In this document: positions 1-32,235 of the stretch, piece by piece
Numbering within the stretch: the first letter of the stretch is position 1
Layout of the letters: each line of letters starts with the position of its first letter
Virus record (IMG/VR): IMGVR_UViG_3300037317_000075
Location: 1 to 32,235 of that record
Source: a virus
Reading direction: 5' to 3' (one strand)
Length of the DNA: 32,235 nucleotides
Position numbers and translations under genes: made by a program
Notes under the pieces: model-generated
Seen by the model: the letters and a program-made list of their open reading frames with translations, nothing else
Told to the model about the DNA's origin: nothing
The model's database searches: none

Positions 1-236
1 CTGGCCCCGGTGGTCGAACTGGTAGCTGTGACCACAAAGGTGTAGACCAGTCCCTCCTGGGTCGAGGGAAGCGTAACCACAAGGTCAGCCGCATTCAAGC
101 GAATGACCTTGCCGCTGTCCTCAGGGGTCAATGTGGTGTTTTCGGTCAGCGTGACCATATTGGGATAACAGATACTCCCGCCAACCACCCAACTATCAGG
201 GCTTTCGGCGTGGTTGTCGCCTTCGTAGTAGGTCAT
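1..236 (-). CDS. Hypothetical virion-module protein; 3' end cut by the window edge
   Basis: ATG at 236..234 is preceded by AGGAGG 7 nt upstream. The frame is open to position 1 (MTYYEGDNHAESPDSWVVGG...). It starts 11 nt after the stop of the 247..714 ORF. It is not in the ORF track because it has no stop in the window. Confidence 0.55.
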   Translation of the reverse strand, partial: MTYYEGDNHAESPDSWVVGGSICYPNMVTLTENTTLTPEDSGKVIRLNAADLVVTLPSTQEGLVYTFVVTATSSTTGA

Positions 237-246
237 CAGATGCCTC

Positions 247-714
247 CTAGCTGCCCTGCGTCGTCAGGCTATCAGCGAGCGCCCCGTTGACCGATTGATG
301 CACAATGGTCGTCGCGTTGTCGGCGTAGGACACTGGCATGTGATGCCCGCGATACAGCACGGCGATAAACTCCCCGAAGGCAGCATTCGCGGTGCCGATG
401 GTCGTGGTAAGCGCGACGTACTGGCCCGGCGGGTGCTGCACGTCGATGACGACCAGATGGTTGTCGTCGTCATCCGCGATAGCCAGTGTGCCGTTCGATA
501 CATCCTTGCCGCCGGTGAAGTCGCTGGCGCCCGCTGCCTGGACAACGAAGTCCACGTCGGTCGTAGCAGCCAGGGTTTGCGTATTGACCAGGAAGGCCAC
601 ACCGTCGAAGCCGCCATCCTGGGCCATATCGACCACATCGGTCGTGATAGTGTTCGTGCCTGCGCCTACAGCGGCATTGACACGCAGGAACTTGCACGTT
701 TCAGTGAGAAGCAT
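247..714 (-). CDS. Hypothetical structural protein immediately downstream of the capsid gene
   Basis: 155-aa ORF, same strand and tight spacing with the capsid gene. Competing overlapping ORFs look like GC-rich frame artefacts. No family recognised. Confidence 0.6.
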   Translation of the reverse strand: MLLTETCKFLRVNAAVGAGTNTITTDVVDMAQDGGFDGVAFLVNTQTLAATTDVDFVVQAAGASDFTGGKDVSNGTLAIADDDDNHLVVIDVQHPPGQYVALTTTIGTANAAFGEFIAVLYRGHHMPVSYADNATTIVHQSVNGALADSLTTQGS

Positions 715-742
715 TGTTCTTATCCTTTCCTCGCGTTAGCCG

Positions 743-3124
743 CTAGGCTTTCATCTGGAGGTACTTGACAGCGGTGGCGTCAACGACACGGCTGTCCATT
801 CGGCGATACCAACGGAAGCCAATCTGCCCCTTGCCCGAATAAAGTTCATCCAGACGCTTCATCTCCATCCCGGCAAAATCAGCAATCCAGAAGCGGTCAA
901 GGTTAGCGAAGATGAGCACCTTTGCACTGGCATCGACGCCGGGCACACCGTCCATCGTGTAGACCATCTTGCCCATCAGCTGGTCGGGCGCATCAGCGGT
1001 CAGCGACGGCGACCAGAGCGGATTGCCGAAGCTGTCTTTAATCTTCCGTAGCGCGCCGATGGTCGTATCGTTGGTGATAAACACAGCGCGCTGCCGGTGA
1101 AAGCGGTTCAGCGAGTAGACGAGGTTGACAATGTCGTCATATTCAATCGTCGCCTTCGTGCTGGTCGCGCCGAGCGTGCCACCAGTGAGCAAGCCCTGTG
1201 GCTCGCTACCCCCACCGCCGGTCAGAAAGACGGTGTTCTCAGCGTCGGCAAAGCCCTGCACCGCATCGGGCACAATGACATTTTCGACCACAGGGAAGCG
1301 ACCATCAGCGAGCAACTCATCACTGACCTTGACCAGCTTTGTGTACTTGTAGGGCGAGAAGATGACCTCGCCGAGCGACGGTGCATCAGGGGTGTAGTCG
1401 CCCTCCTCGCGGGTCAGCATGGCAGCACCACTGTTGCTCATCGTCGGCACGCTGAACTGTCGTGTGCCGCTCAGCGTAATCTGCCGGGCCCCAGCCAGGC
1501 GCAGTACGCTCTGCTGCTCTTGCAGCGTCAGGATGAGTTCGCCGCTGTAGGTGTTCGGCACCAGCACGCCGCCCTCGGTGCCCACATCTTCTTGCAGGTC
1601 ACGCACCGCCAGGGCACCATTTCGCACATAGGTATTGAACCGGCGAATACTCCGCTCTTCGTCAGTCATCTCTGGCTCCGATGTGATAATGCCACCCTCG
1701 CCGCGAGGCGCAGGCGCGCCGCGCATTTCGTCGAGTTGCGAGCGCAGGGGGGCAATCTGCTCATTCACAACGTCCGTGAACAGGGCCCGCATACTGGCCG
1801 AGTCCATTGCTGCGGTTGACGCAGGCGGCGCGGCCTGCGGTGGCTGTGCAGGCGCAGCAGAAGCGGCGGGTTGCGCCGGGGCCTGCTGCTGCTGGCGGGT
1901 CGGCGGCGCGTGCGGTGCATCCTGCGCCGGTGCGCCCTGCTGCTGCTGACCCTCTTGCGTGATGTTCTCTTCTTCCACTGCGGTTCCTCCACTACTGCTA
2001 CTGCGATGCGGCGCCCGTTGCGCCGTCTGCGATTCCGACACAAGATGCACGCCGAGCGTGCGCGGCTCAGCGGGGGTTGGCGTCAGACTAAACTCGATAA
2101 TCGGCCATTGCCGGATGGTGATGTTGTCTTCAGCCATCCGGACGAGATGCGCGGCGCTGCCTGACGACCAACCAAGCACCCCCCGGTTAATCAGGTCAAG
2201 CACATAGTCCATATAGTTGGCATGGCGATTTAACTGCGCCTCAATCCAGAGGCCATCGTCGTTTGGCGTTGCTTTGACGACGACGCCGAGGCTATGCTCT
2301 GGCGGGCCGGTCATTGTGTGGTCATAGTAGACCGGCAAGACACTGCCACGGATGAAGGGCCCGAAGTCGGTAGACGCCTCAAAGCGCGTGCCGTAGAGGT
2401 CTTGCCCTCCGAAGCGCACGCCATACCCGCCGACCGTGATGACATCAGGCGTCTCGCTGAGCACCCGCACAGCACTGCCGGTCAGTGCTCGCCTCGCCTG
2501 CGGAAGCGTGTCGGGCTGCGTCGGGTTGGTCACTGGTACATACTCTCGCGTCACGCGCTGCCAGGCATCGCGGTCTGCTACTGTGACGCTATCATCCTCA
2601 TTGACTGTCCAGGGAATGCGCCAGTACTGGTCGTTGACCGTCTCCTGGATGATGACAACCTGCTCAATCGGCAGCACCGTTTCAATGTAAAACGGGGCAG
2701 CACGCATGTCGTCAATCCAAATGTCTGCGGTGCCGAAAATGTCTTCCAGCGCAATGCGGATGCGGCTGGATAGGTCTGACATATCGAGCGACCGGGCCGG
2801 TGGCGGCATATCAGGTTGTGTCGGGTTGGTCACTGGTACATACTCCGGCGTGACGCGCTGCCAATCGAGCCTCGGTGCAATGGTGATGCTGTCATCCTCG
2901 TGGGCTGTCCAGGGGATACGCCAGTACTGCCTGCTCTGCTGGTTATAAACAATCGCCGCCGCCTCAAGCGGCAGAATAGCATGGACGCTATAGCGCGCAG
3001 GGTCAAGGTCTTCATCGCCGCCCAGCACTTCACCCAATGCCTCTCGCACCCGACCAGAGAGGTCATAGCTCGGCAGCGACCGGGCCGCGCCGTCTTCGAC
3101 TGTACCGTTGCGGTGTCTTGCCAT
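743..3124 (-). CDS. Prohead protease / Q-A-P-rich linker / HK97-fold major capsid protein fusion, with a duplicated N-terminal domain
   Basis: 793-aa ORF. Residues ~16-212 are two ~100-aa repeats (YWRIPWT..EDDS.T....WQRVT.EYVPVTNPTQPD). The middle part (GYGVRFGGQDLYGTRFE...LGWSSGS) resembles HK97-type prohead proteases. A low-complexity Q/A/P linker follows. The C-terminal ~320 aa (LRLAGARQITLSG...SPYKYTKLVKVSDELLADG...GFRWYRRMD) resembles HK97-family capsid proteins. Confidence 0.8.
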   Translation of the reverse strand: MARHRNGTVEDGAARSLPSYDLSGRVREALGEVLGGDEDLDPARYSVHAILPLEAAAIVYNQQSRQYWRIPWTAHEDDSITIAPRLDWQRVTPEYVPVTNPTQPDMPPPARSLDMSDLSSRIRIALEDIFGTADIWIDDMRAAPFYIETVLPIEQVVIIQETVNDQYWRIPWTVNEDDSVTVADRDAWQRVTREYVPVTNPTQPDTLPQARRALTGSAVRVLSETPDVITVGGYGVRFGGQDLYGTRFEASTDFGPFIRGSVLPVYYDHTMTGPPEHSLGVVVKATPNDDGLWIEAQLNRHANYMDYVLDLINRGVLGWSSGSAAHLVRMAEDNITIRQWPIIEFSLTPTPAEPRTLGVHLVSESQTAQRAPHRSSSSGGTAVEEENITQEGQQQQGAPAQDAPHAPPTRQQQQAPAQPAASAAPAQPPQAAPPASTAAMDSASMRALFTDVVNEQIAPLRSQLDEMRGAPAPRGEGGIITSEPEMTDEERSIRRFNTYVRNGALAVRDLQEDVGTEGGVLVPNTYSGELILTLQEQQSVLRLAGARQITLSGTRQFSVPTMSNSGAAMLTREEGDYTPDAPSLGEVIFSPYKYTKLVKVSDELLADGRFPVVENVIVPDAVQGFADAENTVFLTGGGGSEPQGLLTGGTLGATSTKATIEYDDIVNLVYSLNRFHRQRAVFITNDTTIGALRKIKDSFGNPLWSPSLTADAPDQLMGKMVYTMDGVPGVDASAKVLIFANLDRFWIADFAGMEMKRLDELYSGKGQIGFRWYRRMDSRVVDATAVKYLQMKA
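2489..3079 (-). repeat. Intragenic tandem duplication (~300 bp x 2) encoding the repeated N-terminal domain of the protease-capsid fusion
   Basis: DNA blocks such as gtcgggttggtcactggtacatactc..cg.gt.acgcgctgcca occur at ~2517-2565 and ~2817-2865. The two protein repeats align over ~100 aa. Confidence 0.85.
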
Positions 3125-3140
3125 TGTGTCCTAATCCTGC

Positions 3141-3175
3141 AAAAAAAAGGCACCACCCCGCAATGGGATGGCACC
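3141..3175 (-). terminator. Intrinsic terminator between the tRNA and the capsid gene
   Basis: The - strand RNA is GGUGCCAUCCC-AUUGC-GGGGUGGUGCC followed by U8. All 11 stem pairs form only on the - strand, because three are G.U wobbles. Confidence 0.7.
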
Positions 3176-3277
3176 TATGGGCACCGTAAGGCGTTGCTCT
3201 TTCGTTGGTGCTCGTCTCTCCGAGCCGTCCCACCACTACCATGCCTCGTCAGGTGGCTACAATCACAAACAGGTCAT

Positions 3278-3352
<75 letters not shown>

Positions 3353-3585
3353 TCACGGATACCCGGGGGCTGGGAAAGCCATTACGCGCAACGTCTGTTC
3401 AAGGCCCCACTTAGCACGACGCTGACCCCCAGGTATCTTTGCGATAGCGCGTGCGTCTCCGATTTCGCTTGTTGCCGTCGAGGATGCCGGGAAAACATCA
3501 TACACAGAGAGGATGCTTCTTTGTTCCGACTAGGGTCAATTCCCCTTGTTGACGGGCACCCTATGACGTGCCCACGGCTGCGCTA

Positions 3586-3804
3586 TCAATCCCCCCCATT
3601 GTACACTATCCCTTCAACGAGCGCAAGCCCCTGTACCCCTTGCGTGTCGCGGAGAAGGGCCAGGAACTCTTGAATAGTGATGGATTGCCAGAGGTTCTTC
3701 CCGTGCCACCGCACCTTGAAATTCAGTGTGCCTGTGTCGGTGTCAACGTAGCACAGCGGCGCGATGTGTTCTTCCCCCTGAAGCGGAATGCGATTGCCTT
3801 GCAT
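3586..3804 (-). CDS. Small hypothetical protein translationally coupled to the tail fibre gene (possible fibre chaperone)
   Basis: ATG at 3804..3802 overlaps the tail-fibre stop TGA (3806..3804) as ATGA. 72 aa. No family recognised. Confidence 0.5.
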   Translation of the reverse strand: MQGNRIPLQGEEHIAPLCYVDTDTGTLNFKVRWHGKNLWQSITIQEFLALLRDTQGVQGLALVEGIVYNGGD

Positions 3805-5114
3805 CAACTCAACGTCTCCACTACTTGCACTTTGAGTACCTGCAACGTCCCGTCGCTGAGCACCTGCGCGACCTTTGTCCCCGCAGGCGCGTCATAGATT
3901 TCCAACAGCGATGCGGTCTGACCGCTCGTGCCTGTGACTGTGACAGGCACCATCCCGGCAGCGCTACTGCTCACGGAGGCATCCTGCTCAGGCAGCGCGC
4001 CGATATCGCCGGGGGCCAGGGGGTCACTGCCGCCGGTGGCATGCTCAGCAGCATGCGCGGGAAGGTCGCCAGGAACCAGTGCTCCGAACGCGACCGTGGC
4101 GGCCCCGGTTGCGCGTAGCACATGCCCACTGGTGAGTGTTGCAATCGCCGGGTAGAGGTCGAGCTTGGCCTTATCGCCGGAAGGCATAAAGCCATTCGCT
4201 CCGCTGGTCGCCGCCGCGTGCAAGGTGCCCCCTCCCCGGTCGCCGTGTACCGTATCGTCTATCTCTGGTAACTCGGCAGGGGTTAGCGCAGCGCTGGTCA
4301 CGTTGCCGCTCGCGTCACTTTGAAGCACCCCGGCAGCAAGCCCTGATACCTGAAGCGCCACGAGAATAGCCTTTGCGCTGGTCGTGTCCACTGCGAGCAC
4401 ACTCACCCCGGCGTCAGTCTGCACATCAAAGGCAGCAGCGTTGTTCACCGCGGGCTTGACGAGCACCTGGCTCAGCGCCAACCAGAGCGCTGCGCTATTC
4501 GGGGATACGTTGTCATCCTGGATAGCGCGCAACGTCCCGTCAAGGCTCTGTCCATCAGCGAGCTTGAGGTTTTCGACGCCTCCGGTTGCCGGAGCCGTGG
4601 GCGTCCACTGCGCCCCGTCCCATCCAAGAAGCTGCCCTGATGACGGCGCGCTGCTATCCACGTCGCGTCCCTGCAAGCGCACGACCGTGTTGCTCGCCGT
4701 GGTGCCAGTCACGTCACCGCTCAGTGTCGCGCCGAGGGTCTGCAATACCCACTGCCCCGCGCCGCTCGACCAGACATAAATCTGGTTGTTCGCGGGCGCA
4801 TCAGTGGTCACGCTGCGCCCTTGAATATAAGTTGCGTCCCGATACCCGGCAGGCATCCGCGCCTCGGCAATGGTTCCGGCAGTAATCTGGCTGGCATCGA
4901 ACGCGGCGCTGCCCAGGTCGGTCAGGCGGAGAATATCGTTCGCTGCTGCGGGCGCCGATGACACCTGCACCGCAGTCGTGCTGAGCAGGAGTGGAGTAGG
5001 GGTGCCCTCACCATCCTCGACCGCTGTGGGCGTGGCATTGGCCCCATCCGCGTTGGGCACCTGCAAGAGCCGCATGTACGTATCTTTGATGTTACTTCCA
5101 GCCAGTGTTCCCAT
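3804..5114 (-). CDS. Tail fibre / receptor-binding protein
   Basis: 436-aa G/A/T/S-rich ORF with N-terminus MGTLAGSNIKDTYMRLLQV. The HAAEHATGGSDPLAPGDIGA motif is of the kind common in phage fibre proteins. Confidence 0.65.
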   Translation of the reverse strand: MGTLAGSNIKDTYMRLLQVPNADGANATPTAVEDGEGTPTPLLLSTTAVQVSSAPAAANDILRLTDLGSAAFDASQITAGTIAEARMPAGYRDATYIQGRSVTTDAPANNQIYVWSSGAGQWVLQTLGATLSGDVTGTTASNTVVRLQGRDVDSSAPSSGQLLGWDGAQWTPTAPATGGVENLKLADGQSLDGTLRAIQDDNVSPNSAALWLALSQVLVKPAVNNAAAFDVQTDAGVSVLAVDTTSAKAILVALQVSGLAAGVLQSDASGNVTSAALTPAELPEIDDTVHGDRGGGTLHAAATSGANGFMPSGDKAKLDLYPAIATLTSGHVLRATGAATVAFGALVPGDLPAHAAEHATGGSDPLAPGDIGALPEQDASVSSSAAGMVPVTVTGTSGQTASLLEIYDAPAGTKVAQVLSDGTLQVLKVQVVETLS

Positions 5115-5311
5115 TACTCACTCCCTACGCTTCCGCCATAGCTGCCGCCCGTCGCCTGTCCAGTCCAGGCAGGCCCGACAACAAGCCTCCCGGTCGGCTC
5201 AGTGGTTGTCGTACTCGCGCACGGCCCATCACTGCTCTCCCAGGCATTGGGCGCAGTATCCCAGGCGCATTCGGCGGCGTCCCAGGTCACAATGCGCGCT
5301 CCACAGTCCAC
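5114..5311 (-). CDS. Small hypothetical protein between the LamG protein and the tail fibre
   Basis: Its stop overlaps the tail-fibre ATG (TAATG). The likely true start is GTG at 5290, forming GTGA with the upstream stop. The track start at 5311 is also GTG. Confidence 0.4.
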   Translation of the reverse strand: MDCGARIVTWDAAECAWDTAPNAWESSDGPCASTTTTEPTGRLVVGPAWTGQATGGSYGGSVGSE

Positions 5312-6396
5312 TCAGTCATAAAGGTCATTTCAATATGTGCCTCGAACGTCGCAATGAACTGTACCTGGAACGTTCCGGCGTGCTCAACGTCCACGGCGCT
5401 ATACTGCCAGATAAAACGACCTGTCGTCGGGTCGTCGTCGATGGGTAATGTGCCGGTGATGGTGCGCGCCGGTGCGAACTGCGGACGAATCACCCCGCTC
5501 AGCACCGCCCCGGTCAGGTCGAGGGCCGCGCCGCTCTTTGTCCAGGTGATTTGCTGGTAACTCCCGGCTGCCCCCTGCACCGCACGCGCCAGGCCCTCTG
5601 CGGTTTCGCTCACGCTGACTGTCAGCGCGGGGGTGCTGTAGTCGCGCCGGTCGCGCTCGCTCTCAATGTCTGCCTGCTCTAGCGCGCTGTCATACAGCTT
5701 TACATCGACCAGGTATCCGATGAGATACTGGTTTGATGAGAGGTTCACTGACTGCCCCGCCAGCAGCGCGCTGACGGCGCTGCTCGGCCAGGTATACGCC
5801 GAGGGCGCGTTGATGACCTGCGTGGTCGGACTGGTGGCATCGATGGGCCCATAGATGAAAAACGTGGCCGCGCCGCTCCCCCAGGTCACAGCCAGGTGAT
5901 ACCAATCGTTGTCGTTGTCTGTGGTGTCGAAGTCGTGATAGAGCACGTCTCCATTGACCCCATCAGCGGTCGCCGCGAGTTGCAACCGCTTCACCTCCGG
6001 CGTGGCTCCGCCGATGGCGTTGGGGTCAGCATCTTTGTATTCGTAGAGCACCTGGAGAAACGCTGTGCCGTCGGTGATGTACAGCACCACCCCATCCTGG
6101 TCGGTGGTTGTTTCGTGGGCAGGATTCGTGTTGTCTGCCGGGGGCCGAAACCAGACCATCAGGGTTCCGGCGTCCATTGTGCTGCTGAGCCCGCTCGCGT
6201 TGCTGCTGCTGAGCAGGTCTACATACGCATCAGTGCCGTTCAGCAGGACACTCAGCACATCGGGGTCAGTCGAGGGGCTCGCGGCCTGGCCGAGCGTCGG
6301 CGTACCCACATAGACCCCTGGGGCGCTCCCCAGGCTATCCGCAGCGGTCGTGCCGCTCTGTTCGTTCAGTCTGTACCAGTGTAATGGTGTGGGCAT
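5287..6396 (-). CDS. LamG / concanavalin-A-like lectin domain protein (tail or baseplate associated)
   Basis: The 369-aa N-terminal pattern is typical of Laminin-G_3 phage tail proteins: HWYRLNE.SGTTAADS.G...G.Y.G....G......D...S..LNGTDAYVD...(MVWFRP). Confidence 0.6.
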   Translation of the reverse strand: MPTPLHWYRLNEQSGTTAADSLGSAPGVYVGTPTLGQAASPSTDPDVLSVLLNGTDAYVDLLSSSNASGLSSTMDAGTLMVWFRPPADNTNPAHETTTDQDGVVLYITDGTAFLQVLYEYKDADPNAIGGATPEVKRLQLAATADGVNGDVLYHDFDTTDNDNDWYHLAVTWGSGAATFFIYGPIDATSPTTQVINAPSAYTWPSSAVSALLAGQSVNLSSNQYLIGYLVDVKLYDSALEQADIESERDRRDYSTPALTVSVSETAEGLARAVQGAAGSYQQITWTKSGAALDLTGAVLSGVIRPQFAPARTITGTLPIDDDPTTGRFIWQYSAVDVEHAGTFQVQFIATFEAHIEMTFMTEWTVERAL

Positions 6397-6397
6397 A

Positions 6398-6763
6398 TCA
6401 GGCTCCGAAGACCTCTTCGCATTCCAACGTGATGGTTATCTGGTTACTCTGGCCCTGCGGCACGCGAGTCGTTGTCTCAAACGTATGCGCAACGCCTTCC
6501 ACCGTGGCCGAGATGCGTGCCTTGCCCGTTGGCAGGTCTTGCCGCGCTACAATCGTGACTTCCCACCGCTGAAGCGTCGTTGTGATGGTGCCCCCTGCCC
6601 CATCATCGGTCACAGCGGTTTGCGGTTGCCGCGCTATGACAGCACATGGCACATCCGGGAGATTCACTGCGGTATCTCCCGGTACGTTGGTGATGGTGCA
6701 ACGGTCGGGGAGTCGCTTGTCACGCTCGGCGCGCAGGCGTCGCACCCAGGACGGCACAGCCAC
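6398..6763 (-). CDS. Hypothetical virion protein (head-tail connector sized)
   Basis: 121-aa ORF with a GTG start and AAGGGA 8 nt upstream, packed between structural genes. No motif recognised. Confidence 0.5.
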   Translation of the reverse strand: MAVPSWVRRLRAERDKRLPDRCTITNVPGDTAVNLPDVPCAVIARQPQTAVTDDGAGGTITTTLQRWEVTIVARQDLPTGKARISATVEGVAHTFETTTRVPQGQSNQITITLECEEVFGA

Positions 6764-6767
6764 GGCG

Positions 6768-7322
6768 CTATCCCTTCGTGCTCACCGGCATCGGTGGCCG
6801 CTTCGCCTGAAGCCGACTGATGAGCCGTTCCACGTTTGCGGCTATCTGGTCCAGGTTGATGGTGCCCATTGTGTCAGTCGTCGTGACCAGCTCCACCTTG
6901 CTGTCCAGCACCAGGTCGAGGCAATCGAGCGCCGCGCCGATGATATCCACATACGTCCCCTGGATATACACTGCTGTGCGCGCTTCCGCGAAGGTCCAGA
7001 CCCCGCGCTGCAAGTCCTGCGTCAGCGGCATAATCGCAGTGCTCCTGCTGTCCTGAAGCAGCGGCACTGGCGTGGTCGTTGCCGGGTCGCTGATGGTCGG
7101 GGCTCCGACCCACGGCGCGACCAACGCCGTGTATATTGTCGGTGTGCGACGCTGAAGACGCGCCGCCTGCGCGTCAGTGTTGACATAATCTTCGCGTCCA
7201 TAGACGGGCTTTTCATGGCGCACCACGGCATCATAGAGCGCCTGGTCGCGCAGGTCTATCCCGGCCTGAGCAATCTGGCGCCGCACCAGGGTCAGCACAT
7301 CGTGGTACGTGTCGGGTATCAC
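6768..7322 (-). CDS. Hypothetical virion protein
   Basis: 184-aa ORF. The GTG start forms GTGA with the upstream stop. Confidence 0.55.
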   Translation of the reverse strand: MIPDTYHDVLTLVRRQIAQAGIDLRDQALYDAVVRHEKPVYGREDYVNTDAQAARLQRRTPTIYTALVAPWVGAPTISDPATTTPVPLLQDSRSTAIMPLTQDLQRGVWTFAEARTAVYIQGTYVDIIGAALDCLDLVLDSKVELVTTTDTMGTINLDQIAANVERLISRLQAKRPPMPVSTKG

Positions 7323-7636
7323 GCTGGCCCTCCGCCCGCCGCGCCGAAGGCGAATTGCCCAGTGCGCTCATTTTTCAAGGCACAATCACAATTCGGGTGC
7401 AGCGGCGGGATATCATCCTCGCTGCCTTCGATGCGCCCATCGGCGTGCACCAGGATGCCTGCGCGTTCTCGCTCTTTGCCCCAGCACGCATCACACAGGT
7501 CGCTGCGGTAGCGCGACCAGACGTAGCGGTCAGGAGGTCGCTGTGGCTGCCCCGGCCCTGCGCGTCGCCGCGATAGACCCTGCGAGACGGCCTGTAGCGC
7601 CCTGCTGAGCGCTCTGAACGCGACACTAAGCAACAT
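7319..7636 (-). CDS. Minor head / head-morphogenesis protein, Mu F (SPP1 gp7) family C-terminal region
   Basis: W..YRSD.CDACWG....(x).PPLHPNCDC matches the hallmark PPLHPNCRC end of the Phage_Mu_F domain. ATG at 7636 has AAGGA 8 nt upstream. Confidence 0.65.
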   Translation of the reverse strand: MLLSVAFRALSRALQAVSQGLSRRRAGPGQPQRPPDRYVWSRYRSDLCDACWGKERERAGILVHADGRIEGSEDDIPPLHPNCDCALKNERTGQFAFGAAGGGPA

Positions 7637-8030
7637 CGTCCCATTCCTTCATAATCAGGTCAGTGCACAGCTGCACTGCGGTGCGAATAACGCGGGTCTG
7701 ATGCAGCACGATGGTATCGACGCGCTGCTCCCCGAATGCCCTGTCATCCTGGCCTGCTCTGCGCCACTTTTCGGTGCGGGTGCGCAGGATGTTCATCAGG
7801 TCGGGCATGTAGTCATTGAGATACGCCTCGACCCCCTCGCGCAGAAGCGCCTGCTGGTCGGGGGTGGTCAGGACAGATACATCGTCGGCGTAGGCCAGCA
7901 GACTATCGCGGATGACCTGCTCAAATCGCTGATAGAACCCCTGGGGGAGTTGCACTTCGCCCCTGGCTTCATTGAACAGGCTCAGCAGGTTCGCCTTCAT
8001 CGCCTGCTCCACCGGCGTCTGTACGCTCAT
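7626..8030 (-). CDS. Hypothetical protein, possibly the N-terminal half of the Mu F-like head protein
   Basis: The start was chosen at ATG 8030 (MSVQTPVEQ). An alternative is ATG 8000 with GGAG upstream. The longer track ORF overlaps the upstream gene. The segment RVDTIVLHQTRVIRTAV is reminiscent of the R.E.IARTE segment of Mu F domains. Confidence 0.45.
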   Translation of the reverse strand: MSVQTPVEQAMKANLLSLFNEARGEVQLPQGFYQRFEQVIRDSLLAYADDVSVLTTPDQQALLREGVEAYLNDYMPDLMNILRTRTEKWRRAGQDDRAFGEQRVDTIVLHQTRVIRTAVQLCTDLIMKEWDDVA

Positions 8031-8802
8031 CCCGTACCGCTCGTCCGCGTGTTCGGTGCCTTGTCGGGTCGGGGGAAGGTCGGGAGCGCTCTGTGTCGGT
8101 GTCGGCAGCGTTACCATTGGCCTCAAGAACGGACTCCGTTTCGTCATCGGCAGCAGGCTCAGCAGCAGTATCGTCGCTGTGCGTAGGCGCGTCGTCATCG
8201 GTGTCGTGGGCATTGCCGTCTCCTTCGTCTGGTGCCAACGCTGACCGCATCAGCGCAATGGCCTCGCGGAGCACTGCCCGGTCTTCGTCGTCATCCTGGC
8301 TCGTTGACCGCATTGCGTCTTCCAGGTGCGCCAGGCGCGCCGCGAGTTCAGTTTGTCGCTGCTCGTGCTGCATGCGGTCAACCTGCTGTTCGATGCGCAG
8401 CAGCCGAACGGCATCGTCGGGCCCCTGCTGTTCGATGCGCAGCAGCCGAACGGCATCGTCGGGCCCCTGCTGACCAGAGGCGTCGTCGTCGTCGGTAGCA
8501 TCAGGCTCCGGCGCGGGCGGCGCAGCAGCCTCCTCGACCGGCACATCGAATCCGTTGATAATCAGTGCTATCGCTGGGGGCACACCGCTCTGTATCGCGT
8601 AGCGTACCAGGAACAGGTTCCCCAGGCGCGCTCGCTGCTCCTCAGTGAACGTCATCTGCGGCGCGGCAACCTGCTCGCTCAGCGCCTCCATTGCATCCAT
8701 CAGCGTATCAAGGATATCAGATACGTCTTCGGGGGAATAGCGCTCGCCAACATCAGGCAGTGATGGCCCCGTCCCGTTCCCGTTGTTCAGTGGGTCGCTC
8801 AC
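7969..8802 (-). CDS. Acidic, coiled-coil scaffold-like protein
   Basis: Start proposed at GTG 8802 with AAGGAG 6 nt upstream, inside the portal 3' end. An alternative is ATG 8700. The protein is D/E-rich with heptad-like segments and an exact 14-aa duplication. Its position after the portal is typical of scaffold genes. Confidence 0.45.
   Translation of the reverse strand: MSDPLNNGNGTGPSLPDVGERYSPEDVSDILDTLMDAMEALSEQVAAPQMTFTEEQRARLGNLFLVRYAIQSGVPPAIALIINGFDVPVEEAAAPPAPEPDATDDDDASGQQGPDDAVRLLRIEQQGPDDAVRLLRIEQQVDRMQHEQRQTELAARLAHLEDAMRSTSQDDDEDRAVLREAIALMRSALAPDEGDGNAHDTDDDAPTHSDDTAAEPAADDETESVLEANGNAADTDTERSRPSPDPTRHRTRGRAVRDERTDAGGAGDEGEPAEPVQ
8383..8466. repeat. Perfect 42-bp tandem duplication inside the scaffold-like gene
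   Basis: ctgctgttcgatgcgcagcagccgaacggcatcgtcgggccc occurs at 8383-8424 and again at 8425-8466. It encodes QQGPDDAVRLLRIE twice. Confidence 0.95.
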
Positions 8803-10360
8803 GGCGTACTCCTTGCAATCGCTCGGCCAGCGCTCTGGCGCGACGTGCCTGCGCGCTGGTTCCTCTTGCTGCTGGCCCATCCATCGCGGTTCGCACCCCT
8901 GGCACCTGCGCCAGCGCCAGTCCCACATCGAGGGGCAGTCCCGCATTGGTCGCCGCTTGCAGCACGGTCAACGCCGCGGTCACTTCGCGGCGCTGCTCAT
9001 CAGCCGTTTCGTCTTCGGGGGGCAGCCCCAGGCGCTCGCGAGCTTCGTTGCGCTTCACCGTGCCTGTCTCAATGTGATAGCCCAGGATATCAGATTGTGT
9101 GCGCCCCCCGGCCTGCATCTGCTCCTCAACGGCAGCAATGGCCTCCTCCGAAAAGCCGAGCCGCTTCAGCGCATAGACCAGCGGCAACCCCCGGTCAACC
9201 AGGGGCACCAGGCTCGCTGTCTCGGCCACCTGCGCCGCCTCATACGCTTGCATCTCCTGGGGGCGCCATTCCAGGCGCATTCCGAACAGCGCAAAGAACT
9301 CGTTCAGCGGCCTGCGATAATGCGCGTTCACATGAGGCACAATGGTGTGGTGCGTGAAATGCCACTCATCAACACTCGCGTTCGCATAGGTTGAGGCGTT
9401 GCTTTCCAGGAGGCTCTGCGGAATGCCGAAAGCAGCAGCAATGTCTGCACGGTTGATGCTGGTCAGGTCGGGCGCCGCGATGTCTTTGGGGCTCGTGCCG
9501 ACCTCGTGTGGCACAAAGTTATAACGCATCGCCATCGTGTTCCAGGCCCGTCCGACCCCGCCGGTCATGCGCTTCCAGAACCCGACAATGCCCTCAAGCT
9601 CTTGCTCGCTCGGTTGCGGCGTCATCCCGGCCCCGGTATTGCGCGTGTCCAGGAAGAACAGCACCGATTTTAGCGCGCCCTGCATGAAGAAGCGGCGCGT
9701 GTAGCGGCCCAGGTGATACAGCGTCTCCGCCGCGAACTGCGCCGCGTGCGCGGGGCCCACCCCCGGCCCGTCTTCGGCATCCAGGTTCATCGACCAGAAG
9801 TGGATAATGAATGCGTTGTTTGTGCCAGGATAAGAAGCCCCGCTGTTTCGGTTCTGATACGCAGGGTAGCTCTTGTTGGCCCCTCCGAATCGGCGAACGA
9901 AGTGCGTGAGTTCGCCGTTCTTGTTGTACTTCGGGGTGATGCTCTTCGGGAGCAGGCGCCGCGGGTAGTAGTTCCAGCCGTGTCGATTCGGTGTGACCAG
10001 CCAGTAAGCACTGCCCGTCGTTGCCAGGTCGCCTTCGGTGATGGCTAAGAGTTCCTTGAGGTCATCGGCCCACCGCTGATACTCTGCGCCTTCCCGGTCT
10101 AGTTCAGTGGGCCCCCGGCTCAGCGCGAACGGCAGCGACGCCACTGCACCGGCGCGCAAGGCCACAGCTCGGTGATACCACGCCACCCGGCGATATAACT
10201 CTGCCGGTGAAACCGTTGGCCTCGTGTCGCTGGCCGCGTCGCCGTCGCCCTGGCCGAGCAGGTCAGCAGCAGCCGGGTCGTCTATGCCAACCCCAACGCT
10301 CTTGACCCGAACCCCCTGGCCCCGACCATCGTGCTCTTCTACATTGACAACGCGCAGCAT
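8753..10360 (-). CDS. Portal protein
   Basis: 535-aa ORF. The N-terminal region ELYRRVAWYHRAVALRAGAVASLPF and the overall size and layout are typical of the Phage_portal family. ATG has AGGGG upstream. Confidence 0.8.
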   Translation of the reverse strand: MLRVVNVEEHDGRGQGVRVKSVGVGIDDPAAADLLGQGDGDAASDTRPTVSPAELYRRVAWYHRAVALRAGAVASLPFALSRGPTELDREGAEYQRWADDLKELLAITEGDLATTGSAYWLVTPNRHGWNYYPRRLLPKSITPKYNKNGELTHFVRRFGGANKSYPAYQNRNSGASYPGTNNAFIIHFWSMNLDAEDGPGVGPAHAAQFAAETLYHLGRYTRRFFMQGALKSVLFFLDTRNTGAGMTPQPSEQELEGIVGFWKRMTGGVGRAWNTMAMRYNFVPHEVGTSPKDIAAPDLTSINRADIAAAFGIPQSLLESNASTYANASVDEWHFTHHTIVPHVNAHYRRPLNEFFALFGMRLEWRPQEMQAYEAAQVAETASLVPLVDRGLPLVYALKRLGFSEEAIAAVEEQMQAGGRTQSDILGYHIETGTVKRNEARERLGLPPEDETADEQRREVTAALTVLQAATNAGLPLDVGLALAQVPGVRTAMDGPAARGTSAQARRARALAERLQGVRRERPTEQRERDGAITA

Positions 10361-10396
10361 AGTACCCCTGCGGCTAGACAGTATCTATTCACAGGG

Positions 10397-10407
10397 ATTA
10401 TAGCACA
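10397..10407 (-). promoter_or_regulatory. Extended -10 promoter (TGTGCTATAAT) upstream of the portal gene
   Basis: The - strand reads TGTGCTATAAT ~30 nt upstream of the portal ATG and just downstream of the two terminators that close the CRISPR transcript. Confidence 0.45.
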
Positions 10408-10424
10408 AATGCCTGGGGAAACAC

Positions 10425-10483
10425 AAAAAGGCGGAGCCCCGAAAGGCCCCGCCCCGAAAAAAAGGGCGCATCAATGGATGCGC
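10425..10483 (-). terminator. Two tandem intrinsic terminators at the distal end of the CRISPR array
   Basis: The - strand shows GCGCAUC-CAUU-GAUGCGC + CC + U7 (10457-10483), then GGCGGGGCC-UUUC..-GGGGCUCCGCC + U5 (10425-10453). U tracts exist only on the - strand. Confidence 0.75.
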
Positions 10484-10532
10484 TTCCCATGTTGATTATT
10501 GCTCCGCAACGCCGGAATCGCAGCTATCATCA

Positions 10533-10863
10533 GTTGCACCCGCATTGCCCCACCAGATACCACTGCAACTTGCACGGCCCGGCGGCTATCTGCCCACTCG
10601 TCTGCGTTGCACCCGCATTGCCTCACCAGATACCACTGCAACCGCGACGACGGCGCATGAGTTTCGGCAGTTCGACCTGTTGCACCCGCATTGCCTCACA
10701 GGATGCCGCTGCAACGTCAAGTTGATGGCAACGTATCTCGCAAACAGACGAGGTTGCACCCGCATTGCCTCACCAGATACCGCTGCAACTCCGACTCAAA
10801 TGTGCAAGGGGCGCGGCGGAAACTGTGTTGCACCCGCATTGCCTCACCAGATACCGCTGCAAC
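10533..10863 (-). CRISPR. CRISPR array, five 37-nt repeats and four 36-37-nt spacers (type V-like repeat)
   Basis: Repeats lie at 10533-10569, 10606-10642, 10679-10715, 10753-10789 and 10827-10863. The + strand consensus is GTTGCACCCGCATTGCCTCACCAGATACCGCTGCAAC. R4 and R5 are identical; R1, R2 and R3 carry 2, 1 and 3 substitutions. Spacers on the + strand: ttgcacggcccggcggctatctgcccactcgtctgc; cgcgacgacggcgcatgagtttcggcagttcgacct; gtcaagttgatggcaacgtatctcgcaaacagacgag; tccgactcaaatgtgcaaggggcgcggcggaaactgt. The strand is inferred from the flanking promoter and terminators. Confidence 0.9.
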
Positions 10864-10918
10864 CCTGGGTAATTTTCGCCGCATTCCAATGCCTGAGAAC
10901 CAGGCTGTTTCGCAACTC

Positions 10919-11040
10919 GTTGCAGCATTCGATTGGCAATGTACGGGCGGGGTGTTCTTGTACTTCTTCACCCCGTTGGTTCGCAGTTCGTCGAGCAGAC
11001 ACGCTGCCCTCCCTGCGCTGACAGCCAAAGCACTTGGCCC
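10919..11040 (-). ncRNA. Candidate tracrRNA (scaffold module A plus anti-repeat), co-transcribed with or processed from the array transcript
   Basis: The TSS is inferred ~7 nt after the extended -10 at 11047-11055. The 3' part on the - strand, GCCCGTACATTGCCAATCGAATGCTGCAAC, is complementary to the - strand repeat GTTGCAGC...GGCAATGCGGGT in blocks of 8, 7 and 4-5 bp. Confidence 0.5.
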
Positions 11041-11055
11041 ATATCTATTATACCA
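10944..11055. repeat. Copy A of a 112-bp duplicated structured module (partner at 11291-11402)
   Basis: The copies are collinear without indels at an offset of 347 bp. The 49-nt core gttggttcgcagttcgtcgagcagacacgctgccctccctgcgctgaca is identical (10975-11023 vs 11322-11370). Overall identity is roughly 85 percent by eye. Confidence 0.95.
11047..11055 (-). promoter_or_regulatory. Extended -10 promoter (TGGTATAAT) for module A and the CRISPR array
   Basis: The - strand reads TGGTATAAT. The homologous position in copy B also reads as an extended -10. Confidence 0.5.
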
Positions 11056-11157
11056 GCTTTTCGCTGTTGCCTTCGGCTGAGATTGATGTCACTTGCACCC
11101 GGTCAATGCATAGCGATGCTGCGCCCGGATGTCGCTGCGCCCGTTGAGCGCCATTCT

Positions 11158-11279
11158 GTTGCCCCGACCAGCGAAGTCACTTTGCTTGCGCCCAATTGCT
11201 CACGAGATGTTGCCCCGACCAGCGAAGACTCATAGAAGTTGCCCCGCAGTGCAATCACTTCGTAGCCTCGTTGCTCACG
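11158..11279. repeat. Cluster of degenerate short direct repeats between the two scaffold modules
   Basis: gttgccccgaccagcgaag occurs at 11158-11176 and 11209-11227, and gttgccccg again at 11238-11246. The longer units 11158-11204 and 11238-11279 share gttgccccg...tcactt...ttgctcacg. On the - strand all end in GGGGCAAC, like the CRISPR repeat end GGGTGCAAC. Confidence 0.8.
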
Positions 11280-11284
11280 CTCTG

Positions 11285-11387
11285 AAAAAACGGGCAGGGT
11301 GTTCTGACACTTTTTCACCCTGTTGGTTCGCAGTTCGTCGAGCAGACACGCTGCCCTCCCTGCGCTGACACCCAGCGCACCTGGGCC
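11285..11387 (-). ncRNA. Candidate ~100-nt omega-RNA-like / tracr-like RNA (scaffold module B) directly 3' of the nuclease gene
   Basis: The extended -10 TGATACAAT (11394-11402) overlaps the nuclease stop codon. The RNA ends with the hairpin CAGGGUG-N14-CACCCUG followed by GCCCG and U6 (A-run 11285-11290 on the + strand). Confidence 0.45.
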
Positions 11388-11402
11388 AGAACCATTGTAT
11401 CA
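11291..11402. repeat. Copy B of the 112-bp duplicated structured module
   Basis: See copy A. The hairpin stem is AGGGTG/CACCCT here and GGGGTG/CACCCC in copy A (a compensatory G:C to A:T change), while the loops differ. Confidence 0.95.
11394..11402 (-). promoter_or_regulatory. Extended -10 promoter (TGATACAAT) for module B
   Basis: The - strand reads TGATACAAT. Its TGA is the stop codon of the nuclease gene. Confidence 0.4.
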
Positions 11403-12833
11403 CGACTTCGCACGCGGCTTATAGTTACTTCGTGCTTTGCGCTTCTTCCGCTCTTTCGGCTCGCGCCTGGCAATCTGCCGAGCCGCGTTGATGTCTACCT
11501 GGTTCGTTTCCCCGCACCCCTTGCATATCCAGGTGCGACTTGACCAGTTCATCTCCTGCCGGTGCCCGCAATGGAAGCAATCGGTGGTCGTATGTGCCGC
11601 GTCTACGGTCACGACCTCGCGGCCTGCTGCCCCGGCCTTTTGCCGGGTGAGTTCGCGCAGAGCCCCTGGTGAGGCCGATGCCATACTCCGATTGATATGC
11701 TGCTCGTGCTCGCGTGTCATATCGGCGGATTCACGCTCTTCGGCGCTCTTCTTGTGCCGCAACGCTGACCAGTCGGTGTCCTCGAACTTGATGGTATCTG
11801 CCGTGTCGCGCAACCTGTTCACCACATAGTCCTGGTTGTGCTTGCGCTGCCGCGCAACGCGCTGGTGCAGCCTTGCAATGCGCTGCTGGCGCCGCTGTGT
11901 GCGGTTGCTGGTCGGGTCGGCGGCTTTCGCGCCGTGTTCTTTGCCTTGCCGTTTGGCAGCGCCCTGCCGCCGCTTCAAGCGCTTCGGGTCAATCAAACGT
12001 TGATAGTGAGCCAGCTTCGCCGCACTCTGCTTCAGGCCATCGGGGACACAGTAGATACGCCCATCACTCACCGCCGCAACCTGCTGACCAGTGCCCACAT
12101 AGGCCCCGTTCAAGTCCACACCAATTGTATGTCCTGTCTCTGGCAACGGCTCCGGCGCGGCCTCGCGGCATGTGACATTCAGATACCAGCCATCTGCTTT
12201 CTTGACAATGCTGGTTGTGCGCATCTCTGCCTCGGCTGAGAAGGCCCGGTGATACCGGAAGCGCAGAGAGCCAAGCGTCCTCTTCGCGCCGTGCATCGTG
12301 AGTGCCGCGTATTTACCATCGACAACAAAGTCGCTCGGCTTCTTCGGGAAGTCGATGCCCACGTCGCTGGCCCGGTCTGCCCAGCGCGCCCTGGCGTCTT
12401 TGCGGGGTTTCTTGCCGGGGTTCGCCGCGTTCCATGCACGTCGGCGACGCGTCTCTATCTGTGCGTCGCCCCAGGCTTTCTCGACGCGCTCAATGAGCGC
12501 CGTCGCCGTGTCATACGGGAGACGCTTCCAGTGCATATACCGCTCATCATTGCGCCGCGCTGTGTACTCGGCGTTCTGTGCATACGCAGTCGGCTCATAG
12601 GTGCAATCAATGGGGGCTCGGTCGGGGCGCCATGTCGGGTCAGGGAATTGCAACCCGGCTGCATTCAACGGCAACTCTGCCCGCTCGAATGCTTCGCGGG
12701 TGCGCTGCGCGAACCGGCGCTGTTTAATGCACCAGCGCTGCAAATCGAGCAGCGTCTCCTGCCACTCGGCCAGCAGCGCTTCCTGCGCTGCGGTCGGATA
12801 CGCACGGTATTGATAGGTCTTCATCGTTGGCAT
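11400..12833 (-). CDS. TnpB / Cas12f-like RNA-guided RuvC nuclease (477 aa), candidate effector of the adjacent array
   Basis: The N-terminus KTYQYRAYPTAAQEALL is TnpB/OrfB-like. RuvC-I is IGVDLNG, RuvC-II is IKFEDTD, the zinc finger is CFHCGH...CKGCGE, and RuvC-III is QVDINAARQIA. A basic C-terminal tail follows. ATG at 12833 overlaps the upstream stop (TGATG). Confidence 0.85.
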   Translation of the reverse strand: MPTMKTYQYRAYPTAAQEALLAEWQETLLDLQRWCIKQRRFAQRTREAFERAELPLNAAGLQFPDPTWRPDRAPIDCTYEPTAYAQNAEYTARRNDERYMHWKRLPYDTATALIERVEKAWGDAQIETRRRRAWNAANPGKKPRKDARARWADRASDVGIDFPKKPSDFVVDGKYAALTMHGAKRTLGSLRFRYHRAFSAEAEMRTTSIVKKADGWYLNVTCREAAPEPLPETGHTIGVDLNGAYVGTGQQVAAVSDGRIYCVPDGLKQSAAKLAHYQRLIDPKRLKRRQGAAKRQGKEHGAKAADPTSNRTQRRQQRIARLHQRVARQRKHNQDYVVNRLRDTADTIKFEDTDWSALRHKKSAEERESADMTREHEQHINRSMASASPGALRELTRQKAGAAGREVVTVDAAHTTTDCFHCGHRQEMNWSSRTWICKGCGETNQVDINAARQIARREPKERKKRKARSNYKPRAKS

Positions 12834-13495
12834 CAAAGATACTCCTGGATTTCAGGGTCTATACCAAATGTCTCCGACGCGATTATTGCATTATCAGGCG
12901 GCGCCCTCTGGATAACCTGCGTGATATCCATATATACGCCGAATATCTCTTCATCCAGGTTCGCCCCCTGCTGCCCCAGCAGCGTGCTGGCCTTATCATA
13001 CAATCGCCGCAACGAATTGCCTACTGCATTCAGGCGATACGCAAGCCAGGAAACCTCGCTGTCATAGTCAAATATCTTCATCTTGAGATGCCGCCTACTT
13101 ACATCCAGATAGCAGACAAGCCACAGGAGTCCGTGCTTTTCGTATGGGCCAAACCACGCATGCTCGCTGAGGTATGCCTTATCAGGCGGCTCGTTGGGAC
13201 GTTCGAGGAGGTCAAAGAGACGCTGCTGAATGCTTCTCAGCGTCGTTTCTGACGTCTCTTCGTTCTCAGCGGGCTCGTAGAGCGTTCGGTATGTGTCTGT
13301 CTCAATCTCCTCCAGCTCCGCCCATTTGTCGAGCTGCGCGGCCAGCCATCGGGCAAGCCGCAGGTCGGTGCATACAAAGAGCTCATGGGTATCGCCCTGC
13401 CAGTCATGTTGAACAACCGCATACCCGTATGGTTCGTGACGTGTGAAATAGCTTTGTGAGGCCATGCTTCTATCCTTGTGGTTCGTGTGAGCCAT
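12833..13495 (-). CDS. Unknown protein, first gene of the nuclease operon
   Basis: 220-aa ORF translationally coupled to the nuclease gene. An alternative start is ATG 13465 with AAGGA upstream. The region 12840-13100 is visibly AT-richer than its surroundings. No motif recognised. Confidence 0.6.
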   Translation of the reverse strand: MAHTNHKDRSMASQSYFTRHEPYGYAVVQHDWQGDTHELFVCTDLRLARWLAAQLDKWAELEEIETDTYRTLYEPAENEETSETTLRSIQQRLFDLLERPNEPPDKAYLSEHAWFGPYEKHGLLWLVCYLDVSRRHLKMKIFDYDSEVSWLAYRLNAVGNSLRRLYDKASTLLGQQGANLDEEIFGVYMDITQVIQRAPPDNAIIASETFGIDPEIQEYL

Positions 13496-13560
13496 CGATA
13501 TACCTGGTATCTCCCTTCGTGGGCTCGGCGCATCCCCAGCGCCTCATCTCTTCCTTCTCT

Positions 13561-13589
13561 AGTCTACCTTGTTTATCGCGTCGTGTCAA
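13561..13589 (-). promoter_or_regulatory. Class I phage promoter copy P0 (TTGACA-17-TAGACT) driving the nuclease operon
   Basis: The - strand reads TTGACA CGACGCGATAAACAAGG TAGACT, with the same spacer signature as the early-cassette promoters. The conserved ACGAAGGGAGA RBS block follows. Confidence 0.6.
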
Positions 13590-13670
13590 GAAGTTGACGA
13601 GGTGTGCTACACTGCTATACGCATCGCGTGGGCTCCTGTGCGTACCTCCTCGCCGATGCTCCCCATGCCT

Positions 13671-13700
13671 GACGCTCCGCTCCTGACCTGGCGGAGCGTC
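13671..13700 (-). terminator. GC-rich hairpin after the large terminase gene (no U tract)
   Basis: gacgctccgc / gcggagcgtc forms a perfect 10-bp stem with a 10-nt loop. Confidence 0.4.
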
Positions 13701-13714
13701 GGGGCTCCTCAGCA

Positions 13715-15037
13715 CTACCCAAAGACGACCCCGGCCCCCCTGGTGCCTGCGTAGGTTTTCACGGCTAACCAGGCCAGAGCGAGGCTCATCACCTGGTCAT
13801 CGTGTTGCCCTTCGGGGTGCCCATAGCGGATAAGTCCCGATGGCAATCGCTCACTCTCGTAGGCCAGGAGTTCATTGATAAGCCCCTCGTCAGGCAGGAT
13901 GGCAAGCTGCTCAAGCTCGAAGGCTTGAATCAGACTATCAATGAGTATCTTCTTGCTTTGCGGCGATGTCCAGAACGGTATCACCGGGTAGCCCTTCCCC
14001 TGCAACTCTTCAATGTTCGGCCAGCCCATCGCGTTGGCCTCGATGACCAGGTGAGTGGCGTGGAATCGCTCATGCGCGCCGATGATGCGCGTGCGCTGCG
14101 TGGCATATTCGAGTTGTCTGAAACGGTCCAGGTACACCAGTTCATTCAGCGTCGTATCGATGACCGTCACGACGGTCCAGTCATCGGTGCGTGCCAGGTC
14201 TACGCCGATGATATACTGGTGGCCTTCAATGGCCCGCTCTTGCCACTCGGCATGGGCAGCCTCGCGCACCCGGTGAAAGACGGCGCCTTCATCTTCGAGA
14301 AACTGCGCGAATATCTCTTGTTGCAGGTCCCGCTCGGTCAGGTCTTCGGACAGGCTGTCTATCTCAGTCGGGTCAATGTGCGGATTCGTGTAGCTGCTCA
14401 TCTGCCAGCTTTGCCACTCGCTGCCCCGATACGGGTTATCATCGGCCCCTTTGCGATAGAGTTGCCAGAAGTAATCCCGGCCCCTGGGCGTCGAAAACCA
14501 CCAGCAGTCGCCAAGCTCATCCATCAACGTCGGACGCATGACCTGCTGCCAGGCCAGGCCCAGCTTCGTGACCTGCGCGGCTTCGTCAAAGACCACGCGC
14601 CGATAGTGCCGACCACGCGGGCGCTCTGGATACTCCATTGACCAGAGTTCGATAATCCCGCCGGTACGCAGCGATAATCGGTGGTTCTGCTCGCTCTTGC
14701 TGGCAATGTGTCCGGCAAGGAGCCCCTTCAGCTCGGTCCAGAACTCATTCATCGCCTTGTTGGTCGGGGCGCAATACGCCGCCCGGCCCCCACCGACATA
14801 CGCCGTTTCGCAGAGCAAACGCTTCGCCAGTTCGGTCTTCCCGAAACGCCTACCGAGCGCGCACACGTTGAAGCGGCGCGCCTCACGCAACACGCGCCGC
14901 TGCCCTTCGTGCAGGTCCAGCAACGGCAGGTCGTCGAGGTGTGCCTGGCGCGCCGTGGCAGGCGTCGCCGGGCGCCGCACTGTAAGAGGCGTCGTCGGGC
15001 GCCGAAGCCGTTGACTAGACTGCTTGACTATCGTCAT
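13715..15037 (-). CDS. terL: Terminase large subunit
   Basis: 440 aa. Walker A is GRRFGKTE and Walker B is RRVVFDEAAQ. The C-terminal nuclease-like half contains IGVDLAR and VIEANAMG. Confidence 0.85.
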   Translation of the reverse strand: MTIVKQSSQRLRRPTTPLTVRRPATPATARQAHLDDLPLLDLHEGQRRVLREARRFNVCALGRRFGKTELAKRLLCETAYVGGGRAAYCAPTNKAMNEFWTELKGLLAGHIASKSEQNHRLSLRTGGIIELWSMEYPERPRGRHYRRVVFDEAAQVTKLGLAWQQVMRPTLMDELGDCWWFSTPRGRDYFWQLYRKGADDNPYRGSEWQSWQMSSYTNPHIDPTEIDSLSEDLTERDLQQEIFAQFLEDEGAVFHRVREAAHAEWQERAIEGHQYIIGVDLARTDDWTVVTVIDTTLNELVYLDRFRQLEYATQRTRIIGAHERFHATHLVIEANAMGWPNIEELQGKGYPVIPFWTSPQSKKILIDSLIQAFELEQLAILPDEGLINELLAYESERLPSGLIRYGHPEGQHDDQVMSLALAWLAVKTYAGTRGAGVVFG

Positions 15038-15515
15038 CGTCGTAATCCAGAAGGGGCAGCAGGCGGTCCAGGTTCAGCGTGTGCGCTTCGAGCTCAGCGG
15101 CGACCTGGAAGGTTCGTAGCACCGTGTTCAGGGTTGCTACATTCAGCGGGAGCGACTTCGATTGCAGCGCTTCTGCGACCTGGGAGAGCATGGCCCGGCC
15201 TACTGCGTGCAACTCTTTGGCAGTCTTATTGTAGCGCTCCTGGTGGGCTTCGATTTCGCGGATATGCGCTTCGGCTGCTGCGCGCTGCCGCTGTCGGGCC
15301 AGGTGCGCGTCGTGGGCTGCGACACGCTGCTGCCAGTGATGCTGCGATGACCAGCGGCTTAACAGCTGTCTACTTTTGCCCAACTTTTGCCCAACTGCGG
15401 CCAGGCTGCGCCCAGGGCCCATCTCGGCATATGCCATGAACGCCTCGTGCGCCCTGGCGCTTTCGTTGGGGAGTCGCTCCAACGGAGTCTCAGGGTTCCA
15501 TGCCAGGTCAGTCAT
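15015..15515 (-). CDS. terS: Terminase small subunit-like HTH protein
   Basis: The HTH segment is GRSLAAVGQKLGKSRQLLSRWSSQHHWQQR, and the gene sits directly upstream of terL. ATG at 15515 overlaps the methylase stop (ATGACTGA). The track start at 15536 is TTG. Confidence 0.6.
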   Translation of the reverse strand: MTDLAWNPETPLERLPNESARAHEAFMAYAEMGPGRSLAAVGQKLGKSRQLLSRWSSQHHWQQRVAAHDAHLARQRQRAAAEAHIREIEAHQERYNKTAKELHAVGRAMLSQVAEALQSKSLPLNVATLNTVLRTFQVAAELEAHTLNLDRLLPLLDYDDDDSQAV

Positions 15516-16767
15516 CGTCTCGCTCGGCCAATTCAACGCACAGGCCCTCCGCCTCAGCGCGCTGCAACGTCACGTCCACATAGCGAGGCTCTATCTCTAT
15601 CCCGGCCAGCACACGGCGCAGGCGGTGCGCGGCGATAAGCGTGGGGCCACTGCCCAGGAAACCATCGAAGACCAATGCCCCCTCGTCGCTGCTCTTTTCG
15701 ATACAGCGCTGAATAAGCTCCACCGGTTTGGGGGTCAAATGCTCGGTTGCTGGGGGGCGCCCCGCTTGCCAGAGGTCCCGGTCGCGCTTGCCGCGCAGGG
15801 CGTGCCCTGGCCGAGACGCAAAGATACACACCTCCCACGACGGCGCATAGGTCGCCGTCGGGTCGCCTTTGCTGTACTCGATTTTGTCCCATACAATGAC
15901 GTTTCTGACCTTCTCCGGCAGCGCTTCTATCCACTTATGCATCACATCCCAGCGTGACCAGATGTACCACGCTTCTGCCGGAGGAAACGCTGCGAGCAGG
16001 CGGTGTGGCTGGGGCATGGCATCGTTTGCCAGGTCAGCGTGGCGGGGGCGCTCAATGTGCCGGTTGTAATTGATGCCATACGGGGGGTCGGTCACGACCA
16101 GCGCAACCGGCGCACCCTGCACCACGCGGGCAACCGCAACCGGGTCGGTACTGTCAGCGCAAAGGATGCGGTGTGTCCCATCGATAAGCCACAGGTCGCC
16201 TCGGCGCACCCGGCACGGCGCATCCTCGTCGGGGGCGAACCCATCACCCCCAGCCCCCGGCGCGGACTCTTCGTCGGCCAGCCCCAGCAGCAGGTCAAGG
16301 TCATCGCCAGACACTGACACCGGGAGTTCTTTGTGTTCGGCCAGGCCAGTCAACACATCAAGATACGCCGATTCATCCCATAGATTGGCGATGTCAACCG
16401 CAGTATAGGTGCCCCCGGCCAAGACCAGATTGTTGTGGTCAATGGCATACGCCTCTGCCGTCTCCTGACTCAAGGCATCCACGCCGAACAGCACCGGCAC
16501 CTGCCACTCTCCCTCAGCAATGCCCAGGCCCCTGGGCAGGTCGTGCCCCTGGGTCTGCATCCAGGCCAACGCCTCGGCGCGCCCATTGCCCTCGACCAGC
16601 CCTCCCTGGCCCGCATTCAATGCGGGCTCGTACTTGAGCGGGTCTTTGAACCCATACAACGCAATCGAGCGCGCAATGGCCCCCAGGTCGTGTTGCTTCG
16701 GGTTGCGCTCCCATTGCCGAGCCTGGCTGAGCGGAATATATCGCAGGGTCAATGTATCAGTCGTCAT
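15508..16767 (-). CDS. ParB-like nuclease domain fused to an N6A/N4C DNA methyltransferase
   Basis: The N-terminus WERNPKQHD is ParB/Srx-like. The catalytic motif IV is VTDPPYG, followed later by the SAM motif FDGFLGSGPT (beta-class order). Confidence 0.8.
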   Translation of the reverse strand: MTTDTLTLRYIPLSQARQWERNPKQHDLGAIARSIALYGFKDPLKYEPALNAGQGGLVEGNGRAEALAWMQTQGHDLPRGLGIAEGEWQVPVLFGVDALSQETAEAYAIDHNNLVLAGGTYTAVDIANLWDESAYLDVLTGLAEHKELPVSVSGDDLDLLLGLADEESAPGAGGDGFAPDEDAPCRVRRGDLWLIDGTHRILCADSTDPVAVARVVQGAPVALVVTDPPYGINYNRHIERPRHADLANDAMPQPHRLLAAFPPAEAWYIWSRWDVMHKWIEALPEKVRNVIVWDKIEYSKGDPTATYAPSWEVCIFASRPGHALRGKRDRDLWQAGRPPATEHLTPKPVELIQRCIEKSSDEGALVFDGFLGSGPTLIAAHRLRRVLAGIEIEPRYVDVTLQRAEAEGLCVELAERDDD

Positions 16768-16769
16768 AA

Positions 16770-16857
16770 AAATTCACCGAATCTTGCGCGGACGTCGGCC
16801 ATGTCGCAAGTATCCTGTTTTGGCTCTTCGGTTCACCCCCACGTGCGTGGGGACGTC
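16770..16857 (-). CRISPR. Type I-E-like mini-array: one intact 29-nt repeat, a 32-nt spacer and one degenerate repeat; no cas genes nearby
   Basis: On the - strand the repeat is GACGTCCCCACGCACGTGGGGGTGAACCG (16857..16829): stem CCCCAC/GTGGGG, 4-nt loop, 3' GTGAACCG. The spacer is AAGAGCCAAAACAGGATACTTGCGACATGGCC (16828..16797, exactly 32 nt). The degenerate repeat GACGTCCGCGCAAGATTCGGTGAATTTT (16796..~16770) abuts the methylase ATG. Confidence 0.7.
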
Positions 16858-16918
16858 ACGACGTTGAGCGTGCAAGCCGCCTGACTTCAGTCAGTGCGGT
16901 TTTCGATATCCCTCGCTT

Positions 16919-16927
16919 ATTATAGCA
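16919..16927 (-). promoter_or_regulatory. Extended -10 promoter (TGCTATAAT) upstream of the mini-array and methylase
   Basis: The - strand reads CTATGCTATAAT ~55 nt upstream of the solitary repeat. Confidence 0.45.
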
Positions 16928-16945
16928 TAGCGGGGCGGAAATCAG

Positions 16946-17167
16946 CTATGCCGAGAGCCCCTCGCGCCGATAATACATCACCAGCGCGCCGAGCAAGATG
17001 GGATAGTCCCCGATGGGAAATGCGGCACCATACTCGACGATGAGCCGAGCCGCGTTGTCAAAGTGCCGCGCTCGCACAGCGAGCGGGAGCCCCCCCAGGT
17101 CGGCCTGGTCAAGCTCCCGATAAATCGCTGCCCACTTGCGCGGATGCGGGCGGGGCCTTACGCCCAT
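16946..17167 (-). CDS. Hypothetical small protein
   Basis: 73-aa ORF whose start overlaps the end of the upstream ORF. No motif recognised. Confidence 0.45.
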   Translation of the reverse strand: MGVRPRPHPRKWAAIYRELDQADLGGLPLAVRARHFDNAARLIVEYGAAFPIGDYPILLGALVMYYRREGLSA

Positions 17168-17640
17168 AACAGATTGCTCTCGTGCATATCCAACACCCCC
17201 TGCCCTGGCATGCTTACGCGGTAGGTCGTGCTCTGATGCATCGTCCCATCCTCGCCTGCAATGTCTACCGTCGTACCGTTGAGCACCATGACCGGCACGC
17301 CAGTCAGTGTCGTTGCAACGCGACCTTCGTAAACCAGATAATCAATGTGGCGCAGCCAAATCGCCGCACACGCGACGCGAGCGCTACTCCGATGATACAC
17401 CTGGTCAATCAGGTCGGCCAGGTCGCTCAGCGTGCGCTGCTGATGCCAGTGCGCTTCCGTGTTCAGCAGAAAGCCGTAGTCTCGGAGAACCTCCATACCT
17501 TCGCTCCACAGCGTGGGCCGGGGGCCTCCAAATGGGGGCATTGGCAGCAGATATGCTTCGAGGATAGCCTGAACGCGCTCCATTGACCTCTCCGAAACGT
17601 ATGTCAGTGTCCCATCCGGCAACATACAAAGGAAAAACAT
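17158..17640 (-). CDS. Hypothetical protein (160 aa)
   Basis: Start set at ATG 17640 (MFFLCMLPDG) with GAAGGGCG upstream. The longer track ORF runs through a tRNA-like element and looks spurious there. Confidence 0.55.
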   Translation of the reverse strand: MFFLCMLPDGTLTYVSERSMERVQAILEAYLLPMPPFGGPRPTLWSEGMEVLRDYGFLLNTEAHWHQQRTLSDLADLIDQVYHRSSARVACAAIWLRHIDYLVYEGRVATTLTGVPVMVLNGTTVDIAGEDGTMHQSTTYRVSMPGQGVLDMHESNLLWA

Positions 17641-17695
17641 AGTATCGCCCTTCTTCGTTCGGGCCTGGCCCCATCGGTCAGACCCCTTGCTGGTG

Positions 17696-17799
17696 TGGTG
17701 GAGGTGGGCAGAGTTGAACTGCCGTGCTACACGTCGGTGCCCTCGCGGGCCTGGTTGCTTCGCTGTCGAACAGTGCGCCTTCCAGCTACACACAACCCC
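17696..17799 (-). other. tRNA-like element (T arm, acceptor 3' strand, CCA) in the 5' leader of the first early cassette
   Basis: The - strand 3' part reads GGCAG-TTCAACT-CTGCC-CACCTCC-A-CCA. A possible 5' partner is GGGGTTG at 17799..17793, with a D-arm-like GTGT-AGCTGGAAGGC-GCAC. I could not fold an anticodon arm, and the length (~104 nt) is too long for a canonical tRNA. Confidence 0.3.
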
Positions 17800-17864
17800 G
17801 TCGCCTAGTCGAAACCAAATCACCCCCGTCATTCCCCGTCAAAACCATCTCTCTCACACTTCTT

Positions 17865-17893
17865 ATTGTACCTCGTTTATCGTTATATGTCAA
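17865..17893 (-). promoter_or_regulatory. Class I promoter P1 (TTGACA-17-TACAAT)
   Basis: The - strand reads TTGACA TATAACGATAAACGAGG TACAAT. Confidence 0.65.
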
Positions 17894-17984
17894 GGATATA
17901 TGCAGAATGAGCGATGATGGCGGGGGATTTCAGGAAACGCGATACTCTCCTACCAACCTTTGTTAGTCACGCTCAAACAGGCTT

Positions 17985-18020
17985 GCTACGGGCCCCAGGT
18001 GTGCGCCTGGGGCCCGTAGC
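17985..18020 (-). terminator. Perfect 15-bp GC-rich hairpin closing the 18023..18451 cassette
   Basis: gctacgggccccagg-tgtgcg-cctggggcccgtagc lies immediately after the stop codon. There is no clear U tract. Confidence 0.5.
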
Positions 18021-18022
18021 AG

Positions 18023-18451
18023 CTACTCCTCGTCTTCAGTGCAATCCTCACCGTAGGCGATGCGGCGATGCGCCCGGCCCCGCGCCGTATGAATAAGCTC
18101 CTCTACCCGACGTGCCCAGGGGTCGCCTATCCAGTTCTTGTCGTCTTTGCTATCTGCCGTAACAAGCTCCCAGGGGAAGTCCTGAATCTGGCTATAGAAC
18201 CAGAGCGCTTCAGGCCATTGCAACAGCTTCGTCACACCCCGGCCCGATGCAACATGGGTGATAGTGTAGTAACGCTCTGAGAACTCCGGCACATCAGAGC
18301 CATAGGGAATCGTGCTCTGCGGCGTGATAACCATCGGACTATCAGGGTACGCATATCCCGGCACCTCGTAGCAACGCCTCGCGTCATACCGTACCATGAC
18401 AGTCGTTTCAATCAATGTGCAGTCGGTGGCTTCGGTGGCTTTGGTCGTCAT
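18023..18451 (-). CDS. Hypothetical early protein (142 aa)
   Basis: ATG at 18451 is preceded by ACGAAGGGAGCGAC. The upstream part of the track ORF is the translated promoter/UTR. Confidence 0.6.
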   Translation of the reverse strand: MTTKATEATDCTLIETTVMVRYDARRCYEVPGYAYPDSPMVITPQSTIPYGSDVPEFSERYYTITHVASGRGVTKLLQWPEALWFYSQIQDFPWELVTADSKDDKNWIGDPWARRVEELIHTARGRAHRRIAYGEDCTEDEE

Positions 18452-18509
18452 AAGTCGCTCCCTTCGTGTCTGCTCTGGCTCATTGCCAAAGCTCTTTCTT
18501 ACACTTCTT

Positions 18510-18538
18510 ATTGTACCTCGTTTGTCGGGATAGGTCAA
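18510..18538 (-). promoter_or_regulatory. Class I promoter P2 (TTGACC-17-TACAAT)
   Basis: The - strand reads TTGACC TATCCCGACAAACGAGG TACAAT. Confidence 0.65.
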
Positions 18539-18563
18539 TGGTTTATGCACGCCTTGCAATAAT

Positions 18564-18731
18564 ACGCCCGGTATGTTGGGCGCTGCTCATAGGCGCATTG
18601 CGCGGCGCTCTGCGGGCCCCTGAAAGCAGCGGGGCTTAGGGGTCGAGCGAAGAAACGGAGGGGGCTTGCTGGCGCTCCTGTCAAGCCAGGCGGCGCGCTG
18701 TGCCTGGTTTGTCTCTGCGCCTGCGAGCAAA
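18564..18731. repeat. Copy 1 of a ~170-bp duplicated intergenic element (partner at 21642-21810)
   Basis: The 49-nt block tcctgtcaagccaggcggcgcgctgtgcctggtttgtctctgcgcctgc is identical at 18676-18724 and 21753-21801. Further shared blocks are acgcccggt, ctctgcgggcccctga and gggcttaggggtcga. Confidence 0.9.
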
Positions 18732-18732
18732 G

Positions 18733-18764
18733 CCCTGGTCCCGGCTGTGTTGCCGGGACCAGGG
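18733..18764 (-). terminator. Hairpin terminator after the 18776..19123 gene
   Basis: ccctggtcccggc-tgtgtt-gccgggaccaggg (13-bp stem). The - strand continues CUUUGCU. Confidence 0.5.
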
Positions 18765-18775
18765 TCGAGCGGTGG

Positions 18776-19123
18776 TCAGTCGATGTTCTCCATTGCCAGA
18801 GCCGCGCTGGTGTAGTCGGCTGTATTCCAGTCGCGCCGGGCCCACTCGTCATCAAGGTCAGCCATCTGCTTCTTTATGGTTTCTTCCAGGTCGTGCAACG
18901 CATTGAGCCCCTCGCACAGCGCAATAGACATAGACCACAGTGCCTCGGCTTCCCATTCAGTCGCATGCTCTTTGAGGTCATCGGCAGTCGCGACCATCGC
19001 ATCGCGGGCCTTTGGCATCCGCGTCAGCGTATAGCGCACCTCAAAGAGCCGCCGGTCCAGCTCTCGATGTCGCTTGTCGTATTGCCGCCTGGTCATCTTT
19101 TTTGACTTCCTGGACGTTGCCAT
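18776..19123 (-). CDS. Hypothetical early protein (115 aa), basic N-terminus
   Basis: ATG at 19123 is preceded by ACGAAGGGAGATACC. Confidence 0.6.
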   Translation of the reverse strand: MATSRKSKKMTRRQYDKRHRELDRRLFEVRYTLTRMPKARDAMVATADDLKEHATEWEAEALWSMSIALCEGLNALHDLEETIKKQMADLDDEWARRDWNTADYTSAALAMENID

Positions 19124-19181
19124 CGTGGTATCTCCCTTCGTGACTGGCGGGGCGCGTTGCCCTGCTCTCTTGTGCGTTTCT

Positions 19182-19210
19182 AGTGTGCCTCGTTTGTCGA
19201 TTGTCGTCAA
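19182..19210 (-). promoter_or_regulatory. Class I promoter P3 (TTGACG-17-CACACT)
   Basis: The - strand reads TTGACG ACAATCGACAAACGAGG CACACT. Confidence 0.55.
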
Positions 19211-19273
19211 GTGTATATGCACGTCCTACGATAATGCAGCGCCCCGGCAACACCGGGGCGCTGGGAAGGGGCG

Positions 19274-19708
19274 CTAGATACCGGCCTCCTTCCGCGTGCA
19301 CGTCGCGCCCTTGAGCCAGCCCTGAGTGCCAATGTTCCGCGCCCACATACCGACCAGCTCCATCACCGAGCCATACGCACGGCGGCGATACCCGGTGATG
19401 CAGCCCGACTCGTTCACCTCGGCACACTCGGCGCGACTGCCGACGGCGTGCTGTGTGCACTCAACCGGGCACCACGCATCCGCCACGGTGGTCGTGCTAA
19501 ACACAATTTCGGGGTCTTTCATCACGTCGCCATACTGCACAAACGTATGAGCAACAGCGACCAGGCCGGGCGCGATGGTTTCCACGTACATCGGCTGGTA
19601 CGGGGCCATCTCGAAGCGCATATACGCGCCTACGCGGGTCAAATCGATTCCCTCACGGCGAGCCAGCGCTTCAATCTTCTGCTTCATCAGCTTGCTTGTC
19701 TTGAACAT
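19274..19708 (-). CDS. Hypothetical early protein (144 aa)
   Basis: ATG at 19708 is preceded by ACGAAGGGAGCAAC. It vaguely recalls small conserved proteins of conjugative and phage elements, but I cannot name the family with confidence. Confidence 0.6.
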   Translation of the reverse strand: MFKTSKLMKQKIEALARREGIDLTRVGAYMRFEMAPYQPMYVETIAPGLVAVAHTFVQYGDVMKDPEIVFSTTTVADAWCPVECTQHAVGSRAECAEVNESGCITGYRRRAYGSVMELVGMWARNIGTQGWLKGATCTRKEAGI

Positions 19709-19768
19709 TATCGTTGCTCCCTTCGTGTCTGCTCTGGCGCGTTGCCAAAGCTCTTTCTGATACTTCTT

Positions 19769-19797
19769 ATTGTACCTCGTTTACCTCGTATCGTCAA
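19769..19797 (-). promoter_or_regulatory. Class I promoter P4 (TTGACG-17-TACAAT)
   Basis: The - strand reads TTGACG ATACGAGGTAAACGAGG TACAAT. Confidence 0.65.
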
Positions 19798-19829
19798 GGC
19801 ATTATGTGTATCTTGCGATGATGCATAAA

Positions 19830-20012
19830 GATGGTCATTGTTGTCTATATCGCTTTTGTTCCTCGCACCACCGATATCGAATACACAACCGAGTATCTAC
19901 CATGTCGTGGTGCCCATAACGCCCTGGCACCACGGTGTAGCCCCACTCAGGCAAATGCAACACTCGCCATTCCTCTTGGCTTGCTGTCCCCTGCTAACGT
20001 CCTGTTCCTTAC
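19830..20012 (-). ncRNA. Candidate ~180-nt non-coding transcript (promoter P5 with no credible ORF), or a decayed cassette
   Basis: Downstream of P5 there is only a 7-codon ORF and no ACGAAGGGAG block. The region is AT-richer and contains the hairpin GTGGTGCC-N11-GGCACCAC on the - strand. Confidence 0.35.
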
Positions 20013-20019
20013 ACTTCTT

Positions 20020-20048
20020 ATTGTGCCTTGTTTATCGCATGTCGTCAA
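20020..20048 (-). promoter_or_regulatory. Class I promoter P5 (TTGACG-17-CACAAT)
   Basis: The - strand reads TTGACG ACATGCGATAAACAAGG CACAAT. Confidence 0.55.
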
Positions 20049-20136
20049 GGGGGTATGCATGTATTGCGATAATGGACTCTGACAGCACTGCGAGAGCAGG
20101 GGGCGCTGGGGAACTCCCCAGCGCCCCGGCTTCGGC

Positions 20137-20421
20137 CTAGCGCTCAATGATTTCGAGCGCCTCCTCAGCCGTAGCGAATGTCCCTGCATCCTCATCGGCC
20201 CATTCGGGCGGGTCGTTGCGGGTCTGCTGCCCCACGTACACCCAGCGGGTCAGGCTCCACCCCTGACCCGTGTGAGTCAGGTCGTAGCTCACCTCGCCCG
20301 TTTCGATGGTCAGATAGTCCCCAACCAGACCACAGCGAAAGCCCATGCTCTGCGCCGTCTCATAAGCGGCTTCCATCTGGTCAAAGTCCTGCGCGGCGGT
20401 GGTCATCGGAGCAGTGGTCAT
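20137..20421 (-). CDS. Hypothetical early protein (94 aa)
   Basis: ATG at 20421 is preceded by ACGAAGGGAGAAACC. It is followed by the hairpin ggggcgctgggg-aact-ccccagcgcccc (~20100-20127). Confidence 0.6.
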   Translation of the reverse strand: MTTAPMTTAAQDFDQMEAAYETAQSMGFRCGLVGDYLTIETGEVSYDLTHTGQGWSLTRWVYVGQQTRNDPPEWADEDAGTFATAEEALEIIER

Positions 20422-20484
20422 CTCTGGTTTCTCCCTTCGTAGCGGCTCTGGCTCATTGCCAGTGCTCTCTTTCTTACACTTCTT

Positions 20485-20513
20485 ATTGTACCTCGTTTGT
20501 CGGGCACTGTCAA
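20485..20513 (-). promoter_or_regulatory. Class I promoter P6 (TTGACA-17-TACAAT)
   Basis: The - strand reads TTGACA GTGCCCGACAAACGAGG TACAAT. Confidence 0.65.
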
Positions 20514-20549
20514 TAGTATATGTGGTTTATGCGATGATGCCCTGGGCAA

Positions 20550-20855
20550 TCAGGCAGTGGTTTTCGCCGTAAGCGCCGCCTTCTTGCGCTCTTGCGCCGC
20601 TTCGCGGCACTTCGGGCATAGACACGGCGCATTCTTACGGTTCTTCAGCTTCCGCTCAAAGGTGCGGTCACCGTCTTCCCATACTCGCACCACGATGTAG
20701 CCGATTCCTCGTTCGTTAGCAACCTGCGTAAGCCGTGCACCGTGGCCTGCGCGATGCTCTCGCAGCCGCTCTTCAATATCCTCTGTAAAGCCGAGATAAT
20801 GCTGCGTCGTATGCCGTTCAGAAATCGGTCGGTCGAAGTGTAGCAGATATACCAT
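20550..20855 (-). CDS. GIY-YIG-like nuclease family protein (101 aa)
   Basis: VYLLHF...HYLGFTEDIEERLREH...ERKLK fits the GIY / YIG / R / E spacing, with a C-terminal CLCPKC. Confidence 0.55.
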   Translation of the reverse strand: MVYLLHFDRPISERHTTQHYLGFTEDIEERLREHRAGHGARLTQVANERGIGYIVVRVWEDGDRTFERKLKNRKNAPCLCPKCREAAQERKKAALTAKTTA

Positions 20856-20912
20856 TGTGTCACCCTTCGTGTCTGCTCTGGCGCGCTGCCATCGCTCTTT
20901 CTTACACTTCTT

Positions 20913-20941
20913 ATTGTACCTCGTTTGTCGAACACAGTCAA
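20913..20941 (-). promoter_or_regulatory. Class I promoter P7 (TTGACT-17-TACAAT)
   Basis: The - strand reads TTGACT GTGTTCGACAAACGAGG TACAAT. Confidence 0.65.
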
Positions 20942-20994
20942 TGATTTATGCATACAATACGATTATGGGCCCTGGCCTGCCAGGGCCCGCTGGA

Positions 20995-21210
20995 CTAACA
21001 GACCCACGTATCTCGAAATTCGGGCGGGATAGATTCATCCGACAGCACACGCACCTGCTCCGGCGTGAGGTAGTGCGTCAGACGGGGGTTCTGCTCCTCG
21101 AACCGGTAGAATTCCCGGCCAGCGACCCGCTCGATGTGCGCGCTGAAGATGCATCCATAGAGACGGCTGTTGTGTCGGTCGTCGGTCACTTCAATAATAA
21201 TGGTGGTCAT
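20995..21210 (-). CDS. Hypothetical early protein (71 aa)
   Basis: ATG has GAAGGGAGAAAT upstream. It is the second gene of the P8 cassette and is followed by the hairpin gggccctggcctgccagggccc (20967-20988). Confidence 0.5.
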   Translation of the reverse strand: MTTIIIEVTDDRHNSRLYGCIFSAHIERVAGREFYRFEEQNPRLTHYLTPEQVRVLSDESIPPEFRDTWVC

Positions 21211-21263
21211 CGCTTATTTCTCCCTTCGGCGGCCCCGGCACTGCCAGGGCCGCGGCGTATTGC

Positions 21264-21545
21264 TCAGTACGGCTCGTTGCCATGTCCGTCACCGATGCCC
21301 CGAACCCACTCTTCTGCGTTCTCATAATCGCAGTGAATATACATCGCTCCCGCATCGTCGTAGCGCAGCCAGAGCGATGTATAGCTCAGAAAAACACAGT
21401 TATGCCCGCTGGCAATCAGGCTATCAACTTCCTCGTCGATGCGCTCAAGCAGGTCTTCCAGGTGATATTCTTCAAAAGTTCCGCTATCGCTGGCAATCTC
21501 ACGCTCAACGAAGCTGCTAAGCAGTTGTTTGACCTGTGCGTACAT
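21264..21545 (-). CDS. Hypothetical early protein (93 aa), acidic
   Basis: ATG at 21545 is preceded by GGAAGGGAGAAAC. Confidence 0.55.
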   Translation of the reverse strand: MYAQVKQLLSSFVEREIASDSGTFEEYHLEDLLERIDEEVDSLIASGHNCVFLSYTSLWLRYDDAGAMYIHCDYENAEEWVRGIGDGHGNEPY

Positions 21546-21587
21546 CGCTTGTTTCTCCCTTCCTGTTCGCTTTTCTCGTCTGTCTCT

Positions 21588-21616
21588 AGTGTACCTCGTT
21601 TATCGAGTATCGTCAA
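21588..21616 (-). promoter_or_regulatory. Class I promoter P8 (TTGACG-17-TACACT)
   Basis: The - strand reads TTGACG ATACTCGATAAACGAGG TACACT. Confidence 0.6.
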
Positions 21617-21641
21617 GGCATTATGCATACCTTGCGATGAT

Positions 21642-21810
21642 ACGCCCGGTGTGTTAGCCCCTGCCCGCAGACGCGCTGTGCGACGCTCTGCGGGCCCCTG
21701 AGAACAGCAGGGCTTAGGGGTCGAACGAGGAGGTGGGGGGGCCTGCCGGGTTTCCTGTCAAGCCAGGCGGCGCGCTGTGCCTGGTTTGTCTCTGCGCCTG
21801 CAAGCAAAGC
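21642..21810. repeat. Copy 2 of the ~170-bp duplicated intergenic element
   Basis: See copy 1. It occupies the same position relative to the flanking terminator hairpin and the next class I promoter. Confidence 0.9.
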
Positions 21811-21814
21811 AAAA

Positions 21815-21838
21815 CCCCCTGGCAGTGTTGCCAGGGGG
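21815..21838 (-). terminator. Intrinsic terminator after the SWIM-finger gene
   Basis: The - strand shows CCCCCUGGCA-ACAC-UGCCAGGGGG followed by UUUUGCUUUGCUU. Confidence 0.7.
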
Positions 21839-21853
21839 CGAGGCAGGCAGGAG

Positions 21854-22330
21854 CTACGCAGCCTTCGCAGCGACTTTCGCCGCGTCCTCTTCGAGTTGCG
21901 CTTCCCAGCTATCCAGCCACTCGCAGCCTTCTGCGTAGCTTTCAGCCAGGCCAAGCTCGTAGCCGTTATACACGACACGGAAGTAGCGCCCGCTTACGAA
22001 CACGCCGGTGGCGGGCTGTGTCATCTGCGTGATGCGACAGATGTTCAACAGCCGCTTCGCCGCTCGGTGCGTGCAGGGCTTGCCCTGTTCAGCGGCCTTG
22101 CACTCGCACTGCCCATTGACCTGGTACACGACACCCTCTTCGCGCTGGCTGGGGATATGCGCGACCACAATCTCACCCTTGCCATTCAGTTCGACCTCGA
22201 TAGCATCCAGGCTCAGCAGCAGGTCGTAGGCCCGGTCCAGAGCGCTACGCCATGCTTTGTTCATGGTGTGCATCGAAGCGTAGTGGTATGCCTGGTCGAG
22301 AATGTTGGCGTCGAAATAAATACTGGTCAT
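21854..22330 (-). CDS. SWIM-type zinc-finger protein (158 aa)
   Basis: GQCECKAAEQGKPCTHRAA fits CxCx(n)CxH. ATG is preceded by ACGAAGGGAGACACC. Confidence 0.6.
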   Translation of the reverse strand: MTSIYFDANILDQAYHYASMHTMNKAWRSALDRAYDLLLSLDAIEVELNGKGEIVVAHIPSQREEGVVYQVNGQCECKAAEQGKPCTHRAAKRLLNICRITQMTQPATGVFVSGRYFRVVYNGYELGLAESYAEGCEWLDSWEAQLEEDAAKVAAKAA

Positions 22331-22393
22331 CGTGGTGTCTCCCTTCGTAGCGGCTCTGGCTCATTGCCAGTGCTCTCTTTCTTACCTATCTCT

Positions 22394-22422
22394 AGTATAC
22401 CTCGTTTGTCTTGTAGTGTCAA
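22394..22422 (-). promoter_or_regulatory. Class I promoter P9 (TTGACA-17-TATACT)
   Basis: The - strand reads TTGACA CTACAAGACAAACGAGG TATACT. Confidence 0.6.
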
Positions 22423-22481
22423 GGATTTATGCAGGTTTTACGATAATGGGCCCTGGTCTGCCAGGGCCCAGCGGCAAGTCA

Positions 22482-22805
22482 TCACGCGCCGGGGAATTCG
22501 AGCACTATCTGCGCCAACCGACGACGGGCATCTTTGGGGGCATCGAGCCGCTTCAGAAGCCCCGCCTGGCTCAAGCCCTGCTGTTTGATGTGCCGCTGCC
22601 CTTTTTCCGACTGTACCAGTTCGCGGCCCCAGCGGAACAGGTCTTCTTCAGCTTCGCGCAGCCGCTCTTGCGCAAAGTCCAGCCGCCTATAGAGCTCTTC
22701 CGTGTAACTGCCGTTGGGCTCGCGCTGTTCGGCGTGCCAGAGGCGCTGCTCTACATCGTCATGCTCCTTCAGCGCTTCGTAATATTCGAGTGCAATACTG
22801 CTCAT
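22482..22805 (-). CDS. Hypothetical early protein (107 aa), helical and charged
   Basis: ATG at 22805 is preceded by ACGAAGGGAGTAAC. The hairpin gggccctggtctgccagggccc follows at ~22448-22469. Confidence 0.6.
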   Translation of the reverse strand: MSSIALEYYEALKEHDDVEQRLWHAEQREPNGSYTEELYRRLDFAQERLREAEEDLFRWGRELVQSEKGQRHIKQQGLSQAGLLKRLDAPKDARRRLAQIVLEFPGA

Positions 22806-22864
22806 GCTGTTACTCCCTTCGTGTTTGCTCTGGCGCGCCGCCATCGCTCTTTCTGACACTTCTT

Positions 22865-22893
22865 ATTGTACCTCGTTTGTCGCAAGGCATCAA
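22865..22893 (-). promoter_or_regulatory. Class I promoter P10 (TTGATG-17-TACAAT)
   Basis: The - strand reads TTGATG CCTTGCGACAAACGAGG TACAAT. Confidence 0.55.
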
Positions 22894-22954
22894 GGTTGTG
22901 TGCGGTTTTTGCGATGATGGCCCCGGCAGCGCTGCCGGGGCCGGGCGGTGCCAG

Positions 22955-23299
22955 CTACCACCGACAATGTCTATCAAGGTAGCGCAGTGGCTTGACCTGG
23001 AAGCCGTGATAGGTGCCATCGGCGTCGCGCTGGTCTTCAAAGGCAACACACGACGTTCCTGACTCGAACAGGCCCACGCTCACGAACCGCATCGCACACC
23101 ACGACTCCAGCCCGCTGGGGCTCACACCGAGCTCCTGTGCATAAGCGGTAAACGCTGCCCGCGCCTGCTGCGCGGCGTCGTTGCTCCGAAGTCCCTCCCA
23201 AAAAAGCATCTGCCCATAGAGCATCACAACCGTGCGACGCACGACCTCATCAGCCTCAGCCAGCGGGCCCTGCACGTCTGCATCATTCCATTCCATCAT
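22955..23299 (-). CDS. Hypothetical early protein (114 aa)
   Basis: ATG at 23299 is preceded by ACGAAGGGAGCAAC. The hairpin ggccccggcagcgctgccggggcc (22918-22941) follows. Confidence 0.6.
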   Translation of the reverse strand: MMEWNDADVQGPLAEADEVVRRTVVMLYGQMLFWEGLRSNDAAQQARAAFTAYAQELGVSPSGLESWCAMRFVSVGLFESGTSCVAFEDQRDADGTYHGFQVKPLRYLDRHCRW

Positions 23300-23358
23300 G
23301 CTGTTGCTCCCTTCGTGTCTGCTCTGGCGCGTTGCCAAAGCTCTTTCTGACACTTCTT

Positions 23359-23387
23359 ATTGTATCTCGTTTGTCGCGTGCCGTCAA
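23359..23387 (-). promoter_or_regulatory. Class I promoter P11 (TTGACG-17-TACAAT), leftward member of the divergent pair
   Basis: The - strand reads TTGACG GCACGCGACAAACGAGA TACAAT. Confidence 0.65.
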
Positions 23388-23444
23388 TGGTTTATGCTGG
23401 TTTTGCGATAATGTACCCCGGGGCCACAACACTCAGGTCACACC

Positions 23445-23473
23445 TTGACACCTAACGATAAACGAGGTACACT
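23445..23473 (+). promoter_or_regulatory. Class I promoter P12 (TTGACA-17-TACACT), rightward
   Basis: The + strand reads TTGACA CCTAACGATAAACGAGG TACACT, 45 nt upstream of the 23518 ATG. Confidence 0.65.
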
Positions 23474-23517
23474 AAGGCATAGCAGACGTATACTGATAGA
23501 CACACGGAGAGCAGAGC

Positions 23518-24429
23518 ATGGACGACCTGAACGAATTAGCGCAAGAACTGCGCGACCGGGACTATCCCTACTCGCTGCGCGAACTGAGACGACTTCAGAG
23601 CAGCAAGCGACTAGGAAGGGCCACGACACAAAACAAAGCCGACCGCATTGTAAAGGGCTTGCTGCCGCTGCCTGCATCACAAGCATCAGCAGTCAAGCAT
23701 TTGAGCGACATGCCAGGGCAAGGCGAGGACTATCGCCCTGCGCTGCAAGCAACACAGTATCTCAACAGGCATGGCATCTATCTAGGGCTTCGGGCGGTGC
23801 GTGACGAGTGTTACGCAGGGAAACGAGGGGCATTCCCCGGCGCCCGGTTTTGGTATCAAAAAGGCTGGTACATCCCCCAGCACGAACTTGATGCATTTAT
23901 CGAACAACACGGCAAGCGCGACGCCCATGCCGCCACATCAGAAGACATGATACTGTTAACCGAGTTGGCCCGCAGGCTCTATGAAACCGGGAATCACATC
24001 TCATATCCAACATTGAAACACTATGCACAGCAGGGCTTCCTGCCAGCGACCAAAGCAGAAGGCAAGTGGTGGGTTCCTGCTGAAACAGTTGAGCAGATTA
24101 TGCAAGGCGAACTGGTCATTCAGCGCAAAAAGAACAGCGTTCCGAAACCACCGTCGAAAATGAAAGACCGGATACCCGAAGACTATCTGAGCGCAGCTGA
24201 TGCTCGACAGGAACTCGGCGTGAGCCGACAACGATTCCATCAAATTGTCAAAGACAAGGGCATCCGCCGTAGTCAGATTCCTGGCACCAGGATGTATTGC
24301 TACCATGCCGAGGATGTCGAGCGGGAAGCGGCAGCGCTGGCAGACAGAGCGGCACGCGAAAAAATCCGCCAGGCATGGCACGCAGCCGAGGCCCATGCCG
24401 ACGAAGAATCCGAGCTCAAGCCGAGCTAA
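23518..24429 (+). CDS. DNA-binding protein with several MerR/excisionase-like HTH repeats; candidate early regulator
   Basis: 303 aa. Three similar segments (YSLRELRRL.., ILLTELARRLYETGNHISYPTLKHYAQQG.LPA.K..GKWWVP, LSAADARQELGVSRQRFHQIVKDKGI) resemble HTH_17-type motifs. It is visibly less GC-rich than its neighbours. Confidence 0.55.
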   Translation: MDDLNELAQELRDRDYPYSLRELRRLQSSKRLGRATTQNKADRIVKGLLPLPASQASAVKHLSDMPGQGEDYRPALQATQYLNRHGIYLGLRAVRDECYAGKRGAFPGARFWYQKGWYIPQHELDAFIEQHGKRDAHAATSEDMILLTELARRLYETGNHISYPTLKHYAQQGFLPATKAEGKWWVPAETVEQIMQGELVIQRKKNSVPKPPSKMKDRIPEDYLSAADARQELGVSRQRFHQIVKDKGIRRSQIPGTRMYCYHAEDVEREAAALADRAAREKIRQAWHAAEAHADEESELKPS

Positions 24430-24436
24430 CGCCTCG

Positions 24437-24470
24437 ACCGCACCGTTCTTATCGGTGCGGTTCCTTTGTT
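24437..24470 (+). terminator. Intrinsic terminator after the HTH gene
   Basis: ACCGCACCG-TTCTTAT-CGGTGCGGT is followed by TCCTTTGTT. Confidence 0.65.
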
Positions 24471-24474
24471 AACC

Positions 24475-24503
24475 TTGACGAAACGCGATAAACGAGGTAT
24501 ACT
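24475..24503 (+). promoter_or_regulatory. Class I promoter P13 (TTGACG-17-TATACT), rightward
   Basis: The + strand reads TTGACG AAACGCGATAAACGAGG TATACT. Confidence 0.65.
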
Positions 24504-24565
24504 AGAGATAACTGAGAAAGAGAGCGGTGGCAAAAGGGCTCCGCCGATAGTCAGGGAGTAACAGC

Positions 24566-24979
24566 ATGGCACGCGCCCCCAAAGGTGGTACAACAGGCAG
24601 GAACGGCGAACGCTACGAAGGAGGGCAGTTCCTCCCCAGTAGTGCCGACACGGTGAAGGGCTCGACGCACAGCGGTCGCAAGGATGCAGGGCGCAACCGG
24701 GGCTCTCGCAAGGTACGGGTCAGCCCGTTCAAGTGGACGCTGCCACCGAGTGTCTATCATCGCGCTATCTATCGGCATGCTGGCACTGGTATCACGCCAG
24801 AACGCGACGCAAGCGGCTGGATTGACAGCGAGGCCCCTGTGCTGGTCGGCTGTCCTGGCATTCGGCTCTACGACGAAAACCGAGCCTATTGGGACGAGCT
24901 CGTCGAAGCATTCAATGCCGGATATCGCTGGGAAGTCTACGATGCCGAGATTGGTGGCGACCGAATCCGTTTCGAGTAA
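24566..24979 (+). CDS. Hypothetical protein (137 aa), basic disordered N-terminus
   Basis: ATG is preceded by AGGGAGTAACAGC. No family recognised. Confidence 0.55.
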   Translation: MARAPKGGTTGRNGERYEGGQFLPSSADTVKGSTHSGRKDAGRNRGSRKVRVSPFKWTLPPSVYHRAIYRHAGTGITPERDASGWIDSEAPVLVGCPGIRLYDENRAYWDELVEAFNAGYRWEVYDAEIGGDRIRFE

Positions 24980-24988
24980 TGGTATACT
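24980..24988 (+). promoter_or_regulatory. Extended -10 promoter (TGGTATACT)
   Basis: The + strand reads TGGTATACT right after the stop of the preceding gene. It is followed by the hairpin GGGGGCAG-GGGGTT-CTGCCCCC (24993-25014) and the ACGAAGGGAGCAAC RBS block. Confidence 0.4.
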
Positions 24989-25044
24989 GAGTGGGGGCAG
25001 GGGGTTCTGCCCCCCCCACGAACCTACGAAGGGAGCAACCCGCA

Positions 25045-25674
25045 ATGACTGTCTTGAAGTTCCGAGAAGACTTGCCCCCCGAAGAACGCGACATGCTGCA
25101 ACTGGAAACCTGCGGCGCAGGGGTTGCTGCTTCGCGTGGGCGAGGCTGGACCCTGGTACACAACGGGGGCAAACGCTATGTCCTCTGTGCCAACAACCTG
25201 GCCCCTGACTATGACTCTCGCACCATAAGCATCTTCACCGCCGCGGGGCCCATCGACGCGACCACGATAGCCAACCGCATCATCGAAACCGACCTGCGCC
25301 CCGACCAGTTTGTCATCTGGCGCCGCATACGCAGGGGGGGAGCCGAGCACGATGTGCCGTGCCGCGTGGTCAGCATCAGCCCGGACCGCGTGCGCGTGCA
25401 GCCACTAGCTCAGGAAGGCGACGGCAGCGCAACGCGGAAGGCACGCGCCGTTCCCTACGAGCGCGTGCGCGCCATGCGCGTCGATGAATTGCGCGCCTGG
25501 GGGATTGCAACCGAAGAGACAATAACAAAGCGCGCCGAGCGGCAAGCGCGAGAAGACCAGCGCGCCGCGGCAGCGGCGACCCCTGCGCGCCCAGGAACCG
25601 ACGGATTAGCACCGATTATCACAGCACTTGCTGCACAGATGGAAGAAGCAGAGCAACAGCGAGGAGCCCCATGA
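25045..25674 (+). CDS. Hypothetical protein (209 aa)
   Basis: ATG at 25045 is preceded by ACGAAGGGAGCAACCCGCA. The track start at 24991 lies inside the hairpin. Confidence 0.55.
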   Translation: MTVLKFREDLPPEERDMLQLETCGAGVAASRGRGWTLVHNGGKRYVLCANNLAPDYDSRTISIFTAAGPIDATTIANRIIETDLRPDQFVIWRRIRRGGAEHDVPCRVVSISPDRVRVQPLAQEGDGSATRKARAVPYERVRAMRVDELRAWGIATEETITKRAERQAREDQRAAAAATPARPGTDGLAPIITALAAQMEEAEQQRGAP

Positions 25675-26366
25675 ACCGCAGCGACCAGGAAGAGCAGTAT
25701 ATCAATCACTGGCGCATCATTGGCACCATTATTGAGCCACCGAAGGAATTCCCGGCACTCGGCACCGAACCGGCCAGCATGCGCTGCATCATTCAAGACG
25801 ACGGCAACCCCGACCACCACATCACGCTGCGGTGGGACGACCCCGCCGAGTGGGACGCCGTAGCAGCCGAACTCCACGAAGGCAACCGGGTCTATGTCGA
25901 AGGAGCGCTGCAACTCTCCGTATTCACGCCGAAGGGGCAGGGCCGAACGCGCAAGTCTATCCTGTTCAATGTCGTTCGTCGCTGGCAGGTCGAGCCCCCC
26001 GACAACGCACTGAACGAACTGGTGCTGGTTGGGCGCCTGCGCTACGCCCCGGCTCGCGAATACATCGAATCCGCCGACCGGCTGAGCGCTCGGCTCGTCA
26101 TCGAATGGCCCGAAGAAAAACGAGGCAAGCAGCGCTATACCGTGGCGCAGGCGTATCTCTATGACGACCTGGCAGACGAAGCACTGCTCGCAATGGAAGA
26201 AGGCGATATGGTGTTCGTGGTCGGCCTGGCCTACCGCCACGTATGGGAAGAAGAAGGCAAGCACCGGGTCGTCGTGCAGGCATTCGAGGCAGGCATCGGC
26301 ATCGAAAACGAAGAACGGCTCTGGCAAACACAGATGCGCCTGCACGAACCCGCCGGTCAAATCTAG
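25671..26366 (+). CDS. SSB-like protein with two OB-fold-like halves
   Basis: 231 aa with an ATGA overlap with the upstream gene. Two similar halves are each built as N.(W/L).(I/L)(I/V)G.(I/L)......V.(V/G)(A/L) (INHWRIIGTI...RVYVEGAL and NELVLVGRL...MVFVVGLA). Confidence 0.45.
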   Translation: MNRSDQEEQYINHWRIIGTIIEPPKEFPALGTEPASMRCIIQDDGNPDHHITLRWDDPAEWDAVAAELHEGNRVYVEGALQLSVFTPKGQGRTRKSILFNVVRRWQVEPPDNALNELVLVGRLRYAPAREYIESADRLSARLVIEWPEEKRGKQRYTVAQAYLYDDLADEALLAMEEGDMVFVVGLAYRHVWEEEGKHRVVVQAFEAGIGIENEERLWQTQMRLHEPAGQI

Positions 26367-27829
26367 CATTCCAGGATGGCGCGCATGTGCCGCACGATAG
26401 CCTTGTGCCCATCCTGGTCACTCATCCACGTTCCACCAAGACCTCGCACCGTAGGCGCGCAGCCCCAATACTGCTCAGGCAATGGTCTGCCCAGCCAGCG
26501 CTGCGCTTCTTCGTGTTCCGTGCCTCCACCGTACAGGTGCAGCCTCCACGCATGCGCCGGTATCGATGTGCGCCCAGGTACTTCTGGCCGAGCCCACGCA
26601 TCAAACCCGAGCCCTTTCCGCCACCATTGCCCATCAAAGAACCAGCCATCTTCGTCAGGACGTTCGGCCTGTGGCGCTGCGCCGACCACGCCGATGCCTG
26701 CGGGATTGCGGAGGTTCTGCTCCGCATTGTCGGTGCGCTGGCTCCAAAATGAACTGAGGCAATCGGTTTCGTGCGCCATCTGCGCGGCCATCACCAGCGG
26801 GTTCACGCCGGTGCGCCGCGCCCAGGCAAACAGAGCAGGCACAATACCATACGCGATGTCATGTTCAGTGTATTCGCCGGTGGTGCGCTGAAGGAGATAT
26901 CTCGTCACCTGCTCCGGCGTGACGTTGTTCTCTCCCAGGATGGGCGTGTCCTCGCTGATGTGCTGCCCCGCCAGCGGCGATGCGTGCGCCTCCGGCACAA
27001 ATCCGCTGCCGTCAGCGAGCCAGAGCCAGGGCCCATTGCCTTTATCGACGATGGCGCCGACGACAACCTCGTCGCCAGGGTGCTTCTCAACGACCTGTAC
27101 CCCTCGTGATTGAGGAGCCTGCCGAACAGCCGTGGGCGCGTGGATAAGGTAGCGCACCGGCGGGTCGAGCAGGACTTCCCGGTGCCCGCCTTCAGGGGGG
27201 TCGGCCTCCGCTATCTTACGTGCCGCATACTCCTTGATGACGCCGATGTAGTAGGCATCCTCGATAGCATCGCCAGGGCAGCTCGGCTTGTTATAATCCC
27301 GATGGCTCGATATGCCCCCAGGCCCAACCGTATGGGCCAGCTCGAATGTGCCGAGCTTGCAGTACAATGCCCACACCGCTCCTGCGACGTTCGTTTCGAC
27401 TGCCAGGGGCCAGCGCTTTTCGCTGTAGTTCCCGACAACCTCAATACCGATGGAGTAATCTTTGCCGCCTTCAGGGATGTTGCCGTTGCCGCCTGCCGCG
27501 TGGATGCCCTGGTTATACATCGGCGTCATCAGCCAGACCCATCGCTCATCAATGAACAAATGCGGCCCCTTGCGCCAGCCCAGGCGCTCATAGAACGTCC
27601 GAATATTGAGCAGTTGTTCCAGTCGCTTGTGGTAGATGGCGTCTTCGCTGAGCCCGTCTTCGTTCGCGTCCCATAACCAGCCTCCATTGTTCGCATAGAC
27701 CGTTCCCGGCACGGCTGTGTGGTGCAGTATCACAAACGTGGGTGGCAGCGAACCGAACTGGTAGCTCTCGACGTAACGCTCGAACTCATAGAGCCGCAGC
27801 CCTCGCCCGATGCAAAGGAAGTCACTCAT
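26363..27829 (-). CDS. Endolysin: N-terminal N-acetylmuramoyl-L-alanine amidase (Amidase_2/PGRP type) plus C-terminal glucosaminidase-like domain
   Basis: The amidase signatures are ILHHTA...GPHLFID...SIGIEVVGNY...SHRDYNKPSCPG. The C-terminal NPLVMAAQMAHETD resembles the glucosaminidase/LytD motif. ATG at 27829 overlaps the holin-like stop. Confidence 0.8.
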   Translation of the reverse strand: MSDFLCIGRGLRLYEFERYVESYQFGSLPPTFVILHHTAVPGTVYANNGGWLWDANEDGLSEDAIYHKRLEQLLNIRTFYERLGWRKGPHLFIDERWVWLMTPMYNQGIHAAGGNGNIPEGGKDYSIGIEVVGNYSEKRWPLAVETNVAGAVWALYCKLGTFELAHTVGPGGISSHRDYNKPSCPGDAIEDAYYIGVIKEYAARKIAEADPPEGGHREVLLDPPVRYLIHAPTAVRQAPQSRGVQVVEKHPGDEVVVGAIVDKGNGPWLWLADGSGFVPEAHASPLAGQHISEDTPILGENNVTPEQVTRYLLQRTTGEYTEHDIAYGIVPALFAWARRTGVNPLVMAAQMAHETDCLSSFWSQRTDNAEQNLRNPAGIGVVGAAPQAERPDEDGWFFDGQWWRKGLGFDAWARPEVPGRTSIPAHAWRLHLYGGGTEHEEAQRWLGRPLPEQYWGCAPTVRGLGGTWMSDQDGHKAIVRHMRAILEC

Positions 27830-28283
27830 AGTCGGCTTCCCCCCCAGGCGCGGCCAACTGTGCCTTCGCCTGCTTTGGATAGTCATGCACAAACTGACTC
27901 ACCAGATAGGTCAGGCCCCCCGATAGCACGACCCATATGGAGTATTCCCCGGCGACAACGAGCGCCAGCACTGCGTTCGCGGCGGTGCCGAGTACGATGC
28001 TCAGCACCGCCTGCGCCGTCTTCGGCGCGAACTTGCGAATGTAGAACGTTTCGCCGTAGGTTTCGATGCCGCGCAGCCAATACCATAGCCACTTGCGCCA
28101 TCGCGGGGAGGCAAGGTATTCGTTGGGCGTTCGGGGCCAGGGCACAAAGTTCTTGAGCCAGTCAAAGAGACGGCTCGCAGGCCAGCCCGTTGCCATCGCA
28201 GTCGCAGCATAGGCCAGGAGCATCATTGTATCGGCATAGGGGTCGGTCGGTACGGGAACGCTATTCCATTCAGGCCCAATCAT
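27822..28283 (-). CDS. Holin-like membrane protein
   Basis: 153 aa from ATG 28283 (GAGAGGAAGACG upstream). It has at least three hydrophobic segments and sits directly upstream of the endolysin. Confidence 0.5.
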   Translation of the reverse strand: MIGPEWNSVPVPTDPYADTMMLLAYAATAMATGWPASRLFDWLKNFVPWPRTPNEYLASPRWRKWLWYWLRGIETYGETFYIRKFAPKTAQAVLSIVLGTAANAVLALVVAGEYSIWVVLSGGLTYLVSQFVHDYPKQAKAQLAAPGGEADYE

Positions 28284-28815
28284 CGTCTTCCTCTCTTTCT
28301 CTCCTGAGTACAGGTGTGTCGCCTTCGTTCCTGCCCAGGAACTCACTCGGCGGGTCTTCGTCGGTCAGTGCCCGAAACCGGGCAAGTTCAGCGCGTTGTT
28401 CATCGAATTTTTGCTGGAGCGCTTTGTAGTCCAGGTACAATTGCCGAGACTGTACACGGAACTCGTGATGCCGCATCGACAACTCGTTGTGCTGTTCGCG
28501 CCACTTGTCTATCTCGGATTCCAACTCATCGACGTGTTTGCGATGCGCGGCACGCAGGTCATTCATCTCAGCGATGTGCGCTCGGTAGTCAGCGCGCATC
28601 TGCTTCAATTGCTCAAATGTCTCATTGAGCGCTCGTACTGCACTGTCCGATTCCGTCGCGCTCGTGCTGACGCGCGTCTGCTCAGCTTCGAGCTCCCGCT
28701 GCCGCCCACGCGCAACCCACCCCACAGCGCCTCCGGTAAGGCTTAGTATTGCTGTGATAATGGCACCGCCGGTTGTGACTATCGTGGTGAAATGTTCCTG
28801 GAAGAATTCGTCCAC
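28270..28815 (-). CDS. Membrane-anchored coiled-coil protein (lysis-module associated)
   Basis: GTG start with GAGG upstream. The N-terminal TM segment is TIVTTGGAIITAILSLTGGAVGWV, followed by a long charged heptad region. Confidence 0.5.
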   Translation of the reverse strand: MDEFFQEHFTTIVTTGGAIITAILSLTGGAVGWVARGRQRELEAEQTRVSTSATESDSAVRALNETFEQLKQMRADYRAHIAEMNDLRAAHRKHVDELESEIDKWREQHNELSMRHHEFRVQSRQLYLDYKALQQKFDEQRAELARFRALTDEDPPSEFLGRNEGDTPVLRREREEDDDWA

Positions 28816-28829
28816 GGCGCCTCAATGAG

Positions 28830-29405
28830 TCAGGTTGGGTAGTGCCTCGATGCAAGGACGCGCACGCCGAACACCTGACCATTCCGCAACGCGGCAATGT
28901 CCAGGCGCCAGGGGCCATGCGGTGTCGGCACAACCATATCGGTGTGCTCTCCGGCCAGCGCCGCCTCATACGCCGCAACGACCTCCGGCTGCGCCAGTAC
29001 GGTTGTGGTCTGTTTGATAGACATCCCGACCTGGCGCGCAGACAACGAAAATGCCCGCGACTCAGCGCCGCCAATAGCAATGACATGCAGCGTTGTGTCC
29101 AGGCAAATCAGAGCAACATGCGGTATCTGCTCTATTGCGAGCTCTAGCATATGAACGTGCTGAAGCAGCTCCGATTCGGTCTGCATCAAATTGCGCTGCT
29201 CAGTCACAACCGCTGCAAGCTGCTCATCAACGCGCCGGTGCATCTCTCCGAGCTCTCTGTGCCGCATGCCGCGCCCAATGACCAGCACCGCTATCGGCGT
29301 CGCCACAGAGAGCAAGAAGGCAACAACTGCGAGGAATAAAATTGGATAATACAGTGTATCCATACAACTCAAGGGGCGCCCGGTGATGTCCCTTTGCCGG
29401 GTCAC
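28830..29405 (-). CDS. Membrane protein with a C-terminal globular (PAS-like?) domain
   Basis: The TM segment is YYPILFLAVVAFLLSVATPIAVLVIG. The start is uncertain (GTG 29405 or ATG 29363). Confidence 0.45.
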   Translation of the reverse strand: MTRQRDITGRPLSCMDTLYYPILFLAVVAFLLSVATPIAVLVIGRGMRHRELGEMHRRVDEQLAAVVTEQRNLMQTESELLQHVHMLELAIEQIPHVALICLDTTLHVIAIGGAESRAFSLSARQVGMSIKQTTTVLAQPEVVAAYEAALAGEHTDMVVPTPHGPWRLDIAALRNGQVFGVRVLASRHYPT

Positions 29406-29417
29406 TGTCCCGTCAGC

Positions 29418-29426
29418 AGTATAGCA
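29418..29426 (-). promoter_or_regulatory. Extended -10 promoter (TGCTATACT) upstream of the membrane/lysis genes
   Basis: The - strand reads GGCGTGCTATACTGC. Confidence 0.4.
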
Positions 29427-29443
29427 CGCCTGCGGTGGTCACG

Positions 29444-29668
29444 CTATTCCTGGTGCGTGGTGCGGGAGCGCATATCGCGCAGGACGCGCTGTGCAATGCG
29501 CTCTGTGAGACGGTAGTATTCGAGCACGACGCTCACATCGTCGCGCAGGGGGCCAATTGCGACGATGGCCTCAAGTTCCCCAAGCTCAGCGTCGTTCAGG
29601 GGCCGGGCCTGGTTCAACCGCTGGTGCACAGCGGCAGGCTTCCGTTGGGTCAGGGGCTTACGTGACAC
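29444..29668 (-). CDS. Small hypothetical protein (74 aa)
   Basis: GTG at 29668 overlaps the upstream stop by 11 nt. Only the C-terminal part of the 29444..29854 track ORF is non-overlapping. Confidence 0.35.
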   Translation of the reverse strand: MSRKPLTQRKPAAVHQRLNQARPLNDAELGELEAIVAIGPLRDDVSVVLEYYRLTERIAQRVLRDMRSRTTHQE

Positions 29669-30260
29669 GGCGCGCAACCTTGCAATAAAGCAGAAAAACC
29701 TTGTAAAGCGGCAACGCGGCCAGGTCCATCTGCATCTCTTCGACCGCTGTGTACCCTTCGTCGCGCCACATCTGCCAGAGCCCTGCTGAGAGCCAGTCAT
29801 AGGCTCCGGCCATGTAGCGCGCTTCCAAATAGTCAGCGTAGAGCTGGTTGTCAATGCGGTCGCGGATGAGCTTCAGTACCAGCGAGTACGCAGCGGCATA
29901 GCTCCGCACATCCAGCGGGGGCTGACCATACATAGCGCGGATGCCTGCGTCTGTTTCGAGCTTGAACCGCTTCGCGATGCCGCGCTCCTGCTCCGCATAC
30001 TCCTGGGCCAGCTTCGCCCAGGCGATGCGCGCCGAGGCCGCGTGCCCCAGGCGCGTCAGCACGTCTTCGTGCCCCTTCTGCAACGCAATATCCGCGGCTT
30101 TGCGTTCGCCAGCGAACGGGGCGCTGCCCAGGGTGCTCTCTTCGCGCCAGCGGTCGGACAGGGCAATGTAGAGCCGCTGCGCTCGCACTCGCGGCGTGGC
30201 CTGCTGCTGCTGAGGCTTCCCGCGCTGCCGGGCGCGGGGCGGGGGTGGTGCGTTGGTCAT
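29658..30260 (-). CDS. Hypothetical protein (200 aa)
   Basis: ATG at 30260 forms ATGA with the stop of the PAPS-reductase-like gene. Confidence 0.55.
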   Translation of the reverse strand: MTNAPPPPRARQRGKPQQQQATPRVRAQRLYIALSDRWREESTLGSAPFAGERKAADIALQKGHEDVLTRLGHAASARIAWAKLAQEYAEQERGIAKRFKLETDAGIRAMYGQPPLDVRSYAAAYSLVLKLIRDRIDNQLYADYLEARYMAGAYDWLSAGLWQMWRDEGYTAVEEMQMDLAALPLYKVFLLYCKVARRVT

Positions 30261-31384
30261 GAGCAAATCCTTTCCAATGCGCCTTCATGCGAAATGTCCA
30301 CCGTGCCATCCATCTTCACCAGCGCCGAGCAGTGGTCTGGCGTATCCTGCGCTATCCAAAGTGTACTGCCAGAGGCATACTGTGTGGAGTAGCGCCAGTG
30401 ATGCTCAGGATACCGAGCGTACAACTCGGCAGCGGCAGCACTGATGGGGTCATGATACCCATCGGTGTGCAAGTGCCCAATCAACCGGTCAGGGGTCAGA
30501 AAGTCAGTGCGATAGTCAGCAATGTGTAGTGTTCGGTGCCGATTCTCGCACCCGATGCATAACGGCATGAATGTGCGTTGGTTGGCTGCGCTCTGCTCCG
30601 TGTACCACGGTGGCGGCTTTACGCCCCAGCTGCCCCACAACCCGGCAGCGCTCACTTTCGCCGCCAGCTCCGCCAGACGCTCATATGCATAGGGATAGTA
30701 ACGCTTCATCAGCAGCAACTCGCCGGGGTGCCCGAAGGCACCACACAGACAATCTCCGCTGATACCGAGGCACTGCTTCACCGGGTTCAACGGCAGCGAC
30801 TCCTGCCGGTTGTACGCATCGCGCTGAGGGTTCCCCCACCAGAACAAGGGATTCACCCATACCGTAGCCCCCATGCGGCGTATTGGCGTATTCAGCCCCA
30901 TACGCCGCTGCGACTCCTGTTTTCGCACACCGGTCGAAAACATAATGCGGTCTTTGTGATGCTGCTTGTGGTCACGCACGTACCGCTCAACAGACCGGCC
31001 CTTTAGCCTGTCGTACATCTTCGGGTGCATCGCAGGCCCAGGGAACCCCCGTTCCATCACCAGTTTGTCATAGTCCTGGGGGTCAACGCGGCCATCCGCA
31101 TCGGTGTTTTCCAGCGCCCGGTAGAACACCAGTGGCCAGCGACGCTCTCGGCACACGTCATCCACAAACGTGTGTGTCTCTTTGATGGCGATTCCCGTAT
31201 CCAGATGCAGGCACTCCCACGGTATGGCGCGCCGTGTGGCCCATGTCGCCGTGATATGCGCCGTGGGCATACTATCAGGCCCGCCGCTCAGCAGGATAGC
31301 AACCCTGCTGGGTCTGTGCAAGTCGTATGCCCGGTCCAGGATAGTGTATGCCGCTGCAACCTGCTCCTCGTCAACGAACCCCAT
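30257..31384 (-). CDS. PAPS reductase / PP-loop ATP-pyrophosphatase family protein
   Basis: The PP-loop is VAILLSGGPDSM near the N-terminus of the 375-aa version, which starts at ATG 31384 with AAGGAG 10 nt upstream. The C-terminal half is cysteine-rich (CLGISGDCLCG, CIGCENRH). Confidence 0.65.
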   Translation of the reverse strand: MGFVDEEQVAAAYTILDRAYDLHRPSRVAILLSGGPDSMPTAHITATWATRRAIPWECLHLDTGIAIKETHTFVDDVCRERRWPLVFYRALENTDADGRVDPQDYDKLVMERGFPGPAMHPKMYDRLKGRSVERYVRDHKQHHKDRIMFSTGVRKQESQRRMGLNTPIRRMGATVWVNPLFWWGNPQRDAYNRQESLPLNPVKQCLGISGDCLCGAFGHPGELLLMKRYYPYAYERLAELAAKVSAAGLWGSWGVKPPPWYTEQSAANQRTFMPLCIGCENRHRTLHIADYRTDFLTPDRLIGHLHTDGYHDPISAAAAELYARYPEHHWRYSTQYASGSTLWIAQDTPDHCSALVKMDGTVDISHEGALERICS

Positions 31385-31445
31385 CGTGCATCTGCTCCTT
31401 TTTATTTCACCTTTGCATACATATGCGTAGAAAGAGGCCACCTGG

Positions 31446-31751
31446 CTACACATCCCCCAACGATGGCAGCGCCCCGACTCGGCGCAACCAGTGTTCAGCA
31501 TAGGCAATGTCCTCAGCGCGCCGCTTCGCTGCTGTCAGCGAGCGAAATACTTTGCCCACTCGATGCAAGTCAGTGGTCGCATGCATCAGTCGCGTTCGCT
31601 TTCCCGTCGCTGGATTGTGCATCACCACTTGCCACAGCGGATTCTGTTCGTCGAGCCCTATGTTACTCACATAGACCTCGACGCCAGGTGCACAAAACTG
31701 CGGGCGCAATGTGTGTTTGCGCTGATTCGTTCGGTCCCATCGACGTGTCAT
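31446..31751 (-). CDS. Hypothetical protein (101 aa)
   Basis: ATG at 31751 is preceded by GGAAGGGAGCGAC. Confidence 0.5.
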   Translation of the reverse strand: MTRRWDRTNQRKHTLRPQFCAPGVEVYVSNIGLDEQNPLWQVVMHNPATGKRTRLMHATTDLHRVGKVFRSLTAAKRRAEDIAYAEHWLRRVGALPSLGDV

Positions 31752-31798
31752 GCAATGTCGCTCCCTTCCTGTGACTCGGCCAGCGCTGTCGACGCCCC

Positions 31799-32235
31799 TC
31801 AACGCACCGTCAGCGGCATAATGTAGTGCTGCCTGTCCTGCTCGCCCGGTACACGGATGACCAGCGGCGAGGCGGGACATTGCAACTCAATGGACACCCA
31901 TGCCGTATCAAGTACCTCCAATGCATCCTGCAAGAACGCAGGGGCAACGTAGATGGTCATCTCCTCGCCCTGGATGCTCGCATCGACGCTGCCGGAGAAA
32001 TCTCCCATGTTGAGCGACACTACTTCGAGGGCGACCCGGCCTTCTATGTCCCCGACTGTGAGCTTCAGCATATTAGACACCAGCGCCGCCTGCCTTACCT
32101 GCGTGAGAAGCTCCGAGGTTGAGACAACAATGCTGGTCGCACAATGCGTGACCATATTAAACACCTTGTGATACTCTGGATAGACACCCGGCTGCGTTGG
32201 TGCAAGGAGTATCGTCGTGCTCGTTTTGAACCAGG
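31799..32235 (-). CDS. dnaN: DNA polymerase III beta sliding clamp-like protein, C-terminal part (5' end outside the window)
   Basis: The frame stays open upstream of the track start to the window edge (...GVYPEYHKVFN...). The YP.Y..V motif and the C-terminal SPLVIR....YIMPL.VR are clamp-like. Confidence 0.65.
   Translation of the reverse strand, partial: WFKTSTTILLAPTQPGVYPEYHKVFNMVTHCATSIVVSTSELLTQVRQAALVSNMLKLTVGDIEGRVALEVVSLNMGDFSGSVDASIQGEEMTIYVAPAFLQDALEVLDTAWVSIELQCPASPLVIRVPGEQDRQHYIMPLTVR

Follow-up and report, generated by a model that had tools for sequence, protein, structure and literature searches.

We propose, with a probability of roughly 0.75, that the window, an entire phage contig of 32 kb, encodes a type V CRISPR module that is derived from TnpB and lacks adaptation genes. 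This proposal rests on the parts of the module and their conservation, covariation in its RNA, the association of nuclease with array across the clade, and divergence in parallel with the terminase. The module forms an island of nuclease gene, scaffold RNAs and array between the genes for the large terminase (TerL; 13715-15037, minus) and the portal (8753-10360, minus); the major head protein is encoded at 743-3124 (minus). An earlier note had reported the nuclease, the array and this phage context, and had read them as a phage-borne miniature type V-like system. Its observation is confirmed and its interpretation is supported overall. Each of 32 ORFs was screened against Pfam or PHROGs, with all four libraries (Pfam, NCBIfam, PHROGs and PADLOC) used for the nuclease and the ORF upstream of it. 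None of the 32 matched a Cas1, Cas2, Cas4 or TnpA-type family, as had been claimed. As regards spacer acquisition, the absence of Cas1-Cas2 counts against our reading.

The nuclease gene (11400..12833, minus) encodes 477 aa from an ATG (MPTMKTYQYRAYPT); alternative starts give 474 aa in the JGI annotation and 478 aa (TTG) in the open-reading-frame listing. All of the motifs quoted earlier were found (YRAYPT, GVDLNG, IKFEDT, CFHCGH/CKGCGE and VDINAARQI). The RuvC residues D237, E348 and D444 and the zinc-finger cysteines C416, C419, C434 and C437 (474-aa numbering) are present, and are invariant or at least 90% conserved across aligned clade members. These residues, together with a score of 160.9 bits against the NCBIfam guided_TnpB model (cut-off 100), bear out the description of a TnpB/Cas12-like nuclease with intact catalytic motifs; JGI annotates the protein as a 'putative transposase'. 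The best PDB folds for its AF2 model (pLDDT 83) are ISFba1 and ISDra2 TnpB, followed by Cas12p, Cas12f and LaTranC, and the fold is nearer to TnpB (TM 0.73-0.79) than to Cas12f (0.57-0.59). The label 'Cas12f-like' holds for the repeat termini and RNA layout but not for membership, which is ruled out by scores far below the cut-offs of NCBIfam Cas12f2 (32 bits versus 450) and the curated V-U2 model. The PADLOC Cas12u4 model gave only 93 bits.

The CRISPR array (10533..10863, minus) has five repeats of 37 nt (GTTGCAGCGGTATCTGGTGAGGCAATGCGGGTGCAAC on the minus strand), which are separated by four unique spacers (36, 36, 37 and 37 nt), and lies on the same strand as the nuclease. The repeats start at 10533, 10606, 10679, 10753 and 10827, a spacing of 73-74 nt. 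The nuclease gene lies upstream, with 536 bp between its stop codon and the first repeat, close to the ~540 bp given before. The two repeats nearest 10864 are identical and the remaining three carry 1-3 changes, the leader-side polarity of decay that had been described. Two tandem intrinsic-terminator-like hairpins (10483-10466 and 10455-10428, minus) mark the putative end of the array transcript, and the proposed bracketing of the array by promoter and terminators agrees with these hairpins and the -10 motif discussed below. The likeness to Cas14a repeats that had been pointed out is borne out by a published Un1Cas12f1 sgRNA, in which the guide is preceded by GTTGCAGAACCCGAATAGAGCAATGAAGGAATGCAAC, a stretch with the same 37-nt length and GTTGCAG...TGCAAC termini as the window repeat. 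The position of the repeat 5' of the guide in Un1Cas12f1 fits the orientation inferred for the window array. The window repeat was absent from GTDB genomes.

Alignments and covariance modelling identify a structured RNA of about 105 nt 3' of the nuclease stop, present in two copies, which the earlier note had missed. Copy B (11284..11388, minus; 110.5 bits against the covariance model) and the tracrRNA-like copy A (10937..11041, minus; 110.1 bits) have a three-stem consensus structure and are about 84% identical. Stem 1 has two differences at paired positions and stem 3 has one, and all three preserve pairing, so both copies look selected. In an alignment of relatives, 8 of 23 pairs show compensatory changes, and the RNA is conserved directly 3' of the stop codon in related loci L001-L004 and L127. 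When partial copies were held out, the covariance model found them again in L004 at 65 bits and in L002 at 23 bits. Among 80 loci of generic phage TnpBs it gave no credible match, only a marginal one of 14 bits (E 0.75). A general Rfam search gave no match in the island region.

Each scaffold copy is preceded by a candidate promoter. For copy B this is the extended -10-like motif TGATACAAT (11394..11402, minus), which overlaps the nuclease stop codon; L001, L002 and L004 have this motif at the corresponding position. For copy A it is the extended -10-like motif TGGTATAAT (11047..11055, minus). Both are suggested by motif enrichment, with TGNTAYAAT occurring five times in the window versus 0.57 expected. 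The earlier note had placed a -10 promoter of the array here; the motif is present, but we reassign it to copy A. We found nothing terminator-like between this motif and the array, and through read-through the motif is a candidate array promoter as well.

The 3' end of copy A carries a candidate anti-repeat (GCCCGTACATTGCCAATCGAATGCTGCAAC; 10917..10946, minus). Cofolding with the repeat gives a ddG of -13.3 kcal/mol, with predicted pairs GCTGCAAC/GTTGCAGC, CATTGCC/GGCAATG and CCCG/CGGG. This pairing is suggestive only, because the duplex energy in the window betters that of shuffled sequence by only about 1.5 sd; across the window, L125 and L128 it is at most about 1.5-2 sd beyond shuffles. 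Copy B ends in GCCCG-T6 (T-run at 11285-11290) and has no anti-repeat to the array, cofolding with the repeat giving a ddG of 0, an absence that we count against our reading. The region between the copies (11065..11283, minus) contains weak repeat-like units ending in ...GGGGCAAC, among them a 20-nt sequence repeated exactly at 11157 and 11208. The units score 28.5-31 versus a shuffle mean of 24.6 +/- 2.8 (maximum 34.5) and are individually not significant; the region is possibly a decayed array.

The nuclease shares a predicted operon with an upstream gene, ORF220 (12833..13495, minus; 210-220 aa), whose stop codon shares 1 nt with the start of the nuclease gene. ORF220 keeps its place immediately before the nuclease in close relatives, with 41% identity to the gene in L002 and 33% identity to the C-terminal half of the gene in L001. 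It had no match in Pfam, NCBIfam, PHROGs or PADLOC, and its AF2 model was unusable (pLDDT 44.6). The operon has a sigma-70-like promoter, TTGACA-17-TAGACT (13561..13589, minus; 10 of 12 consensus matches), and related promoter blocks recur at 22422, 21609 and 20049 (minus) and 24474 (plus). Downstream of it lies a ACGAAGGGAG block (13511..13520, minus), a phage-typical leader/RBS and one of nine copies in the window, eight of them on the coding (minus) strand. The cassette thus appears to carry phage-type expression signals that recur through the phage, as had been proposed, and we count these for a phage CRISPR module.

The nuclease belongs to a small clade, with approximately 13 representatives above 170 bits among 1.84 billion proteins; below it, scores fall to about 137 bits, those of generic TnpBs. 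Relatives are called at 533-561 aa in databases. In L125, L128 and L129, the nucleases are only 30-35% identical to that of the window, and arrays lie directly 3' of the nuclease gene on the same strand, with five, three and eight repeats, respectively. These repeats are 37 nt long with GTTGCA...TGCAA[G/C] termini and ~36-nt spacers. Such arrays in relatives this distant are the strongest new support for the earlier interpretation. The cassette also keeps its place. L001 has it at the same position, and identity there is 69% for TerL and 75% for the nuclease; it again adjoins TerL in L129, with both proteins 35% identical. Because TerL and nuclease have diverged about equally and the cassette has stayed beside TerL, these comparisons indicate that it is vertically inherited. 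Clade-wide array linkage and co-divergence with TerL argue for a domesticated RNA-guided nuclease module rather than a passive insertion sequence.

No protospacers for the four spacers were found in INPHARED phages, PLSDB plasmids, the window itself or related loci, and none that were credible in IMG/VR (20-nt seeds). The only IMG/VR matches were 21-22 nt long and appear to be fortuitous, since neither the genes that they fall in nor the sequences beside them are related. Because no protospacer was found, we infer the target and role of the module.

An ordinary IS200/IS605-type TnpB insertion, lying by chance beside an unrelated or host-derived mini-array that uses a host Cas system, would account for the generic TnpB score and the 'putative transposase' annotation, and TnpB genes are frequent in phages (122 INPHARED records match TnpB). 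However, even nucleases of 30% identity remain linked to arrays whose repeats have the same length and termini, the scaffold RNA is clade-specific, and the same locus is occupied in diverged phages with divergence that parallels TerL. No tnpA was found, the repeat has no GTDB copy, and nuclease relatives were absent from 185,579 GTDB species genomes and, at >29% identity, from INPHARED. A near-identical, multi-copy IS clade, which the earlier note had named as evidence against its reading, was not what we found: the clade has ~13 representatives, no tnpA and no cellular relatives. This explanation is largely refuted by the linkage, scaffold, locus and tnpA evidence, and we give it very little credence.

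Alternatively, the cassette may be a homing or selfish-drive element whose guides cut related phage genomes that lack it, for example at the terminase-portal junction, after which recombination in co-infection would bring the island into the cut genome. This would transfer the ancestral 'peel-and-paste retention' logic of TnpB to a phage. The TnpB ancestry of the nuclease, the position fixed beside TerL in three diverged phages, the very short array without adaptation genes or matches to unrelated phages, and a second scaffold copy without a matching repeat, which could serve a fixed guide, are compatible with homing. Nevertheless, no spacer matches L001 or any related locus compared, and the spacers differ wholly between loci, as expected for diversifying targets and not for one conserved site; we therefore regard homing as unlikely. 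We consider it quite improbable that the nuclease is an RNA-guided DNA binder that regulates without cleavage (as do Cas12m, Cas12c and TldR), although such a protein might set the timing of phage gene expression or shut down genes of the host or of a competitor. Repressors have repeatedly evolved from small TnpB derivatives (PMC10691335) and the lack of protospacer matches leaves the target class open, but known repressor lineages lost RuvC acidic or zinc-finger residues, whereas aligned clade members keep all three acidic residues and the zinc finger.

By description, the TnpB-derived module fits the known class of adaptation-less type V-U/TranC systems. In the sources on TranC (transposon-CRISPR intermediate) or V-U* systems (Jin et al., Cell 2025, as cited by PMC13565253; Altae-Tran et al., PNAS 2023, PMC10691335; bioRxiv 10.64898/2026.03.27.714800), these share with the window a TnpB-sized nuclease with a TnpB-like fold, an array downstream of the gene, a guide scaffold that stems from sequence 3' of it and no cas1/2/4. 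Their arrays are short (median about 5 repeats of 32-38 nt, compared to five of 37 nt here). A phage-borne example, CauTranC9, is already reported there; its clade averages 414 aa with 38-nt repeats, compared to 477 aa and 37 nt. These sources make no mention of two promoter-driven scaffold copies. LaTranC, the only solved TranC, is distant from the clade profile (E 5e-16, C-terminal third only).

The best natural PDB sequence match is the miniature effector Cas12n (type V-N, formerly V-U4; RdCas12n, PDB 9J09; E 4e-12 for the single sequence), about as distant from the clade profile over its full length (116 bits) as ISDra2 TnpB (110 bits). An A-rich PAM is a Cas12n feature. The Cas12n tracrRNA overlaps a disordered C-terminal tail (PMC12216341), and in the longer relatives L125, L127 and L129 the ORF likewise reads through the scaffold RNA; in contrast, the window ORF ends ahead of the scaffold, for which there is a separate candidate promoter. 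Cas12f1/Cas14a (type V-F) shares the 400-550 aa size class and has its tracrRNA between nuclease gene and array, as for copy A. Its 3' anti-repeat pairs with the 5' end of the repeat, compared to a candidate anti-repeat here, and Cas14a.1 (7C7L) matches the clade profile only in the C-terminal RuvC/zinc region (E 1.8e-10). TnpBs of IS200/IS605 and IS607 with omega/reRNA have the fold and family model of the nuclease and a guide scaffold encoded at the 3' end of the gene or immediately beyond it. They use a single transposon-end guide, whereas the window has a multi-guide array, a fixed phage locus, no tnpA and no mobility signal. Cas12j (CasPhi) and Cas12l (CasLambda) are also phage-borne single-effector type V systems without adaptation genes, and a role in inter-virus competition is ascribed to them. 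At 700-800 aa these effectors are much larger, and they are described as working independently of a tracrRNA. Both are remote from the window nuclease (CasPhi3, E 3e-6 to the clade; CasLambda, Foldseek TM 0.35-0.47 to the model).

We infer the transcription, RNA processing, pairing, cleavage and biological target of the proposed CRISPR module as follows. Judging from the sequence, the phage consensus promoter would drive ORF220 and the 477-aa nuclease, and two extended -10 promoters would drive the two ~105-nt three-stem scaffold copies, with copy A and its 3' anti-repeat transcribed on through the five-repeat array to the double terminator. If it works as TnpB, Cas12f and Cas12n do, the nuclease would bind the tracrRNA-like scaffold, which would pair with a crRNA made of the 3' part of the repeat (...GGGTGCAAC) and about 20 nt of adjacent spacer. 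The complex would then locate complementary DNA flanked by a PAM/TAM and cut it with its single RuvC site. The recurrence of the cassette in distantly related phages argues for a genuine system, one that belongs to a class already recognised. Its likely use is during infection, with rival phages, other mobile elements or the DNA of the host as targets.

The nuclease gene (11400-12833, minus strand) encodes 477 aa from an ATG, a start that was also called in five independent Logan assemblies, and all of the TnpB/Cas12 motifs quoted for it in the earlier note are present in the translation. Its product belongs to the TnpB superfamily: the NCBIfam guided_TnpB model NF040570 gives it 160.9 bits (cut-off 100), with residues 4-454 aligned to model positions 1-389. 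The RuvC residues D237, E348 and D444 and the zinc cysteines C416, C419, C434 and C437 (CxxC..CxxC; numbering of the 474-aa form) are invariant or at least 90% conserved in alignments of the clade formed by the nuclease and its relatives, and on the strength of this conservation the protein is expected to be an active nuclease. Scores with the more specific models are far below their cut-offs, namely 101 bits versus 350 for C2c8/V-U2 (NF038192, residues 186-424 only), 78 versus 425 for IS200_TnpB, 41 versus 350 for IS607_TnpB, and 32.3 versus 450 for the type V-F model Cas12f2 (NF049972). The PADLOC profiles for Cas12f, Cas12u2 and Cas12u4 give 93-127 bits (Cas12f up to 126.6) but have no cut-offs and are not specific.

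The closest PDB folds to an AlphaFold model of the nuclease (pLDDT 83) are ISFba1 TnpB and ISDra2 TnpB, with target TM scores of 0.73-0.79, followed by Cas12p, AsCas12f, Fanzor2 and LaTranC. Among natural proteins of solved structure, the best sequence match is PDB 9J09 (E 4e-12), identified as RdCas12n in PMC12216341, and a profile of the whole clade is equidistant from Cas12n (116 bits) and ISDra2 TnpB (110 bits). The nuclease is TnpB-like and of the V-U/TranC type, not a member of Cas12f. The description "Cas12f-like" in the earlier note holds for the RNA architecture and the repeat, which resemble those of Un1Cas12f1; it does not hold for the protein.

Repeat detection recovered the array as it had been described. 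Five 37-nt repeats start at 10533, 10606, 10679, 10753 and 10827 on the minus strand with a period of 73-74 nt, and the four spacers (36, 36, 37 and 37 nt) are all unique. The locus is a CRISPR array under a definition of at least three near-identical direct repeats of 23-55 nt with unique spacers of constant length. Four observations fit minus-strand transcription with the spacer located 3' of ...TGCAAC: repeat decay increases with distance from 10864, a candidate promoter lies on the 10864 side, two terminator-like hairpins at 10483-10428 (minus strand) close the array beyond 10533, and the arrays of distant relatives are on the nuclease strand. The leader position and tandem terminators proposed earlier agree with this layout. 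The resemblance to Cas12f (Cas14) repeats proposed in the earlier note was also borne out: in a published Un1Cas12f1 sgRNA the guide immediately follows a 37-nt repeat, GTTGCAG...ATGCAAC, an order that agrees with the orientation deduced for the window array. A 21-mer of the repeat is absent from IMG/VR and from GTDB genomes. A 17-mer search of metagenomes, which is too unspecific a scan, gave single chance matches only; the sole contig with a double match (L031) contains a collagen-like coding repeat rather than an array.

Relatives of the nuclease are very rare. A HMMER search of 1.84 billion representative proteins returned 14,311 TnpB-superfamily matches, approximately 13 of which scored above 170 bits, with the next at approximately 137 bits. 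No relatives were found in 185,579 GTDB species-representative genomes, and INPHARED phages contain only generic TnpBs with at most 29% identity to the nuclease. In three clade members with 30-35% identity to the nuclease, encoded on contigs L125, L128 and L129, a same-strand array lies immediately downstream of the nuclease gene. Like the array in the window, these have 37-nt repeats, a period of approximately 73 nt and GTTGCA...TGCAA[G/C] termini. There are five repeats in L125, a phage-like contig, three in L128 before the contig ends, and eight in L129, a 75-kb IMG/VR viral contig. In L128 the first two repeats (2066-2231) are 55 nt apart, leaving an 18-nt spacer instead of the usual 36 nt, which may reflect a deletion within a spacer. 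By the usual operational criterion, a Cas12 lineage is recognized from array linkage that is conserved over such distance (PMC10691335), and by this measure the clade is type V, or Cas12 in the broad sense. L125 also encodes a second, ordinary TnpB of 369 aa (1591-2700) approximately 5 kb upstream of its array-linked 544-aa clade member, indicating that array-linked and generic TnpBs coexist on one element.

The window is a complete JGI contig of 32,235 bp with 60% G+C, a tailed-phage genome fragment. As the earlier note had located it, the island with array and nuclease lies between the large terminase (TerL) gene (13715-15037) and the portal gene (8753-10360), both on the minus strand. The major head protein is encoded at 743-3124 (minus strand) by a 793-aa ORF whose residues ~220-450 resemble a head maturation protease and whose residues ~450-793 match the major head protein, which suggests a fused protease-capsid gene. 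Other genes in the window encode a ParB-domain DNA methyltransferase (15508-16767), a PAPS-reductase-like protein of phrog_424 (30257-31507, minus strand), also present in L125 (718-1587), and a sliding-clamp C-terminal domain at the contig end (31799-32164). In the related contig L001, a 719-aa radical-SAM and TAGT/glucosyltransferase-like gene (3536-5695) lies just upstream of the terminase gene, hinting at DNA hypermodification in that phage group.

A TnpB-family gene could be part of an IS200/IS605 or IS607 transposon, and an origin as an ordinary multi-copy insertion accompanied by TnpA was the alternative that would have undermined the earlier interpretation. The evidence speaks against it, as do the low IS200_TnpB and IS607_TnpB scores. 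None of 32 screened ORFs, most of them screened against one library (Pfam or PHROGs), matches a transposase family or Cas1, Cas2 or Cas4, in agreement with the absence of these genes noted earlier; the nuclease has no copies in GTDB; and it occupies the same locus in diverged phages. Compared with the window proteins, those of L001 show 69% identity for TerL and 75% for the nuclease, and the nuclease gene lies three genes beyond the TerL gene. In L129 both proteins are 35% identical to their counterparts, and the cassette is the immediate divergent neighbor of the TerL gene. These identities and gene orders point to vertical inheritance in the phages and indicate that the nuclease has diverged in step with TerL while its neighborhood was kept, a pattern that, as read from the sequences, is the opposite of that expected of a recently inserted insertion sequence.

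The RNA component of the system appears to be a scaffold element of approximately 105 nt located 3' of the nuclease stop codon, which the earlier note did not describe. It occurs twice in the window, as copy B (11284-11388) and copy A (10937-11041), both on the minus strand, approximately 84% identical and each scoring 110 bits with a covariance model built from five scaffold copies. The element is also found 3' of the stop codon in L001, L002, L003, L004 and L127. RNAalifold predicts three stems in which 8 of 23 pairs keep pairing through two-sided changes, and at each of the three paired positions where copies A and B differ, two of them in stem 1 and one in stem 3, the change is compensatory. 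The covariance model recovered held-out truncated copies from L004 (65 bits) and L002 (23 bits). Applied to 80 generic phage TnpB loci it found nothing credible, with one marginal match of 14 bits (E 0.75). It falls short of the scaffolds of L125, L128 and L129, where putative homology rests on inspection of common motifs such as GCGCAGGGAGG...GAACTGCGAA. A scan of IMG/VR for the scaffold motif found the L129 contig and two chance matches only, and no Rfam family matched.

The promoter of the nuclease operon, TTGACA-17-TAGACT at 13589-13561 on the minus strand, and the ACGAAGGGAG leader block had been attributed to the phage's own repertoire, and both prove to be members of families with further copies in the phage: the promoter block CTTGACA..CGATAAACRAGGTAKACTAGAGA recurs at 13589, 22422, 21609 and 20049 (minus strand) and 24474 (plus strand), and the leader block has nine sites in the window, eight on the coding strand. 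The extended -10 sequence TGGTATAAT reported upstream of the array is present at 11055-11047 (minus strand). It is one of five TGNTAYAAT motifs in the window, versus 0.57 expected, located at 10397, 11047, 11394 and 16919 (minus strand) and 27289 (plus strand). The enriched motif is a candidate second promoter class of this phage. Three of the five copies (10397, ahead of the portal gene, 11047 and 11394) fall in the island, and each immediately precedes a point at which a transcript would logically begin. The motif precedes each scaffold copy in the window by approximately 7 nt, and its position is conserved in L001, L002 and L004.

The two scaffold copies differ in how they end. Copy B terminates in GCCCG-T6, and copy A continues into GCCCGTACATTGCCAATCGAATGCTGCAAC. 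In cofolding, this tail of copy A pairs with most of the repeat (GCTGCAAC/GTTGCAGC, CATTGCC/GGCAATG and CCCG/CGGG; ddG -13.3 kcal/mol), and copy B shows no gain. Given that the pairing is only ~1.5 sd above shuffled controls, with the best sites in L125 and L128 at or below ~2 sd, we call the tail of copy A a candidate anti-repeat, for which the pairing is suggestive. No terminator-like sites were found between copy A and the array, so that the scaffold and pre-crRNA may form one transcript. Between the scaffold copies, at 11065-11283 (minus strand), are several units ending in ...GGGGCAAC / GGGTGCAAG, like the 3' half of the CRISPR repeat, including a 20-nt sequence, CTTCGCTGGTCGGGGCAACA, that is repeated exactly, at 11157-11176 and at 11208-11227 (plus-strand coordinates). 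The degenerate units score 28.5-31 versus shuffle maxima of 24.6 +/- 2.8 and are not individually significant. This segment may be a decayed first array or may hold fixed guides of copy B.

The relationship between ORF and RNA varies within the clade. In the longer relatives L125, L127 and L129 (database-called products of 533-561 aa, with the L129 ORF up to 597 aa), the ORF runs through a homologous scaffold to the array, whereas in the short sub-clade of the window (467-480 aa) a stop codon and a candidate promoter separate the ORF from the RNA. At the level of sequence, the clade holds both transition states, one in which the ORF extends through the scaffold and another in which the scaffold has its own candidate promoter, and arrays occur with both. 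In the short-read Logan assemblies, all contigs from the window phage and from close relatives (L211-L215, L001, L002 and L004) break off within the scaffold just past the nuclease stop codon, and any arrays of these relatives lie outside them. A tandem duplicate is expected to break short-k-mer assembly, and the contig breaks suggest that the scaffold duplication is common to the close relatives.

The close sub-clade has a further conserved component. ORF220 lies directly upstream of the nuclease gene in the window (12833-13495, minus strand), L002 (2290-2883) and L001 (8693-9979), with 41% identity to the L002 gene and 33% to the L001 gene. The ORF220 stop codon and the nuclease start codon share one base, and the two genes are translationally coupled in the window. 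The protein has conserved ARWLA..L..W and WLAYRLNA motifs and may assist the nuclease as an accessory factor. A family search found no match, its only database homologue being an identical protein, and its single-sequence AF2 model was too poor for a structure search.

The target search that the earlier note had called for covered INPHARED, PLSDB, IMG/VR (20-nt seeds), the window and related loci, and found no protospacer. Matches of the array region to INPHARED and PLSDB did not exceed chance level, the L129 and L125 arrays had no match in phages, and spacers of all four arrays (window, L125, L128 and L129) matched neither the window nor related loci. The IMG/VR seeds, taken from the start of each of the four window spacers, returned two matches, both to one spacer. 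We treated these as chance, since each runs for only 21-22 nt, the genes hit are unrelated (one for the tail tube, one for a different structural component), the strands are opposite and no flank is shared. The similarity between a spacer (10800-10821) and the nuclease's own zinc-finger coding region (11507-11528; 22 nt, 82%) was also rejected, as it needs an indel, differs in frame and is no better than other chance inverted repeats.

Comparison with known systems places these observations in a well-described class. CRISPR systems have recruited TnpB as an effector approximately 50 times; there are 40 "V-U*" branches, most of which have downstream arrays but lack other cas genes (PMC10691335). 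The "transposon-CRISPR intermediates" (TranC), which take guidance from both CRISPR RNA and transposon-derived reRNA and whose clades are numbered up to 24 in a preprint, and Cas12n have been described as early stages of the TnpB-to-CRISPR transition. CauTranC9 is a phage-borne TranC with a 38-nt repeat present five times, in a clade averaging 414 aa. The window nuclease has the TnpB-like size and fold and the conserved CRISPR array of a TranC, although LaTranC is a remote match only. The ORF running through the scaffold in L125, L127 and L129 resembles the arrangement of Cas12n and TnpB (PMC12216341). Cas12n, whose PAM is 5'-AAN, has a disordered C-terminal tail overlapping the tracrRNA, whereas the window ORF stops before the scaffold. 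The window system belongs to the known TnpB-derived V-U/TranC kind, beside which it is set by description and fold, not by clade placement. The TranC-, V-U*- and Cas12n-related literature that we compared makes no mention of duplicated scaffold copies each with its own candidate promoter, of ORF-overlapping and ORF-separate scaffolds coexisting in one clade, of long-term residence beside TerL, or of a conserved ORF220 partner.

The original observation of a phage-borne, compact CRISPR system is confirmed, and its interpretation is supported. A fuller reading, to which we assign a probability of only about 0.3, is that this is an unnamed, phage-restricted type V lineage that has been inherited vertically beside TerL since before the TerL proteins of its carriers fell to 35% identity. 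Within one sub-lineage, the scaffold would have been freed from the ORF, acquired its own promoter and been duplicated, with one copy serving the array and the other a separate function, possibly fixed-guide or homing.

With approximately 50 TnpB-to-Cas12 captures, several TranC clades and one phage-borne TranC already known, the finding is incremental but a clean example. The class has been extensively catalogued since 2023, and it is the RNA arrangement that is informative here. The analysis contributes a clade of compact RNA-guided nucleases (477 aa) that is clearly delimited and very rare. As the scaffold, repeat, orientation and candidate promoters are mapped, the system can be taken directly into reconstitution as a potential small genome editor. 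If the fuller reading given above is true, the split of omega-RNA into tracrRNA and crRNA and the separation of ORF and RNA would be captured in one small viral clade. The retention of the system over a long period in a phage lineage, beside packaging genes, bears on the proposal that phages may act as vehicles of the TnpB-to-CRISPR transition (bioRxiv 10.64898/2026.03.27.714800).

Follow-up and report, generated by a model that had tools for sequence, protein, structure and literature searches.

The window considered here (the whole stretch of DNA that was analysed, 32,235 nucleotides) belongs to an unclassified phage and carries, between its terminase and portal genes, a compact locus on the minus strand: a gene for a TnpB-like RNA-guided nuclease (11400-12836), two copies of an RNA module (copy B, 11285-11402, and copy A, 10919-11055), and a CRISPR array (10533-10863). 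In the GenBank phage collection the locus has no DNA match and the portal has no protein match. The nuclease consists of 474-478 aa, according to which start codon is used, and the beginning of its gene adjoins or overlaps the end of the upstream ORF (12833-13495). It scores 160.8 bits against the NCBIfam model guided_TnpB (cutoff 100) and matches the Pfam profile Cas12f1-like_TNB at 3.5e-15; a partial match to NCBIfam NF038192 (type V-U2, C2c8) reaches 101.1 bits, below the curated cutoff of 350 bits. The top Foldseek matches of its AF2 model (pLDDT 84.8) are the TnpB structures 8iaz and 8h1j, and the best PDB sequence match is RdCas12n (9j09, E = 4.5e-12), which is local (residues 171-460). 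Across 25 homologues the RuvC residues D237/E348/D444 are invariant or near-invariant and four zinc-finger cysteines are near-invariant (90% or more). The gene adjacent to the modules thus has the intact RuvC triad expected of a TnpB/Cas12 nuclease served by a tracrRNA, and the nuclease looks active, as judged by these residues and the modelled fold. Its clade is rare: among 1.84 billion representative proteins, only about a dozen clusters at 50% identity score well above the background of TnpB proteins in general. Scans with protein patterns found no relatives in IMG/VR, JGI metagenomes, or GTDB genomes.

The setting of the gene is not that of an IS200/IS605 or IS607 element. No TnpA is found among the ORFs scanned, no transposon ends are found at the copy B locus, and the gene start lies so close against the upstream phage ORF that a transposon left end would not fit.

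The CRISPR array contains five 37-nt repeats (GTTGCAGCGGTATCTGGTGAGGCAATGCGGGTGCAAC) and four spacers of 36-37 nt. Its minus-strand orientation is indicated by two intrinsic terminator-like sites directly after it (10428-10483) and by degenerate repeats at its far, leader-distal end. In a sister contig (L011) the array has seven repeats and another set of spacers beside an identical tracr region; as judged by sequence comparison, this difference shows the array to be live, with spacers that turn over. Regular repeats and variable spacers, the kind of array expected beside a tracrRNA gene, are therefore both present. One of the spacers in L011 overlaps, at an offset of 19 nt, the protospacer of window spacer 1; no spacer target was found in the GenBank phage collection, the window, the fetched loci, or IMG/VR. 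Near-identical phages carry different spacer sets, with no adaptation genes found among the ORFs scanned. Two phage-borne systems were considered as the identity of the locus and rejected: the Thermus-phage Cas12r system, which has 29-bp repeats and crRNA only, and the myxophage Cas12m system, which has a different effector.

The two modules form an indel-free duplication, for which the initial annotation gave an offset of 347 bp, an identity of roughly 85%, and a shared 49-nt core. A recount agrees on each point: segments 10944-11055 and 11291-11402 align without gaps and are identical at 96 of 112 positions (85.7%), and one run of 49 nt is shared unchanged (11322-11370 = 10975-11023). A repeat search of the window finds one two-copy family (122 nt; 10943-11064 and 11290-11411; spacing 347; 84%). 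The duplication is confirmed as real; it is no assembly artefact, since the same two-copy arrangement recurs in three other JGI assemblies, differing by one SNP only, and three Logan contigs end exactly k-1 = 30 nt inside the 49-nt core.

In eleven further contigs, of varied contexts, the module is again found after a TnpB-family gene or overlapping its 3' end, and the view that it is a structured, conserved RNA linked to the nuclease is supported. The window modules match no family in Rfam 15 at gathering or relaxed thresholds, and their single-sequence folding z-scores are no better than those of shuffled sequence, as might be expected of a regulatory RNA or cis-element of the phage that has nothing to do with the nuclease, or of a chance or assembly repeat. 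Such an origin is nevertheless extremely improbable: it is refuted by the co-occurrence of the module with nuclease genes, and is further opposed by strong covariation and by the recurrence of the arrangement in independent assemblies. A pattern scan with the RNA core found no match in GTDB or IMG/VR, and in metagenomes it matched only two canonical TnpB-type loci.

The scaffold module is a four-helix RNA of ~100 nt with strong covariation. In an alignment of six sequences, 99.1% of cells are paired and seven pairs change on both sides, versus 0-1 in slid controls; in an alignment of nine sequences that reaches canonical TnpB loci and was fitted to the covariance model, 98.9% are paired and 16 of the 22 pairs change on both sides. 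The compensatory hairpin change that had been described between the copies lies at alignment columns 76/109 (G-C in A, A-U in B), and stem 1 contains two more compensatory pairs, absent from the earlier description (GCCAA/TTGGC in A versus CCCAG/CTGGG in B). Outgroups assign two compensatory pairs to the A lineage (helix 1) and one to the B lineage, with zero stems disrupted; because such changes fall on both lineages, both copies were evidently under structural selection in the past.

The covariance model, which was built from the module, scores the copy A scaffold (10945-11042) at 111.6 bits and the copy B scaffold (11292-11389) at 112.6 bits. The model also matches the 3' ends of tnpB-like ORFs in contigs L005, L008, and L009, canonical omega-RNA positions included, as well as L006. 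The scaffold lies inside the ORF in L008 and L009, and L005 matches Rfam HgcC (E = 4e-5). These matches show homology between the scaffold and those of TnpB omega-RNAs, and in position, too, the structured RNA agrees with them, being encoded at, or overlapping, the 3' end of a nuclease gene. With the omega-RNA/reRNA of TnpB (IS200/IS605, IS607; Rfam HgcC) it shares the core GCGCRGGGAGGGC...GAACYGCGAA, the helices, and the position at the gene 3' end; the phage locus differs in having no 3' guide from flanking DNA, no transposon ends, and modules without an Rfam match.

Both copies have an extended -10 element at the same relative position, as first described: TGGTATAAT in copy A (11047-11055) and TGATACAAT in copy B (11394-11402) are in register. 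The motif TGNTAYAAT is rare, with 5 occurrences in the window versus 0.57 expected, and the copy B element is conserved in register in L001, L002, L004, and L014-16. Of the three other sites in the window, one is upstream of the start of the portal gene and another is upstream of that of a methyltransferase ORF, which heads the minus-strand gene run through terminase.

Copy A ends in a 30-nt tail, GCCCGTACATTGCCAATCGAATGCTGCAAC (10919-10948), in which an anti-repeat to the minus-strand repeat had been recognized. Co-folding, the check proposed for it, supports that assignment: the tail and the minus-strand repeat RNA form a duplex of 27 bp at -37.2 kcal/mol, versus -14.5 with the plus-strand repeat. 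A tracrRNA would carry its anti-repeat on the transcribed strand of the array, and copy A does so, whereas the tail of copy B pairs with the repeat at -28 kcal/mol, which is background level. The copy A duplex energy ranks 273rd among 31,748 44-nt windows of the contig (top 0.9%; the contig is GC-rich), so that on energy alone the anti-repeat is suggestive and not unique. The tail also resembles the repeat 3' end in direct orientation because the repeat is partly palindromic. A leader (10864-10918) separates the anti-repeat from the first repeat. The layout of scaffold, anti-repeat, and array follows the earlier description of copy A as continuing toward the array, and the terminator scan detects no terminator-like site between them; copy A may therefore be co-transcribed with the pre-crRNA. 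We infer that copy A is a candidate tracrRNA. With it, a rare clade gains a compact CRISPR-associated TnpB-like nuclease of ~475 aa with a defined candidate tracrRNA, repeat, and orientation, which is enough to design a testable single-guide RNA.

The repeat and its pairing resemble those of Un1Cas12f1 (Cas14a1), in whose sgRNA a 37-nt repeat of the form GTTGCAG...ATGCAAC is paired, at its 5' end, with the tracrRNA 3' end. The phage repeat is likewise 37 nt long, starts with GTTGCAG, and ends in TGCAAC directly before the guide, and the same ends of tracrRNA and repeat would pair; the two proteins are distant (PDB E about 1e-5 to 1e-6) and the scaffold sequences are unrelated.

Copy B occupies the gene-adjacent position, orthologous to that of the module in relatives, and is nearer the orthologues in sequence than is copy A. 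It begins at the nuclease stop codon, as originally reported, the TGA (11400-11402) being contained in its -10 element, and it ends as reported in GCCCG and a T6 tract (11285-11295). This end is terminator-like and non-canonical, and the terminator scan leaves it unflagged. Copy B has lost the middle of the anti-repeat and retained the guide-proximal GCCCG. An omega-RNA carries a 3' guide read from the DNA that flanks the transposon right end, and copy B has none: the sequence beyond its GCAAC is homologous to the sequence that follows the anti-repeat in copy A and in a relative (contig L003). The same homology led to rejection of the idea that copy B is a natural single guide in fused form (scaffold-GCAAC-spacer), since it indicates that GCAACGAG... 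after copy B is no spacer. Copy B is probably still kept as a structured RNA, most likely one that would bind the nuclease.

On local alignment to the repeat, the stretch between the copies (11056-11284, minus strand) appears to comprise the decayed copy B anti-repeat, as well as three repeat-like relics (11238-11258, 11186-11208, and 11093-11122). It also contains a perfect 20-nt direct repeat (11157-11176 and 11208-11227). Scored against the CRISPR repeat by Smith-Waterman, the relics rank among the best 0.1-0.5% of the contig, and every one of them is in direct orientation; an nhmmer search with a profile of the repeat detected none of them significantly. The whole stretch is identical in L011-L013. 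A relic array behind copy B is held at moderate confidence only, since the global alignment of the sequence downstream of B with that downstream of A is marginal and its colinearity weak (z ~2.2).

Relatives of the nuclease place the duplication in a longer history. In L003 (nuclease identity 48%) the module is present once, beside the gene, and has an A-type tail, and in L010 (33%) a CRISPR array directly follows the gene, with no anti-repeat evident by duplex energy. With an array already in that position at 33% identity, the CRISPR association is evidently older than this duplication. Homology between the copies reaches the last codons of the nuclease ORF and is weak there in copy A, which marks A as the displaced copy. 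Complete sister loci are identical in sequence, and the contigs of diverged relatives (nucleases 75-81% identical, from SRR10018916 and SRR17165180, and 48% identical, from SRR13334649) end before the array.

The initial annotation regarded the arrangement as a snapshot of an omega-RNA scaffold being duplicated and split into tracrRNA and crRNA. Its components hold: the scaffold is homologous to omega-RNAs, copy A is tracrRNA-like, and copy B is in the omega-RNA position. A transition from TnpB to type V caught in the act, with copy B as the ancestral omega-RNA still in place and copy A as a fresh duplicate just turned tracrRNA, would also suit the closer relationship of copy B to the orthologues, the canonical omega-RNA scaffolds to which the module is homologous, and a protein structurally closest to TnpB. 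The split in progress is nonetheless unsupported, and that transition very unlikely, because copy B has neither a 3' guide nor transposon ends, and is followed after GCAAC by sequence like that of copy A instead of a variable flank; because the gene leaves no room for a transposon left end; because distant relatives already have the A-type tail or the array, so that the CRISPR link predates the duplication; because A is the displaced copy; and because repeat-like relics lie behind B.

The locus is probably best explained as a TranC/Cas12n-like system in which a cassette of tracrRNA and array underwent a secondary duplication in tandem. It would be a miniature type V CRISPR system, derived from TnpB and carried by a phage, that works as TranC and Cas12n do. 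In this explanation, the ~100-nt four-helix RNA homologous to omega-RNA would form the tracrRNA body. Copy A would be transcribed from its own extended -10 promoter, and its tail would pair with each 37-nt repeat along the 5' two-thirds and at the CGGGU block, leaving GCAAC and the spacer as the guide end; the nuclease with this tracrRNA:crRNA pair would then cut DNA that matches the spacer, presumably that of competing mobile elements. Copy B would mark the ancestral gene-adjacent position, with promoter, four helices, and GCCCG kept. The cassette of tracrRNA and array would have been duplicated in tandem in a lineage already associated with CRISPR; the proximal cassette (B) would then have lost its anti-repeat while its array decayed to relics, and the distal cassette (A) would carry the live array. 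From sequence we infer that either RNA is expressed and that copy A acts as a tracrRNA, as well as the order in which these events took place and any function of copy B. Guide-RNA loci would thus keep evolving after the omega-RNA split, here by duplication of a cassette in which one array has apparently decayed and both scaffolds have been under selection.

Within the tandem-duplication explanation, the distribution of differences between the copies bears on the role of copy B. In the core A and B differ at 0 of 49 positions, and in the flanks at 12 of 50; orthologues differ at 9-12 of 49 positions in the same core (Fisher p = 2e-4). This pattern supports selection on both copies. Gene conversion could explain the identical core, instead of a function of copy B. 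Copy B would then be a non-functional leftover of the duplication, intact by recency or by conversion from A, and would serve at most as the operon 3' end or terminator. A sharply bounded 49-nt block fits a conversion tract, and the loss of the central anti-repeat and the decay of the neighbouring repeats are in keeping with disuse. However, with flanks that are 24% diverged the duplication is not a recent one; outside the identical block, helices 1 and 4 stay paired; the B lineage has a compensatory G-C to A-U change and no broken stem; and the extended -10 is kept in register. A non-functional leftover is less likely than not.

The structural selection on copy B, the identity of its core to that of copy A at positions that vary among orthologues, and its own candidate promoter are all consistent with a working second scaffold, either a minimal tracrRNA that contacts the repeat by GCCCG:CGGGU only or a decoy that titrates the nuclease. 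Short contacts of this kind have parallels: engineered Un1Cas12f1 scaffolds (ge4.0) work without most of the repeat:anti-repeat duplex, and scoutRNAs with short complementarity are known. Against it, the duplex of the B tail with the repeat does not exceed background, and a working second scaffold is put forward as a tentative possibility. Equally tentative is the broader proposal that the system runs on two scaffold RNAs, with copy B as a scout-like tracrRNA or a decoy that would set the level of active nuclease during infection; if true, this would be a regulatory layer undescribed for type V systems. If functional, copy B would provide a natural test of the anti-repeat length needed and of whether scaffold-only RNAs regulate the nuclease. 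The scoutRNA of Cas12c/Cas12d, likewise a structured helper RNA, is complementary to the repeat over only a few nucleotides and might be an analogue of copy B; the two have no sequence or structural relationship, and the parallel is one of analogy.

A reRNA/omega-RNA that is split into tracrRNA and crRNA is already on record from TranC systems, which are transposon-CRISPR intermediates (Jin et al., Cell 2025, as cited in PMC13565253 and bioRxiv 10.64898/2026.03.27.714800). TranC shares with the phage locus a TnpB-sized nuclease beside a short CRISPR array, no adaptation genes being detected (here, among the ORFs scanned), and the same split guide, with a tracrRNA derived from the reRNA/omega-RNA scaffold plus a crRNA; CauTranC9, one of the characterised members, is encoded by a phage. 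In the sources examined, no description was found of a pair of tandem scaffold genes in which one lacks the anti-repeat.

Cas12n is classified as type V-N, formerly V-U4, and has an A-rich 5' PAM. RdCas12n (PDB 9J09) provides the best, local PDB sequence match to the phage nuclease noted above. The tracrRNA of Cas12n overlaps its ORF (PMC12216341), and the tracrRNA position at or overlapping the nuclease ORF 3' end is shared with the phage clade, in which L008 and L009 have the scaffold within the ORF. The phage system differs from Cas12n in a fold nearer TnpB and in a scaffold that starts at the stop codon with its own candidate promoter.

Read along the minus strand, the interval from the large terminase gene (13715-15037) to the portal gene (8753-10360) comprises an unannotated 220-aa ORF, a TnpB-like nuclease gene (11400-12836; 474-478 aa), a pair of scaffold copies (copy B, 11285-11402; copy A, 10919-11055), a five-repeat CRISPR array (10533-10863), two terminator-like hairpins and, just 5' of the portal gene, a promoter-like extended -10 motif (TGCTATAAT; 10397-10405). 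The initial annotation had described the scaffold as a duplicated 112-bp module, and this observation is confirmed: the copies align without gaps (96 of 112 positions identical) and share an uninterrupted 49-nt block of identity. The same two copies, 347 nt apart, are present in three contigs of other JGI samples (L011-L013), with one SNP as the sole difference, and three of three Logan contigs (L014-L016) end exactly 30 nt (k-1) inside the common core, the characteristic break that a repeat causes in a k=31 de Bruijn graph. The two-copy arrangement is therefore real and an assembly artefact is excluded. The SNP (L012, ~3460, helix 2 of copy A) changes a C-G pair to U·G, preserving pairing, and is the only one among four population copies of the ~560-nt tracr region.

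As first read from the sequence, both copies are preceded by an extended -10 element in the same register (TGGTATAAT for copy A, TGATACAAT for copy B). TGNTAYAAT occurs five times in the window against 0.57 expected, an approximately ninefold enrichment, and is probably the promoter type of this phage; two of the three sites outside the scaffolds lie 5' of the portal gene and 5' of the start of the methyltransferase ORF (16919-16927, minus strand), which heads the minus-strand run through terminase. The third is at 27289-27297 (plus strand).

The nuclease passes the cutoff of the NCBIfam guided_TnpB model. Among 25 homologues the RuvC residues D237, E348 and D444 show little or no variation, and near-invariance (at least 90%) extends to the four zinc-finger cysteines. 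The structures nearest to its AlphaFold model (pLDDT 84.8) are TnpB (8iaz, 8h1j), followed by Cas12p, Cas12f and LaTranC; in a sequence search of the PDB the top match is RdCas12n (9J09). With the type V-U2 (C2c8) model the score falls short of the cutoff (101 bits against 350). The nuclease belongs to a small clade, in which about a dozen clusters at 50% identity score above 170 bits among 1.84 billion representatives; scores below that are general TnpB background.

Each nuclease relative represented by a contig carries a related sequence that lies at the gene's 3' end or overlaps it (nuclease identity 75-81% for L001, L002 and L004, 48% for L003, 44% for L009, 38% for L007 and 36% for L008). 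The possible exception is L010 (33%), in which the covariance model, built from close relatives, finds no match at E up to 0.01 and inspection by eye shows only a diverged likeness to the core within the 3' end of the ORF. A four-helix structure fits the scaffold sequences of these relatives. When six sequences are aligned with MAFFT, 99.1% of cells are paired and seven pairs have changed on both sides, against 0-1 in controls with partners slid by 1-3 columns; in an alignment of nine sequences fitted to the model, which leans towards the modelled structure, the values are 98.9% and 16 of 22 pairs, against at most five in slid controls. The scaffold module is thus a structured RNA tied to the nuclease.

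In the window the covariance model finds the two copies only. Its matches elsewhere include L005, at the 3' end of a canonical TnpB gene (419 aa), and L006, a related locus, both obtained by a metagenome search for the core motif GCGCRGGGAGGGC...GAACYGCGAA. The L005 RNA resembles the TnpB-associated Rfam family HgcC (E = 4e-5, under the gathering score), and neither module of the window matches any Rfam family; the scaffold thus represents a previously undescribed branch of the omega-RNA/tracrRNA scaffold family. The omega-RNA-like scaffold of L006 (243-345) has a core near-identical to that of L005 but lacks a complete tnpB ORF on its upstream side and may be a solo remnant.

Copy A runs straight past helix 4 into GCCCGTACATTGCCAATCGAATGCTGCAAC, and its tail (10919-10948) pairs colinearly with positions 1-33 of the repeat (27 bp, -37.2 kcal/mol), leaving the last four repeat bases (CAAC) unpaired just before the spacer; the opposite-strand repeat gives only -14.5 kcal/mol. 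In this GC-rich contig the duplex energy ranks 273 of 31,748 windows, so the case for the anti-repeat to the minus-strand repeat, as originally proposed, rests on energy combined with position. Array orientation is fixed by the minus-strand terminators, the degenerate leader-distal repeats and the strand of the gene and scaffolds. No terminator-like site is detected between copy A and the array, so the candidate tracrRNA could possibly be co-transcribed with it. The geometry is that of Un1Cas12f1, in which the 5' end of the repeat pairs with the 3' end of the tracrRNA; both 37-nt repeats begin GTTGCAG and end TGCAAC ahead of the guide. The array is live, since L011 has a tracr region identical to that of the window yet seven repeats and different spacers. 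Spacer sets of these near-identical phages are unrelated (window, 10533-10863, n=4; L011, 2333-2815, n=6), the first spacers of the two overlap on one protospacer (offset 19 nt, two mismatches), and within L011 spacer 6 nearly duplicates spacer 2. Among the ORFs scanned there is no cas1, cas2 or cas4.

As the initial annotation stated, copy B begins at the nuclease stop codon and ends in GCCCG and T6; its -10 element includes that codon. The promoter, GCCCG and the full set of four helices are retained in copy B; in place of the central 20 nt of the anti-repeat it has TTTTTTCAGAGCGTGA, homology to copy A picks up again at GCAACGAG, and pairing of its tail with the repeat is no better than background. 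Identity is higher for copy B than for copy A to both L001 (79% vs 74%) and L004 (84% vs 80%). When the twelve differences in the RNA body are polarised with outgroups, two compensatory pairs are derived on the A lineage (helix 1) and one on the B lineage (helix 4, G-C to A-U, the covarying hairpin noted at the outset); the others fall in loops or unpaired positions, and no stem is broken. Both copies therefore evolved under structural constraint after separation. The core differs at 0 of 49 positions between copies and the flanks at 12 of 50, compared with 9-12 of 49 for the core among orthologues (Fisher p = 2e-4), a pattern indicating gene conversion or else a need for both RNAs to fit the genome's one nuclease.

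The initial annotation took the locus for a snapshot of an omega-RNA scaffold being duplicated and split into a tracrRNA and crRNA. That interpretation is supported in part. The structured scaffold and its omega-RNA kinship stand; the duplication itself, we argue from comparison of loci, would be secondary, in a lineage already using tracrRNA and crRNA. In L003 the only copy lies next to the gene and runs on into an A-type tail (TTACCAAT...GCAATGATGGTTGCGAAAG vs CATTGCCAAT...GCAACGAGTTGCGAAAC in the window), and L010 (559 aa) has three 38-nt repeats (GTTGCAAT...GGTTGCAAGA) right behind the gene (2066-2231); the first L010 spacer is only 17 nt. A/B homology enters the coding sequence at copy B for at least 9 nt, and weakly for ~20 nt, so copy A appears to descend from a gene-adjacent unit. 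The 229-nt stretch between the copies also contains three of the roughly ten best repeat matches in the contig, individually weak relics all in direct orientation. A perfect 20-nt direct repeat between the copies (11157-11176 and 11208-11227; minus strand CTTCGCTGGTCGGGGCAACA), with a third, partial copy at 11234-11246, is conserved in L011-L013 and is not obviously explained by a decayed array. The nuclease gene starts right at the stop of the ORF before it, leaving no room for a transposon left end.

In the published TranC model, as cited in PMC13565253 and bioRxiv 10.64898/2026.03.27.714800, an omega-RNA/reRNA splits into tracrRNA and crRNA; one phage-encoded TranC, CauTranC9, is reported. 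Cas12n tracrRNAs overlap the nuclease ORF (PMC12216341), a layout shared by L008 and L009; in L009 (2593-2852; protein P0012, 561 aa) the ORF continues across the scaffold, which gives the protein a C-terminal tail of ~90 aa, and the scaffold therefore lies inside coding sequence, as reported for Cas12n. By analogy with the TranC split and the Cas12n-type layout, the window system is predicted to work like a TranC/Cas12n-type effector. In the sources consulted, no description was found of a tandem pair of scaffold genes in which one is complete and the other lacks the anti-repeat, with both under selection and the pair stable across a phage population with array turnover.

Neither the GenBank phage collection nor IMG/VR yields a detectable relative of this phage contig. 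Further minus-strand genes are those for a head protease/major capsid fusion (743-3124), a DNA methyltransferase (15508-16767) and an amidase; a minus-strand tRNA-Met gene (CAT; 3278-3352) lies among the structural genes. A perfect 42-bp tandem repeat (2.2 copies, 8382-8472) lies within ORF 7969-8946. A match to Rfam tmRNA RF00023 (17696-17827, minus strand; 54.2 bits, gathering score 47) is squeezed into 132 nt within ORF 17158-17832, where ARAGORN calls no tmRNA; possibly this is a fragment derived from a tmRNA, for example an attachment site. The related phage contig L001 has, 5' of its terminase, a gene (3536-5695) whose 719-aa product carries Radical_SAM and TAGT domains; it may be a DNA-modification gene.

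Follow-up and report, generated by a model that had tools for sequence, protein, structure and literature searches.

What is a single type I-E-like CRISPR repeat, followed by one spacer and a decayed second repeat, doing in front of a phage methylase gene: is it a fossil, a decoy for the CRISPR machinery of the host, or an array in use? Viral arrays devoid of cas genes are already known, and direct evidence for a living bacteriophage array, neither fossil nor decoy, is scarce. The locus considered here lies on the minus strand of a 32,235-nt stretch of viral DNA (IMG/VR record IMGVR_UViG_3300037317_000075; the whole stretch is called the window below). A preliminary description had recognised in it a repeat of type I-E architecture, a 32-nt spacer, a decayed repeat copy reaching the ribosome-binding site and ATG of the methylase, and an extended -10 element about 55 nt upstream. 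It had supposed that the phage borrows Cas proteins from its host and aims the spacer at a competitor or, alternatively, that the repeat RNA is a decoy.

All these anatomical elements are present. In the direction of transcription, the mini-array of the window consists of a promoter, a leader, one intact repeat, a spacer (S1) and a decayed repeat. The intact type I-E repeat (GACGTCCCCACGCACGTGGGGGTGAACCG, 29 nt, 16829..16857) is made of a CCCCAC/GTGGGG stem, a GCAC loop and a GUGAACCG tail. Its predicted hairpin is present in the minimum-free-energy fold of the array region, the stability of which is unremarkable (z = -1.8). The repeat is single-copy in the window even when up to three mismatches are allowed, with 0 copies expected by chance. 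By analogy with known type I-E repeats, Cas6e would cut it after GUGGGG and leave GUGAACCG as 5' handle. The trailer (or 'anchor') spacer S1 (AAGAGCCAAAACAGGATACTTGCGACATGGCC, 16797..16828) is exactly 32 nt long. The degenerate terminal repeat, Rdeg (GACGTCCGCGCAAGATTCGGTGAA, 16773..16796), has lost the hairpin and is weak by alignment score alone, since 3.7% of random 29-mers do as well. The heptamer GACGTCC is found only twice in the window, both strands considered, at the two repeats, and the two copies are exactly 61 nt apart.

The extended -10 element (TGCTATAAT, 16919..16927, minus strand) is identical in all the population variants described below. The sequence TGNTATAAT is present in four copies in the window against 0.18 expected (about 20-fold enriched). 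A two-hexamer promoter scan gave no match at the array promoter; such a scan is blind to it because a good -35 is absent. The leader extends over 61 nt from the -10 element to the first repeat (16858..16918, minus strand, ending in CGT). It contains a small hairpin, CTGAC-TGAA-GTCAG, and its transcribed part, as counted from the sequence, amounts to about 54 nt, in line with the earlier estimate. The extended -10 is probably the promoter of the array. The leader-repeat junction reads CAACGTCGT/C; its G at -2 and T at -1 are the most conserved positions in 49 host type I-E leaders, and the promoter-leader-repeat orientation agrees with the host cas2-leader-repeat order. Past this GT, comparison of the phage leader with 55 host leaders revealed no homology.

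Downstream, the decayed repeat is followed by TTTTT and then by the methylase ATG at 16767, which places the methylase start 5 nt past the repeat. The GGTGAA of the decayed repeat lies 5-6 nt ahead of this ATG and, from its sequence and position, is the predicted ribosome-binding site of the methylase as well. The gene (15508..16767, minus strand) encodes a ParB-N/N6_N4 DNA methyltransferase (Pfam PF01555; PHROG DNA methyltransferase and ParB-like families). No terminator-like sites were found within 16400-17300, and array and methylase are probably carried by one transcript. The genes for the small (15015-15536, phrog_6299) and large (13715-15037, Terminase_6C/6N) terminase subunits, both on the minus strand, come next in the same orientation; the array thus lies inside the phage packaging operon. 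It is bounded upstream by a 73-aa ORF (16946..17167, minus strand). Neither this ORF nor a 112-aa ORF near the array matched a Pfam or PHROG family, and the neighbourhood has no recognised acr gene. The setting of the array is that of a tailed phage, with genes for a portal, a capsid, a lysin and both terminase subunits. Searches with Pfam detected no type I-E cas family in the 40 ORFs of the window, which may be a partial phage genome, and the adjacent cas3, cse1, cse2, cas7, cas5, cas6e, cas1 and cas2 genes of a complete type I-E locus are missing from it. As the preliminary description had it, the array is an orphan one. Megablast of the 10 kb around the array against GenBank phages returned no relative, the methylase has none in IMG/VR, and the large terminases found there are at most 43% identical, so that IMG/VR offers no comparative series. 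The literature, searched by the accessions of the samples and runs, yielded no record.

The window also encodes a TnpB/Cas12f-like protein of 478 aa (11400-12836; Cas12f1-like TNB/OrfB_IS605 by Pfam), and the possibility that the mini-array guides it must be weighed, since there is a precedent: Cas12r of the Thermus Lalka phages uses 29-bp type I-E-like repeats (bioRxiv 10.64898/2026.04.20.719267). In the window, however, the gene is about 4 kb away, past the methylase and terminase genes, and adjoins an array of its own with five repeats of 37 nt; the claim that these are unrelated to the type I-E repeat is borne out. The 478-aa protein has no similarity to LalCas12r (E = 0.46). Moreover, the Lalka repeat (GTTTCTCCCGTGCGCGCATGGAGGCACCG) is diverged, and the window has the canonical repeat of host type I-E arrays. 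We rejected both the use of the array by the phage Cas12-like protein and the membership of the locus among phage CRISPR loci of the Cas12r type; that this protein is the user of the mini-array is very improbable.

The repeat itself belongs to a widespread family. Its 24-nt core, i.e. the hairpin and the 5' handle, is shared without a mismatch by at least 120 genomic arrays, which come from many phyla. Their periodicity is 61 bp and their spacers, 1640 in all, have a length of 32 nt in 83% of cases; several of these arrays (L026, L055, L062 and L001) lie beside genes for Cas7e, Cas5e, Cas6e (PF08798), Cas1 and type I-E Cas2 (PF09707). The likeness to the Thermus repeat, put at about 22 of 29 positions in the preliminary description, is real and had been understated: the arrays of the Thermus thermophilus megaplasmid match the phage repeat at 25 of 27 positions and the repeat of Thermomicrobium roseum does so at 25 of 26. 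No CRISPR or other RNA family of Rfam fits the array region. What sets the phage repeat apart is its 5' GACGT, which is rare (one in about 107 host arrays examined); the exact 29-mer occurs in a single host array, Myxococcales L081, among the approximately 107. A scan of a metagenome collection with the exact 29-mer revealed no multi-copy array, the sole other match being a mini-array (L146/L147). The same repeat is also found as a true solitary unit, with a terminator immediately after it, in a 40-kb viral contig (L002). None of the 1640 host-array spacers matches the window over more than 15 nt.

The decisive observations came from strain comparison. Four contigs of one phage population were compared: the window and the variants L135, L137 and L138, retrieved via the exact product of the 73-aa ORF. 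The flanks of the array are 99.1-99.8% identical among them. The arrays differ; they read R-S1-Rdeg in the window, R'-Sa-R-S1-Rdeg in L135 (where R' is a loop-flipped repeat copy), R-Sb-R-Sc-R-S1-Rdeg in L137 and R-Sd-R-Se-R-Sf-R-S1-Rdeg in L138, with one, two, three and four spacers, respectively. The extra units are all of exactly 29+32 nt and all leader-adjacent. The six extra spacers, Sa to Sf, are mutually different, and all seven spacers are exactly 32 nt long; S1 and the decayed repeat are constant in all variants. All the extra repeats but one are copies of the phage 29-mer, down to its rare 5' GACGT. The one set apart is that of L135, in which the loop is changed from GCAC to GTGC and the 5' GACGT is retained. 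The new repeats are imperfect in two of the contigs, by the flipped loop in L135 and by one extra G in L138. Four further contigs stop within the leader or the first repeat, as expected at assembly-graph branches, and other exact-protein look-ups for variants gave contigs ending short of the array or products that were unrecorded. The locus has, then, the repeat family, the periodicity of about 61 bp, the leader with a predicted promoter and the leader-end variation of a type I-E array, and the presence in near-identical strains of one to four different leader-side spacers argues for a real, changing immune memory. We regard it as probable that this is a genuine, leader-equipped type I-E mini-array, owned by the phage and working with host Cas proteins. 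Most likely, host Cas1-Cas2 lengthens it, and host Cas6e/Cascade uses it against mobile elements that compete with the phage. The earlier proposal of borrowed host machinery gains support here, both from the identity of the repeat core with that of true type I-E arrays and from the gain or loss of 61-nt units at the leader end.

The same variation weighs on non-immune readings of the locus. The hairpin and the 'spacer' could form a 5'-UTR cis element, or a crRNA-like regulator, of the methylase-terminase operon, acting on mRNA stability, by attenuation or through Cascade-mediated repression. The fusion of the array to the methylase start, with a ribosome-binding site apparently supplied by the decayed repeat, the lack of a terminator between the two and the constancy of S1 are all as such a reading would have it, and crRNA-like regulators are on record beside defence genes (bioRxiv 10.1101/2024.12.27.630466). 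A UTR element, however, should not vary by 61-nt units with unrelated 32-nt inserts, and the fold of the region is, as said, not unusually stable. Within the window, S1 agrees with no site at more than 19 of 32 positions, and the site concerned has GGC at the PAM position; because five other sites of the window reach 18 of 32, this is chance level, and S1 was rejected as a CreA/crlRNA-type regulator of a window promoter. We find the UTR reading, and with it each of the regulatory modes that it would involve, hardly credible.

The decoy alternative comes next. An RNA anti-CRISPR (Racr) would titrate Cas6e with its single, strongly transcribed repeat, and the handle and the RNA downstream would seed aberrant Cas5e/Cas7e complexes, with the effect that the type I-E immunity of the host is weakened while infection proceeds. 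The layout of the window, one intact repeat behind a strong predicted promoter, is that of the solitary repeat units which inhibit type I-E, I-F, I-C and V-A systems (PMC10651486). Under the SRUFinder rule, by which a second copy needs at least 90% identity, the locus would be classed as a solitary repeat, and the unit in the 40-kb viral contig demonstrates that this same repeat does exist in the solitary form. Against this, a decoy needs no 32-nt spacer and no repeat remnant at the exact CRISPR spacing; it leaves strains with two to four unique spacers unexplained; no acr gene was recognised in the neighbourhood; and no terminator follows the repeat of the window. The locus does not fit the definition of a solitary repeat, given its spacer and repeat remnant at exact spacing and its sister strains with two to four spacers. 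The decoy proposal is compatible with the one-repeat state and leaves the spacer turnover unaccounted for, and we consider a pure decoy distinctly improbable. The two functions could also alternate: the collapsed form would be a Cas6e/Cascade sponge, the form expanded by host Cas1-Cas2 an offensive array, and the Cas6e site that the collapsed form places in the 5'-UTR would tie methylase-terminase expression to the type I-E Cas proteins of the host. We hold such a two-state element to be unlikely as well.

The origin of the spacers raises another alternative, namely that they were gained not by adaptation but by recombination of the phage repeat with a host type I-E array. In this capture route, the phage would integrate, or undergo a double crossover, and excision at another repeat would bring along host spacers, as in specialised transduction; use of the array by host Cas proteins as proposed above may still apply. 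Given the single intact repeat of the ground state, recombination too would make the array grow on the leader side of S1, as is observed. In a further contig, L001, phage scaffold and major head genes directly adjoin a type I-E cas1-cas2-leader-repeat junction, as would be expected if a phage had inserted itself into a CRISPR repeat. The loop-flipped repeat of L135 could be a host variant, and recombination has already been proposed, in passages of PMC6858448, as the source of spacers for leaderless bacteriophage mini-arrays. Other features are at odds with capture. The added repeats are the 29-mer of the phage itself except for the L135 copy, which also bears the 5' GACGT so rare in host arrays, and the metagenome scan found no exact-29-mer multi-copy array. 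S1 and Sa to Sf are absent both from the fetched host loci and from the set of 1640 host spacers. The phage array possesses a leader with a predicted promoter, and crossover inside 29 bp is inefficient. We see capture as doubtful, although it retains some real weight.

The preferred reading, a phage-owned array served by host Cas proteins, can be laid out as a series of inferred steps. From a sigma-70-type extended -10 promoter, a transcript would run through the leader, the repeat-spacer units, the methylase and the terminases, without an intervening terminator. In a type I-E host, Cas6e would cleave the intact repeats past the hairpin and yield 61-nt crRNAs composed of 5'-GUGAACCG, a 32-nt spacer and GACGUCCCCACGCACGUGGGG-3'. 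These crRNAs would be loaded on host Cascade and direct Cas3 at matching DNA of rival phages or other mobile elements. Host Cas1-Cas2 would insert 32-nt spacers at the phage leader-repeat junction, copying the phage's own repeat as they do so. The form in the window, in which a single intact repeat is accompanied by the constant trailer spacer and the decayed terminal repeat, would be the minimal state; it would probably produce little or no mature crRNA and yet be competent for spacer acquisition. S1 is the least likely source of a normal crRNA, since it is the spacer that stays fixed at the trailer end and the repeat behind it has lost its hairpin.

The protospacer searches were negative throughout. 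For all seven spacers, no protospacer was found in the window or in the fetched loci, and there was no self-match. The sibling-strain contigs (107 kb) contained neither protospacers nor signs of reciprocal targeting. In IMG/VR, a search that let every sixth position vary returned no protospacer for S1, Sa, Sb or Sd. Sd had none among JGI metagenome contigs, and L138 was also absent from the matches there. Among GenBank phages and PLSDB plasmids the best matches had E values of about 0.2-0.9, which is chance. The window and L138 were themselves not found in the collections searched, the samples from which they came being evidently absent there. The suggestion that S1 is aimed at a competitor thus received no backing from the window, the siblings, IMG/VR, GenBank phages or PLSDB.

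Among known systems, close ones are the mini-arrays of the Sulfolobales portogloboviruses SPV1 and SPV2, which have leaders, show spacer turnover and target sibling viruses (Medvedeva et al. 2019, PMC6858448). In both cases the array is cas-less, intergenic, equipped with a promoter-bearing leader and built from repeats of the host system; its spacers vary among close strains, and the adaptation and interference modules of the host are presumably needed. The differences are that SPV1 and SPV2 are archaeal viruses, whereas the present array, of type I-E repeat, is that of a tailed bacteriophage (terminase-portal-capsid), has up to four spacers and a decayed terminal repeat, and is joined to a methylase-terminase operon at the 5' end of the latter. 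The hallmark of SPV, sibling strains that target one another, had no instance in the 107 kb of sibling contigs. The mini-arrays and solitary repeat units of phages and prophages catalogued by Faure et al. 2019, as cited in PMC6858448 and PMC10651486, are likewise host-type repeats in cas-less phage genomes, often right after a promoter. According to these citing papers, the catalogued mini-arrays are leaderless and have been proposed to acquire spacers through recombination, whereas here a leader with a predicted promoter is associated with stepwise growth at the leader end. With the Racr units RacrIE1 and RacrIE2 (Camara-Wilpert et al. 2023, PMC10651486) the form in the window shares the single intact type I-E repeat after a strong predicted promoter, and the Cas6e hairpin and 5' handle are fully conserved in the phage repeat. 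It departs from them by its spacer and repeat remnant, its multi-spacer sister strains and the lack of a recognised acr neighbour.

The Lalka phages (Trofimova et al. 2026, the bioRxiv study cited above for Cas12r) provide a parallel for the pattern of spacer variation. From isolate to isolate, the last spacer of their arrays is the same and the upstream ones vary, and their adaptation is ascribed to host type I-E Cas1-Cas2 as the proposed integrase. The likeness extends to 29-bp repeats, spacers of about 32 nt and phage genomes without adaptation genes. The Lalka array, in contrast, lies directly after cas12r, has a diverged repeat and guides a nuclease encoded by the phage itself. The present array has the canonical repeat of host type I-E systems and no adjacent effector, and the Cas12-like gene of its phage is unrelated to Cas12r and linked to the separate 37-nt array.

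To conclude, in one natural phage population the array has a leader, keeps its trailer spacer fixed and grows stepwise by spacers of 32 nt, while earlier surveys, as far as they are related in later papers, knew the mini-arrays of phages as arrays that lack leaders and probably receive their spacers by recombination. The population offers a test system for two questions: does host type I-E Cas1-Cas2 write into the DNA of a phage, and is host Cascade turned on the competitors of that phage? It also illustrates that a locus which repeat-finding rules call solitary can be a collapsed array, which affects the counts of RNA anti-CRISPR candidates. With a compact TnpB/Cas12-like gene of its own and a separate array, the phage may join owned and borrowed CRISPR functions. 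If the two-state reading were true, many of the 'solitary repeats' of phages would be resting arrays, and this phage would operate a pair of CRISPR arms side by side, one of type I-E and borrowed, the other its own, TnpB/Cas12-like and with the 37-nt array.

The tailed-phage genes of the window (32.2 kb, 60% G+C) code for a capsid-family protein (743-3124), a portal (8753-10360), the large and small terminases (13715-15037 and 15015-15536) and an amidase-type lysin (26363-27892). The mini-array site is the 178-nt interval that separates a 73-aa ORF (16946-17167) from the ATG (16767) of a ParB-N/N6_N4 DNA methyltransferase gene (15508-16767), all features being on the - strand. Read on that strand, it comprises an extended -10 (TGCTATAAT, 16927-16919), a 61-nt leader (16918-16858), an intact repeat (GACGTCCCCACGCACGTGGGGGTGAACCG, 16857-16829), the 32-nt spacer S1 (AAGAGCCAAAACAGGATACTTGCGACATGGCC, 16828-16797), a decayed repeat (GACGTCCGCGCAAGATTCGGTGAA, 16796-16773) and TTTTT before the methylase ATG. 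Even with three mismatches allowed, the window has a single copy of the intact 29-mer (0 expected). By alignment score alone the decayed repeat is weak (equalled by 3.7% of random 29-mers); the only two occurrences of GACGTCC in the window, both strands included, are those of the intact and decayed repeats, exactly 61 nt apart. No type I-E cas family was detected by Pfam in the 40 window ORFs: the locus is an orphan array, not a complete system.

The motif TGNTATAAT is present in four copies in the window (versus 0.18 expected), which indicates that this phage uses it. A generic two-hexamer scan reported no promoter at the array because there is no -35. An 8-bp hairpin (GGCATAGC ... GCTATGC, 16924-16952, - strand) extends across the 73-aa ORF's stop codon into the array promoter, where it takes in the TG and the first bases of the -10 element. 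At the leader-repeat junction, the phage has G at -2 and T at -1, the most conserved positions of 49 host leaders (among the matches listed); no wider homology to host leaders was found beyond these two bases. There is no terminator-like site between array and methylase, and the GGTGAA of the decayed repeat lies 5-6 nt ahead of the methylase ATG; this layout suggests that the array is probably the 5' portion of the methylase-terminase transcript. A role as a UTR element or crRNA-like regulator was not supported.

At least 120 bacterial genome stretches contain the 24-nt core of the repeat (CCCCACGCACGTGGGGGTGAACCG); nearly all of them are arrays with 61-bp spacing. Among the matches listed, the genomes belong to Chloroflexota, Planctomycetota, Armatimonadota, Bacillota, Thermodesulfobacteriota, Myxococcota and others, 83% of 1640 spacers are 32 nt long, and host-to-host variation of the repeat is confined to its first five bases. 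The phage-type GACGT 5' end occurs there in one host array out of about 107, from a Myxococcales metagenome-assembled genome. Genes adjoining such arrays encode Cas7e (PF09344), Cas5, Cas6e (PF08798), Cas1 and type I-E Cas2 (PF09707). The conserved part of the repeat includes all that Cas6e (hairpin) and Cas5e (5' handle) contact in characterised type I-E systems, as established for the E. coli and Thermus Cascades. The likeness to the Thermus type I-E repeat noted in the preliminary description proved sound: the phage repeat agrees with the Thermus thermophilus megaplasmid arrays at 25 of 27 positions and with Thermomicrobium roseum at 25 of 26. Beside one genomic type I-E array with this core, in a Planctomycetia metagenome-assembled genome (L062), a Cas5-HNH nuclease domain fusion is encoded at 324-1439.

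The decisive evidence for an array is its unit-wise change inside one phage population. Short contigs of this phage, from several samples of a single JGI/SRA project, were recovered by searching for exact copies of the methylase and of the 73-aa ORF; they match the window at 99.1-99.8% identity over the flanks, and their arrays differ in whole units. With R for the intact repeat, R' for a loop-flipped copy and Rdeg for the decayed one, the window reads R-S1-Rdeg (one spacer), and sister-strain contigs L135, L137 and L138 read R'-Sa-R-S1-Rdeg (two), R-Sb-R-Sc-R-S1-Rdeg (three) and R-Sd-R-Se-R-Sf-R-S1-Rdeg (four). The extra spacers, Sa to Sf, are six distinct sequences of exactly 32 nt; every extra unit lies between the leader and S1, and S1 with the decayed repeat is terminal in all variants. 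This pattern, a common trailer combined with variation at the leader end, is what typically marks a CRISPR array as active. Four more contigs end within the leader or the first repeat, as expected of an assembly-graph branch point. Chimeric assembly of the variants is unlikely, since every variant contig enters and exits the array in phage sequence. The cas-less type I-E mini-array of the preliminary description is thus upheld, by a core shared with cas-flanked arrays and by 61-nt-unit variation among strains.

The added repeats reproduce the 29-mer of this phage, rare GACGT included, with two blemishes: in L135 the newest repeat (151-179) has its loop reverse-complemented (GTGC for GCAC), and in L138 the last intact repeat (706-735) has one additional G in its G-run. 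Genuine mutation, a different origin of the copies or sequencing error could each account for them. Spacer gain is most simply explained by host Cas1-Cas2, which would integrate new spacers at the leader-repeat junction of the phage DNA and duplicate the phage's own repeat. That host spacers were captured through recombination between repeats is rather unlikely: a single intact ground-state repeat would likewise place new units beside the leader, but the uniform rare GACGT ends count modestly against it, as does the lack of the phage spacers in known host arrays. A candidate for a phage inserted at a repeat, which would favour capture, is contig IMGVR_UViG_3300008002_000368 (1-4528), in which type I-E cas1, cas2 (PF09707), a short leader and a single same-family repeat directly abut scaffold-like and major head protein genes of a phage; this may represent prophage insertion at a CRISPR repeat, a phage with an adaptation module or a chimeric contig.

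On the most likely reading, a host-type promoter would yield a pre-crRNA running on into the methylase and terminase genes, and cleavage by host Cas6e behind the GUGGGG of every intact repeat would produce the 5' handle GUGAACCG. Sa to Sf, each lying between two intact repeats, would be released as normal 61-nt crRNAs to serve host Cascade and Cas3. The repeat after S1 has no hairpin; S1 would not be freed from the methylase mRNA and would probably guide poorly. The array would be expected to help exclude competing phages or mobile elements of other kinds, a use demonstrated in mini-arrays of archaeal viruses (PMC6858448) and suggested for the Thermus Lalka phages (bioRxiv 10.64898/2026.04.20.719267).

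No protospacer for the seven spacers was found in the window, any fetched locus, 107 kb of sibling-strain contigs, IMG/VR (S1, Sa, Sb and Sd searched), the metagenome collection (one scan, Sd), GenBank phages or PLSDB plasmids; these negatives are weak, since the large collections do not include this phage or its samples. None of the 1640 host spacers among the matches listed matched the phage.

The alternative of an RNA anti-CRISPR decoy is improbable: the one-repeat form of the window resembles solitary repeat units (PMC10651486), and a true solitary unit of the same repeat with a terminator exists, but spacer turnover would be left unexplained. That unit, in a 40-kb viral contig (IMGVR_UViG_3300037067_016800, 10808-10833, - strand), is a copy of the core followed immediately by an intrinsic terminator (GCCCCGCC-ATTAC-GGCGGGGC-TTTT), the layout of an RNA anti-CRISPR candidate.

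The window contains a second, unrelated CRISPR-like locus (10533-12836). A 478-aa TnpB/Cas12f-like gene (11400-12836, - strand; Pfam Cas12f1-like_TNB and OrfB_IS605) is followed by two 122-nt elements, 84% identical (11290-11411 and 10943-11064), the second behind TGGTATAAT (11047-11055), then by an array of five 37-nt repeats (GTTGCAGCGGTATCTGGTGAGGCAATGCGGGTGCAAC) and four 36-37-nt spacers (10533-10869), and by a terminator. Neither the window nor the sibling contigs contain a match to these spacers. That the mini-array supplies guides for this protein is very improbable, as the gene has its separate 37-nt array and the protein is unrelated to LalCas12r. Elsewhere, an Rfam tmRNA match (17696-17827, - strand; 54.2 bits against a gathering score of 47) covers only 132 nt: acceptor and T-arm ends are present, 61 nt replace about 303 nt of the model, and ARAGORN made no tmRNA call there. 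It is intergenic, just downstream of one of 8-11 dispersed copies (17848-23434) of a ~90-120-nt intergenic unit (- strand: TTGAC-N17-TACAAT, a conserved untranslated stretch and a GAAGGGAG ribosome-binding site), which looks like an early-promoter and 5'-UTR cassette repeated ahead of the region's small genes.

Judged from its sequence, the locus appears to work like a virus-borne mini-CRISPR array, whose testable features it shows; such arrays are already known as a kind, to which it adds a further case. It differs from archaeal virus mini-arrays in host domain and subtype, and their hallmark, sibling targeting, was not seen in the 107 kb of sibling-strain contigs. Unlike catalogued bacteriophage mini-arrays it possesses a leader and its stepwise growth is visible, and unlike the Lalka arrays it uses a canonical host repeat with no adjacent effector. 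Two-repeat mini-arrays of the same family with one 32-nt spacer were seen in a viral contig (L169, ~3740-3830) and in an unassigned element from two metagenomes (L146, 3109-3200; L147, 2046-2140), beside a 973-aa N6 methylase and a HIRAN-domain gene, so the phenomenon recurs. As a caution, some 'solitary repeats' may be collapsed arrays. The main value of the locus is as a clean natural case in which to test host-driven adaptation into phage DNA.
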